Shown here in pieces: positions 1 through 64,000 of a DNA stretch of 64,000 nucleotides. The translations under genes were made by a program, and so were the position numbers. Location: NCBI GenBank assembly GCA_030704615.1, contig CM060732.1:41044001-41108000 (forward strand), read 5' to 3'. The notes beneath the pieces are model-generated. The model was given only the letters and a program-made list of their open reading frames with translations. It had not been told where the DNA came from and did no database searches. Origin of the DNA: Takakia lepidozioides (Eukaryota > Plantae > Bryophyta). Within the stretch, counting starts at the first letter, position 1; each line of letters starts with the position of its first letter.

Positions 1-373
1 CGTCAACCTGTCCAGGAACTTCCTTTCTTCTTCCAAATAAACTGTGCCCGGTTTGAGCTTGAATTTGGAACAAAGGTAAGTTTCAGTCACTCTACAAAGT
101 CCTCCCTCGTTTGGGATCCAGGCTCTCCCAAGTTGCGGAGGACAACAAACTATAGCGTAGGAATTCGGAGCCATCGAAGACCGCACGAAGTTGGCAAGTG
201 CGAGGTTCAGTATAGCGACAGACCAAGGCTCACAGGCACCTTGTAAGTGGATCTGCGGAGTCCATCGACGATTGGAAGTCGCACATTGAAGTGGAAAGTA
301 TTGTTTCAAGCTACATGCATGACTTGGTGGTTCCAGGTAATTCAAGGTACTTCCCCAGATTTGCTTTTCTGAA

Positions 374-633
374 ATGAATTCCGTGAACTGCTACGAATGC
401 ATGTGGGAATCACAGGTAATGACGACTGCGAAGGAGCAAGTCGTAATGCATACAAATTTGTTCGGCTTGTACGTCAAATGGGATGGAACACAGACATTGG
501 AAGACTACATGACACGTTTCAGATGTGCGTACAAGGACAACCTCTTCGCCAGGGAGCTACAGACAGCAAGAAGGAGCGTGGAGTTTACACATCAGGAGGG
601 AGTGGGAAAAGCTGCAATGCGAATTGTTTACAG
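374..633 (+). pseudogene. Upstream exon of TE-associated amino-methyltransferase-like gene (5' part, true start not seen)
   Basis: The ORF ends ...IVY-AG|gtgaag (phase-2 donor at 634). This is phase-compatible with the acceptor ttgcag|G TAT ATG at 2308 on the minus strand once 720-2354 is re-inverted. Confidence 0.5.
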
Positions 634-719
634 GTGAAGCCCAGTTGCCCTTGTATGCGAAGCCTGGTTATGAGGTTTGTCTGGGAAATGCGGCACCGCA
701 TTCGCATTTTATTTTTTCG

Positions 720-2308
720 GTTGAGGCACCTGTTACAATGCCATCCACACATTATAACATGGCCCTTCAGATGTTGCGAATTAAAGCATAACGAGAATTT
801 GCAGAACAACATAGAACAAGATTCTGCATACCTGTCCCACAAATGAGGTCGAGCACTGTGCCCTCCACTGTGCATGTTTCCATAATTGTCTGAATGAAGA
901 CAGGGCTCCGAATCCGTGAATACCACAGGGGTTCCGTTGAAGTGAGGCTATGAGGGAGAAGTTCCGTGGGAACGTTGTTGAACAAGACGTCGTAATCGAT
1001 GGGGTCGCAGTTCGGGTCAACCAACAATCCCTCCTTCCGGAAAGCAAAGGTGGAGTTCTCCTTCACAAAGCAGTATGCATCGAACTGCTTCGTCTGCATA
1101 CACAGTGGGAAACGATTAGAAATCGAATGCGGCACCGCATTTCAAATCACCTAAGAAAATGAAAGGACGAGTGCCAATGTCGTAATTACCTTCTTCCCTT
1201 CCGACCGAAGGCCCAATGTGTTGATGCACGTCCACTTCTTCTTCAGAATTGGGACGGCGCTCTTGCGGGTCCACTTCACAATTCCCGTCTGCGTGTTTTT
1301 TCCTCTACTTGCCAGGACAACCACACAGCCTCTGTCGTCCAACACCATGCGGGCGAGCCCAAATCCTTTCTTCCAAAAGTCCTCGGAGAACCTGTTCCAA
1401 GATGGCAAGCTTGCAGTCCTTCCACAGGCTCTCCGTCCGGAATATCCAAGATGATCATATTGCAAGACCACTCGGTGGCATTTCCGCCCCTCCTACAATC
1501 CTTGTCTGCACACACCCTCTCAAAGAACGAGACCATCTTCAGAAACCCAGGGGTGTCGGAAGGCTCTTCGGCAGCCGCCTTCTTCAGTGCTCTGCCCTTC
1601 AGACCCTCCATGGTCTTCATGTATGCCAACTTGGCTGCCCGTCCATCCAAAGCCGCTAAGAAACTCTCATTTACACACTGGACTACTGTATTGGGATCCA
1701 CTGTCGGCCTCTTCATTTCCACCGGCTCGAAAGGGTGCCCCCCCGGGGGGTTGAAGAGTGCCTTCTTTGCCGAGCCTGTTCTCGTCCCTCTCGTGACAAC
1801 GGTGGGCACAGGGGATTTCGGCTGCGTTTCGGGGGGTGGGCTGGTTGCCAAGTCTCCATCGGAGTCCTCTTCGTCACCCTCTTCCTGCTTTATCTGTTTC
1901 TGCTTCTTCGTTTTCTTGGGTAACACAACTGCTGCCCCTTGCTGGCGAGTCCTCTTCTTCGACCCCTTCTGTTGAGCCTGCACAGCTGCATCCACCGTCT
2001 TCTGTGCCATCTCAGCTGTCTTTCTGGATTGTTCCAGAGCAGCAGCTTCCTTTGCCGACTCTGGCCCAGCAGGGACACGTCTTTCCTTTCTCTTCTCTTC
2101 TGCTTTCGCGTGCAAATATTTCTCAGACTCGTCAACAATTCCGCCAGACATGTCCAGGTACCACGGGCATCCAACGAGATGCGCGACATGCCAATGTTTT
2201 TGTATCTCGGGTGTGTAGACACAGCTTGGGCCCGCCACGGTCCAAGCCATGAAGAACGGGGGCTCTTGAGCCAGGGCCCTTGTCTGAAGAAGCACGTATT
2301 TCATATAC
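720..2308 (-). pseudogene. Inverted core of a spliced beta-class DNA amino-methyltransferase-like gene (N6_N4_Mtase-like)
   Basis: Exons are 2308-1190 (one frameshift ~1410), 1093-832 and 729-720, with GT-AG borders in matching phase. Motifs in beta order: CNMIILDIPDG (IV-like), LARMVLDDRGCVVVL, RSPVFIQTIMETCTVEGTVLDLICGTGAS (X-I). Confidence 0.6.
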
Positions 2309-2354
2309 CTGCAAGGCAGTCAACATGCGTGAGCAAAAGTTGAGACCAACGTAC

Positions 2355-3118
2355 TCGCAGAGTGCAACAGTTTTCCGACCGACACCTCTTTGCCTACGAG
2401 GATGACACATCCGTCTGGGGATCCCATCTGGAAGGGCTGCAACGGAATGTGAAGGCTCCCATCGAAGCCAAAGACTCCTCGGATTCGTCAGAGTCGGAGG
2501 AAGAGACAGTGGACATTGATGCCGAGGAGAACCCGGAATACGAGTGAGTGCAAACATTGTAAGTTTGCAAAGCCTTCTGGGTGATTTTTTGTCAAACGCA
2601 TTTCCGGACTGTGGTTCTCATTGGTCTCGTTGGTGATTGTTATGTGCAGGATTCCAGGATCCGGGTCGAAACATGTAGGGCCTACACTTCTTGCCAGGAA
2701 GAATGTCCCGTTCTTTGTGAGGGCCGACTTCATGACGAGCCCGGTGAAGGACTACTCCCTTCCTAGTTCTGCAGCTAAACTCGCAAATACAGCGATTAGA
2801 CGATGTGAGAATCCCAGTAAAGTAGAGTAGATTTTGGAGAGGGATAGGGAGGACAGAAGGATAAGGAAAGAGTTGGCAACAGCTGAGACAGGTAGACGGG
2901 TGCGAAAGTTCATATGTGATTCAGCGGATGAGAGCGATGCAGACAGGGAGGACGACGACTCAATGGAGGTGAGATGGTCCGTTCCACAAGGGGAAGATGG
3001 GATTTTTGAAAGCCCCGCCAACGAGCAGTCCGTTGGAGATGAGAAAGGCAATGACGGGGTGAAGGCGGAGCAGGACAGTCAAGGACAGGACGACAATACT
3101 GATGATTTTCAAGATTAA
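2355..3118 (+). pseudogene. 3' exons of the same methyltransferase-like gene (motif II-like segment and acidic tail)
   Basis: Continues in frame from GTGAS: TRRVQQFSDRHLFAYEDD (GRxxxxxE-D motif II-like), then acidic ORFs 2362-2547 and 2834-3118. Confidence 0.5.
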
Positions 3119-3282
3119 TAGAATTTTAATGAACTCTCTGTACATTTAAATTATCTTCCAGAGTATATAAAGGAAATTATCCATGTCCTTCATGTCCCCT
3201 CTCCCATGTGCTTCTCAACGACACCATCGTCCAAACCACGTCCCTCCCAAAATCGGAAATGTGGCAACTGCAAAAACCTCCT

Positions 3283-4196
3283 TTGGAAATGCGGCACGGC
3301 ATTTCTAAAACCGGGGCAAGAACAATTTTCCGTTTCATGGTTTGGACATCAAAAACTGTTCGGCAGTTTTGCCGATTGCCAGCTCCTTCCATGGAGGTAA
3401 ATGGAAATGCCACTCCGCATGCGGAGGTCGAACACGTTATCTAAATGGCAGACATGGAAATGCGGTGCCGCATTTCCATTTTGGAGATGGACGTTTTTCC
3501 AACTGCAGACCCATCGACGGAAATGCGGCTCTGCATTTCATGATGCTAGACAGGAATGCGGCACCGCATTCCATTGTCCAATAAGAAATTTCGATGACAT
3601 ACATGGAAATGGGCGCCGCATTTCCAGAACAGACATCGTTGTTTGACCAATTCCAGACCCTTTGACGGAAATGCGGCACCGCATTACATTGTCCAATAAG
3701 AACTTTCGATTGCCAAACATGGAAATGCGGCGCCGCATTTCCAAAACAGACATCGCTGTTTATCCAATTCCACACCCGTGTGGGCATTCCGTCTTGTTGG
3801 ACGGAAATGCGGCACCGCATTCCATCGTGCTGGACGGAAATGTGGCACCGCATTCCATCGTGCTGGTCGGAAATGCAGCACCGCATTCCATTGTCCAATA
3901 AGAACTTTCGATTGCCAAACATGGAAATGCGTCGCCGCATTTCCAAGGCCGACATCGTTGTTTGTCCAATTCCAGACCCGTGTGGGTATTCCGTCTAGCT
4001 GGACGGAAATGCGGCACCGCATTCCATTGTCCAATACGAAATTTTGATGACGGACATGGAAATGCGGTGCCGCATTTTCAGAACGGACATCGTTGTTTGT
4101 CCGATTCCAGACCCTTCGACGGAAATGCGGTGCCGCATTCCATTGCCGGTACGAAATTTCGATGACGGACATGATAATGCGATGCCGCATTTCCAG
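3283..4196. repeat. Array of ~15 palindromic GGAAATGCGG-ca-CCGCATT(T)CC units within higher-order tandem repeats
   Basis: Directly visible repeated motif with 9-10 bp inverted arms. Further copies lie at ~684-703 and ~1125-1143. Confidence 0.9.
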
Positions 4197-4260
4197 TAAC
4201 TCTAAGCAAGTCCAAGATTTTACTGCTCCTCGAGGAACTCGACGCTAGAGGAGGGGGTGA

Positions 4261-5096
4261 TGTCACGGACATAGCCCAGGGGAACTTACCAGGAATAAAT
4301 ACCAAAAATTACCAAGTTACTATGTTACCGAAAGTTACCATGGCTTACCGTGATTTACCATGATCTACCATAATGTACCATTACCTATCAAATTACCGGG
4401 AGTTTACCAAATTACCAAGAGTAACTTGGGAAACTGCTCATGAAGCTTTCTTTGGAAGAAACTTCTCCATCAAGATACCTCATTTGTTTAAGGAAGCTTC
4501 TCCATCAAGAAACCTCCCCTGGAGGAAGCTTTTTAGTAAACTTCTTAGTAGCTAGTATATATAGGAGGCGAGACTGGACACTCTTCAGTCTCGCCAACAC
4601 CATTTCAAGCTACTCTTGTTTCCAGTTCCTAGTACTCCAGTCCAGTTCACAGTACTCTAGCCCAGTTTCCAATATCTGGTACTCTAGTCCAGTTTCTAGC
4701 ATTCCAGTATTTAAGTCATGTTCCAATATCTTGTACTCTTTGTTCCCTGTTATAAGGATCGTCTGATTCCTATTTACTCATCATGCATTCGGCCACGCCG
4801 ACCTTGACTTCTTGTCTAGTCTTGTACTTCTAGTCTGATCTCTTGTATGTGTTCAGTCGTGTTCTTGTCCTTGACAGGGTCTTTGCTGCGTATCCGCCAA
4901 GCTGATATGGCTCTCCGAATAGACTCTCGAATGATAGTAGTCTGAACAAGCACGCGACACAAAATTTCAGTACCAGATCCAACAGACCCGTGGCAAAAGA
5001 CCGGAATTCAACAGACCAAGCAGACCGGTTCATACAGAGCCAGCACACCGTATCTGCTAACGACATTGGCCGAAGCCTGTTTACCAATCCTTAACA
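4261..5096 (+). mobile_element. 3' LTR of an LTR retrotransposon
   Basis: Polypurine tract AGAGGAGGGGGTGA lies immediately before TGTCACGGA. The segment ends TCCTTAACA (imperfect TG..CA inverted termini) and contains TATATATAGG at ~4556 plus short TTACC/TCCAGT repeats. Confidence 0.6.
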
Positions 5097-6262
5097 GACC
5101 TGACTCCGTCTTTTAGTGAAGATTATACTGTTCATTTTGCTGAAATGATGTTTTGTACTCCAGCAGACTGTGACTACAATGCGGTCTGTCAACTTCACCC
5201 AAAGGGCATCAGACATGCATGACAGACCTGAGGGCTCATGACCAGAAGACACACATGACAGACCACAGGGCTTACCAGCACCAACAGACTATTCCATTAG
5301 ACAAACATTACCTCGTGTTGTATGTTGTCATCATCGTCAGGACATTCAATGGATTTCAACCAATTCTGTTCAGCCTCGACAAAAGTTACGGCCATCCGAC
5401 TGGTCTACACAAATCTGAAGAAAAATGAGAAGAAATCTGGATCGTCTTGCGGCGGGCAGACCGATGGGAGAACCCCAAACGGAATTAGGTGCAACGTTCC
5501 CGGGTAGACTGATCCCTCGGTCTGTGGTTGCATAGAGTCGGTCTGCCCAGATCCGAGAAGACGCTGCTCGCACTACTACAGATTAACATTTTTATGACTA
5601 CGGGTGATATAAACCTTGGTAATCATGACTATATATGTGACTACGAAGTGATGAAACCCATTGTTGGGCAAATTTTAATATATTTTAATCTAATGTAGTC
5701 ATATGTTTTACTACATGACTAGGAGCCGCGGTCAAACATTGTTGACAAATAACATAGGCTTGGTTTATATAACTAGTAGTCATACGAAATACTACATGTC
5801 AGACACGTGCCACGTAAGCTTATGACTAAATGACTACACCACTACTACACATTGATGACATGCCATATAAACTTATGACTACATGACTACTGGAGGTTTC
5901 ACATCTCTGTTTCTATGATTACATCACTACACGTGGCATCTTAAGGCATATACATGAATGGGTTCATCCATTGGATGACCTCATCCATCTATCTTTAACG
6001 AAGCACTTGTCATATGTGAACATGTGTCCATTTGATATTGGCAAAATATTGGACCTGGAGCTCGAAGCATTTTGCAGTTTCACTATGTAGTGGCGTGGGC
6101 AAATATCACGAAATAGTAAGTAGCATACTTCATTGAGTCATGCAGTTTGCAGACTTCGAATTGACTTGTAATCGTCGTCCCTGTTTGCAGTCTTCAAGTG
6201 TACAATTTGATACATTCCCCCTTTCATGACATTGGTATTCGACTATACAACGAGTTCTTTTA

Positions 6263-6535
6263 GTGATGCTGAAGCCGGACAAGGTCACAATTGGTTGCGT
6301 TTGCAATGAATGTGCGAGCTTGGTAGCCCTGAAATTGGACAGCCTCAAAATGGGAATAGTACGAGAGGTATTTGTTCTAAACTCTACCTGGGTGGACATG
6401 TATTTTGAATGTGGTAGCATCAAGGATGACAATGGAGTGTTCGATGATATGGCCGAACAAGATGTGGTGTCTTGGAATGCAATGATCGCAGGATATGCCC
6501 AACATGGTTGTCATAGGAGGGAGGCCCTACAAGTA
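6263..6535 (+). pseudogene. PLS-class PPR fragment
   Basis: KPDKVT..VCNECASL..DMYFECGSIKDDNGVFDDMAEQDVVSWNAMIAGYAQHG. Confidence 0.8.
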
Positions 6536-7165
6536 ATTATAGGCATTCACTATGTCATTTCCCCAAAAAACCACCAACTGCCGAGGGCGGCGGTACCTCC
6601 ATTCTCTTCTCCTCTCTCCCCGTTTGTCGAGGGTTTTTGCCATGTAAGAGTCTGTTCATACCAGTGCATGGTTCTCCCGTTCTAGTTCCACAGTGAGAAT
6701 AGAGGCATCTTATGTCAAGAGAGGTAGGGGCAAATTTACTTTGGCAATGATGATGGCCTAGATGAAAAATATGGATTGTTGCTGGTGCCAGCTCTAGAGG
6801 TCTGTCAGTTGTGGACAAGGAGGATTGATATGCGATTGATATGCCTCCAGTAGCATGCCATATTGTCTGTTTCACTGTAGGCAGCAACCCAAGGCCCATC
6901 TGATGCCAAGCTGCCCCATTTAATCCAGCCCTGAACCACATAGTTCCCTTTCAATCTCTTCCTTCTCTTCATTTTTGAAAGGTCTTTTCTAAACCGTGTG
7001 AAGTTGTTGGATTGCAGGGTTGTGTGTCATACCCCCCAATTCAACACTCATATTTGATGTTGAGTTTGTGGGCAAAGCTTAAGAGCCTTGTTTCTCAACG
7101 ACTACCAGAGACATTTATCACTGGTAAACATGTCTCTCAGAATTTGCTTTATACTTGCTTTTTCA

Positions 7166-7197
<32 letters not shown>

Positions 7198-7719
7198 ATT
7201 CCAAGGAGGCAGTGAAGTTGGCAAAGCTCTAATGGGATGAGGGATGTGAAAGTTGGTGTTGGTTTATTTTTCCACTAATGTGTGACACAGAAGTCGTATA
7301 CTGGGCACTTCCTTACTAGCTCAGTGGGCTGAAAACCGATTGCACGACTATTTGAACTCACCTCTCTAATGCTTTGCTTTTCCTGATATGCCATAGGTTT
7401 GCCATGAGAGCTTGGTCAAGACGAAGTAAATCTGCCTGCTTGTGGATATTGGATTGCAAGATTGCCACCACAAGTAAGCGATGTGTACGATATGGTATAA
7501 TTACAGGTCTTCCACCACAACCATGTGGTGTAAGTATTTTACTCGTGAAATAGCTTTGAACCACCAAAAACCTCCCATGTTGGTCACAGTTGACTGGAAT
7601 TCTTTAATTTCGTTTTGTGGTTAGGGCAGGGTGAAGGCAAACTTGGGGTTGCTCGTGAAGGACACATCCATACATTGGTGTGGAGGCTATGATGACAGCC
7701 ATAGCCTGACATTGCAAGA

Positions 7720-8250
7720 TTTTGGCAGAATTGCAGTACAACAATGTGATAGCGGGTCATTTTCCTGGAGATGAGAGAAAAAAACTAGGTAAGAATATGA
7801 TTCAATTGCAAGCTAGAGAGGGGGTGGGGAGCAAGCCAACTGATGTTCCACTGGGATGGTCTTATAGGTCTCTCAACAATCTGACCACTCAATGGCGACA
7901 ACAGATGCGAGCGATTCAGAGTGGTAGAAGGGGTGAAGATGCACAAGGCCAGGTTTGCAGGATATTGCTATGCATGCCACCCCGTCTACAACTCTACAAA
8001 GGGGCAAAGAATTGACAGGATCGAAGCGTGAATTGTACCAATATCAGTATGGATATTGCCCTGGCGTAGATGTATGCCAAATGTGGCAATAAGTTGTTGT
8101 AGTTGAAGCTAGACAAAGGCCCAAGGATGTGGGTATGGGATTGATTTGATATAGGGATATTACTGCAGGTTGCCAACGATGAAATCAGTGCTAATAGTTG
8201 CACACTGGAAGATATTAGAAGTGTAGAATGGTGAAGTGCCAGACTGGGTC
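7720..8250 (+). pseudogene. Highly degraded PPR remnant
   Basis: Broken-frame pieces YNNVIAGH, LQRGKEL and DIALA*MYAKCG. Confidence 0.45.
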
Positions 8251-8599
8251 ACTTCCCAACTTCTGGGTGCCAATGTTTTACAAACTGGATATGAATAAAT
8301 GGCCCTACTAGTGGCCAATCCACTAGTGCTCGATCACAACAGCTTATAGCATGGAGGAATTGTGAGCATATTTGAATATCAATGTTCATTGACAGTTGGT
8401 ACCAAAAAAAATGTGACTACATGGGGACACAAGAGTACATTTATCTGGAATGACAGGTAATACATGCACAAGGGTAGCATATCTAATTGTCATCAACTGA
8501 ATCCGTGTCTGTGAATATGGAGGTATCTGTGTCATCATCGCTGACCATAGCCTCAACGTCGGTGGAGGTATCTGTGTCTTCATGACAGACCTGCTGGTC

Positions 8600-11500
8600 A
8601 ACTGGGGGTTGTACCTCGCATCGTCAGTATGGGGGTCGGTACAATGAGGCCAGCTGCTCTGGTGCCACTGTCTGAATTCGGTTGTGAGTTCGACCAGTAG
8701 TCAATGTCTCTTGTAGTTGTTGTGGAGCTAACAAGCCTTCAACTCTTCTCAGATCACCAATATAAATTGAGATATCACACACCACTCTCCGTGATCAGGG
8801 GCTCTTCTCCAGTACAACTTTCCATTGTCGTTCCTTCACACACTCAGAGAAAAAGACTTGATCAACCTGTACTGGCAATACAAAAGGCTGTTCAGAGGGT
8901 GGTATCATTTGATTGAAATTGATCAACGTGAAGCCACAATCATCTTCCTTCATTGATCTGGGTTGACGACCGACATTTTGGGCCCGTATCCAGGAGCACA
9001 AAAACACTACAGGCCATGTAGTGCCATAGTCAATCTGCAAAATCTCCCTGACAAGACCCACATACCGTACAGATTCCGTCTCATGCTTGAAAACTGATGA
9101 GACTCCACAATCAAAGGATGCCATACTCGATGTGTTCATGCCTGGGGATGTAGCCCTGTAATGGTTGCCATATCCTGACATATTCTTGTATGTCAAGGCA
9201 TAATATGATGGGGGTCTTGAAAGATCCAGTAATTCTTGTCGTACACCATCTTCAAGCACATGTTCTTGAATTCCAGATAGATGTTCCCGTACAACATTTG
9301 GCAGCCAAGCAGCAAATGGAGGACAATCATCCATTTGTGTGGACTCCCCTTCATATTTCTTGGCACAAAATGTCGAGGCTATTTAGCCAACACAGACTAA
9401 GCATGGGGCAGTACAAAAAGATCAAATCAACAAAATATTCAGATCTGAAAGGGTGTGGACTTACTTCAACATATCGGATATGCTTGGATGATTTTGAATG
9501 ATGTAATCGTGTACAATAGCATGCAAGTCACCCAATTTCCGAGGTTTGCCGGCTCCTTCCAAAACTACGCCGGCCACAGATTCTTCCTCATCTGCATCCC
9601 ACACCCTTCGTGCGGTTCCATCATATCCTGCCATATACTCCGTGCAAAATCCTAGAGCTTCATAAAAAATGTATCCTTGAGCCATGCTGCCCTCAGGTTT
9701 TGCCATGTTCCGGACGTACCCTTTCATTTCTTTCATTGCCCGCTCCATGGGGTATATCCAACGTGATGCCACAGGACCACATAAATCGAGCTCGTCCACT
9801 AGGTGGACAAGCAGATGTGTCATCACATCAAAGAATGATTGTGGGAACTCTTTCTCCATTAGACAGAGAGTAACAACTGCTTAATGTTTCAACTCCTCAT
9901 ACTCTGCAGGATTCACTACTTTTGCACACAACCTCCTAAATACATGACATACTCGCAAAATTGTAGTGCGCACACCTGTTGCCATGAGCCCACGAATAGC
10001 TAGCGGTAAATTTTGGTGCATGAACACATGGTAATCATGTGATTTCATGCCAGATAGTTTTTTCTTTACCACGTGGCTTTTGAAAGCTGATGCGTATCCT
10101 GTGGGTACGTTAAGGTTTCGCACAGTGTCCAAGAAAACTTTCAACTCAGCTTCAGTCAGAACATAAGGAGCAGGAGGCATGATTAACGAATCTGCCCTGT
10201 CTGGATATCGTTGCAACCACAATGATGGACGCAGTCCAAGTAATTCAAGATCATGCCGAACCTTCAATGTATCTTTCTCCCCAAAAAGAGTCTTAATGAT
10301 ATTCTTTGCAAAGTTCTTCTCGCAATGCATAGCATCAAACGTATGCCGTATGAGGAGGCCCTCCCAGTAAGGCAAGGCATATAAGATTGATAATCGCTTT
10401 ACTCCGTGAGATTTGGAAGGGTCTGATGGCGTATCTGGTTTCCCCCCTGCTGCTATCCATGCAATAAGGTCAATTGCACGTTTTTTTATTTGTGTTCCCG
10501 CCTGCGTTTGTGGGGCCACTCTAAGCTCAACAGCACCATTGAACAATATTGATCTTCTATACGGATGGTTGTGGGCAAGAAATCTCCGATGGCACAGGAA
10601 CACAGTCTTCGAACATGCATGTAAATGTTGTGAATCCACCTCGGGTCCACAGGCTGGACAACCAGCATAACCTTTAGTAACCTGACCTGCGAGCAAGCCA
10701 TATGCAGGGTAATCATGGATTGACCATAGAAGCAATGCCCGTAGCAAGAATTGGCGTTGTTGGAGAGCTTGGGAAACATTGTAAGCTATGATGCCTCTCC
10801 ACAATTCCTGTAGCTCCTCTACTAGGGGCATCAAATACACATCAATGTTCGTAGATGTAACAGACTCCTTTCCAGGGATAAGGAGTGCTAACATGACGAA
10901 AAACTTCTTTCTCATCAACCATGGAGGCAAATTATAGTTGACCAACATGATGGGCCATGTGCTCCAACTCGTGGATTGAGCACTGTATGGATTTACTCCA
11001 TCTAAGGCTAATCCAAATCGTACATTTCGTGGTTCTGAAGCAAAATCCGCAAATGTGGAGTCAACGTGGGCCCAAGCTTTGCTATCAGCTAGATGTCGAA
11101 CCAATCCATCCTGACTCTTACGTCTGAAGTGCCATGTCATAAGGTGCGCGATTGATTTGCATCGATACATGCGTTTCAACCTTGGGATGACAGGGAAATG
11201 TCGTAGTATTTTTCTGGGTACAGTCCCACGACTAGGAATGTAACGCGACGTCTTGCACTCCGGGCAAAATTCTTCTTTTTCATTCTCCCCACGGATGACA
11301 GGGAAATGTCGTAGTATTTTTCTGGGTACAGTCCCACGACTAGGAATGTAACGCGACGTCTTGCACTCCGGGCAAAATTCTTCTTTTTCATTCTCCCCAC
11401 GGAAGAGTACACAGCCTTGCTCGCAGGCATGGATCTGGGTGTACTGCAATCCCATCTTCGCAATCATAGTTCTAGCTTCATAATTAGTTTTCGGCAGAGA

Positions 11501-11889
11501 ATTATGTTTCGGCAAAAAACTTGTGCGCAACAATCCAAGAAGCTCATCCACAAAGCCATTGGTGCATTTGTGGGTGGTGCACAAGTTGAGCAAGTGCAAA
11601 GTAGCTTCAAATCGGCTGATCGAGCTCCCTTCGTAGAGTTTACACTGAGATTGTCGAAATAGCGTATCGTAGTTGGGGTCAACTCCGTGACTCAGGTTTG
11701 GGCCATTCTCTGCATTCTCTGCATTGTCCATGGATTCTTCCTCGTTGGGGTTGTCTTCGGCCCGAGTTCCACCATTAATCGGATCCTCCCTGTTTGCATC
11801 CACAAACTCAAAAGCTTCCTGCAATGCTCGTTGAATTTCTGCCTCCACACCACCTTCATGATCCGTATTGTTCTCCCTTTCATTAGGCC
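8600..11889 (-). pseudogene. CACTA TnpD-like transposase, main body (Transposase_21, DUF4218 and DUF4216-like regions)
   Basis: Motifs HLADSKAW, RNVRFGLALDGVNPY, STWPIMLVNYNLPPW, DYPAYG, DAMHCEKN, MKSHDYH, FFDVMTHLLVHLV, YPMERAM and EQPFVLPVQVDQVFF. In-frame stop at 9881-9883; intron near 9464. Confidence 0.92.
11185..11400. repeat. Perfect 108-bp in-frame tandem duplication within the transposase
   Basis: RGENEKEEFCPECKTSRYIPSRGTVPRKILRHFPVI occurs twice. Confidence 0.95.
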
Positions 11890-12249
11890 TGTCAAGTTAA
11901 ATAAGCACAGTGTGAAAACAGCTAGAATAAAACTAGTTATTTGTATTTAACACTTGGATTTAGGTCAAGTGTTAAATCAGGTGTCAAGTTTAGTTTGACA
12001 CCTGGTCCGTCTTATCTTCACGAGAGCGGCAGTCGCGCGGCTCATCTTTCTCGAGTTGAGCCTGCGCGACCGAGCTCCTGTGTGCGTTTAGATCTGAGTT
12101 TACTCATGATGGGAGTGTAGGTTGTTGTGGGGTGGAGTCCCCATAGCTTGGGGTGCCCCTGGCTCGACTACTGTTTTAAAGAGTGATGGTTTTGGATTTC
12201 ACATTGTTTCTTGTGTGGAGAGCAGTGTCATTTGTTAGCTTTCTTATCA
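11890..12249 (+). repeat. Terminal repeat A1 (360 bp, LTR-like, TG...CA)
   Basis: Identical by eye to 23254-23613. Confidence 0.95.
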
Positions 12250-12263
12250 CTCGAGAAAGATGA
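12249..12263 (+). promoter_or_regulatory. Putative self-priming primer-binding site
   Basis: ACTCGAGAAAGATGA is the exact reverse complement of 12042-12056 inside the repeat. No TGG-type tRNA PBS is present. Confidence 0.75.
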
Positions 12264-14303
12264 CCTCTTACCTGTGAGTGCAAGGTAGGAGTTGAGGGTT
12301 AGCACTTGTACGATTACCTGTGTGTAAGTAGTGCTTAGTTTTAGAAGCTTAGAAGAAAAAAAAAAAAACAAAACAAAATATGCAGGTTTCGATCAGCGTT
12401 GGTTCTGGCATGAGGCCGCCGGGCATGATGGAGCTACACTGCATGGAAGCAGCCTTTGTTTTGGTCGGTGAGGAGACATCGTGGAGTAGCAGCGATTGGC
12501 CATTGGGAAACTGACCAAGTGCGAGACTTAAAGGAGGAGCCTGTGATCGAGCAGATGGGTAGAACTTCCGTGCCTGGAGATGGCCGGGCTGCTCGCCTTA
12601 GTTCGATGTGCACAGACCAGTGTTAAATTAGAACCAGGACAGACCAGAAGCGGTCAGGAAAGGCAGCGGAAGAGCAGGTGGAGCTGGTGTAGCGGAGCCA
12701 GTTGAAGGAGGAGCTGTAAATCTGCTCCCTCCAGTAAATGCAGCGCCGGCAGGTAGAGCATGGCGCAGCGAGCTGGTTGAAGGTGCAGGGCCCGAGAGAG
12801 AAAGCCTAGCACAAAGCGATGGAGAACGGGGAGCCCATTGCTGGCATATCATCAACACTGCAAAACCAGGAGTCTCACAAATCTTCATGCTACTTGTGAT
12901 TGTGGCTGGGAAAGCTGCTTTCACCTGGTCGATTATCTGCATAAGCAACCAACTTTCTGACAAAAAGGGTTGTTGGGGGCATTGTTGATTTCGGAGAGTG
13001 CAAGGTGCAAAGTCGTTTTTGTTTTTAAGTGCTTCAGGTTTGTACAAAGCCAAGTAGCTGTTGCTGCCTTGCACCTTGGTTCCACCATTTTGATGTGGAA
13101 ACTGGTGGAAAGTCGAATGGTGGTTCACAACCCAGCTTTCAACTCAGTACACTGCCCGAGTCCAAGATTGTGGCGATACAGGTCAAGGGAGCTCCAGCTC
13201 TATTTGTCTCATCATTGAACACTTCCAACTGATCACTTGCCTCTACTGTCATTTCGGCGTCAAGGGTACTTACTTCTGCACAGGCGAGCAGGGGAGGAAA
13301 TGCGAAGACTCGTAGCAGGAGAAGCAATGCTGACGGATGAGGCCAGCGGACGAGAGCCTCCAAGGGTTGATGGAGAGGCGGCGGAAGGAGGCTGCAGATT
13401 GAGTTCCACTTTACTGAGGCAATCGCAAATTCCTGTAGAGACTTGATAACTATATGATTGTCTCTCTTATACTGGAGCTGATGCAGATGGACCCAGGCCT
13501 TGGGTCTACATGCTGAGCATGGTTCACTTTCTTTTTCCTGGCAGTGAAGTCGTCTGTGCCTTGTGGGGGTGGTGACGGGGCAATCTGGTGCCTGTTGTCG
13601 CCGATCCCTGACCTGTAGAATGCACACAAAAGCAAACACGAGCAGTAACAGGAAGGCGGAAACCATTCTAAGCCAACAATAATCGTTGGCGAGAGATGCG
13701 AATTAGACCAAGTTGATGGAACTTCAAGCTGGTCTTGGCTTTGGATTCCATGCAGAGACGGCCACATCACAGCAAGCCGCCTGTCCATAAGCCATGAAGG
13801 TGCTGCGCAGTGCATCTGCTCTTGAAATCGCCCAATTCCTGGTTTGTAGTCTCTAGGTCTCGAGGAGGCCGGCCCACGCGCAGAGAAAGCAAATCGTGAT
13901 ACCCCACCCAACTGAGGTCGAGTGTTGGAATTAACGAGCTCTTGGTGCCTGGAGGATCCTGGAGGGGAACGACCTCGGGAACTCGTAGATAACCTGGGAA
14001 CAGGTTGTAATGGCAAAAGCGTTTTGGTGTTAAAAAAAAAAAAACCTTTTTTGATCTAATTTAAATGTTTAAAGAGCCTGGTTGGTCATATCTTTGTCAA
14101 ATGAGCTCCGTTTGACTCAGTTTTTGAGGGGATATCTGCAGAAAGGGGAAATCTACCTATCTAGACCTGGTTTCTGTTTTTGGGACTCTGCTAAAAATCT
14201 ATGGAATTTTTAGAGTGTGAGTGTGCCATGAAAGATCCACAATCCTGTCTCTAGAACCTGTGCTGGTCTATATGAGAGACAAATTGGTGGGTGTACTCCT
14301 TGC

Positions 14304-15053
14304 ATGGCTGGGGGAAATGAGGACGTAATTGAAGGGCAGGTCTCTTCTCTTAGTCTGTGCACACAAGGGGACAGGATTTATGTTTCCCAAGGAACTCAGA
14401 CTGATTTGAGTGGAGAACAGTTGGACGAGTTGATTGCATACTGGGAGTCAGGCATTAGCAGTAGACAACAGACTGCTGTAGTTGGCATTGAGGGCCTCAA
14501 TATCGCCTTGGACAGTCAGAACTCTGTTGGAGCCAGCAGTTCTGCAGCTGTAGGTGAAATACCAAAGTGGGTGAAAGCTAGGCTTGGAACACAGCCAAAG
14601 ACAGCCCCGGGGACCAAGGTGTTCAGTCACAAGGCCGTGGTGTACTGGAGCAGAGGAGCAGGAGCTACACAAGTTTGTGCAATCAGACATGGTTGCAGCC
14701 GGATACGCTCTGCACAGGGCAACCATGAGCGGGGGTTCATCAGCAATGACATGTTTGTTGTGCGTGAAGGAGATGCAGTCATTCGCAATGAGGACACCCG
14801 CAACCGTCTCAAAGCTTTCGAGTTGAGAGACTATCAGACCCTACCTTTGTTTTCTTTAGTGTTCAGTGAGCGGGAGATAGGGGAGTATTGCTTTGTCTCT
14901 ACCTGGCAGAAAGAGGAGGAGGGTTGGTTAGAGCGAGCTACTGTAGCTTGGGACAAGGTTAGTGGCAGGTTTCTGGACATAGATATACCTCCTACACCTT
15001 ACCATCATGCAGAGCGAGGCACTTTGAGAGAAGTCTGGCAGTTGATAGCATAG
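14304..15053 (+). CDS. Extra 249-aa ORF upstream of gag, unknown function
   Basis: ATG-initiated uninterrupted ORF inside the element; no recognisable motif. Confidence 0.45.
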   Translation: MAGGNEDVIEGQVSSLSLCTQGDRIYVSQGTQTDLSGEQLDELIAYWESGISSRQQTAVVGIEGLNIALDSQNSVGASSSAAVGEIPKWVKARLGTQPKTAPGTKVFSHKAVVYWSRGAGATQVCAIRHGCSRIRSAQGNHERGFISNDMFVVREGDAVIRNEDTRNRLKAFELRDYQTLPLFSLVFSEREIGEYCFVSTWQKEEEGWLERATVAWDKVSGRFLDIDIPPTPYHHAERGTLREVWQLIA

Positions 15054-15565
15054 ATCAGGATTAGATCTTGCTTGGTCGGGCTTCTATTCTTCCCCTCCAT
15101 CTCTGTACTATTTTCATTACCTTGTACTTGTAGTTGCCAAAGCCTCTCTTGGTGGAGGCCAGTCAGTCCGGGGTTTTGGGCTGGGATATTCTGCAGGATC
15201 AGCATTGCAGCTGGATTTTGGTGTGGGGGTGTTGATGTTTTGATTTCTTGTGTTTGGATCCCCCCCAACACCTGCATGCTTGACTGTGCGCCATGTTGGT
15301 TTTGTGTGGGCGCTTGCTTTCATAGGGATTAGGCCGGATTTGATCACCGGTCAATCCTAGAGTATGCTGTCGGTGGTGAGGCTGGAGTGATGACCAGCAA
15401 GACCACCAGTGTTTCTTCTATGGTGAGGCTGGGTTGATGACCAGCCAACCATAGGAGTTCTTGCGGTGGATGCAGGTGCAGGTGCCCTGAGCCACTGGGA
15501 TATGACCCTTAGACTGCAACAGGTGCCCACCCGTGTCACTATTAGATTAGTACTAGAGCCTTATA

Positions 15566-17410
15566 GTGTCACTGGAGGAGGTGCACATTGTGAGTGTCAT
15601 TACGGAGTTACCCAAGGGTTTTGAGGGGAGTACGGCTACAGGCAGTAACAGTGAGAGTGGGTTCACAAGACGAGGTATTCGGTTCAGACCACCTTCACCG
15701 CCACCCTCAATTACTGTAGAGTCAGACACAGGCTCGGAGGCTTCATCAACAGGTGTGCACTTTCATTCGCCATTGTTGTGGGACGACATGGAGGAGATGT
15801 ATGGAGCTACCAAGGGGCCTCGTAGGTACTCTGGAGCTGTGGGCACAATCGAGTTGGATGACTTTATCCAGGAGTTCGACAGCTGGTGTGATTTGCAGCA
15901 GATGCGCAATCCACATCTATTCACCCCATTCATGGCGTGGAAGGGACTGTTCCAGCATTTGGAAGGCCCGCCTATGGACGATTACCACGAGTTCAGGCGA
16001 GGACATGAAGCAGAGATTGAGGAGTGGAGGATGTATTGGTCACCTGACTACATCTCCATTACTCGAGGCATGACGCGACCAGTAGCTGCATCAGTACCAA
16101 TAGCTCCCACTGCCAGCACTAGTAGTGGAGCAGGTAGTGCTGGTACTTCTGCAGGTGGTACCAGTTCAGAAGGTGCTACTACTCCTCCTGCCACAGCTAC
16201 AACACATGTGCCTAGATTCAACCCGGTGGTGGAGTTCTTCCAGGAGTTGCGGAGGAACTACCAAGGTGTACGGACAGAGAAGCTGCGAAGTTTGCAAGAC
16301 TTCCAGCGCAAACCCAGTGAGAGCCTGCGAGAGGCGTACACTCGTATGAGGCGCTTGATAAGTGTGACCCAAGGGGTTACTGAAGCTCAGGCAATCCAGT
16401 TTTGGTATGGAATTCTGGACAAGGAGCTCAAGAGAAGGGTGCGAGATGCAACCCTGTTACAAGCAGCCCAACCCACATTAGCAGATGTGTTTCTGCTGGC
16501 TGAGCGGATTGAGCTCAACATGGTGGAGGAGCGAGTTGTTACAATTGGATTTGGTAAGGACATGCCTGTACGGGGCACAGCTGTCAGCCCACAAGCACAA
16601 GGGACTGCCCAACAGCGTGGTCAGGGGGGCAAGGTTGCCCAGCCCAAGTTCCATGGAGCTTACAGGGGACCTCAGGTGCAGAGGCCCGTGGCATCTTTTG
16701 CAGGCCAACAGCAACCAGGGGTGATATGTTGGACATGTGGAGGACCCCATGTCAAGAGAGATTGCCCAGAGAGTGGCAGAAGGCCGGCACAAGCACAGCC
16801 TGCACAGTTGCAGTGTGGGCATTGTGGCAAGTATGGGCATGGAGATGCCCAGTGTTATGACTTGCATCCTGAGTTGCGCCCAGGCCAGTTCCAAGGGAAC
16901 AATGGTGGCCGGGGGCGAGGTGGACCAGCCCAAAGAGGACGAGGTGGTCGGGCACGAGGTGCAGGCCAAGGGCAACCTCCACATGGCCAAGGACGCGGAG
17001 GTCAGGGTGTTGACCAAGGCATGGCCAATCGGCTTCAGCAGCTAGAGCAGAGGCTCGCTGCCATGGCTATAGCTCAGGCGGTACCGGCTCCCAGGCGGGA
17101 TGGCCCACCTCCTGCTCCTGAGGGAGGAGATATGGGCGGAATGGGATTCATGTGCGGAGCAGCACTACCATTAGAGCAGGTGGAGTCTGCTGCAGCCGTG
17201 ACTCGAGGAGCAACACGAGTTCCTGAGCCACGAGGTGCAGAGGTGGAGTTGGATCCACAACGTGGGGAGGCAAGCCGTCAGGCAAGGCTGCCTCAGTCAT
17301 TCACCTTGGCGGAGACAGTGTCAACGCCATCCATGGCACCTAGTTCTCGCCCGACTGTTACCGAGGCGGAGGTTACTATGCCATTGGGAAGAGCTACCGT
17401 GCAGCACTGA
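15566..17410 (+). CDS. gag: Gag polyprotein
   Basis: Capsid-like FQRKPSESLREAYTRM; two zinc knuckles (CWTCGGPHVKRDC, CGHCGKYGHGDAQC); RGG-rich segment. Confidence 0.9.
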   Translation: MSLEEVHIVSVITELPKGFEGSTATGSNSESGFTRRGIRFRPPSPPPSITVESDTGSEASSTGVHFHSPLLWDDMEEMYGATKGPRRYSGAVGTIELDDFIQEFDSWCDLQQMRNPHLFTPFMAWKGLFQHLEGPPMDDYHEFRRGHEAEIEEWRMYWSPDYISITRGMTRPVAASVPIAPTASTSSGAGSAGTSAGGTSSEGATTPPATATTHVPRFNPVVEFFQELRRNYQGVRTEKLRSLQDFQRKPSESLREAYTRMRRLISVTQGVTEAQAIQFWYGILDKELKRRVRDATLLQAAQPTLADVFLLAERIELNMVEERVVTIGFGKDMPVRGTAVSPQAQGTAQQRGQGGKVAQPKFHGAYRGPQVQRPVASFAGQQQPGVICWTCGGPHVKRDCPESGRRPAQAQPAQLQCGHCGKYGHGDAQCYDLHPELRPGQFQGNNGGRGRGGPAQRGRGGRARGAGQGQPPHGQGRGGQGVDQGMANRLQQLEQRLAAMAIAQAVPAPRRDGPPPAPEGGDMGGMGFMCGAALPLEQVESAAAVTRGATRVPEPRGAEVELDPQRGEASRQARLPQSFTLAETVSTPSMAPSSRPTVTEAEVTMPLGRATVQH

Positions 17411-19773
17411 CACCTGCTACCAAGGCTAGTGCAGCCGGTGTGTTATTGGGAGCAGCCACCTCTGTGTGTCAAGCCCCACTGTTCTCGGCGACCATGATTG
17501 CGACGCCGGGAGTGAGACCAGCTGCAGTGTTCAGACTAGCAGCAACACTCTGCGAGAGTGGAGAGGTCACTTCATCTTCTGCGGAGTTAGTGGAAGGTGT
17601 AGTGGCAGAGGGATCCTCGGATTTGAGGGTCAAGACTGCCACGGCAGTGCCCTGGCAAGCTGCAGCTGCCAGATTGACGGAGCTGCCAGCTAGGCCAGCC
17701 TTTGAGCGCGCCATGGTGACACCTGGAGTTGTCTTGTTAGACAACCAGGGAGGCATTTTCACTTTGAGTGGACCGGCAGGCAAGAAGTACCGGCCACTGC
17801 GGGTCTTGTTGGACTCAGGAGCTCAGCCACTGATGTTGGGCAGAGCTGCTATTGCAGGTTTGGGCCTCATGGAGGCGGATATGGAGCCTTGTCCTTTCCA
17901 GATACAGACATCTCTGGGAGGATCAGAGCAGGCTCGCGGCATGACACGGCATCAGTTGGCTATTAGACTGCAGCCGGATCATCCTGTAGATGGCTCAGTG
18001 ATGCGAGCCAAGGCCATTGTGACAGACGCGGTCTCTTACGATGTCCTCGTTGGTGGGGCAGTGTTATACCCCATGGGCTTCACCCTGGATTTCTGGGAGG
18101 AGTCAGCATCCTACAGGCCTGGATGGCAGTCAGGGGATGGTCGCCGTGCACAGCTCCCTGTGACATTCATTGGGGGTATTGCAGCTGCTCAGCGGGGCAA
18201 GATGCCAACACTAGCCGCCTTCACAGCTGCAGTCAGCTGGCCTGGAGAGTTGCTGGAAGGCAATGCCCATGCAGAGGATGTGCCACCTCCAGCAGAGCAG
18301 GATGACATGCATGGTACGGCGGAGTTGCCTGCCATGGTTGCTCACACTCCGTTGTGGGGTACGAGCAAGGATTTGCAGCACGCTGCTGATGGACGGGTGC
18401 AACAAGCTTGGTTAGAAGCTTTTGTACCGTCAGGAGAGGAGGAGAGTGCGGTGATTGCACCAGGGCCACCTCAGTTGTCGCCATTGGACACCACACCTCT
18501 TGTGTGGCAGCGACCGGATGAAGGCATATGCCTTCTGGACTTATTTGGCGGGATCAGCACTGGATTGGCTGCAGTGCTGCAGGCAGGTGTACGAGTTCGA
18601 CGTTACCTGTATGTGGAGAGGGATGAGACTGCACGACGCGTCTCACTGCGCCATGTTGCTCAGATGGTGCAGCAGCATCCTGAGTTGTTGCCGGTGTCTG
18701 CAGTTCGTGGATATCAGCAGGCCTTGCCAGCAGACATTGCGTTGCTGGGGGCGCAGGATTTGGAGCGGGTTGGCTCCATTGATCTGGTAGTGGCAGGTTG
18801 GCCCTGCCAAGGGCATTCATCAGCCGGGCATGGCAATGGATTGCGAGACTCGAGGACGGGTCTGTTTTGGGAGATGGTGCGGATTTTGCGCCACTTGCAG
18901 CTTCATCAGGCTGTATCTCCGGCATACATCTTGGAGAATGTGCCACTGATGGGTGATTCTCGGGCCAGGGTGATGGCCAGTGTGCATCAAGTCCGGTCGT
19001 GGCTTGGGTCAGCAGTGTTGCTGGATGCAGCTGCAGTGGGGTCACGGGCTCATCGTCCACGACTATGGTGGACTAACTTGATGCCACCCGCACTGCTCAA
19101 GCGTGCATTTGATGGGGTGCAGCGGCCAGCACACCTCACCGTGGATGGCATTTTGGACACAGGAAGGCAGTCTCAACGTGTGAGACACGATGACCGTTCG
19201 CCTTTGGCAGTGGTCAACAGGGTGGGTCAACCACGAGCAGCATTACCTACACTGCTCAGCTTCCCAGGATCCCATGCTTTTCGGGATGGTGGACCTGGCC
19301 TCCTGTGGGATGCTCAGTTGCAGCAGTTAGTGGAGCCTAATGCCGACGAGCGAGAGCGGGCTATGGGGTTTTCCACTGGGACCACGGCGGTGCCTTCTCT
19401 TTCTGAGGCATCACGTCGTCAGGTGTTGGGGCAAGCAATGGATCTCAATTGCTTGACCTGGATTGTCAGCTTGGCTATGGCTGAGCAACGTAGAGTGCGG
19501 AGTGCACTTCCCTTGATGGTCTCTCTGCCTACCGAGACGGTACAGGCAGCGAGTGGGGGCGAGCCGGTGAGGACCACGAGGTGTAGACATCCATGGCACA
19601 TGTGGGAGGTGCTCGAGGTTCAGAGGGAGTTGGCAGCGAAGGCAGCTGTGATGGATGAGGTTGGGGATTCTTCTCGGGATGAGGAGGTTCTCAATGATGA
19701 GATGATGGGGCAGGATGAGGCCTTGTCATTGACTGAGCAGGAAGGGGGTACTGCTCAAGAGGTTGCAGCATAG
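17344..19773 (+). CDS. pol: Pol part 1: aspartic protease plus C5 cytosine DNA methyltransferase (DNMT3-like, ~18523-19480)
   Basis: Protease VLLDSGA. MTase motifs I LDLFGGISTG, II VERDE, IV AGWPCQGHS, VI ILENV, VIII AHRPRLWWTN, IX ERERAMGF, X RRQVLGQAM. The frame is open from 17344 and is -1 relative to gag. Confidence 0.93.
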   Translation, partial: FSPDCYRGGGYYAIGKSYRAALTPATKASAAGVLLGAATSVCQAPLFSATMIATPGVRPAAVFRLAATLCESGEVTSSSAELVEGVVAEGSSDLRVKTATAVPWQAAAARLTELPARPAFERAMVTPGVVLLDNQGGIFTLSGPAGKKYRPLRVLLDSGAQPLMLGRAAIAGLGLMEADMEPCPFQIQTSLGGSEQARGMTRHQLAIRLQPDHPVDGSVMRAKAIVTDAVSYDVLVGGAVLYPMGFTLDFWEESASYRPGWQSGDGRRAQLPVTFIGGIAAAQRGKMPTLAAFTAAVSWPGELLEGNAHAEDVPPPAEQDDMHGTAELPAMVAHTPLWGTSKDLQHAADGRVQQAWLEAFVPSGEEESAVIAPGPPQLSPLDTTPLVWQRPDEGICLLDLFGGISTGLAAVLQAGVRVRRYLYVERDETARRVSLRHVAQMVQQHPELLPVSAVRGYQQALPADIALLGAQDLERVGSIDLVVAGWPCQGHSSAGHGNGLRDSRTGLFWEMVRILRHLQLHQAVSPAYILENVPLMGDSRARVMASVHQVRSWLGSAVLLDAAAVGSRAHRPRLWWTNLMPPALLKRAFDGVQRPAHLTVDGILDTGRQSQRVRHDDRSPLAVVNRVGQPRAALPTLLSFPGSHAFRDGGPGLLWDAQLQQLVEPNADERERAMGFSTGTTAVPSLSEASRRQVLGQAMDLNCLTWIVSLAMAEQRRVRSALPLMVSLPTETVQAASGGEPVRTTRCRHPWHMWEVLEVQRELAAKAAVMDEVGDSSRDEEVLNDEMMGQDEALSLTEQEGGTAQEVAA

Positions 19774-21450
19774 CAACCACGGGACGCGTCCTCTACCTCT
19801 AAGCCCACTGGACTTAAGGTTGCAGTTACGGAGGACAATTGGGAGCCTGATATTGGACCCATTGTCACCGGAGGAGAGAGACGACGTATACGGCGGTTCC
19901 TGAGGGCTTACAGGAATTGCTTTGCCTTCAGTTTGAAGGACTTGGGAGCACTGAAGGGTCAAGAGATCCGTATTGAGTTGGCCACTGACACGCCAATCTT
20001 TCGGAGACCCTATAGATACAGTGACATGGAGAGGTCTTTGATTCAGATGAGGACTCAAGATCTCTGGGAGGCAGGTTTGGTGGAGCTCTCTGGTGGAGAG
20101 TATGCTTCAGCCACAGTGATGCCAGCTAAGAAGGATGTCTATGGCAATTGGACGGAGAGACGTATGTGCGGTGATTACCGGCCTGTAAATCGTCAGACCA
20201 AGTCCGATAGGTATGCCATGCCAACACCAGAGGAGATCTTTGATGCCATTGGGCATTCCAAGGTCTTTAGCACGTTGGATTTACGATCCGGATATCACCA
20301 GTTGCCGATCAAGGAGGCGGATAAGCAAAAGACGGCATTCTGGGGGATCAATGAGCACGGGAAGGATTGCCTATACCAGTGGCGGTTCTTACCATTTGGG
20401 CTTAAAAACGCTCCCGCTGAGTTTCAAAGAGTCATGGACAGGATTCTAGCAGGGGTGGAGTTTGCTCGGTGCTACATAGATGACATCATCATCTTTAGTG
20501 CTACGGTGGAGGAGCATGAGAGACACCTTCAGGGGGTATTTGAGCGCTTGAGGACGCACGGATTGAAGTTACATCCGGGCAAGTGCAAGTTTTTCCACAA
20601 CCAGATTGAGTATCTGGGTCACATGATATATCCTGGAGGATTGGGGGTACAGCAGACTAAGGTAGAGTCCATTGCACAGGTTCCACGCCCCACGGATGTG
20701 AGCCGAGTTCGAGCTTTCATGGGGTTAGCAAACTATTACAGACGGTTTGTTAAGGGATTTAGTGCCATTGCAAAGGCTCTAACCAAGCTGACCAAGGTGG
20801 ACCAGGAGTGGCAGTGGGAAGATGAGCAAGAACAAGCTTTTCAAGAGCTCAAGGCGAGGTTGACCTCGGCGCCCATCTTGAGACGACCTATCAGGGGGCG
20901 TCCTTTTCAGCTGCATACAGATTGGAGCATGCTGGGGCTTGGAGCGGTGCTCACACAGGTGGATGATGAGGGAAGAGAGTTCGTAGTGGCTTATGCTAGC
21001 CGCTCGAACAATGCTGCAGAGTCTAAGTATAGCTCATATGAGGGAGAATGCTTAGCTGCAGTGTGGGCCGTGGCACACTTCAGGTGCTATCTATACGGCA
21101 ATCTCTTCACCCTTGTCACGGATCACCAACCACTCAAGTGGTTGATGGAGTCAGACAAGCTTACGGGGAAGCTTGCACGGTGGGCACTCATCCTTCAAGA
21201 GTATGACTTTCAGGTGGTGCATCGACCGGGTTTGGTCAATCGAAATGCAGATGGGTTGAGTCGCAATCCATGCACGAGCCAGCAGGATGACACTGGAGCT
21301 CGGTGGCATGGTGAGACGGACGAGGAGATGGTGCCCGGATGGCATGCATCTGCATTTCTGTGTATCTTGGCAGCGGAAGGCCAGGTTGGACCTACAACAG
21401 GGATGACTGTAGATCAAGTGTCTGAGGACCCTGAGGCAGCAATGAGCTAG
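19774..21450 (+). CDS. pol: Pol part 2: reverse transcriptase and RNase H (in frame after a single TAG)
   Basis: RMCGDYRPVN, LDLRSGYHQ, LPFGLKNAP, YIDDII; RNase H TDWS, EGECLA, TDHQPL, NADGLSR. Confidence 0.95.
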   Translation, partial: QPRDASSTSKPTGLKVAVTEDNWEPDIGPIVTGGERRRIRRFLRAYRNCFAFSLKDLGALKGQEIRIELATDTPIFRRPYRYSDMERSLIQMRTQDLWEAGLVELSGGEYASATVMPAKKDVYGNWTERRMCGDYRPVNRQTKSDRYAMPTPEEIFDAIGHSKVFSTLDLRSGYHQLPIKEADKQKTAFWGINEHGKDCLYQWRFLPFGLKNAPAEFQRVMDRILAGVEFARCYIDDIIIFSATVEEHERHLQGVFERLRTHGLKLHPGKCKFFHNQIEYLGHMIYPGGLGVQQTKVESIAQVPRPTDVSRVRAFMGLANYYRRFVKGFSAIAKALTKLTKVDQEWQWEDEQEQAFQELKARLTSAPILRRPIRGRPFQLHTDWSMLGLGAVLTQVDDEGREFVVAYASRSNNAAESKYSSYEGECLAAVWAVAHFRCYLYGNLFTLVTDHQPLKWLMESDKLTGKLARWALILQEYDFQVVHRPGLVNRNADGLSRNPCTSQQDDTGARWHGETDEEMVPGWHASAFLCILAAEGQVGPTTGMTVDQVSEDPEAAMS

Positions 21451-22906
21451 GTGGCGCCAAAGATATACATGAGGATTCAGTTGTGTTGGACTACCTCCGC
21501 ACGGGAGACACGGCAGCCACTGTGACTGCCAGGAGAGGGATCGGATCCTACAACGAGCCAAGAGGTTCAGGTGGGAGGGGACACACCTGCTCCGAGTGTG
21601 GGAGGATGGTCGAGTGAGGATTGTGCCTCACCCAACACAGCGGGCACGGTTAGTGCGGCATGCCCATGAGGAGTTGGGGCATTTTGGGGTGCGACGCACT
21701 CATAGTCTACTGCAGGGGCAGTATTGGTGGCGTGGTATGCACACAGAGGTACAACATTTGTGGCTAGGTGCATGGTGTGTGACAGGGTGCGTGCTTCATT
21801 CAACGCCCCTACTCCACAATTGCACCCTCTTCCGATCATGGGATTGGGCTACAGGTGGAGTCTTGACTTCGCAGGGCCGTTGCCACTGACCATGCGCCAC
21901 AACAAGTACGTGTTGGTGATGGTGGAGCACTTCTCCAAGTGGATTGAATTGGTTCCATTGCCTGATAAGGCTAGTGAGGGAGCTGCGTATGCATTCCTGG
22001 ATTGTGTGCTTAGCCGATTCGGTGCTCCAGCTGAGGTACTCACGGACCAAGGGAGAGAGTTCTTGGGGGAGTTTCAGGCTTTGTGTGACAAAGGCCTTGA
22101 TAGACCACCGCACCACTTCTCGGGATCATCCTGAAGCCGATGGCTTGGCAGAGAGAGTTGTTCAGACAGTAAAGAGGGGTTTGCGCAAGTATGGCTTGCA
22201 GAAGGGACACCTAGGAGATTGGGACCTTCAGTTACCCTGGTTAGCCATGGGCTACAGGTTCAGCAAGCAAGCATCACTTGCCTCTTTCTCACCATACTTT
22301 CTTCTCTTTGGCCGAGAGCCGGATTTGCCTACATCCATTCGCAGAGAAGCTGCTACAGTTCTTAACCTTGACGATCCGGACGTGTGGGCACGTGCATGTG
22401 AGCAGTGTGCAGAGTTGTTCAAGAGAGTCATGCCCATGGCTTTCGAGAACCTTGCCATTGCACAACATCGTGATACGTTGAGGTATGCTACCATACGTGG
22501 TGGGGGCTATCGTCCTGGGGTTCGGAGATTCAACCCTGGTGACTATGTCTATCTGCAGCAGACTGCTCCTACGACCCTGGATGTGACTGCAGGACGTGTT
22601 ATTTTGAGGGTTCGAGAGGTCTTGCCCTCAGGCGTCTTGGTCTTGGAGGGTCGGGATGGCATCACTTGGAAGGACCATGTGCGTAATTGTGCGCCATGTC
22701 ACCTTCCGAATGTCGATGGCAGGATTGACCCAAACCTGGCAGTGGTATCTGCAGGTTTGAGGTGCATGTTGTGTGGGTCTGCTAAAGGGGCAGCCACCAT
22801 GCTGGTATGTGATCGGTGCTCTAGAGGTTGGCATATGGGATGCTTGACTCCACCTCTTGAGATGGTTCCGGATGGGGATTGGTTATGTCCACATTGCATT
22901 GGATAG
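21445..22906 (+). pseudogene. pol: Pol part 3: DDE integrase with C-terminal PHD finger (frameshifted)
   Basis: HHCC (HEELGH...CMVC), D (SLDFAGP), D (TDQGREF), E (GLAERVV); PHD CMLC..CDRC..HMGC..WLCPHC. Frameshifts near 21440, 21530, 21760 and 22093. Confidence 0.9.
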
Positions 22907-23155
22907 TGGGAGTGGATACAACCATGGGAGGTTAACAAGAAACGCAAGACCCAGCTACTAGGAGACCTTGAACACACGAGATTTTGGCTCAAGTTCATAG
23001 ATTGCAAGACGGCGACTAACGATGGGGCTACTCTTGTACCCGGCCTCTTGGTCTATAGAGTTTGAGTACAATAGGGACAGTGATAGAGGACTTAGTACGG
23101 CTGTGGCTATTACATCTTGTAGCTATCTGGAGGTAGAGGGACCTATCCACCAGCT

Positions 23156-23165
23156 AGGGGGGCGA
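23156..23165 (+). promoter_or_regulatory. Polypurine tract
   Basis: AGGGGGGCGA directly before t-TGTGGC (start of repeat B1). Confidence 0.7.
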
Positions 23166-23166
23166 T

Positions 23167-23251
23167 TGTGGCAGACTACTTTATTGTGCATATATGTGTG
23201 GTGTGGTTTGGACAACGATGTAGTTGTGTAGCGATATGTATGCGCACGACA
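23167..23251 (+). repeat. Repeat B1 (85 bp, TG...CA)
   Basis: Matches 23615-23699 with one substitution. Confidence 0.95.
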
Positions 23252-23253
23252 GC

Positions 23254-23613
23254 TGTCAAGTTAAATAAGCACAGTGTGAAAACAGCTAGAATAAAACTAG
23301 TTATTTGTATTTAACACTTGGATTTAGGTCAAGTGTTAAATCAGGTGTCAAGTTTAGTTTGACACCTGGTCCGTCTTATCTTCACGAGAGCGGCAGTCGC
23401 GCGGCTCATCTTTCTCGAGTTGAGCCTGCGCGACCGAGCTCCTGTGTGCGTTTAGATCTGAGTTTACTCATGATGGGAGTGTAGGTTGTTGTGGGGTGGA
23501 GTCCCCATAGCTTGGGGTGCCCCTGGCTCGACTACTGTTTTAAAGAGTGATGGTTTTGGATTTCACATTGTTTCTTGTGTGGAGAGCAGTGTCATTTGTT
23601 AGCTTTCTTATCA
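23254..23613 (+). repeat. Repeat A2 (360 bp)
   Basis: Copy of 11890-12249. Confidence 0.95.
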
Positions 23614-23614
23614 T

Positions 23615-23699
23615 TGTGGCAGACTACTTTATTGTGCATATATGTGTGGTGTGGTTTGGACAGCGATGTAGTTGTGTAGCGATATGTATGCGCACGACA
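23615..23699 (+). repeat. Terminal repeat B2 (85 bp)
   Basis: Copy of 23167-23251, followed by the TSD GGCC. Confidence 0.95.
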
Positions 23700-24275
23700 G
23701 GCCCCTGCCCAAACTCAGCCCGATCCTCCTCGTCATCAGAATCAGCATGTCCCTGCATCCCGTGTTTCCCACGGTTCATTCACAGTATATGTAGATTATG
23801 ACATGTGGGCAAATGTAGTCACGGCTATCACTACATCACTTCGATTTGAGCAACGACATTGTGACACATAGCAGATAGTCTAGTGACATAGTCATGTTCC
23901 TATATGTGTTTATGACTACACGACTACAACTAGCCAACGACATATCGACATGTGTATAAAGGGCAGTCATAGAAACAACTACATGACTACAACTCGCCAA
24001 TCAACTTTCGACATGTGGAGTGGTGAAGTCATGGCTCTACTACCACACCAAAATGGTTTCAAAATTCAAACTTGGAGATTGCTAAGTCCTGAAGGACAGT
24101 GTGCTTCCTGTGGATGTACCAGAATAGTACAGCTGCGCAAAGTTGGATCCCTCTTATGTTTGAGGTAGTGCTTCTTCACTGTCTCCAAGAACTGCCATTT
24201 GGATCCATGACATTCAGTGCAATTGCAAAGCATTTTCTTGTTCCCATTTGATATTACGCCTCCTCGAGTCGCCAT
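23700..24275 (-). pseudogene. CACTA transposase 5' part (exon 1 at 24275-24120, exon 2 starting 23752)
   Basis: MLCNCTECHGSKWQFLETVKKHYLKH is a transposase-associated Cys/His domain. A phase-0 GT-AG intron joins it to GHADSDDEED, which continues across the Gypsy insertion. Confidence 0.75.
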
Positions 24276-24904
24276 AGTCTGTCATCTCGTAATCGCATGC
24301 GTGGCTCATATGCACCATGACGGCCGAACAAACGTTGAACGTTCATAGCTCGTAGTATGCAATGCCCTATAGAGCCTCTGCAACTTTGTGTCCTCAGTGC
24401 TCTCTCTACAATATATCTACCTCTTGCGGTGTGTGCTAGTGAGCTGCATGATCATTCATGGTGAAGTCCAAGGTTGTCATTGCTCCTCTTACTGAGTATG
24501 AGAAGCTACGTGAGGCTAACATTGTCATCCTTCACGGCAAAGTTGAAGCAAGACTTCGAAAGGTAAGGATCGAACAGTTCAGTGACCCAATCCTTTGACA
24601 ATGCATGCATGGCTAACAGGGTGATCTCTTCCCATTTGCACGGTAGATGAGGTGTGATCGAGAGGCGGCGTTGTTGGTGTGAATGTAGAAAAGGCTTGAA
24701 AAGTGCAAGTTGAGTGTAGTTTAGGGTATAGGAGTGCATTCATAGCAGTAGGCGGGAGTGAACCGCATTTGACGGGCAGCCATTGGGATAGCGGTAAGGC
24801 ACTTCATCGTTTTCTAGCTCCTTTATGAACATTAGGGTATGAGCTGCATTTGTCTTGTGTTAGTCGTTTAAGAGGGGAGATAGTCAAGTAACCTGTGGGC
24901 CGCA

Positions 24905-27900
24905 ATGGAGGTATTTTTGCAGGATTACGGTTGTGAAACCGCGTCGGAAGGCACGGTCTCGTGGAGCTCCTATCAAAGGTCCGGCAAGACGAAGTTCCGA
25001 ACTCGTACAACTGCCAAGCCCAAAGTAATTTTTGACATAGACGACGACGATCCTTACCTCCCACCACAAAAGGGAGCAGTACAGGAAGGGACTGGGGATT
25101 CAACCGACTCCATGTCGGAGGACGCAGATGCAGGCACAGTGGCGCACGCAGGGAAAAAACGTGGTGCAGGCACACCGTCTCCATTTGTGAGTGCATTTTA
25201 TGGGCATATTTGTAGTCTTTCACCACTTATTAGGTGAGCACAACCTCATGAGTGCCGAATAGTATTATGCGGACTTCATTAGGGGCCATGATCCGGCGAG
25301 GGATTGTTTAAATACTTGGCAAATTTAATTGCGTGTCAATATTCTTCTTCTTTCTGATTCTTTCATTGTATCTATGATCCTTCTATAGCCATCAACTATC
25401 AGCCTGATGAGATCATTGAAGAGCTCAAAGAAATCCTGGCCAAGCTATTTGAATATGTCCCACGTGACTTGGATGATATTGCGTTACGAAACACAATAGG
25501 CACAATTATGAAGTCCCGACGGCATGACTTGCACAAGGAATGACAAAAAGGTGGGGGGAAATCCATGGACGTGTCTGATGAGCATTGGAAGAGCCTCACC
25601 TCCTACTGGAGTACAGAACAGTACTCCAAAGTGCAGTCCCACTTGAAGACAGCAAATGCATGCATTCAAAATCACACCAAAACGGGCCGGGGAGGGAAAG
25701 ACAGCATGTAGGCACGCTTAGTAAGAACCCTCATGAGCTTTCTCACTGTACTCCTCTCAATACATTCTATGAATGTCAATCTTTAATGTTGGTTGGCTTA
25801 TGGTTTAGTATTTCAAGCAATTTTGGAGCTGAGCTTTAGTAAAAAATTATTTATGTGCTGACATGATTGTTCAATCTTGACGTTGCATTATCTTCAGTGG
25901 TTTTGTTATGGTTTTGTATGGTTGAGCCATTGAGTACAAATTGCACATTGGCTTCATATTGTTTGTTATGTTGGGTTCATATGTAGGAAAGAGAAACTGG
26001 GTGCCCCCCTACGTTGGCTGACATACAAGAATACTCTGTCTCAAGGATGTCAGCTGGGAGCGATAGGCGGGTAAGTGAGACTCAACAACCATGTGCTTTC
26101 AGTACATGTGTGCCCTGTGTATTATAGCACGTCTGGTTGCTCAAGTTCTTAGTGAATGATCTAAGTGTTGAAAGAATGTACTCATAAGAGTGCCAGTGTG
26201 TTGATTGACAAAACTGAGTTTGGTACCTCTAACCACTTCCTGGTTTGGACTGAGATCTGTTGGGTTTGGGTTTGTTGATTTTCACTATAAGCCAACATTG
26301 TATCCCTAGGATGGCCCTGTTTGGCCACGTCTAAGTCCATCAAGGGGCTTAGTAGAGGGTTAACACATTTTACTTCAGAAATTGCTGGGTGTGATCATTG
26401 TATCCCTAGGACTGCATGTGTGGTAGAAGGACCTGTGCCTGAATTTACTGCTTTGCTAGAACAAAAGTGGGACCAGTATTTTTGTACAGGTGAACATGTT
26501 GTAGTCATGGTTGCCAACGTTTGATGAATATGTGTCTGGTTGGTGTGATCACCCAATATGGATTGATAGGTAAGGTGCATGATGTTGTGCTCAAATATTG
26601 GCAGGTGGAAAAAAACTTGCTGGAACATGTTGTCTTATGCATTTTGGTCTATATGGTAGGAAGCGAGTGTAGCGTATTTTGCCATAGTCGGAAAGGTGGA
26701 TGCAATGGAAAAACAAGTCGAACATGATGGACTCTCAGAAGGCAATGATGCTCAAATTGGGGGTTAATGTCCCCCTGGCAGGTCCAGTGACATCTGGCAT
26801 GAATGGTTCTGGTGTCATTGTATCAAAAAGATTGGCGGAGCGGTTTGAGACCGTAACTGGCGATCAATCTCAACTCTCCCCTAACCCTATCACTGATGAT
26901 GGTTTGCATCTGTCCAAGCAGTTCGCCATAGGGAATGCAGGCACTGAGGCAGCAATTTCAAGTCAGCCTGCCTCTGGTACAAAGGAAGGTACTGATCATG
27001 GTGCCCGTGATATGTCTGAGAAGCCTGGTACACCGGATTCAGGTATGCATGATTCCTTGGGGAATTCACATGGGGAGGATGGGACAGATGCTACGGCATT
27101 TCAATTGGTTTTGCATCCCACTAGGGCTGATATGTTGAAGCCAGGTGAGTGTTTACAGTCTCCCCCACCTCGCAAGCACTTGCTAGTTTTGGATGTGAAT
27201 GGATTGCTCTGTGAATCCATTCATGTTGCTAGTGGTCCAACAACTGTTCCCAAAGGATTTGTGGGGAAGTTGTGTGGGATGAAAATGGTAGTTTTGAGAC
27301 CCAACTGTATTTCTTTTTTGCAAAAGTGTTTTGCACACTTTGAGGTGGCAGTGTGGTCTTGCTGCAAAGCTCGCAACTTCATTCCGATGGTGGACTTTAT
27401 TTTCAAAGGGCACACTAATCTTATTTTCCAGTGGGATGCCCTTTACTGTGAAGAACTTACTGACCCATTGGCTAGGGGGGCTGATGCAAAGCCCATATAT
27501 TTGAAGAACCTATCAAGAGTGTGGGCAGAGTGGCCAGAATGGGGTCCTGAAGACACTCTTCTTGTTGATGACACACCAAGAAAGACATCAAACAATCCTC
27601 CATTTAGTGGGATGTATCCGGAGCCATGGAAAATGCGATCATCAGGGCCAAAAGATGGCTATCTACTCGATTGTTGTGGCCGTTCTTGGAGAGGGCAAGC
27701 AAGACTCCTAGTATTCCACAGTTTCTGAAGTCTGAGCCTCTCTTTGGAGAACAACCCTACAATTCTGCTCTGTGTAATCGTCAGAAGGTACAACAATGTA
27801 ATGTAAGTCTGGTCTACATTTGGAATTCTTGGGTTGCTTGTGAATTGCATGAGCAGTGGGTTTCTCTTGAGTGAGCTATGTAGCTAGTGTATTTCAGGTT

Positions 27901-28740
27901 GTAATGCCACTGAAGAAATTGTAATGGTTTGTGATATAGGGACCCATGATGAAGCGGCTCCATGTTGTCAACAAGTCAGCAGAGGAGCTGGCTCTAGCAG
28001 TTCTTGCAGCCGCCTGAAAGTCAGCTTGGTGTAAGTCCATGACCTTCTTTTCCAATTTTGTTTATGTGGCCACTGGAGTGTAGACTACCGTCCTTCACGT
28101 TTGCTGTATCCTTGTGGTCATATCCTTCCGCATCCAGTGGGAGACCATTGTGAGGGATTTACTTCAGTTTATTGCTAAGGGTAGGTACAGAAAGTACTCA
28201 TAAGACCTTGTGTTTGGCATAGCCTTTTGGGTAGGTAGGTAGAGAGAACGAAATTGAAATGTGTGTGTGTGTGTATGTATGTTGTTTGCTGCAATTTGTT
28301 GGCTGTAGACCTTCCTGCCTACCCTTCCTTCCTCCCATCCCTCCCTCCATCCCTATTAGTAGTTTCAGCCCCCCTCCCAGTACTTAAGTACTATAATGCT
28401 TGGACCTCTGTAGTCTAGCGTGCATGGTATTTTCACTCATTGTTTTTGCTGGTGGGTGCCGGGATGACAGTTTAAGGTGGGAGACCAAGTTCGGCTCCTT
28501 AACGTGATGTCCAAACGGACAAAGGTTGGATCAGGGATTATATGTAATCTGCAAGGCTACAAGGTAAGTGAGGGCTACCCTGATGTGCCAGCTGAGTATG
28601 CGGCTATATACATCAAAGAGACATACGTCACTAACGCTCCTTTACCATATCTCAACGATGTTAAGAAACATACCGTGTTGGGGGATGTGGTAGGAAGCAC
28701 CACACTTTGGAGTTTGAAGCTACTGAGACATGAGGTTTAG
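24905..28740 (+). pseudogene. Spliced TnpA-like gene with an internal FCP1/NIF (HAD) phosphatase domain
   Basis: ~25565-25715 DVSDEHWKSLTSYWS...HTKTGRGG (Transposase_24-like, with stops); 27170-27640 LLVLDVNGLL, LRPNC, VAVWS, LKNLSRVW, TLLVDDTPRK; 28477-28740 Tnp1/En/Spm-like C-terminal domain (APLPY...LGDVVGSTTLW). Confidence 0.75.
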
Positions 28741-30030
28741 GAAGTTCTACTATTTTGTTTGTCAATAAAGCCCTTACTTCTAGCAGTATCTATTGAATCT
28801 AGTTTTTTCCAGGTAAGTGTTTTAGGGACATTGTGATTGAACAATGAAGCATATTTTGTGAATTTATATACAAAGACTGATTCGAACACCACATGAATGT
28901 GTTTGCTGTGATTGTGATGTTGCTGTTTCTATGGATGACATGTTTGATTGTAGTTGTCTTTCAGACTGTATGATATTGGTGCTTCTGTCAGTCTATGCAA
29001 CAGGGTTGGTGGTAGAATCTTTCTTTGTCACACTTTGCAACTGCCAGCAGGGTTGGGGGTCCACTCTCTGGTCATTGGAAGATTAATGTAGGCTCTCCTT
29101 CCCTACAGAGGGGGTGTGTCTTGATATAGAGGGCCAATTGCTTTGCCAATTGCTGTGCTTATGAGAGCTCCACATGGTTTGTTTAAATTTCATATTAATT
29201 TACTTTAATTTACTATTTAAATTAGTCATTTGAAATTGAATAATATATAATAAATTTTAAAATCTACATGACCTACACGTGTCATTCACACATACTCCAA
29301 CAAGACCACGTGGCATCTGTAGTGTTGTAGTGAAATAGTCACACCCATCGTAATGTAGTCATACATGTATTCAGGAAATGTGCCACATGTCATCCCCAGC
29401 GATGTACTGAGTAGTTATGTAGTCACACAATGTAGTCATGTAGTCATAAAGTTACGCCTACATCACTATACTCCATCCCACGATTTGGACACGTGTCATA
29501 GCAGAGGGATTACGTGTGTCACGCAGACAACTATCCATGTAGGCGGACTTCTGTAGTAATGTAGTTATCATGTTAGTCATGACATGTAGTCGTGTAGTCC
29601 ACTGTACCATATGGTCACACATGTCAAATCCCAAGGAGCCCACGTGTCACGCACAAGCCTCTCCATGTAGGCGCAATGCTGTAGTGATGTAGTCATAATG
29701 TACAGTCGTGTAATTATTTCTGTTATGACTACATCACCAAACCCTGCATCACTATCCCATGCCACGTCCTCAGTGACGACCATGACTTCGCACTTATCAC
29801 TCCGTAGTCATGGTAGAACTGACTTCGTGTTTGTCACTGTAGAGTGAGGTAGGCGTAAAAGCACTTATCATGTGTTGTCGTCCAGGCTGTCTATGTGCAT
29901 GTCCATGTTAGTCCTCTCAGACAACTCAATATCCACTGCACTGGACAGTGGACCTTGCCCTTCAAAGTCTTTGTTGCGGATAACATTGTCTGTCGAACTA
30001 GCAGACCGCCGGGTGGGAACATCGGCAGAC

Positions 30031-30627
30031 TCACTTGAGTCGCTGATGGGTATAATCTGGGCACTGGGACCTTTGGGGCAGCCGCGTTTGGGACGGACCA
30101 CCCGGCTGGGAAGCCATGCTTGCATCGCGAGCAGACCTTGCCACTTTCGCTTGGGCCTTTTTTGCGGCCCCATCACTGAGTTTTTGCTTGCAGGGAGGCA
30201 CTTCCTCGAAACCCGTTGCAGCCACCTTTCCAGCAGCCCGCCAGTACCGTTGGCGCAATTCTTCATAACTTTGAGGGACAGGGTTTGCGCCGCGGGTTCT
30301 GAAAACAACGTCATCTCGTGCTTTCTGTGATACTGGTATGGGCCAGGGCTTGAAATTAGGAGGAATGGTGGCCTTGCATCCCGTGTCCACATAATGCCAG
30401 TTTAACTGGATTTTGTCCTTTATGTTCTCCTCACAAAAATGACACTTGAGCCTATTCTTCTTCCATTCAGGGTTTTCCGACCTTGCAACCTTCAGATCCA
30501 CACATGCTTCCACTATTTTACGATCGTACTCCATTGGTGAGTACCAGTATCTTCGCAGCTTCTTCAACCGCGTCATGTGCACAAACTCCATCCAGTCCGG
30601 TCCACCCTTCGCGCAAGCATCCTCCAT
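30031..30627 (-). other. Orphan ORF with putative zinc finger, probably TE-borne
   Basis: CHFC-x12-H-x5-C motif; adjacent to CAGACT-rich repetitive DNA. Confidence 0.35.
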
Positions 30628-31099
30628 CGCCTCTTACAACACAGAAGACCTGCAAGAAGGACTGCGAAGAACAGACTACAAAGAACACAATGCAAAGAGG
30701 ACTACAAAGAATGATTACAAACGACTTCCTGCGAGGAGAAAAACGAGGACAGAAAGAGAAGAGAAAGAGACAATGACAATGACGACGAACACAACTGCCT
30801 ACGAGCGCAACGGGAGCAACGGTGTGCACGACGGTTGGGACTACAGGACGCTCCACATTTGCGCGCACGGAAGAAAGACGAACGTTCAGTCAAAAGGTGA
30901 GAAGGCGGGAAGGTGAAGTTGAAGGCCACGCTGACACCAGACCGGACATGCCGTCTCGCCGGCTCGATGTGGTGCGCATTCATTGACACCGTCACCGCCG
31001 CCATGGCATTTAAAAGGTCCGCTGGATCCGACGGTCTAGCAGACTCCCAGCCAACAGACCGCAGGTGCAACAAACCTCGTGTCCACCAGACCTCAGGTG

Positions 31100-31790
31100 C
31101 CACATACCTCGGGTACAGGTTGCGTCTTCAGTCGGCAATCCACTATGCATCATAAACAGACTGCGTGCTGGACATGAACGGCATAACAGACTCCCCACAG
31201 TTAATAGGCTGACAGCTGAAAACACCGCCCATGCTTGTAACTGAATGCCCTTACTTCTCAACAGTCTGTCGGAGGAACAGACTGACGATCAACGGACAAA
31301 CTGCAAGAGAGAGCACACTGTCAGTCAACAGACTGGCTGGTCAACGGATTGATAGTTCGGTCGCCATCTGCAACAGACTACCGGTAGACTACACTACCAC
31401 AGACAGAGCAGACTACCGACGGACGAACAGACTGCTGGCAGACTAGACTGACGGTGCATCAGAAAGAGCAGACTCTCGGCACATAGACTGCCGGCAGTCT
31501 ACACTGACGGTGCAACAAACAGACCAAATGACAGGCCAAAAGACTGACAGGACAATAGACTCAGCGACGCAAAGCTCGAACACACACGTTTTGGCTGCAC
31601 ATCCATGATGAAACTGTTTTGCACAACAGACTCACGAAAACATACTCCAAAGGACCTACAATTTGAAGGACACAAAATGACTGTTGAACCGCAAATATGT
31701 ACAAGGAGGCCAATGGTCGAAATCAGGTTTTTTTTCAACAGACTCACGATAACACAACCGAAAATACACAATTGAGGAAGACTCACAATC
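31100..31790. repeat. Degenerate (A)CAGACT-rich short-repeat region
   Basis: Dense recurrence of CAGAC(T); a similar texture occurs at 5096-5300. Confidence 0.6.
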
Positions 31791-31847
31791 ACTAAGTACA
31801 AAAAAGACCATAGCAGTTTCATCGCTGGATACGGAATCTGCAATGTT

Positions 31848-33449
31848 TATACGCCCTCATGTGGATATGCTCCGGCGATTTTCGCTATCATCTTGCCCAT
31901 GGTTTCCGTTGCGGACTGAAGAGGTGAAGTGACTGACGGATGCTTCCAGCACACCATGAATACTATAAAATTTAAGAAGACCATAAAGCAATGTTTACTA
32001 AGGACATGTTTAGGCAGGCTTGATTGCACTTGGGCTTAGATGGACCTCGACATAGGAGACGCACTTGGATACATAGGAAATTGCACTTGGTCTTAGGTTT
32101 CAATTCTTCACATGTGGGCCAACGGCATGGGCTACACTAGGCACTTGAACTGTAACAAGAATCGTCCTATGAGTTTCCAATTGATGTCATATCTGAGAGC
32201 CTGGTTGGAATCAAAGAGTACATGCGTTGCTGGTTGAGCTGGCTGTTGTTTGGAGATCCAGTCATGGTGGCGGAAACGAAGAAGGTGACAGAAGGTAGGA
32301 AAAAATCGAACGTCAATTCCTGCAAGCTTAAAATAGCAAGCCCGTACGGTGATCGTAACCATAGCGAAGTTGGCCTCCAAAGGAAGGGCAGATTGTGAGA
32401 GACGAAGTGCAAATAAAACCCTAAACCCCAAATATGGATCACATCCATTTTAGCATCCATCCATCCAGCTATTCATCCATCCATACATCCATGCTCAAGC
32501 AGCCATACACTGTCATCATTAGTGTATGGCTAGCTACTTGTAAGGCACTCGGGCCAGCAAAATACAAAGGAAATTTCCTAAAAATTCTTTGCATCTATCA
32601 TTAGGTGACCCCGGGACAGGGACCATTGGATCACCATCCCAACCAGGCTTTAGGGTTTGGGAAAATTGCTGGCGGCGGCCTGTCTTCTCCTTCATAATAC
32701 CCCAAAGCATGTACTAAGACCTCATCACGCAAAGCTCGAGCTTTTGTCTCTCTCTGTAGCTTTCACCTGTTCTCGAGAGTTGAGGTCCGGCCTTAGACTT
32801 TCGTTACGATGTTTGTTACTAGCCCTGCTCCCTCTCCGATTTCTGTATTTAACAGGCTTGACACGCAATGGGGAATCCTGGATGGAGTGAGGTAGGACGG
32901 AGGCCTGGACGAAATGGTCAAGTAGGACCTGGCTGTAACGGTCCAACTGAACCATTCCCTCTAGCCCTCTGTCCGCTCATGCTAATCAAACGATTCCACA
33001 GGTCTTTCCGGTTTACAATGAGCAGATCCATGGGGTGGGATGTGTCGAGGCTCCAACACTTGGAGCTGATACGGTCAGCTATGCTGTCGGTTGGAGTTGA
33101 ACTATGAACGGATGTTTGACACAAGGGGTCGTGTGCCTGTACAGTAAGGTCATCCCAGAGGTGTCTTAGTTTGATTTCATCGTTGTGTTCTACTCGGTTC
33201 TTCTTCCCTTTAGGAAGCTGGAAGGGAAGCTGAAATATTTGTGATTTCCGCTCTACGTTACCCTGCTGTTCTGTATGCCGGTATGTCTAAGTGGGCTCAG
33301 TTCTGCGTGGGGTCAAAAACTGAGATGATGATAACTGAAAACTGATCTTGTGATGAGGATCACTAAATTGTCTTCAAAGTTTTCTGATCGTCTACGACAC
33401 CCCATCAGGGTTGACTCTCCTAGGCAGCGCTTGTGACTTCGGGCGTACA
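31848..33449. mobile_element. Probable solo LTR (~1.6 kb)
   Basis: Termini TATACGCCC ... GGGCGTACA (8/9 inverted match); no coding capacity; flanks TGTT/TGTG. Confidence 0.4.
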
Positions 33450-36400
33450 TGTGAAACACCGAACTTCTTCGGAATGCAATGCTGGGGTTATTTTGGCGGC
33501 TACCAACAGAACTTGTGATTTTGTGCTTAGTGTGCAGCCCGAGTGGGTCGATGCTGCTCAGTGCACAGTCTCGATATAGGTTCTCCTGCTATCGTAAGTG
33601 TGGTATGTTGGTTTTTGGAAATGGGCAATTGGAAATGAATGCTTATGGACGGTCGAGCGCCGACCAAAGAATCACGGACGGCGCTCAACATATACTGTAA
33701 GCTAAAGTGACAATGGTACACTCATTCTTGGTCCTGATTACTGATCGACTGATATATGTGGTCCAGATATTTTCTCCATTGTCCCATACAGAATTCGCGC
33801 TGCTCAAGCACAACCCAGTGACCATAGTTCTGTCCATATCTTGTGCCCTCCCCGTGCCGTCCTGCCCTTTGGGCACGGCTAAGCGTGTGTGATGCATGCA
33901 ATCTCCCCAGTCTGTCTTCTCTCAGGATTTTGTTTTTTTACAAGTGGTGAAGCAGCTGATGTATCTGGGAGCAGATACTTTAGCAAGTGATCCACCTCGT
34001 CATTGACACCACGTTGCAGCTGCTAGATTTGTTTGCAGAGCTGTGTCTGGTGAGCCTTCTCCTCCCTGCTTTTGCCTATACCTTTTCGATCGTGTGCATT
34101 GGTGGGTCGGTAGGATGGTCCAGCCTTCATTCGTGACTGTTTGGAGGGAATTAGAAGATAGTTGGTCATACATGGAAAGCTCAACCCCAACGCACCAAGT
34201 AGCCCCCTGTTTGCTGGAGCCATGGCTCACAGGGAAATAACGAGAGGGTAATAACGGTGCTACATGAAACCGGCGGTTATGGTCACACCTCCTTGGGACT
34301 GCTGCGGACTTCGCAGTTCTAGACTCACCCTCCAAACAGTCCATCCTACGCGAGTTGTAGTTTGGACAATTTCTCGCAGTGATGTTTGTAAGCAATTGCA
34401 GTGAAGTTAAAGAGTTTTCTGGTCTCTCGTTATGTGCTAAAATGCATGTACATCAGCAGTTAGCCAAACTGAAGTCTGCATGCATTTCACGTTTATGTGA
34501 GGATTCAAGTACTGTATTCCTCCTAGAATATTTTCACTTACTCTGTCTCCTGTTTTATGCATGCAATGCCTTGTTCGGAGCTTTTGTTCTACAGAGCTTT
34601 GGTGGCCGCCTGCACTGGAAGCAGAGCACAGTAAATCTTGAGATATCGTTTCAGTGCCTAAGGCTCTTTGAAGCCCATGGGTGATCTGATTGTTGCTCAA
34701 GGACATTTGTAGACTAGTTATCTCCTGCTTGAGATCTGGTTGTTTCCTCTAATCAGTTTCAGAAACTGAGGATTGTTTTTTGGTTCTCTTCTGAACGCTT
34801 TCTGTGTCGAAACACAAAATCAAGATTTCTTCAAGTTCGGTTTCTGTAACGCTTTGTCCTGCAAGGTGAAGTTGCAACCCTGCTCTATGCTGAGAAAGTG
34901 GCCTCAGAGCACAATGGATCTAGCTCCTCCAGCATGGAGAAATTTGTTGAGCAGCTGCTTTGATTTACAGATGAAACAAGTCAAGGATACTTGTCTTCAA
35001 CTTGATATTGTTCATCTTCTCACTGCGTCAGAACATCAACTTAGACTTGCTCCTTCAGTTGTATCTGTAAACGGTTCCATAGACCTTGGGATTCCTCAGG
35101 ACGCTATGAAACTTATTTTCGCCTCTCATGGCAGCACAAAACCCTGCCCAGCAATGTCGGTGAAGTGAGTGAAATAAGGAGATTTCGAGGCACGTGCGAA
35201 TTTTGTAAAGCAAGTGCTTGATACACGCCGAAACCCTGCTATTCAAACTCAACTTTGGCCTCGGATTCAAGCCTATGCAGAAAAGACGCCGCCGAAACTG
35301 CTGGTAAAGACACTGCTTCTCTGTAGCACCAACACTCTTCTGGTGCATTTCAGCTTCAGATTCCTCCTCGCCATCCGTACCATCTCCATCACCCATACCC
35401 TCCTGTGCTGCCGCATCCAAATCCGTTGTCATATCTAGAGCTATGCCTATGTACTGTTCTAATATCCAGCGTCAACTAAATTCAGCAATTGAAGAAGACT
35501 CCTTGCTTTCAACCTCTCAGCAGAGTACAGGCCCACCTCTGCCATATAGCATGCACAGACCAAAACTTTCGATGATGCCACCACCCACTTTCTTGGTTGC
35601 GGTCTGATTAAATCCATCTAGTTCGATAGTCCAAATTGCAGGAATGTGGAGTCTCCTGAGCAAATGAAGGACCCAAGAGAATCTCAACCGAAAATTTGTT
35701 CTTATTCTTGCTATATCCCCCTTACAAAGGCAGTCTCTGTGTTACTCGTGATGTTGTCTGGCCTCCGGCAACATACTAGACTGGAGCTGCAACCAGTGCA
35801 GTTACCTTACTCATGGGCAACACAATCAGGGATCCTAATCTTTAGGAACTTCCAAAGACTAATTCCTGCACTCTTCACACAGTTACCTCCTGTTCAGCCT
35901 ATAGTCAGTTCACCCTGGTCAATGATGAACAGCACAAGATGGTCCTTTCTCAAATCTAGAGAGCCATCCATAAAAACTGGGACTGATACGCTGAGTAGAC
36001 TAATGGAAGCTTAAATCTGGACACAAGCTTGAACTTTGGGGTGTTCGGTCATCTCAATGTGGGCTACAAAAGTGCGTCTCATTTCTGAGCTCAAACATTA
36101 CAGGAAACAATCTACCGGAAAACAATCCAAGAACGACAACAACCGACACTGAGCAGGAGATACCTAGATGCATGAACTGGAGGAAAGTGCAGTTGACTGG
36201 TGAAAGGGCTCGCGAAGTGTCCCAGATTCCGGGATGCTGGAAGGAGGATGACATCACTCACGACCTTTTCACCAACAGGTTGACGTCTGTTCCAAAATGG
36301 AATGTCCATGGTGAGGGATTCTCTGAGCCCTCATTACGAACGATGGAGGATGTCCTGATCATGTTGAGGATTTGGTGAAAGCCTTGAATAATGCCAAAGA

Positions 36401-36559
36401 CATTGAGCTCATGAATATGTTAGAGATTCAACTTTTGCCTTGCCCAATGTGTCCAGCTGGTGTCCAGCTCCTTGGAGTTGTAACTGGTGTATTGAAGCTG
36501 GCAGTTGGGAATCTGGTTTCTACGTTTCTACCAGATAACAGGTAAAGGGCAAGCGGGTC

Positions 36560-36800
36560 CATGCTGACCTCAGTAAAAGTGGAATTGCGCCGGACATCAT
36601 TCTGGAGAGTACTCTGGTCGACATGTATGCCAAATGTAGGATCATGAAGGATGCGCGTCAAGTGTTTGACAATGTGGCTCAGCGAAATGTGGTCTCACAT
36701 ATAGTAGAGAGTCTCTAGAAATGTATGAGCAAATGCTACTGGAAGGGGTGATGCCTGACTGGGTGACGTTCATTTGTGTTCTCTATGCTTGTGTGAACCT
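36560..36800 (+). pseudogene. PPR fragment
   Basis: DIILESTLVDMYAKC..MKDARQVFDNVAQRNVVS..EMYEQMLLEGVMPDWVTFICVL with stops. Confidence 0.75.
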
Positions 36801-37007
36801 AGAGCTAGATTCACACTTTGACTGTAAGAGACAGTCTCACCAACCAACATAATTTGATGACCGTACGAATTATTCTGTCAGCAAAATGCTAACGAAGGCA
36901 AAAGTAAGAGGGAGACGCGGGATTGGCCCGCTAACCTCAAAACTAAGCAGAAGTCTTTACAAATTGGCGCCTTCCCTATGCTAGGGTATGACATCGAGAT
37001 CAAAAAG

Positions 37008-38748
37008 AGGGAGAGAGCTACCAAATAGGTCCAATGCAAGATGGACAGCAATGCCCTCAACCTTGAATTCATCTCATCGGGAGGTTAAGGAAGGGATAAC
37101 AAATTCACCCCGAACAGCCACATTGGCTGTTTTGGAGCATGCTGACATGCACTCCTTAAGCACCCCCACTTGAATGGATTGTAGAGACTTAGCCTGGTTG
37201 GAGTTATCAACCCATATTGCAGATGCGTACTCCAAGCCAGGTCCAACAAGGGGAGAGAGAGAATGTACTCATAAGACATTGTTTGCCGTAGCCTTGTGGC
37301 CATTGACCCCGCGCCCGGTTAGTTTGAGTGGAACATAAAGGGACAGAACCTACCTCAAGTCAGGGGCTGACGTCAGTAGTGAGACTTACCTTGATATAGG
37401 ACATTGATTCGGGTTTTCCAGATATCCTCTAGAAATCCCTTCACACAAGCATCAATCTGATGTGTGTGGTTTGCCCAGTAACTAGGCCCCAGAAGGGCCT
37501 GGGCTTTTGGCTCAGCCTCGAGACTTTCAAAGTTGGTAAACATAGGTACAGGCACAATTCTCTTGATAGATTGGAGGAGAGCGTCTCTCTGGTGAGAGCA
37601 CCCCGGACAGTGAATCAGAAAATGAATATTGTCTTTGGGTTGCCCACACAACGGGCAATGTAACTCCCCTTTCCTCTCTGCTTCTGTTTACTGTTCAAAG
37701 GTAGGCTTCCTGCCCTGAGAGGAGAGAGAGATTGTACTCATAAGATGTTGTTTGCCGTAGCCTTGTGGCCATTGACCCCGCGCCCAGTTTGAGCGGGAAC
37801 AAAAGGGACAGAACCTACCTCTGTCAGGGGCTGACGTTGGTAGTAAGACTTACCTCCATATAAAGAATTAATCCGGGTTTTCCAGATATCCTCTAGAAAT
37901 CCCTTCACACAAGCATCAATCTGCTGTGTGTGATTTGCCCAAAAACTAGGCCTCAGGAGGGCCTGGGCTTTTGGCTCAGCCTTGAGACTTTCAAAGTTGG
38001 TAAACAGGGATACAGGCACAATTCCCTTAATAGATTTGAAGAGCGTCTCTTTGGTGAGAGAACCCCGGACAGTGTATCAGAAAATGAATACTGTCTTCAG
38101 ATTGCCCACACAACGGGCAATTGCACTCTCCCTTTCCTCTCTGCTTCTGTTTGCTGTTCAAAGGTAGGCTTCCTGCCCTGAGTTTAAATTTCAGTCTAGT
38201 GCCGAGAGTGGGTAGACCCTTGAGGTCATCCAAGATGTCCTCCCCCATGTCACAGACTGGAAACAAGTTCAGGGAAGTTTTCTGCCTAACTTCATTTTCA
38301 TCAGACAATCTCATGGCAACAGACATGGCTGAGGACACTACAGCCTCTAAGTCAGATTTATCCAGCAGGGTCAAGACTTGCGCATCCAGGTCCAGGTCCT
38401 TGAGGATCTCTTCTACTCTCTTCTGCCAGGACTTAGCCTGTTTGATGGGGCGGTCCTGTTTCCAAGATATAGAGTCGATTAATTTAGGATATCTGGTGTT
38501 GGGCATATGTTGCAGCTGACCCCACCATCTGACCTTGAATTCATCTCGTCGGGAGCTTAAGTACGGAATCCCAAACTCACCCCGAACAGCCACATTGGCT
38601 GTTTTGGAGCATGCTGACATACACTCCTTAAGCACCCCCACTTGAATGGATTCTAGAGACTTAGCCTGGTTGGAGTTATCAACCCATATAGCAGATCCGT
38701 ACTCCAAGGCAGGTCTAATAACGCGACAAAGAGGAGAGAGAGAGAGAG
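37008..38748 (-). mobile_element. Three stacked truncated copies of the LINE found at 52752-57208
   Basis: 37717-38730 is nearly identical to ~56210-57206; 37250-37716 and ~37008-37246 are more diverged. Junctions are (GA)n runs. Confidence 0.9.
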
Positions 38749-39274
38749 AATGAGAGGTTTTAGTATTTCGGTTGAGCGGTAACAGTTCAATGTTCACATT
38801 GATTCCTGCATTGTCTCGGTAAATCTGTTTGTTTCTTTCAAGGCTCCCTTGAGCGTGACAACCATATCTGATCAATTTCAAGGATGAGCACAGCATATTT
38901 TTTGTGGGTCACTGTAGCCATCAGCCAATGTTGGTCTCGATTCAAAGAGCTTGTGCACTTTCTGCCATGCAGTCAATATCTAAAGCTTCAAGAAGTGTGG
39001 TCCACTCAGTACTCAGCAGGGCCTTTGCCTGTGAGCACCTCAGGAGATCTACTATCCAGGGCCAGAGTAGTGGGTAAGAACCCCGATCACTTTGTATTTG
39101 GCCTTTAGAAAGTGGCCATAGGGCAGCAGCCCCAAATGTAACCATAAGGTTTGCTGGCTTGAGCCGTTGGCATTCACCTTCTAGGATTTTGGACTTCCTC
39201 TTGGTAATGAACCCAAACTTACCTCCTTGAAAGTTGACTTCAACAGAAGGAAGCTTTCATGCACATTGCTTGTT

Positions 39275-41377
39275 TCACCAGTAATCCCCACAAGAACAAA
39301 CCCCATCTTGGAAGTGGTGAAAGCGGTTGACATCCCGCACAACTACTGCTCGCCCAACAATCTTCGAGATGAACTTGGTGGCTGTGTGGCAGTCACCACA
39401 CACCCGAAGGTTCTTGAAGATACGAATAGGTGTCTGAGGGGGGGTGCTGATGAGCCCAAAAGCAATGGCCAGCCTCTCACTGTGATGGCAAAGAGAAAAC
39501 TCCTTTTCCTCCTCCTCCAAATCATGCAATACATATCGCGTGTCAGGAACATAGCCTGCCTCCTTCATCAAACCAGACAATCTCTTCAGCTCGGCATGGA
39601 TATCCTTAATTTGTGGATGCGATTCATCCCATCCCACAAATGTATGCACCAGGTTGTTAGCCTCAATGAAGCTGTGCCCTGCATCCTTCATGATACCCCT
39701 GCTCTCCATCAATTTTCTCACCTTTGCTTTATCTTCCCACCTGCCGGCTGCAGCATAGATGTTCGACAGCAGCACATAAGCTGCAGCTTGCTGTGGATCA
39801 CTTTCCACAATGCTTTTTGCCGCGCGTTCTGCAACCTCCACATCACAATGAACTCTGCAGGCACCTAGCAAGGCCCTCCACACAGATGCGTCTGGTTTGA
39901 TTGGCATGTTTTTGATAAAGTCTTCTGCATCATCCAATTGGCCTGACCGGCCAAGCAAGTCCACCATGCAGCCAAAATGCTCCACTGTTGGAGCAAGCCC
40001 GTGAATCTGGCTTATGGAATCAAAGTAATGAAGGCCTTCATCCACTAGACCCGCATGGCTGCATGCAGAGAGAAGAGATATGAAGGTTATACCATTGGGC
40101 TTCAAGCCCTCCTGTACCATCTGCTCAAATAGTTGGACAACCTCCCTACCACACCCATGCTGAGAGTATCCTCCGATCATGGCATTCCATGTTACCACAT
40201 TTCTCTCAGTCATATTGTCGAACAATTGCCGAGCACCCATGACGCTCCCGCATTTGGCATACATGGTGACGAGGGTATTCTCCAAGTTTACATATGATGC
40301 AAGTCCAGCTTTTATGATGTCGGCATGAACCCCTTTGCCCCTTTCCACGGCTCCTAGGCTGGCACAGGCGTTCAAAACGCAAATGAATGTCACTTCATTG
40401 GGCATCAACCCCCCAAGTTGCATTTGGTCATAAATCTCGACAGCCTCCCGCCCACACCCATGCTGAGCATAACCTGCGATCATGGCACTCCATGAGACTA
40501 CATTTTTTCTACCCATATTGCCAAACACTTGGAGTGCATCCTTCATGCTTCCACACTTGGCATACATATCAACAAGGGCATTCTCCAAATTTATATATGA
40601 CGCAATTCCAGTTCTTAGGATGTCACGATGGACCTTTCTGCCCTTTTCCAGTGCTCCGAGACTGGCACAGGCATTGAGAACACAAATGAAGGTGACCCTA
40701 TCAGGCGTCACCCCTTCCCGTTGCATATGCTCGTAGATCTCTAAAGCCTCCCCAGCACAACCATGGTTGGCATATCCTGCCATCATTATAGTCCACGTAA
40801 ATGCATTTCGTTCAGGCATTTTGTCAAATACTTGGCGTGCATCCACCACGCTCCCGCACTTGGCATACATGTTGACAAGGGTATTGAGTAGAAACAGGTT
40901 TGGTTTGAATCCACTTCGAACCATGTGTGCGTGCACCTGCTTCCCCTCTGCCAGGCCTTTCATGTTGGTGCACTCGTGCAAGATACAGACGTAAGTATTG
41001 GAGTCCGCCCGAATGCCTGATTGCTTCAAGATGTGCACCGCCTCTTTCAGTTGTCCTGCCTCGCACAGTGTCCTCACATCCCCATAGCTGCCAGAAGAGT
41101 TCTTCTTGACTTCCTCTCTTACTCCTCTTTCAATGTCACTGGTGACGGTGGGGGTGCTACCACTGCCGCCAGCCCGATGTCCTGGAATTGCCTGTGTTTG
41201 ATCCAACACTCCCATGCTGCATGATTCAAAAAACCCTTCCACCCAAGGAGGGTTCGACCAATTCTCAACCCAAAATCCCTCCTGTGCGCGCTTGGGTCTG
41301 AAGTCTGGTGCAAGCAGAGAAGCCGTCATAGCCATCAGTTGCAAGGGTCCAGCGCCCAGCACGACTCCACTGCCCAT
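39275..41377 (-). CDS. PLS-E-DYW pentatricopeptide repeat protein (organellar C-to-U RNA editing factor)
   Basis: Intact intronless 700-aa ORF with P-L-S triplets, E domains, HSERLAIAFGL, NLRVCGDCH and terminal CSCGDYW. Confidence 0.95.
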   Translation of the reverse strand: MGSGVVLGAGPLQLMAMTASLLAPDFRPKRAQEGFWVENWSNPPWVEGFFESCSMGVLDQTQAIPGHRAGGSGSTPTVTSDIERGVREEVKKNSSGSYGDVRTLCEAGQLKEAVHILKQSGIRADSNTYVCILHECTNMKGLAEGKQVHAHMVRSGFKPNLFLLNTLVNMYAKCGSVVDARQVFDKMPERNAFTWTIMMAGYANHGCAGEALEIYEHMQREGVTPDRVTFICVLNACASLGALEKGRKVHRDILRTGIASYINLENALVDMYAKCGSMKDALQVFGNMGRKNVVSWSAMIAGYAQHGCGREAVEIYDQMQLGGLMPNEVTFICVLNACASLGAVERGKGVHADIIKAGLASYVNLENTLVTMYAKCGSVMGARQLFDNMTERNVVTWNAMIGGYSQHGCGREVVQLFEQMVQEGLKPNGITFISLLSACSHAGLVDEGLHYFDSISQIHGLAPTVEHFGCMVDLLGRSGQLDDAEDFIKNMPIKPDASVWRALLGACRVHCDVEVAERAAKSIVESDPQQAAAYVLLSNIYAAAGRWEDKAKVRKLMESRGIMKDAGHSFIEANNLVHTFVGWDESHPQIKDIHAELKRLSGLMKEAGYVPDTRYVLHDLEEEEKEFSLCHHSERLAIAFGLISTPPQTPIRIFKNLRVCGDCHTATKFISKIVGRAVVVRDVNRFHHFQDGVCSCGDYW

Positions 41378-42839
41378 TTCCTGTCTGCCTCGTTAACTTG
41401 CCGAATTGCATTGCATCATGTGATCCTGCCACGTTTTATTATTGTGCAGGAGGAGACAGACCCACCAGCACGCAGCCACACCGAGAGACATTCTCCAAGT
41501 CTAGCCGACTCCAGCCACGCCAAGGGACAAACAATCCACAAACACAAAGTGGGAGTGTGGTTGATGAGAGTGCACCCACACACTGCTTAGATATCCAAAT
41601 CCAGTCCTATCAGTCGAAAGGCTTCAGAAGCCCTCTCTCTGGGTTGTTGCAAACAACTTTGACTTGTCTGTTCTACTTAGCAGTAAGATTATGCCCTCGA
41701 TATCCCTAAGCTGTTCTATTACATTGAGAGATGTCATCTGAAATGACTGCTCCCATCTACCAGGACAGATGGTACCACGAAGAGATGTTCAGTGAGGGAA
41801 ATATATTCCAATACTTGAAGTTTGATGGAACAGCAAGGTTGGAGATGACTACATCGACAGTGTAGTCTGTAAGTAATGTGTTGAAGTTGTGAATGAGTTT
41901 GCTTGTTGATAATTTCACTGGCATCGCAATCACTCACTCCATTGTGAACACTGTCACTCCTCCAACCGGTACCTGTGTCAGTGTTGTTGCAAAGTTCCTC
42001 AGAAAGTACCAGGCTTGATCTTTGAGCATGTATTATGCCAGTAGATTGCTCCCAAGGATGTGAACAGTTTCGACTTACAGAGGAGTTATGCCAGATGAAT
42101 TCAGAACCAAGGGTATCTTCACTAGAAAGCAGTTCCCTTCTATTATAACTAAAGCACAATACCTAACACCAATTTGAGTGAAAGAGTAGGCATCCACTCT
42201 TTTCCCAACCAGCCTTACTGACTAATCTGCCAAAACTCCATTAGCTGGGATGTGTGGGCAGGCTCTCATAGTTGATTAGCATGAATCGCATAGTTATGCC
42301 TTTATTGGATACCTTTGCTTTGAGCTTTGCTTTGAACTAGACCATACTCTCAATGCTTGGCCTAATGGCTTCCTTGGCGGCTTTTGATTTTTTTCCCACC
42401 CCTGTTATTAATGAATTAAATCATTTGAAACTGAAGTTGGAGCCTCTCTTATATATAAAAACCATGAATTGGCCCCATGCAAGACTGGCTGTGGGTCTTT
42501 ACAGGGACAAGCCCTTTGGATCCATGTCCACCGGGCAACAAAATCCCTGGGCCCCTTACATGACCGGGCCTGTAGGGGGCGTCTTTGTTGACAACCCATC
42601 CAACTGGTATCTTCCGCTCCCTGCACTGGCCTGTGAATTTTAGCATCTTGGAAAGGAGATCTGGTTCTAGAAATGCTGCACTCTAGGTTGGCTTAGCCAA
42701 GAAGTGCTATACGGTTGTACGCAGCAAATAAGATCAGTTTCTCATACTGATCATAGCTTGTGAGATTCGCACTCATGCCATTATGCTGTAGTTTATTCAT
42801 GCCACATTTGAAAAACCTCATGTGCATCGTGACCTGTTG

Positions 42840-45490
42840 CTATGCCGCTGTAAGATGTGGTGATGAGATTGCTGCTGGCTGTACAACTTTCCAGCTGGTC
42901 ATAGAACCATTCATGAAGTTGTAGTACCAACCATGAAGTGATAAGCGGCCATCCTTGAATCGTTCCTCCAGCCATGGGAATGTGAGCAGGTTCCCGAGCG
43001 AAACATTGATCGACTCCTGCAGATATTGAGTTTAGCCCATGAACTCATGTCCTTGGATCGCAGCTACGAATCAAATCATGTGCAATCACTTCTATGGATA
43101 CATTTGTGAGCATAAAACGAGTATGAACCGGAATCAGCATTTCATGTTCTCACAGAGGACAATTCATAGGCAAAATGACTGCAGGAGGTGTCTATGGGAT
43201 CTCAAATGAGATGTCTGTTCTCACATACAATCTTCCTTGATGTCTTAAACTTGCTCTTCGGGTCATGGAACAACAACCAGAGATATGGAGGAATGTTGAG
43301 CCTGACAAACCGGTACACAGATGGCAAGAAACACAGAAGCCAACACAGAGCGCAAGGATCAATCAACACCCAGCAAACAGGCTTAAAGCTAGAGTTCCTT
43401 ACCTGCTCACAAAAGTGGCACTGATCCTGAAATGAGTGGTCTGTACACGCAGCTAGAGTGCGGGCCTTGGCTGGCAATGCAATCTTCATCCACCTACCTA
43501 TGAAGTTACTGTCAACGACACAAAGGCAGCACAGAGATAAGATGGTAGCCAAAGAAAAACATAGATGCAGGTAGGTGGCAAGACCAGGAGGCCACGAATG
43601 GTTACAAAGAGATAATGCCACTCCCCCTGACTCTCCATTGAAAAGCCTATTAAAACATGAGACTACATACAAAATAAAGAAGACAAAAGTTTCAAGGAGT
43701 GTCACCAGCAAATTCAGGCACATTTCGTCCGAAGAACAAAATCTTCAAGACCACACAGCCAGCAGAAACACATAACGGGGTGATCGAAAGCACCTGCTAA
43801 AGTCAGACATCTGCATGAGGGCTCGTACACCCCCACAATTGCTATGCCCCAGAACAATTATATGCTCCACCTATCATCAGCCATTCAATACTTATCAGAC
43901 TACATTCCTGCAGTCAACACGCGTTCCAAGAACACCGATCTGCACTTGCAAAATGGAGCCAAAACTCTCTCTTGCATACTGACAACAGAGCCGGACCTGA
44001 AGCGTTGTCACAGCAAATTCGAGAGCAGCACTTGTCCCATGATATACTCCCTGCCACACCAACAACCAAGGTAGCAAGCGCCTTTCACTCATTATGGAGC
44101 TGAACTGGACACGGCCTTTCAATTACTCTACTGCTTGACATGTTAAATCCAACAGTTGAATGAAAGCCTGCTAGAGTTTTATGAGAATGCAGAAATGCAC
44201 TTGCCGCCACAGCCGTATGGCACAAATTGGATGAACAAACTTCTGCCAGAACTTGGAAGATCACCACATTACCCTGACGAAAACTGGTATACACAGACCT
44301 CATCCTCCTTAGGGGGAACCAGATTGGCCACGTTGCGTAATGTGAAAACCTCTCCAGGTTCAAGCCCCATTGTCAATGTTGGGCAAACCCGAGAATCACA
44401 GCATGCAATGACCATCACCTACACATTCACATGACATAAACATGAGTAAGGCTCTCTGTGTTGCCATGGAGCCTAAATGCATCACAGCTTCATAAAATCT
44501 GAGACCCAACTACTTCCCTGGCAGGAGCTGCCTTTATAACATTATAAGCATGATCTCTCGACCATGGCCACCTTCATGGTTGCTCCGCTGGACATGAACC
44601 TTAATCTGGGGTCATATTTGAAGCTAACCACTGGCTTACCCAGCCACTGTGTCTGTAAGCATATTAAGGAGAACCTCCTCAGGCCATTGCCCACCCTAAA
44701 TCTGGTGTGAAGGTAACTCTTCCACTTTGCTGGGCAGAGAAGTACCTTGGGCTCTTGGGAGGCTGCCAGCTTTCTAAACAGCTCCGTCTCCTTGCTGATT
44801 ACACCATCATTCAGAGTCATGAGAACAAATGCAATATAGTCATATGCAAATCCCTGCAGTCAATTACATCATGCGGTTTTATCCTTCCATGCTTGCTGAA
44901 GGAATGTTCATGTAAAGGTTCAAGAACTGCATGGCTCATGAATCTTCTGAGGGATCCAGGTGATTGTCAGAGATTGCTCGCTGAAATGGAAGCTGTACTC
45001 CTGAATGGTTTCTTCGTAGACAGAGCAGTGACAAAAGGTGTCTAATCCATGCAAGAGCAACAGATAATTTTAATTCCTTAACTACAAAGGAGAAACTCTG
45101 TCCCCCCTGGAGAAACAAAATCAGAGTGGAAGGACGTACGTACAGGAACTTTTCCTCCTTGAATTGGATGAAGCCTTGCATTAATCTATGGAGGATAGGA
45201 GATTGCGTGGGACTGGGTTCTCGCAACGTGTGGTTTTCGTCAACAACAACGCGTTCTGTGAGTTTGTAGGGTCCCAATGCTTGGGGCTGGCTGGTCTCTC
45301 CATTACTACCGACTGCTGCCTGAGTACTTCCAAAGGCCCAATTTCCCTGTAGATTCAGCAGTCGTCTACTCAAATCACTGTGTTCAGATAGGCCTCCGAC
45401 AACACCACTTCTGGCCGCACACTTATCTTCTCGCCGCACAACTTTGCAAAGAAACGAGGAGTGTCCAAGCACCCTCTTCCCATGGATCAT
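42840..45490 (-). CDS. BCA: Beta carbonic anhydrase (multi-exon; start uncertain, possibly upstream at ~46111)
   Basis: Exons encode [15 protein letters not shown] / [16 protein letters not shown] / [29 protein letters not shown] / [10 protein letters not shown] / [11 protein letters not shown] / QCHFCEQ / [23 protein letters not shown]; stop at 42840-42842. Confidence 0.93.
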
Positions 45491-46863
45491 TTTTTACGAC
45501 TATGACGACCTCTCCCTCATATGTCTGGATGGTCTCACAACAAGTCCGAGTGAGAGTACTGGTACTTCCTGCAGCTTGGAATTAATGCATTCAGAGGATT
45601 ATCCTATGGCTCACCGGCCTATCCATCCTTATGAAGACCTTAAGGTGCCCTCTTGTAGAATCCTTCCAACATTATCATCTTTCCAAGCTCAAAGAAGGGA
45701 TCCAAATTGAAGATTCCAATCTGCACCTGCACATACAGCATTACAGATTACAGAAGCAGACGGGTTTTAATACTGAGCGACTAGAGACAGAAAGAGGGAT
45801 GTCATCACAAGAGTTGGAAGATCTTGTCACACACCCCGTACACAGATGGGGAATGCTGCATATGTACAGAGAGGCTGACGTGGCCAGTTTTTCCCTCCTT
45901 GGCAATGTTAACGCAATTGCAGCACACATGTAGAAAGACACGGTCTTTCTTCAATTGATGATTCCGTAATCTGAAGCTTCGGAAACCTCCGACTGCCATT
46001 CAAAGTGCTGGAGAATTCGAGCACATATATGCATGTGGAAGTGCTGTTGGGCAACACCAGAAATGCTCTGCTGGGTTCAAAGTTCAAAGCCATATGGGTG
46101 TAGCCTTCCATAGCTAACACAGCACTGGTCACCTAATGTGGGGCATTTGGAGATTGTTTGTCAATTTCATAGTTGTAGGAAGGTGGTTGAAATTCTCGGA
46201 CATTTATTCAACTGAGTGTGAAGACAATCAAATCTTTTACACATTCATCTCATGATCTGCTTTTTCTTTGCATCAAAGATCTTGCTCATCAATCAATCAC
46301 GATGATGGAAGTAATCTGAGCAGTGATCTATGCTAGGACTGCTTCATAGTGGTTGCTGGAAGGCTACGTACTTCAAACTCTTTATTCAATTTCGATGAAC
46401 CCGGGGTAATTGGTCACAAATGAGGCATGGGAGTAGCTCCTGCATCTGCTTGCTTGTGTTTTCAAAGACGTCAATACTGACAAACATCTCATTACCCAGA
46501 CCACAGGCAATCATGCGCTAGGTACTTGTGATCCCACACCTGAATGAGGCATAGGTAAGCAAGGGAGGGAAAGTACTAAAAGGACTTAGTACTTTCCTGT
46601 TTCAGTTTCAAAACTACTACCAAAATAGATTAAGAGAAGAGACGACAAGACATGAAAATGACAGAGGTTGGGAAAGAAAACACTGCTATGGGGATCTCTT
46701 CATTCAAGGCCAGGTGGAATACTGGCGTTTGACAGTGGTATACTGCAATACAGGACCGAGAAAAGTGCTCCAGTTTAGTGGTGTTGTGATGTGTACCATG
46801 GGACCCACAAGGTGAGAAACAGTTGAGCAACATGTGAGTCAGCTAAGGATGGCTAGTAAGTAA

Positions 46864-49498
46864 TTAGACAGCCAATTCTTCATGCAAGGGCTGGTTGGCT
46901 TTGTTTGCCTCTTCAATGAGCGCATACATTGTTCTCAGCGCATCCTTCCGATTCTCTTCCCTGTGCTCATTCCTGCATCAGAATCTTCCTTCAGTCTCCC
47001 AGGTAATACCTACTTTCTAATTGGTGTGCGACAATGTTCCAATACTTGCAAAATTCAATCATTGTCCAAATTGTGTATGAAGGACTAGAGACTAGACAAC
47101 TGGGGATATTATTGGCTAACAGAAAAGCATATCTGGTTACATACTGATTTTCTTACCCTTTGGGCTGGCATCCTCTGTCTTTCTCCGCACCCCTCTCTCA
47201 TCACCATGGGTTGAGGTCCATCCATACCACTCTCTTTACACATTGTAATTGCAGGTTTTGTCCCGTCATAAACTGAAACAACCTTTAGAGCATCCGGAAT
47301 GAGAAGCTTCCCAGGTATGTCAATAAGAAAGTAGCGGGGAGACTTCATTATCTCAATCTAATCTATTTCCGGGACAATGCAAAGACACAACACACCTTTC
47401 CATGACAATAGTCAATTCGTCATTGTTTGGGTTGTAGCGTTTGCCAACAAGAAGCAGCATCCGTTCCCGAGCTTCTGGGGTAAGCAGAAGCTCTTTCAAG
47501 TAGACTGAAAGTTTCACTTTGCGGTTAGCTGGGTGCCATCCATCACCACCTGGCCCCAACACTACCCTAGTCTGCCACCGTAATATGGGGCCTTCTCCAG
47601 GTGGTTCTCCCTTTGGAGCCTCTCCTTTCCCATAAATATCACTGTCTGCAAAAAGTGTCCTCTGTAAGAAATCAACATACCACCAAGAGAAAAGAGAGTG
47701 GATTTTGGGGAGTAGGCGGCGGCGTTTTTTCTGCTGGCAAATTTTCGCCAAAAAACCCCTTTTTTTTCGGCCTCCTACCTCACTAAAGGAAAATGAAGGC
47801 ATTTGTTTTCCAATTTCACAGACGAACGAGAGGTTGTCTCCAGAAAATCCGTATGATCGTCAACGTGGGCCTGTTAAAACCTGCCAGTTGTCATATAGCG
47901 ACATTTCAACTGAAGTTCCTTATCCCGGTGGGGTTGATGCATTCCTTCTAACATGAGGGTGGTCTCTATCTCAACAGACCACCCATACAATTCCAGATAA
48001 TATGATCATTGGTTTTCTAGAGTCTGTAGACCTCGGGTCCAAACCACAGAGAGATGGAGAAGGGGTAGGGGGGCAGGTACCTGGAAAAATGCCATCAAGG
48101 GTAGGATGACCTAGCCATTTGTCGACAATTCCGCGTGCATTATACAAATGAGTGATGCTTTCTTCCAGCGGCACCATGTCGAGCTCATCCTCAAAGCCCC
48201 GGTCATATGTTCCAAATCGTTCTCTCCTCCGTAATTTCTTCCGCCGTGGCAGCTTTTCACCTTCTTTTGGGGGTGCATCTGCATGGAGAATCTTGTCAGA
48301 ATATTAGAGACTACATATAAACTTTTGATGTGTTCTTATTGGAAGAGGATCCCCTTACTTTTATAGTTCAATCTGGCCTCTCCAAAGAGCATTCCAGGGA
48401 TTGAAACCTGCCAACTAACTTGTACAGACACAGAGGGCATAATAAAGGAAGGAATGCACAGGATGTTTTGTAGTAAATAAGCTCTCCATCAGCCATGCAA
48501 GCTCAATTTTGGCAGCTGCATGCCAGTGCCATGACAACTTCCAGCTGAATTTTTAGTATGAAAGTCCTATATGAACACATCCATGCATTCTTTTCCAAAT
48601 CCCCTTTATACTGTACTGCACGGTAGGCCAGAGGTCCTATCGGACAGTACAAAACAGGGAGAGAGAGAATGTACTCATGCCCGTTCCCTTTGAGCCTTGG
48701 CTTGCCATAACCTTACGGCCATTGACCCCGCCCTGCGGGAAACTAACCCTCCCAGAGCCCTTTACCATAGAAGTCACGACTGCACCCTTGTTATTCCTTT
48801 AAGGGTGTACTTGCTGACCTTTTTTGGCTGTAAGGCCAACCAGAATCTTTCATCATCACCACCCTGTCGGTTGGAGTTAATTTCGCGGGTACAGCTCTTC
48901 CCAACACATTTTCTTCTGAGCCTTACTAGCCAACTTACATCTTTTGGCAGAGAGAGAGAGATATATTATACATGCAACGCTGTCCCATGCACTAGCCTTG
49001 AGGGCATTGATCAAGCGGACAAACTCAATATGCAACTGCCAGCCCATGCATTGTCCCCCTTGCAAGACTGAGCTTCACTCTAGCTAGTCTCAAAACACAA
49101 ATGTGAAATTGGCTAGCTAATTGACAATACGAAAGTTCATAGCACTACAGTGATTTCTAACGAAACCCATCGCAGCATAGTGGTCTTCCCTTTGTCTCCA
49201 GAAATATTCAACTAATAAAACCGACACCATTCACAAACGAACGCATACCAGAAAAAGACGAAGAGTAGAGAAGGGGGAGGAGATGAGGAGGGGCACCTGG
49301 AGGTGAGCCGCCATCCGTAGAGAAAGATCTACATTGTTGCAACAAGTGCGGCAACGATTGTGAAGCTGACGTTCGGGTGGAGGACGCAGGATGCGAGGGA
49401 CCCAGAGAAGAACCGGAGGCCGATTTCAATGTGCATTTTGTTACAGGCGCTAGAGCTCGTTGTGCATGCTGCCAGACCACTGCCCTTGCCTTTTGCAT
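46864..49498 (-). CDS. MRPS35: Mitochondrial small-subunit ribosomal protein mS35 (S24/S35 family), multi-exon
   Basis: Presequence-like exon 1 (..CRSFST); ILRWQTRVVLGPGGDGWHPANRKVKLSV...LVGKRYNPNNDELTIVMER; last exon HREENRKDALRTMYALIEEA. Confidence 0.85.
48657..48961 (-). mobile_element. Short intronic retroposon sharing the LINE 3' tail
   Basis: GAGAGAGAATGTACTCAT...GGCCATTGACCCCG matches the LINE 3' ends; (GA)n on both sides. Confidence 0.55.
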
Positions 49499-50870
49499 CT
49501 CAAATCTCTCTCGTCTGTGTTGTGGGATACCTCTCCTTGGTTCTCTATCTACTTCCTGAAATCACAAAGCAAAAATCTCTGCTACTAGTGTGTGCTTGCT
49601 GCCACCTCCTTCGTCTCCCCACCTCCCCGCCATAGCTCACCCCGCCAGCTCTCCAAAGCTCGCCCTGCTCTTCTACTTCATAGAGTGCTAGGGCAATAAT
49701 ATGTTATAATTATATTTAAACATTATCTTATAACATAATATTTTGTTTTATTATTATATATTATATAATTTCACCCGGCGGCCCGACTCGTCGCCTCACA
49801 TTATTGTGTTTTTATTTCTGGCGAAATTTCGCACTTTCTCGACCTCAGAAAACAAAAATAGAATATTTCTGTCGTAGATTCCCTATTTTCTCATGGATGA
49901 AATCGCCAAATTTCTCCAAAACATATATAAATTCGCCAAATATGGATAAAAGCACATAGGAGGATGATTCTGTCCAAATTTCAGTGGATGAACCGAAAAT
50001 ATGGCTATTTCCTGCAAAACTCAGTAGCCACTCATGTTATTTTTCCAAATTTGAAAAAAAACACTGCCGCCGGCTCAGGTGTTTTTGTTTTGTTTTTCAG
50101 GAACAGGGGATGACAGTGGCCGGTGTTTTCTGAGAACCGAAAAAAAAAACAAAAAACAAATTCTAGCCACGACCGAAGGTCGAGAGCTAGTTTAGCGTAG
50201 AGCAGGAATAGGGTGCCATAGTGCCACATCATCGTCGCCACGTGTCGTAGCCACGTGTCGTAGCCACCTGTCGTCGCCACGTTTCGTACGTGTCAATTTC
50301 TTTCTATCTGCCCGGATTGCCCGAAAAATCCGAAAATAACTTCTTGAACGGGTCAAGACTGACCCTTTTCCTCCCTGCTTCTGTTTGATGTTCAAAGGAG
50401 AGAGAGAGAGAGAGCGCGAGCGCAATGGCTACATAGGTTGATAAGGCCTGGCATTTAGAACAGGTTTAGATAGGTTTGGCAGAGCTCGACTGTGCGGAGG
50501 GCATTTCTTCAAACGGCGCATCCGGGAGAGCGTTCTCCAGTGAGAATCCCAGGAAAAACGTGAGCATATTTATCCTTCACAATGGTGGGACAACCTACAT
50601 ATCAAGGTTTAGAGGGTTTACCCCTAGGACGCCTCTCTTTCTTCTTACATGATGTGAAGAAGGTTTTCTGTTCTGCAAAAGTGGTTGTCCCTGTCTGTAT
50701 CATAGGTTGTTGTTCCTAAACAGGCCATGAAATTGCATTGCGCAAGGGTTTTTCTTGGTGTTTACAAGGTACTTGGGAGGGTCTTCTTGGTTTTGGGAGG
50801 CCGTCTTATTGATAGCTACAAGAAACCTGCATGAGTAGATGGTCAACTGCAAGCAGCAGCAGGGGCACAA

Positions 50871-52751
50871 TTGATAAAATCAGGCACTCTCACAATGACC
50901 ACAGCCTCCAAAAGAGGACCAAGAGAGGGAGTCCACAGGACCTCTTCTGGAAATTCCGGGTATATGAGGACACTATGTGAGGCAGGGAAACTGAAAGAGG
51001 CTCTTCAAATTTTGAACCAAGGAAGCATTTCAGCAGGTACAGATACTTATGTCTGTCTCTTGCATGCGTGCATCAAGATGAAAGGCCTGGAAATGGGAAA
51101 GCAGGTGCACTCTCACATTACCCAAAGTGGATTCAAACCAAATGTTTTTCTACAGAACACCCTTGTGAACATGTATGTTTAATGCGGGAGCATCATGGCT
51201 GCACACCAAGTGTTCAACAAAATGCCTGAACGAGGTTTGTTCACATGGAATACAATGATGGTAGGATTTACCAAGTATGGGTGTGGTAAGAATGCCTTGG
51301 AGACATATGAGCAAATGATGCAGGAAGGGGTGACGCCCAACCGGGTCACATTCGTTTGCGTTTGCAATGCATGTGCAAGCCTGGCAGCCCTGGAAAATGG
51401 CAAAGAGATCCATGGTGACATCATCAAAGCTGGAATTGTACCAGGTGTCATTCTGAACAAAACCCTCATGGGAATGTATGACAAATGCGGCAGCATCAAA
51501 GATGCAAAGGGGGTGTTCGACAATATGGCTGCACAGGATGTGGTGTCCTGGAATGCAATAATCGCAGGATATGCCAGGCATGGGTGTGGCATAGAGGCTT
51601 TGGAGACCTATGAGCAAATGATGCAGGAAGGAGTGAAGCCCAACCGGATCACATTTGTGTGTGTCTACAATGCGTGTGTGAGCCTGGCAGCCCTGGAAAA
51701 GGGCAAAGAGGTCCATGGTGATGTAATCAAAGCTGGACTTGTACCAGATGTCATTCTGAACACTACCCTCGTGGACATGTATGCCAAATGTGGCAGCATC
51801 GAAGATGCAAAGGGAGTGTTCAAAAATATGACTGAACGAGATGTGGTGTCCTGGAATGCGATGATTGCGGGATATGTGCAGCATGGGTGTGGCATGGAGG
51901 CTTTGGAGACCTATGAGCAAATGATGCAGGAAGGGTGAAGCCCAACCGGGCCACATTTGTTTGTATTTGTAATGCATGTGTGAGCCTGGCAGCCCTGGAA
52001 AAGGGCAAAGAGGTCCATGGTGACATTATCAAAGCTGGAATTGTATCAGATGTCATTCTGAACACTGCCCTCATGGACATGTATGCCAAATGTGGCAGCA
52101 TCGGAGATGCAAAGGGAGTGTTCGAGAATATGGCTGAACGGGATGTAGTGTCCTGGAATATAATGATTGCAGGATATGCCCAGCATTATGAGCTGGAGGC
52201 TTTGGAGACCTATGAGCAAATGATGCAGGAAGGGGAGCCCAACCGGGTCACATTCACTTGCATTTGCAATGCATGCGCGAGCCTGTCAGCCATGGAAAAA
52301 GGCAAAGAGGTCCATGAAGACATCATCAAAGCTGGAATCGTACCAGATCTGATTCTGAACAATACCCTTGTGGACATGTATGCCAAATGCAGCAACATCA
52401 GAGGTGCAAAGGGAGAGTTTGACAATATGGCTGAACGAAATGTATGCCAAAGGTGGAAGTACTGAAGATGCAAAGGGAGTGTTCGTCAGGATGGCTGAAC
52501 GAAATGTGGTGTCCTGGAGTTCGATGATTGCAGGATATATGCAGCATGGGTGTGGGATGGAGGCTTTGGAGACTTATGAGCAAATGATGCAGGAAGGTGT
52601 GAAGCCCAACCGGGTCACATTTGTTTGTGTTTGCAATGCGTGTGCGGGCCTGGCAGCCCTGGAAAAGGGTAGGAAGGTCCATGGTGACATCATCAAAGCT
52701 GGGATTGTACCAGATGTCATTCTGAACAATACCCTCCTGGACATGTATGCC
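50871..52751 (+). pseudogene. PLS PPR pseudogene, paralog of 39275-41377, cut by a LINE
   Basis: Same N-terminal RTLCEAGxLKEA..KQVH..SGFKPN; stop at 51180; frameshifts at ~51935 and ~52440; near-identical tandem PLS triplets. Confidence 0.9.
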
Positions 52752-55700
52752 TCAAGGTGATCCCTGGGAATTGGTTACTTCTGCCAAATCTAGGGCTTCA
52801 TGTGTAGTTTTTGGGGTGAATCCCAGGATGGACGATGTGTCCTTTAAAACTACATGCTCTAGCTTAGGCTTGGATTTCATGGCTAATGGTACCATCTCGA
52901 GACTTGATAACAGGGGTATGTTGAAGGTTGCAATGACCAAAAGTGCTTCTAATAGAGTCCCGCATCAATTCAATCTCAAAGAAGTTCGTCCCTTGACTAG
53001 TTAGAGAGCGGTCTTAGACATTGGTGATTCAAACGGGCGCTCTAGGAAGACAACCAAGGGCAACAACTTCAACTTGAGAGTTTCTAATCGGTTTGATGCT
53101 CTGGATGAGGTTGAATCCAAACAGCCAGAAAGACAAGATGCCCCTAAGTGTACGGAACCTGAACGTCCTGAATCTGAAGGATTTGGTACTCTGAATGGCT
53201 TACCAATCCTCAAGGTTTACACAAGACGAACAAATTCTATACACGGGGTAATTGTCCCCAAGCCGTCAGATGGACAGTCTGTCCCTAAGTGTGCAGAGCC
53301 TGAACGTCGTGTAACTGAAGGATTTGGTACTCTAAATGGTTTACCAATCCTCAAAGTCTACACAAGACGAGCAAAATCTATACACGGGGTAATTGTCCCC
53401 AAGCAGTCTGACGGACAATCTGCCCCTATGTGTGCGTAGCCTGTGCGTCGTGTAACTGAAAGATTTGGTACCCTGAATGGTTTACCAATTCTCAAAGTTT
53501 ACACAAGACGAGCAAAATCGACACATGGGGTAACTGTCCCCCCTTTGCAGAACGGTTGGCCGTCCAGGAGCAATCACAAGCTACCTAGACGACAAACAAT
53601 TCACATGCAAAGGGCTGGCTTGCGGCTGGCCACTTTCAACTTCTCAGGGTTGACCAACCAAAGGAAACAACTTGAAGTGGGACAAGTTCTTCGGACTAAT
53701 GATATTCATATCTGTGCTGGGCAAGAAACATGGGAAACGTCGGATAAACTGGTTGGAGATGTCATTGGTTATAAATGGGCAGGTAAGATGTGTACTCTCA
53801 AGGCAGCCTCTGCCAAACACGGTAAAAAAGGGGTCGGATTCTTTGTCCGCGATTTCTTGTTTGACAATTGTGAAATTATCAACAAGGGTTTGAGGTACGA
53901 GCATAGTATCTGGCTAAAACTGAATTTGAAGGGCGGCATGAGTACAAAGGACCTCTTTGTTGGTTGTGTTTACATGCCCACAGAGGGGACCCTTAGTGCT
54001 GACGCAGACAAGGCCTTTGAAGATGTAAAGTTGGACTGTGCTTCGTTCCTTGCCAAAGGTCAGGTGGTACTATTGGGGGACTTCAATGCCCGGGTGGGCA
54101 AAGGGATCCATCAGGACGATATCATTGGACCTTTTGGTGAGGACGAGCTGAATTGTAATGGCAGACGGTTAATTAACTGTCTAGAAGAGCTTCAGCTTTT
54201 GACCTTGAATAACAGGACAAGTGGTGACCAAGTGCAGTGGACTCGTGAGAAATCCCAAACTGGGGAACGTTCCATTGTGGACTATATCATAATGGACAAA
54301 ATTTTGTTCACCCAGTGTGCCAATGTGTTGATCGACAGAACTGATATTGGTACCTCTGACCACTTCCTGGTTTGGACTGAGATCAAAAGGTGTTTTCCCA
54401 CCACCAAGAGATCTGTGAAACGTTCGATTCGGAAGTGGCGCATAGAAGAATTCCACAATGAGGAGGTCAAGGCTGAGTACGTCCAGGCCTTGCAAGAGGC
54501 TCTCCCTCATTTTGTCCAATCGCTCCAAGAACTTCAGTCACGCTCTGTTAACGCAAGAAATGAAGTCGAAAGAGCAGTGGATTCTTGAGAGAGTTTCGTT
54601 TCCTCCGTGGCTGACAAGATCATTGGGAGGAAACTAATTGTCTGCGGTAGAGCAGTTAATTGGTGGACCAATGAGATTAAACTCAAGATAGCTGAGAGAC
54701 GAGCCCTCTATAAAGAGTGCTGCAATTTGGAAACCAACATAGAATTGTGGGCGAGGTACTACCAGCTCCGTAAAGATATCAATCAGCTTGTTAGGTCTCA
54801 AAAGAAATTATACTGGGACAAGTTATACAGTGAAATAAACTCAAACCACCATGGTGGTAATGACAAGAAATTCTGGTTGGCCCTTCAACGTTTCTACAAG
54901 CCGAAAAACGGTCAGCAAGTGCAAGCGCTGAAGACTACTAAAGGTGCAGTGGTGACTTCATCGGTTGACATTGTCAAAACCTTTGAAACTCACTACAGTA
55001 TCCTTGGCAGAACTTCTAGGTCTAACAGTGAGGGGTCTTCTGCTGAATGGAGGGACACAGTTGGAAAAACTGTTCCTATGATTCAAAACAGCCCTGATGA
55101 GCTGGAGTATATTTCAATGGCTTATAATGCTCCCATTAGTTCTTCTGAGATTGTGGAAGCAATTGAACATTTAAATGGATATAAAGCTGGTGGACCTGAT
55201 GGTATTGTCAACGAGCTTATCAAGCACGGTGGCGATCCCATGATAGAGGCCCTAGTTCTCCTCTTTAACCTTATCTGGAAGACTGAAATGATCCCCTTTC
55301 GCTGGCGGCAGGGGGTCATTGTCAATCTATACAAGAAGGGTGACAGAGAAGAACCGGGGAACTACCGTGGCATCACGCTCCTCAATGCTGTTGGCAAGAC
55401 ATTCTGCAGAGTTATAAGTACTCGTCTCGAGGCTGATCTGGAGTCTAGAGGTTGTTTCCACGAAGGCCAAGCTGGCTTTCGGCGAAACAGGGGTTGTGTG
55501 GATCATATCTTCACTCTAAGCCAGATTATCCAGGGAAGGAAAAAAGAAAGGAAACCCACTTATGTTTTTTTCCTGGATGTCAAAAAGGCTTATGACACAG
55601 TGTGGAGAGATGGCCTATGGTTCCGCCTCTGGTCTTGTGGGATCAAGGGAAAGATGTGGAGAGTTGTCCACAACTTGTATGCTCACACCAAAAGCTGTGT

Positions 55701-57208
55701 CACTGTTAACGGACAGAAGTCCAACTTCTTTGACATAGACCAAGGTGTAGCTCAAGGATGTACTCTCTCCCCTCTGCTCTTCAATGTTTTCATCAATCAA
55801 CTCCTCGAGGATGTGGAAAGTGAGGGATTTGGGTTAAGGGTGGGTGATACCACCATACCAGCCCTTATGTTTGCGGATGACTTCGCAGGCATAGGGGACT
55901 CCAGGAGTTGATTGATTGCGCGAAGAGATACTTTGATCTTTGGGGGCTAGAGGCTAATGTCAGCAAATGTGCAGTGGTAGCATTCAACGACAGAGGAGAG
56001 GGAGGAAGTGATCTTAAGTGGCAGTGGGGTAGCCAAGAGATCCCGGTCCTCCCTTCCTACACTTACCTGGGCGTTGAGTTCTCCTCCAATTGTAATTGGG
56101 ATGCACATATCCGGAAAGTTGTTCAAACTGGCAAGGGCAAAGCTCTGGGGCTCACTAAATTTTTCCACTGCAGAGGGGTCAATTCTAAGGTTAAGAAAAC
56201 CATGCTTTGTCACGTTATTAGACCTGCCTTGGAGTACGGATCTGCTATATGGGTTGATAACTCCAACCAGGCTAAGTCTCTAGAATCCATTCAAGTGGGG
56301 GTGCTTAAGGAGTGTATGTCAGCATGCTCCAAACAGCCAATGTGGCTGTTCGGGGTGAGTTTGGCATTCCGTCCTTAAGCTCCCGACGAGACGAATTCAA
56401 GGTCAGATGGTGGGGTCAGCTGCAACATATGCCCAACACCAGATATCCTAAGTTAATCGACTCTATATCTTGGAAACAGGACCGCCCTGTCAAACAGGCT
56501 AAGTCCTGGCAGAAGAGAGTAGAAGAGATCCTCAAGGACCTGGACCTGGATCCGCAAGTCTTGACCCTGCTGGATAAATCTGACTTAGAGGCTGTAGTGT
56601 CCTCAGCCATGTCTGTTGCCATGAGATTGTCTGATGAAAATGAAGTTAGGCAGAAAACTTCCCTGAACTTGTTTCCAGTCTGTGACATGGGGGAGGACAT
56701 CTTGGATGACCTCAAGGGTCTACCCACTCTCGGCACTAGACTGAAATTTAAACTCAGGGCAGGAAGCCTACCTTTGAACAGCAAACAGAAGCAGAGAGGA
56801 AAGGGAGAGTGCAATTGCCCATTGTGTGGGCAATCTGAAGACAGTATTTCTGATACACTGTCCGGGGTTCTCTCACCAAAGAGACGCTCTCTTCAAATCT
56901 ATTAAGGGAATTGTGCCTGTACCCCTGTTTACCAACTTTGAAAGTCTCGAGGCTGAGCCAAAAGCCCAGGCCCTCCTGAGGCCTAGTTTTTGGGCAAATC
57001 ACACACATCAGATTGATGCTTGTGTGAAGGGATTTCTAGAGGATATCTGGAAAACCCGGATTAATTCTTTATATGGAGGTAAGTCTTACTACCAACGTCA
57101 GCCCCTGACAGAGGTAGGTTCTGTCCCTTTTGTTCCCGCTCAAATTGGGCGCGGGGTCAATGGCCACAAGGCTACGGCAAACAACGTCTTATGAGTACAA
57201 TCTCTCCC
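52752..57208 (+). mobile_element. Non-LTR retrotransposon (APE endonuclease, RT and C-terminal CCHC; RTE/RTEX-like), with stops and frameshifts
   Basis: APE: ATFN, QETW, GDFNAR, VDY, SDH. RT: GNYRGITLL, QAGFR, FLDVKKAYD, GVAQG..LSP, FADD, YLG. CPLC..H..C near the C-terminus; tail GAGTACAATCTCTC. Confidence 0.93.
53130..53545 (+). repeat. Three ~141-bp coding tandem repeats at the LINE ORF N-terminus
   Basis: EGFGTLNGLPILKVYTRR occurs three times at 141-bp spacing. Confidence 0.9.
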
Positions 57209-57383
57209 CAGCACATTTTTAAAGTCTTGGGACCAATTCAGAGTAGGAGCTAGTGTGTGATCAGTAGGGTTTGGGTGTTTGCTAGAAAAAATTCAGCTGT
57301 CATTGTCAGCTTCTAGCAGCAAGGGCAAGGTCTATGCATTAATGGTGCTGAGTAAGGGATAGCTAAAGGAGAGCAGGGATAGA

Positions 57384-60300
57384 GTGTGGGTCCAGATTCA
57401 TCCAAGAGGGATGGATATCAGGCACAATAGTGCCCATGATTCCCTGTGGATTGATAGCTACAGGAAACCTGCATGGGTAGATGGTCAACTGGAAACAGCG
57501 GCAGCGGCATATTTGAAATCAGGTGCTCCACCATGGCCACAGCTTCCAAGGGAGGACCAAGAGAGGGAGTCCACAATACCGCTTCTGGCACTTCTGGGCA
57601 TGTGAGGATGCTATGTGAGGCAGGGCAACTGAAAGAGGCTCTACAGATTTTGAAGGGTTTCAGCAGATTCAACAGATTCAGATACTTATGTCTGTCTCTT
57701 GCATAAGTGCATCAAGATGAAAGGCCTAGAAGCCGGAAAACAGGTGCATGCTCACATTATCCAAAGTGGATTCAAGCCCAACGTTTTTCTATGCAACACC
57801 CTTGTTAACATGTATGTGAAGTGTGGGAGCATTGTGGATGCACACTGAGTGTTCAACAAAATGCCTGAACAAGGTGTGATCACGTGGAATATAATGATGG
57901 CTGACGAGATGTGATCTCGTGGAACGCAATGATCACTGGATATGCTCAGCGTGGGTGCGGGATGAAGGCTTTGGAGACCTATGAGCAAATGATTCAGGAA
58001 GGGTTGAACCCAGTACCAGGTCACATTCGTTTTCATTTTCAATGTGTGTGCAAGCCTGGAAAAGGGCAAAGAGGTCCATGGTGATATCGTCAAAGCTGGA
58101 ATTGTACCAGATGTCATTCTAAACAATGCCCTCATTGACATGTATGCCAAAGGCGGAAGTACTGAAGATGCAAAGGGAGTGTTCGTCAGGATGGCTGAAC
58201 GAAATGTGGTATCATGGAGTGCTATGATTGCAAGATATGCACAACATGCGTGTGGGATTGATACTGCCAATGTGACAACAAGAAAGTATCCCGAAACAGG
58301 TAACATAGACGAGGAGAAGCTGTGGAATGAATACTTTTCTGACCCCAGTCAATGGTGGCACAATCGAGGCAAGAAGATGAATGTCTGGTAGATTACAGAG
58401 AGTAGCAGGCGCAATTGAGCATAGGAACTGTGGAATTTATAGCCTCCATTCTTCTAAGTTTACTTTCTCTACTGTCCAAAAATCAATCAGAAGGTTCATG
58501 GATACAGCAGGCAAGGGTACCACCGACAGTTTGGAGGCTGTGATGGCTGCATATGTGTGGGGAAAAAGAAGCTCCTCCTGGAACAGGAGTGAAGGTTGAC
58601 AGCATCCGCAGGCAAGTCATGCACCCTTTCATGTACCCTCCTCTTCTTCCACAGACTTTAAACCAAGGAGGCATTTCAGCAGATTCAGAAACGTATGTCA
58701 GAGCAGAAGTTGCGAGATCTGCTGCTGGACTTAGGGCGCAAGCAACAGGTGCTTGGCATTCAGGTGTATGCCTCTACCTCAGCCAACAGCTATGTGATAC
58801 TCTTGGATTTTGGATGCTGTTGCTATCAACCATCTATGCTGCAGCTGGTAATTGGGATAATACTGCAAAGGTGAGAAGAATGATGAAGGTTAGAGGAGTT
58901 AGAAAGGAGCCAGGTCGCTGTAGAAAAACAGAAAAGGAATTTTCTGTTTGCCACCACAGTGAGAAGCTGGCCATTAGTTTTGTGTCTGGAGACGAAAGTA
59001 GTGGATCTGCCAACATCCAGTCCAACAGGTGAAGTCCTGGCAGAACGGGAAGAGGAGATTTCAAGTGCCTGAATATTAGGCAAGAGGAACTGACCCTACT
59101 AAAATGAAGTTGACTTGAAAGTTAACTTGGAAAGCTGATGTGTCCAAGGCCATGTTGGAAGAATGCAGAATGTCCAAACAACAGTTAGGCATAAAACCCT
59201 GAACTCATTTCCGGTTTGTAACATGGATGAGTGAAGGGCAGCCTTGACACTACTGTAATTTTAACTCAGGGTGAGGTTCAACCTCGAAACTTTCAAAGTT
59301 AGTAAACAGAGGTACAGGCGTATGAGCAAATGATGCGTGAAGGGGTGAAGCCCAACCACATCACGTTCGGTTGCATTTGCAATGTGTATGCAAGCCTGGG
59401 AGCCCTGGAAAAGGGGAAAGAGTCCATGATGACCTCGTCAAAGCTGGAATTGTAGCAGATGTCATTCTTGCCCTGGTGGACAATATGTATGCCAAATGTG
59501 GGTGCATTAAAGATGCAAAGGCAGTTTTCAACAATATGCAGGCTGAATGACATCTTCAGAGCTGGAATCGTACCAGATGTGATCCTGAACAATACCTTGG
59601 TGGACATGTATGCCAAATGTGGGAGCATTGAGCATGCAAAGGGGAGTGTTCGACCATATGGCTGAACGAAATGTGGTGTCATGGAACATGATGTTGCAGA
59701 ATATGCACAGCAGGGGCGCATGATGGTGGCTTTGGAGACGTATGAGCAAATGATGTGCGAAGGAGTGAAGCCTAGAAAAGGGTAAAGAGGTCCATGGTTG
59801 CATCGTCAAAAGCTGGAATTGTACCAGATGTCATCCTGAACACTGCCCTGGTGGACATGTATGCGATGTGGGTGCATCGAGGATGCAAATGGAGTATGGC
59901 TGAACGTGATGTGGTGTCGTGGAGTGTGATGATTGCAAGATATGCACAGCAAGGGTGCGGGATGGAGGCTTTGGAGACCTATGAGCAAATGATGTGCGAA
60001 GGGGTGAAAACCAACAACATCACGTTTGTTTGTGTTTGCAATGCGTGTGAAAGCCTGGGAGCTCTGGAAAAGGGGAAAGAGGTCCATGGTGACATCGTCA
60101 AAGCTTGAATTGTACCAGATGTCATCCTGAACACTACCCTGGTGGACATGTATGCCAAATGTGGGTGCATTAAGGATGCGAATGGAGTTAATTTCAGCAT
60201 TATGGCCGAACGAGATGTGGTGTCGTGGAACGCGATGCTTGCAGGGGTATGCACAGCAGGGGCGCGGGATGGAGGCTTTGGAGCTCTATTCCAGAGTTTA

Positions 60301-60860
60301 TTGAGCCTGTCACAGGCTGTCATTGTCAGCTGCTAGCAGCAAGGCAATGATGTATGCATGATTTGTGCAGAGACATGGATAGTTGAAGGAGCAGGGATAG
60401 AGTGTGGGTCCAGATTCATCCAAGGGGACCAGACTTCAAGCTCCAGATTACCTATGATTCCCTGTGGATCAATAGCTACAAGTAACCTGCATGGGTAGAT
60501 GGTCAACTAAAGGCACGTATGTTTGCATTTGCAGTGCGTGTGCTAGCCTGGCAGCCCTGGAAAAGGGGAAAGAGGCCCATGGTGACATCGTCAAATCTGG
60601 AATTGTACCAGATGTCATTCTGAACACTGCCCAACGCGATGCTTGCAGGGTATGCACAGCAGAGGCGCGGGATGGAGGCTTTGGAGACCTATGAGCAAAT
60701 GATGTGCAAAGGGGTGAGGCCAACCACATCACGTTTGTTTGTGATTCCAATGCTTGTGCAAGCCTGGCAGCCCTGGAAAAGGGCAAGAGGTGCATGGTTG
60801 TATCGCAAAAGCTGGAATTGTACCAGATGTGATTCTGTACGATATCCTCGTGGGCAGCAT
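57384..60860 (+). pseudogene. Cluster of degraded PPR(-DYW) pseudogene fragments with OSB-type PDF motifs
   Basis: Many broken PLS repeats; E/DYW remnant LLSTIYAAAGNWD..KEPG..CHHSEKLAISF (58815-58985); PDF-like pieces at 57400-57490, 58310-58380 and 60410-60507. Confidence 0.85.
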
Positions 60861-61541
60861 CACATTTAAGTTCAGCGAACCTGAAGCAAGCTTCTTCTTT
60901 TTTTGGTTGGGGGGATGCATTTAACTGTAAGTTGGAACACTAACTAACTGTTGCAGACACTAACTGAAAGTGCAAGTGGGCAGGGCCCTAAGCACTACTC
61001 CTCTCTAAGTTGTTCAATTCAACCTGCTGATCTAACTACTTTCGTGGTTCTCTCGCTCACTGTGTCACTTGCCCTAATGCCACTGGACAGTAAGTTTCAA
61101 ACCCTGCACTAGAAGTCTTGAATATATAATTGTTTGAAGTGACGGGACATGTGCACTTAAGATGGTCATTTCCCAAGGGCAGTTGCAAAACAAGCCAGTT
61201 GTGAGATCCAGTCTTTGGGTAGCCAAAGAATTACCGACTTACACACAATACACAAGCAAGGAAATATAGCCATAAGGTTTAACAGTGACATCTTGTTGCA
61301 AGTGCAGGTGGAGCAGAAAAAAATATAACATATTGTTGCATCGCACTTTGCACCTAACTTCCCAACAAAGCGGTGTAGCATCAACCTCGGTCTGAGAGAG
61401 ACAGCCACAGTTCTATAGATTAACGTGATTAATTTTACAGTCGCACTTTTAGGGTTTAATTCTCCTAAAAAATCCACCGATATATACTTTCACCTACCCC
61501 GCCTCTCTAGCTCTCTCTCTACACCATACATACAAACAACC

Positions 61542-62272
61542 ATGTCAACATCAGAAATAGCCGACACAATAGACACTGTAACAGACAAAGACATAACCCA
61601 CCAAGACATGACAAACGTGATATACGACAGTTTCGCGTCCAATGACCACCATGCCCTTAAGGTGGGGAATACGTGGAAACGCCTGCCCAACAGTACAAAC
61701 TTCCACAGCACCGGAACGTCCCTTCGGACCGTGAAGAAATAGCAATCTTCGTAGGTATTGCAAAATTCCCCTACCTTGGCAAAACCGGGAATTACAGATT
61801 CGTGACTTTCGCCGAAGAACTAAAAGACGCAGAATTCACAATATTGATAGAAGACAGCCATTTCCAGTTCGACTACGCAAATACAATAACGGAATGGTCC
61901 GATCATTGGAAGAGGAGAGGCGAGGACACGAGGTGGATGGGTGAAAACAACATGAGCTTCACGAAAAAGCTCCTAAAAAACAACACAAACAACTCTGGAT
62001 CGACGTCCAATAACAACAAACGTCACAAAACAAACAATGACGGGATGTACAATACAATAGAAGTCCTTAACGAAAATGGCTAAAAAATGGATGGACAATC
62101 TGTACGTTCAAGGGATCTCGTTGCAATCAAGTGTAACATCCGATATTGGATGAATTTCCGTCACAAGAAACACGGGCTTTCATTCCAATTAAAAGGGGTC
62201 AAACTGCTGGCCAAAGCACGAGAAGAGACAGAATCGAACGACGACAACTGGAGCAAAAGCATAGCTTGGTAG
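61542..62272 (+). pseudogene. Orphan intronless ORF (one frameshift, one stop), possibly OB-fold ssDNA-binding-like
   Basis: C-terminus VLNENG*KMDGQSVRSRDLVAIKCNIRYW..HGLSFQLKGVKLL plus an acidic tail ending in W; atypical A-rich, CpG-retaining composition. Confidence 0.4.
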
Positions 62273-62943
62273 AGCTTAAATTAGACACTTCTAAACGTTC
62301 CATGTAAGGGCCACCATATTTTATAAAGACCATCCTCCTTCTCCTTTTCAAAAAGTCTATATTTTTCCAATGCATGCTCACAACGGATAATAAAAAAAAT
62401 ACTGATTTATCATAGTCCAAATCTACTTGTTGTACCAAGAGGACCCATGGAAAACCCCTCCAACTCTCTCTCAAGTTCCTCCGGTATGGGCCATCCGTCC
62501 GGGCGTCCTTCTCAGAAGTCGTCGCTAGTAGTGCGGAGCAACGCGAAGCCCTAGTATATAATATTTTAACGAAATTAGCTATATAATGTTATTGGCCGGT
62601 GGGTCCAGGGTTCAATCCCCTGTGTTTCGTCTGGCTAGGGTCTAATTATTGAAGGATGCTGCTAAACCCCAAACCTTAACCCTAATTAGAGGAAGAGTGT
62701 GAAGTGGAGAGTGTGGGGTGTGTGTGGGTGTGTGAGCAAGCGTGCGAGGGAAATACATTCAAAGAGCGAGCGAGAGAGAGAAAGAGAGCGAGAGAGAAAG
62801 GGTGGAGCGTTGCGGGATTTGTTTGATAAGTAGAGAGGCTCGAATGACAGATTGTGGTACATAGGGTGTAGAGAGGGAGAGAATTGTTGGAGACAAAGAG
62901 ATTAGGAGATAGACACAAGAGAGTCGGCAGGGAGTTGGAGGAG

Positions 62944-63109
62944 ATGGCGCAGAAGAAAGGGCCCAGGATCACTGAAATGGCGGACGATGAGGTCCATGTG
63001 CCCCTGCAAGCGGTGGTGTTGGCCGATAGTTTTGCTCAAAGATTTCGGCCGATCACTCTCGAGCGCCCCAAGGTTCGTGGAAAAATCTTACCCCTTGTCC
63101 CTGGCACCG

Positions 63110-63152
<43 letters not shown>

Positions 63153-64000
63153 CTTTCATTGTTTCCTGTGCAATTTTTTTTATGCCGTGCGCTTGAAGGC
63201 ATGATTCCTGCGTGGTCGTGTGGTTTTCCACCATCACCTCAGCCCGACTTTGCCATAGTTCTGTGCGGAGTCGAAAACAGTCTTGTTGCAGTGAGTGAGG
63301 GTTAATTGAGTGCGCAATTGTGCACTCGGATTGGCATCGTGTAGACAGCGGTGATACCAGCATTGCTAAATTTCCCTGACAGGCTTGTTCGACATGTGTT
63401 CCGTTGCCAATCACATCTGGTATGCTGTGGACAGGTCCTGCTGCCACTGGTCAATGTGCCGCTGATAGACTACACACTTGAATGGCTGGCCTCTGCGGGA
63501 GTGGAAGAGGTTTTTGTGTTCTGCTGTGCGCACAGCAACCAAGTCACTACTTACTTGAGCAGATCGAAATGGAGGTCACAACCGAATTTCATTGTGACAC
63601 CCATTGAATCGCATGACTGTGTCAGCGCTGGTGATGCTTTGCGACTGATTGAACAGCGTGGCGTGGTACCTCTACACACGTACCCGTGACAAATTCTGCA
63701 TTAGGTGCTAGAAGGAAGGAAATGAACTCAATTTGTTGTCCTCCCCTATTTTACAGGGCATGGAGATTGGATCAAGAGGGAAGAGGTTTATGTCTGCCTG
63801 TTGTGGTGTAGGTCCGTGGCGACTTTGTATTGGTGAGTGGTGACACTGTGAGCAACATGTCACTTACTCAAGTATTGAAGGAGCATCAGGAGAGGAAGAA
63901 GAAAGATAAATTGGCAGTAATGACCATGGTGGTCAAGAAGTCAAAACCGTGCCCTCTAACACACCAAACACGCCTTGGGAACGATGAATTGTTGCTGGCT
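62944..64000 (+). CDS. EIF2B5: Translation initiation factor eIF2B epsilon subunit, 5' part (exons 62944-63072, 63435-63665, 63812->64000)
   Basis: PLQAVVLADSFAQRFRPITLERPK|VLLPLVNVPLIDYTLEWL..FCCAH..SAGDALR|GDFVLVSGDTVSN. Confidence 0.95.
63113..63148. repeat. (AG)n microsatellite in intron 1 of eIF2B epsilon
   Basis: Directly visible. Confidence 0.95.

Follow-up and report, generated by a model that had tools for sequence, protein, structure and literature searches.

A DNMT3-like methyltransferase domain ahead of a conserved stop codon in a land-plant Ty3/Gypsy-type retrotransposon with permuted terminal repeats

The closest described system is KnitGypsy-Dnmt3 of Klebsormidium nitens (de Mendoza et al. 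2018, PMC5890265), a Gypsy-type element with DIRS-like A-coding-B-A-B repeats and an intronless, non-permuted DNMT3-like domain under purifying selection, placed in the Pol ORF with reverse transcriptase (RT) and RNase H. In yeast no methylation by its enzyme was seen, a result that the authors regard as inconclusive (PMC5890265). SymbioDIRS-Dnmt3 of Symbiodinium is likewise an A-ORF-B-A-B retrotransposon with a DNMT3-type domain, at two positions within Pol; it integrates by a tyrosine recombinase, and its enzyme methylates CG in yeast (PMC5890265). EpiLTRs of Cymbomonas and Euglena, also LTR retrotransposons, combine a cytosine methyltransferase with a chromatin reader, as here, but their DNMT is sister to DNMT4 and is accompanied by a DAM domain and a chromodomain; their authors regard them as distinct from streptophyte Gypsy-DNMT3 (bioRxiv 10.64898/2026.05.21.726589). 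Since 2018 it has been an open question why retrotransposons should carry an enzyme whose normal effect is to silence them, in part because the known hosts are hard to handle and the algal enzyme showed no activity in yeast.

The element described here lies in a stretch of 64,000 nucleotides, referred to below as the window. It has the repeat layout and domain set of KnitGypsy-Dnmt3 and, like it, an intronless, non-permuted DNMT3-like domain under purifying selection, in agreement with an initial annotation that had assigned it to the lineage known from Klebsormidium. Its host, however, is a land plant, and a stop-CAR-YY sequence intervenes between methyltransferase and RT. It also has a predicted self-priming site, an internal CA-nn-TG junction, a 4-bp target duplication and a PHD finger, none of which is mentioned in the text on KnitGypsy-Dnmt3 (PMC5890265). 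The two domain positions of SymbioDIRS-Dnmt3 (PMC5890265) have a counterpart here in types A and B, but our element has a DDE integrase and a target duplication in place of the tyrosine recombinase.

Structure, age and host of the element

The element is 11.8 kb long and spans 11890-23699 in the layout A-ORFs-B-A-B with a 4-bp target duplication. The gag-protease-RT-RNase H-integrase order, DDE integrase, purine tract, TG..CA ends and target duplication are all those of Ty3/Gypsy elements; two complete direct LTRs are not found at the ends, the repeat being permuted with A on the left and B-A-B on the right. The features are listed by position in the window.

9881..11885, - strand: CACTA tnp2 transposase frame hosting the insertion (PF02992, E 2e-70)
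11886..11889, + strand: target-site duplication GGCC, left copy (empty-site joint 11884-23699 in runs X1, X2 and X6)
11890..12249, + strand: repeat A1, 360 bp, TGTC start and TCA end, identical to A2; predicted promoter-proximal U3 + R + U5
12042..12055, + strand: 14 nt complementary to the primer-binding site, a length attained in none of 2000 shuffles; predicted RNA 5' end and self-primer
12250..12263, + strand: predicted self-priming primer-binding site directly after A1 (pairing in four other families, sequences differing)
12350..14030, no strand: segment absent from most sister copies (depth 34-151 vs 8,900-38,000 in the core, run X1)
14232..15053, + strand: extra 273-codon frame upstream of gag, common to sister copies
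15788..17410, + strand: gag (weak PF03732 match that misses the cut-off; by eye, two CCHC-like knuckles)
17725..18155, + strand: aspartic protease, LLDSGAQ at 17806-17826 (relatives match PF13650/PF13975)
18523..19480, + strand: DNMT3-like C5-cytosine methyltransferase (predicted enzyme), uninterrupted, motif order canonical
19771..19779, + strand: TAG CAA CCA, in-frame stop, conserved, followed by CAR-YYA; predicted site of programmed readthrough into RT
19921..21260, + strand: RT (YIDD at 20473) and RNase H, in the methyltransferase frame (PF00078, PF17917, PF17919)
21450..22720, + strand: DDE integrase with HHCC finger, frame-broken here (motifs in three frames)
22757..22903, + strand: PHD finger, integrase end (PF00628, E 1e-10)
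23155..23164, + strand: polypurine tract abutting B1 (G-run there in 22 of 23 PHD-bearing loci)
23165..23251, + strand: repeat B1, 87 bp, CACGACA end (1 difference vs B2)
23244..23257, + strand: internal junction CACGACA-GC-TGTC (10-bp palindrome in this copy)
23254..23613, + strand: repeat A2, identical to A1 over 360 bp
23613..23699, + strand: repeat B2, adjoining A2 (one base ambiguous), GACA end
23700..23703, + strand: target-site duplication GGCC, right copy

Five letters fit both sides of the empty-site joint, and the TG..CA ends set the duplication at 4 bp. The segment 12350..14030, for which Pfam gave no match, is read by us as an insert or captured DNA between A-rich tracts; for the 273-codon frame no Pfam, atlas or locus relative was found. 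In intact relatives gag shares the frame of the protease, and the integrase matches rve and Integrase_H2C2. The solved PHD fingers closest to that of the element are those of CHD4, PHF12, KDM5A/B, ATXR5 and PHF21A, and the Pfam search found this finger, and no chromodomain, on the integrase. An ATG-led frame at 23779-23702 could hold the first codons of the interrupted CACTA tnp2 frame.

The initial annotation had called the methyltransferase intact, which is true of the domain but not of this copy of the element, as it contains five frameshifts: one separates gag from protease (17344-17410) and the other four fall in the RNase H-integrase region, at about 21440, 21530, 21755 and 22090. Because of the first, this copy cannot make the methyltransferase from the gag start, and so broken a copy would have moved in trans, unless the frameshifts are assembly errors. 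As had been proposed from the identical A repeats, the insertion is recent: A1 and A2 agree over all 360 bp and an empty site was found in three runs (X1, X2 and X6). On either side that site departs from the flanks by 5 letters, and it may belong to a different CACTA copy instead of being an allele. The element family is very abundant in its host, sister copies having a depth about three orders above that of the flanks (a depth ratio, not a copy number). The host is a land plant, since the named matches of a PLS-E-DYW PPR gene in the window are land-plant proteins; lycophyte, gymnosperm, moss and liverwort sequences match at 49-66%, which does not single out one class.

The methyltransferase domain and its relatives

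The frame 17344-19773 (+ strand, 809 open codons) holds the protease and then the methyltransferase. In the standard motif numbering of C5 methyltransferases, the FxG, PC, ENV, RxR, IX and X motifs expected of the DNMT3 type are all present in canonical order: LDLFGG (18535), YVERDE (18610), AGWPCQG (18793), YILENV (18925), AHRPRLWWTN (19048), ERERAMGF (19348) and RRQVLGQAMD (19414). Pfam detected PF00145 (E 1.1e-12) alone, with no targeting domain attached. By sequence the best solved relative is DNMT3A (E 6e-11 with the single sequence, 2e-24 with a profile), followed by DRM (7e-13 to 4e-10) and M.HhaI (8e-8). The AlphaFold model (pLDDT 87) matches DNMT3A in Foldseek at E 2e-18 and superimposes on DNMT3A/B with Z 27.3/27.2 and rmsd 2.6-2.8 over 270-278 residues, compared with Z 23.8 for the next family and 20-21 for DNMT2, at a sequence identity to DNMT3A/B of 21-24%. 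DRM identity was rejected, as the domain lacks circular permutation and DRM/DRM2 align to its first 135-142 residues only; the partial alignment of DRM2 (residues 1-142) is what a permuted enzyme would be expected to give. These findings uphold the uninterrupted domain at 18523-19480 and its resemblance to DNMT3 rather than DRM, both of which had been read from the motifs, and identify a DNMT3-like, non-permuted C5 methyltransferase that is predicted to be an enzyme. Fold and motif order are those of the host DNMT3 of non-flowering streptophytes and of animal DNMT3A/B, but the domain sits in a polyprotein without DUF3444, PWWP or ADD (PMC6453930).

Of 237 domains, a set that includes decayed copies, about 87-92% retain the catalytic Cys, Glu and Arg motifs (G-W/F-P/E-C in 205, ENx in 213, HRxR in 218). 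The Pro before the catalytic Cys is often replaced: E-C stands there in 50 of the 99 type-B domains and in 16 of the 73 of type A. The dN/dS of the domain is 0.08 between the window and Sphagnum-type loci, 0.09 among loci L033, L035, L046 and L081, and 0.08-0.20 between lineages (criterion: Ka/Ks under about 0.2); RT and RNase H give 0.02-0.05 where dS is measurable. Within families of old copies the values are 0.58 for the methyltransferase and 0.50 for RT, a sign of decay. The domain, then, is neither absent from sister copies nor neutral, and its dN/dS indicates purifying selection. RT and methyltransferase trees, built without an outgroup after thinning at 75-85% identity and exclusion of partial domains, show the same split; the RT tree is a quick tree, and the methyltransferase tree comprises element domains only.

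Relatives were found in Marchantia, Calypogeia, Riccia, Sphagnum and Closterium, and in chlorophytes with the enzyme elsewhere in Pol. In Marchantia polymorpha several full-length Gag-protease-DNMT frames are annotated as hypothetical genes, and in a distant clade, P0043 and P0070 the methyltransferase shares one uninterrupted ORF with RT and RNase H. Judged by these sequences, the lineage is widespread in bryophytes and green algae and not a lone survivor. The 180 matches listed (7,992 candidates scored per search) include no vascular-plant name, and the relatives listed include no sequence named as K. nitens. A viral or bacterial origin was rejected: phage methyltransferases match in part only (22-51%, short segments), no related RT occurred among the viral contigs searched, and the sole strong match in a prokaryote genome (L081) is a whole retrotransposon contig within a bin. 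A literature search found no land-plant or chlorophyte report of such elements, nor of the stop or priming site; subscription papers, Repbase and the 2018 supplementary figures may hold some.

The stop codon and the terminal repeats

The methyltransferase had been described as embedded in Pol. It does lie between protease and RT, but the description is inexact because an in-frame TAG (19771-19773) separates it from RT in this copy. The homologous position is occupied by stop-CAR-YY, RT following in frame, in 40 of the 46 close loci (34 of 40 with duplicates merged) from five synonymously diverged lineages, against a background of 8 CAR-YY contexts at 479 other in-frame stops. The full CAR-YYA is present in only 5 of the 40 contexts, the 35 Sphagnum-type ones ending in C or T, and 11 of the stops are TAA. 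Among 27 Gag-protease-DNMT proteins, 24 end 66-172 aa past the domain, including five Marchantia proteins of 1278-1281 aa that terminate at the same place. No such stop was found between methyltransferase and RT in 18 distant loci and several long proteins, hence it is not required for retention of the methyltransferase. The UAG-CAR-YYA consensus used here is that of type I (tobamovirus) readthrough; as in those viruses, SIRE1 and MuLV, an in-frame UAG with this context separates an abundant from a rare product, except that there it lies between gag and pol or pol and env, and here after protease and methyltransferase but before RT (PMC5382211, PMC2194720).

Since the stop-CAR-YY separates the methyltransferase from RT, Gag-protease-DNMT is likely the main product and RT-integrase the readthrough product, and the methyltransferase is predicted to be made at the level of Gag, not of Pol. 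It would still be so if RT-integrase were made by reinitiation, splicing or an internal promoter, a route that would suit the Sphagnum-type family, in which the final A of CAR-YYA is missing and an ATG two codons (six bases) after the stop would allow reinitiation. Moreover, the sequence around the in-frame gag-pol stop of Candida Tca2 gave no readthrough in yeast (PMC2194720). We nevertheless judge this route decidedly improbable, as the window, L033/L035, L046 and L081 keep CAR-YYA with no ATG six bases past the stop, and the 44-51 codons from stop to RT remain in frame.

At the left end, the pairing between repeat A and the bases that follow it measures 14 nt in the window, 16 in L043 and L047, 15 in L033, and 12 in L059, L063 and L081, with sequences that differ between families (the A end of L033/L081 was placed by eye). 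The complementary segment lies 26-33 nt downstream of a TATAAA in six loci; in the window no TATAAA precedes it. Of 19 left ends only 10 showed the pairing, as did two collapsed contigs. Self-priming of this kind, in place of a tRNA, has been proposed for Tf1/Tcn1 elements; the Tf1/Sushi and Tcn1 chromoviruses also share the Ty3/Gypsy order and a chromatin reader on the integrase, but here a PHD finger replaces the chromodomain, the repeats are permuted and a methyltransferase is present (PMC6317226).

In every one of the 14 long-form loci (13 distinct) the two halves of the internal junction are 2 bp apart, and an exact 4-bp duplication flanks 6 of the 8 elements with both ends. The CG-containing ACGACA end persists in lineages whose methyltransferases have only about 40% of residues in common, and in the distant clade ACGACA is repeated three times at 15-bp spacing; the left end reads TGTCA, mostly without CG at the mirror place. 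The conserved internal CA-nn-TG junction, the predicted integrase attachment site, suggests integration via an internal site and not via the cDNA ends. A symmetric 2-LTR circle would also yield the mirror product A-B-nn-A-ORFs-B, which was seen in 0 of 27 left ends (24 distinct), so the internal-site model needs an asymmetry. In the standard model of reverse transcription the left repeat becomes double-stranded first, which could supply it. DIRS, Ngaro and PAT elements likewise have split direct repeats, but they use a tyrosine recombinase and are not known to make a target duplication, whereas here no recombinase match was found in the long frames and DDE motifs and 4-bp duplications are present. 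Cleavage of an internal LTR-LTR palindrome is within the reach of HIV-1 integrase tetramers (PMC1905944). Short A-ORFs-B forms (8, vs 13 long) fit 1-LTR circles and B1xB2 recombination alike. Primer-site-like bases between A and B in L042 were considered as a circle-junction scar and set aside, as a deletion explains them equally well.

Proposed cycle and its significance

The reading that we favour, and consider somewhat more probable than not, is that the DNMT3-like domain ends the Gag-protease frame before an occasionally read-through stop, is made in Gag-like amounts, is freed by the protease in the particle and methylates the new DNA copy. It builds on the observed identity and position of the domain, stop context, purifying selection, repeat layout and 4-bp duplication, from which we infer the following cycle. 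The RNA would start in A1 near 12042, and its first 14 nt would pair directly after A1 and prime the minus strand. The plus strand would start at the purine tract before B1, and ordinary reverse transcription would then give B-nn-A...ORFs...B-nn-A. In the left repeat, integrase would cut at the internal CA-nn-TG site; joining of the true cDNA ends, in a 2-LTR circle or by repair, would yield A-ORFs-B-nn-A-B flanked by a 4-bp duplication. The co-packaged methyltransferase, released by the protease within the particle, would deliver a copy that is methylated beforehand, most likely so as to enter the genome with the mark of silent host DNA, and the PHD finger would guide integrase towards chromatin whose H3K4 is unmethylated, a specificity that we assume from the nearest structures.

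A mark of self-methylation was sought in base composition. CpG observed/expected is 0.51 in the element, 0.48 in window 24000-64000 and 0.47-0.50 in the PPR and LINE frames; no element-specific CpG or CHG depletion was found, and CpG content lends self-methylation no support. The lack of a CpG signature would suit a domain kept for a non-catalytic role (nucleic-acid binding, oligomerisation, particle structure) or for RNA modification, as would the inactivity of the K. nitens enzyme in yeast (PMC5890265) and the replacement of the Pro before the catalytic Cys in many members. Such a domain, without DNA methylation, seems to us quite unlikely, given that its catalytic motifs are so largely kept, that its fold is that of DNMT3, not DNMT2, and that the related SymbioDIRS-Dnmt3 enzymes methylated CG (PMC5890265).

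If the enzyme is active, its target might be other than the new copy. Released from abundant Gag-protease-DNMT, it could restrain copy number by acting in trans, either on chromosomal copies or at the insertion site; the stop places it in the abundant product, the family is very abundant in its host, and self-restraint is among the hypotheses of de Mendoza et al. 2018 (PMC5890265). Yet it has no targeting domain, the PHD finger sits on the integrase past the stop, and a brake on all copies would be hard to maintain by selection on single elements, which makes this role unlikely. Alternatively, its role could be mechanical: methylating or binding the CG in CACGACA would pick the integrase-cut site, or shield the cDNA or circle from self-integration. 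The CG-bearing ACGACA is conserved despite a CpG depletion to 0.33-0.6 in the majority of the elements, just one of the two possible products has been observed, and methyltransferase and split repeats co-occur in both clades examined and in K. nitens (PMC5890265). Recognition by integrase alone could, however, account for the conserved ends, the left end mostly lacks the mirror CG, and the asymmetry could stem from the left repeat turning double-stranded first, so we regard a mechanical role as distinctly unlikely.

Pre-methylation of the new copy, the reading that we prefer, can be extended, more tentatively, to a green-lineage Ty3/Gypsy group reaching from chlorophytes to bryophytes. Its members would possibly pack DNMT3 at capsid stoichiometry via the leaky stop, integrate via the internal palindromic CA-nn-TG so that every new copy circularly permutes the LTR, and pre-methylate their cDNA with an enzyme that might also set the cut site.

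Judging from the arrangement of the ends, the DDE integrase seems to work at an internal junction as a matter of routine, something that retroviruses do as a side reaction. Such elements probably inflate methyltransferase counts in bryophyte annotations, and LTR finders that require two full LTRs are likely to miss them. With the conserved stop, the enzyme is expected to be abundant instead of rare. The KnitGypsy-like lineage is now shown in land plants, including Marchantia polymorpha, for which methylomes exist and in which met1 mutants de-repress transposons (10.1101/363937), and these Marchantia relatives make the prediction testable.

The element and its setting

The methyltransferase (DNMT) domain at 18523-19480 lies in an 11.8-kb Ty3/Gypsy-type retrotransposon with split terminal repeats, A and B.

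Features of the window (strand in brackets)
11890-23699: the element, beginning TGTC, ending GACA and flanked by GGCC; in order, A1 (360 bp), copy-specific segment, unknown frame, gag, protease, DNMT, stop, RT, RNase H, integrase, PHD finger, purine tract, B1, GC, A2, B2
12350-14030: segment missing from most sister copies, with A-rich tracts at both bounds
14232-15053 (+): 273-codon frame before gag, in sister copies, not in related families; no match in Pfam or the related loci
9881-11885 (-) and 23702-23779 (-): CACTA tnp2 transposase frame split by the element near the frame start; the remainder is open for ~670 codons, with a 108-bp in-frame tandem duplication at 11185-11403
26688-27728 (+): intron-less frame, NIF-type phosphatase match (PF03031, E 6e-12)
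39275-41392 (-): single open PLS-E-DYW PPR frame, 705 codons
51000-52850, 57600-60850, 36540-36800 and 6270-6510: decayed PPR arrays, 303-bp period
53440-55911 (+): LINE-type endonuclease and RT frames, with one in-frame stop between them at 54586-54588
37060-38731 and 56205-57206: ~1 kb inverted repeat pair, 90-99% identity, with multiple partial copies; a dispersed repeat
3516-4048 and 53117-53539: local tandem repeats (33/136-bp mixed units; three 141-bp units)

A1 and A2 are identical, and B1 differs from B2 at 1 of 87 bases. A contig lacking exactly 11890-23699 was present in sequencing runs X1 and X2 (same sample) and X6; it may be allelic, or it may come from a different copy of the struck CACTA transposase gene. 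X1 contig depth, which is not copy number, was 8,900-38,000 over the core including the DNMT versus 12-45 on the flank and insert bins; this shows that the family is abundant and that sister copies carry the domain. The window copy contains five frame changes, and besides TAG at 19771 no premature stops were found in its long gag, protease-DNMT and RT-RNase H frames. The change of frame from gag to protease is either confined to this copy or an error of assembly, since the two form a single open frame in the intact related loci L033, L060 and L081. X6 contigs match parts of 12350-14030 and then continue into other sequence, therefore this segment may be captured host DNA.

The natural named matches of the PLS-E-DYW PPR gene are exclusively from land plants (49-66%; lycophyte, gymnosperms, mosses, liverwort and two angiosperms), so the host is an embryophyte, and the land-plant setting proposed for the element holds. 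The open PPR frame and the decayed arrays are a PPR gene cluster in turnover.

The methyltransferase domain and its relatives

The initial annotation described an uninterrupted C5-methyltransferase in canonical rather than DRM-permuted order, resembling DNMT3, and this was borne out. Frame 17344-19773 comprises 809 open codons with an aspartic protease motif followed by every C5-methyltransferase motif in canonical order, and the proposed PF00145 search matched at E 1.1e-12 (Pfam). DNMT3A ranked first among solved structures, both with the single sequence (6e-11) and with a 24-sequence profile (2e-24), followed by DNMT3B/C, DRM (7e-13 to 4e-10), M.HhaI and DNMT2. A predicted model of the domain (pLDDT 87) matched DNMT3A at a Foldseek E of 2e-18 and, among 48,161 chains, DNMT3A/B with Z 27 and rmsd 2.6-2.8; DRM2 aligned over residues 1-142 only. 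The domain is thus real, DNMT3-like and non-permuted. Unlike host DNMT3, to which DUF3444 is attached (PMC6453930), it showed no attached DUF3444 in the Pfam search.

DNMT relatives with a species name belong to Marchantia polymorpha (many, 52-76%), M. paleacea, Riccia, Calypogeia (75%), three Sphagnum species and Closterium. A separate scan of 1.84 billion representatives gave 265 sequences at E 1e-30 or better. Of 207 proteins, 62 carry the DNMT before RT (type A), in 86 it lies after RNase H and ahead of integrase (type B), and 59 were too short to classify; of ten type-B clusters checked for names, two had one, Scenedesmus and Hariotina. Half of the type-B members (P0079, P0052 and 84 others) have E-C replacing P-C at the catalytic motif. 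Two trees, both lacking an outgroup and hence unpolarised, each recovered type A as a single clade: a quick RT tree (17 of 59 rows, SH-aLRT 99) and a FastTree DNMT tree (48 versus 44 rows, support 97). In the latter, the window shares a group (support 100) with Calypogeia, Marchantia and Sphagnum-type loci. The Marchantia gene models Mp4g09160, MpVg00370, MpVg00540, Mp5g06330 and Mp5g06860 (P0004, P0530, P0531, P0537, P0538) encode Gag-protease-DNMT proteins of 1278-1281 aa with all catalytic motifs, and the V sex chromosome holds four of the 15 cluster members listed. This eukaryotic retrotransposon also turns up, entire or in part, in a Synechococcales bin (L081:1-9285) and as an Obscuribacterales protein (P0230), likely binning contamination resembling bacterial methylase.

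Between lineages the DNMT is under purifying selection rather than evolving neutrally. Pairwise dN/dS was 0.08 when the window was compared with ten Sphagnum-type loci; within L033/L035/L046/L081 it was 0.09, and between these groups ~0.2 (pairs with unsaturated dS). Old copies of one family gave 0.58 for the DNMT, near the 0.50 of RT, as expected after insertion. Across 237 domains, the catalytic motifs are conserved in 205-218.

DNMT3-bearing Gypsy elements with the same repeats are known from K. nitens (PMC5890265), and later papers citing that work say 'streptophytes' (PMC12344493; bioRxiv 10.64898/2026.05.21.726589). Our literature search (closed-access papers and Repbase lay outside its scope) found no earlier account of members in land plants or chlorophytes, nor of the stop, priming and junction anatomy described below.

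The stop codon between DNMT and RT

CAA CCA comes directly after the TAG at 19771 and fits the type I readthrough consensus UAG-CAR-YYA (PMC5382211 and PMC2194720). We surveyed 46 loci, window included, whose DNMT identity was 48% or more and which contain the start of RT; TAG or TAA followed by CAR-YY was found in the RT frame 132-153 nt before RT in 40 (34/40 with duplicates merged), the six exceptions having a second stop replacing CAR (2), TAC (2), GAG (1) or a deletion (1). The motif was absent from all 18 distant loci, and this context followed 8 of 479 other in-frame stops of the surveyed loci. The majority of positives belong to one Sphagnum-type family (CAA CCC with an ATG close by), and full CAR-YYA occurs in four other lineages (window, L033/L035, L046 and L081). 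Independently of this survey, the chain stops 66-172 residues past the domain in 24 of 27 Gag-PR-DNMT proteins, the five Marchantia proteins of 1278-1281 aa sharing one end position.

From the sequence we infer that ORF1 encodes Gag-protease-DNMT and that RT-integrase would be made by readthrough. The domain had been annotated as part of Pol, between protease and RT, and De Mendoza et al. likewise place the DNMT in the Pol ORF (PMC5890265). The protease is indeed upstream and RT downstream, but the conserved stop puts the DNMT in the predicted ORF1. The stop position alone is no proof of a selected high DNMT dose, because the protease is also upstream of it.

Ends of the element and the role of the enzyme

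Directly behind A1 lie 14 nt whose complement is found at 12042-12055 inside A1 (0/2000 shuffles). The same pairing, with different sequences, was found at 10 of 19 left ends (six with 0/500 shuffles) and in L033 and L081, and was not found at the nine older left ends; in six loci the pairing segment lies 26-33 nt downstream of TATAAA. Self-priming is likewise predicted for Tf1/Sushi and Tcn1 elements (PMC6317226). Ahead of B1, 22 of the 23 loci that extend to this place have a purine tract. The internal B1-A2 junction, (C/T)A(C/T)GACA-nn-T(G/A)TCA, matches the ends of the integrated form, its spacer (nn) being 2 bp in 14/14 elements with a B-nn-A-B right end, and A2 and B2 join flush or almost flush. 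Eight complete elements had an exact 4-bp duplication in six cases, a mismatch in one and none in one. Eight elements (L014, L016, L021, L028, L032, L055, L065, L070) end after B1 without A2-B2, two keeping the 4-bp target duplication. In the distant clade (L059:14443-14480 and relatives), three copies of the end sequence ACGACA, spaced 15 bp apart, resemble the subterminal binding sites seen in DNA transposons.

Ordinary reverse transcription between the predicted priming site and the purine tract would yield B-nn-A at both ends, of which product the integrated form would be a permutation. Most simply, these sequences would be explained by integrase cutting the internal site just after CA and by joining of the true ends. 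By the order in which repeats become double-stranded in the standard model of reverse transcription, the left repeat would be completed first and hence be the one cut. HIV-1 integrase tetramers are able to make internal cuts in an LTR-LTR palindrome (PMC1905944). A simple symmetric circle is disfavoured because its expected mirror product was absent from all 27 left ends.

The PHD finger ending the integrase resembles those of CHD4, KDM5, PHF21A and UHRF1, which we take to be readers of unmethylated H3K4. CpG observed/expected was 0.51 in the element versus 0.47-0.50 in neighbouring frames, giving no sign of added CpG loss, and in yeast the K. nitens enzyme was inactive and SymbioDIRS enzymes were active (PMC5890265). 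Action of the DNMT in trans seems improbable. A non-catalytic role is slightly less probable still. Control of the integrase cutting site by the DNMT is, by a shade, the most doubtful. Most likely, with a little better than an even chance, is methylation of cDNA: the DNMT would be released from Gag-PR-DNMT inside the particle and would methylate the cDNA, so that a new copy would arrive already marked.
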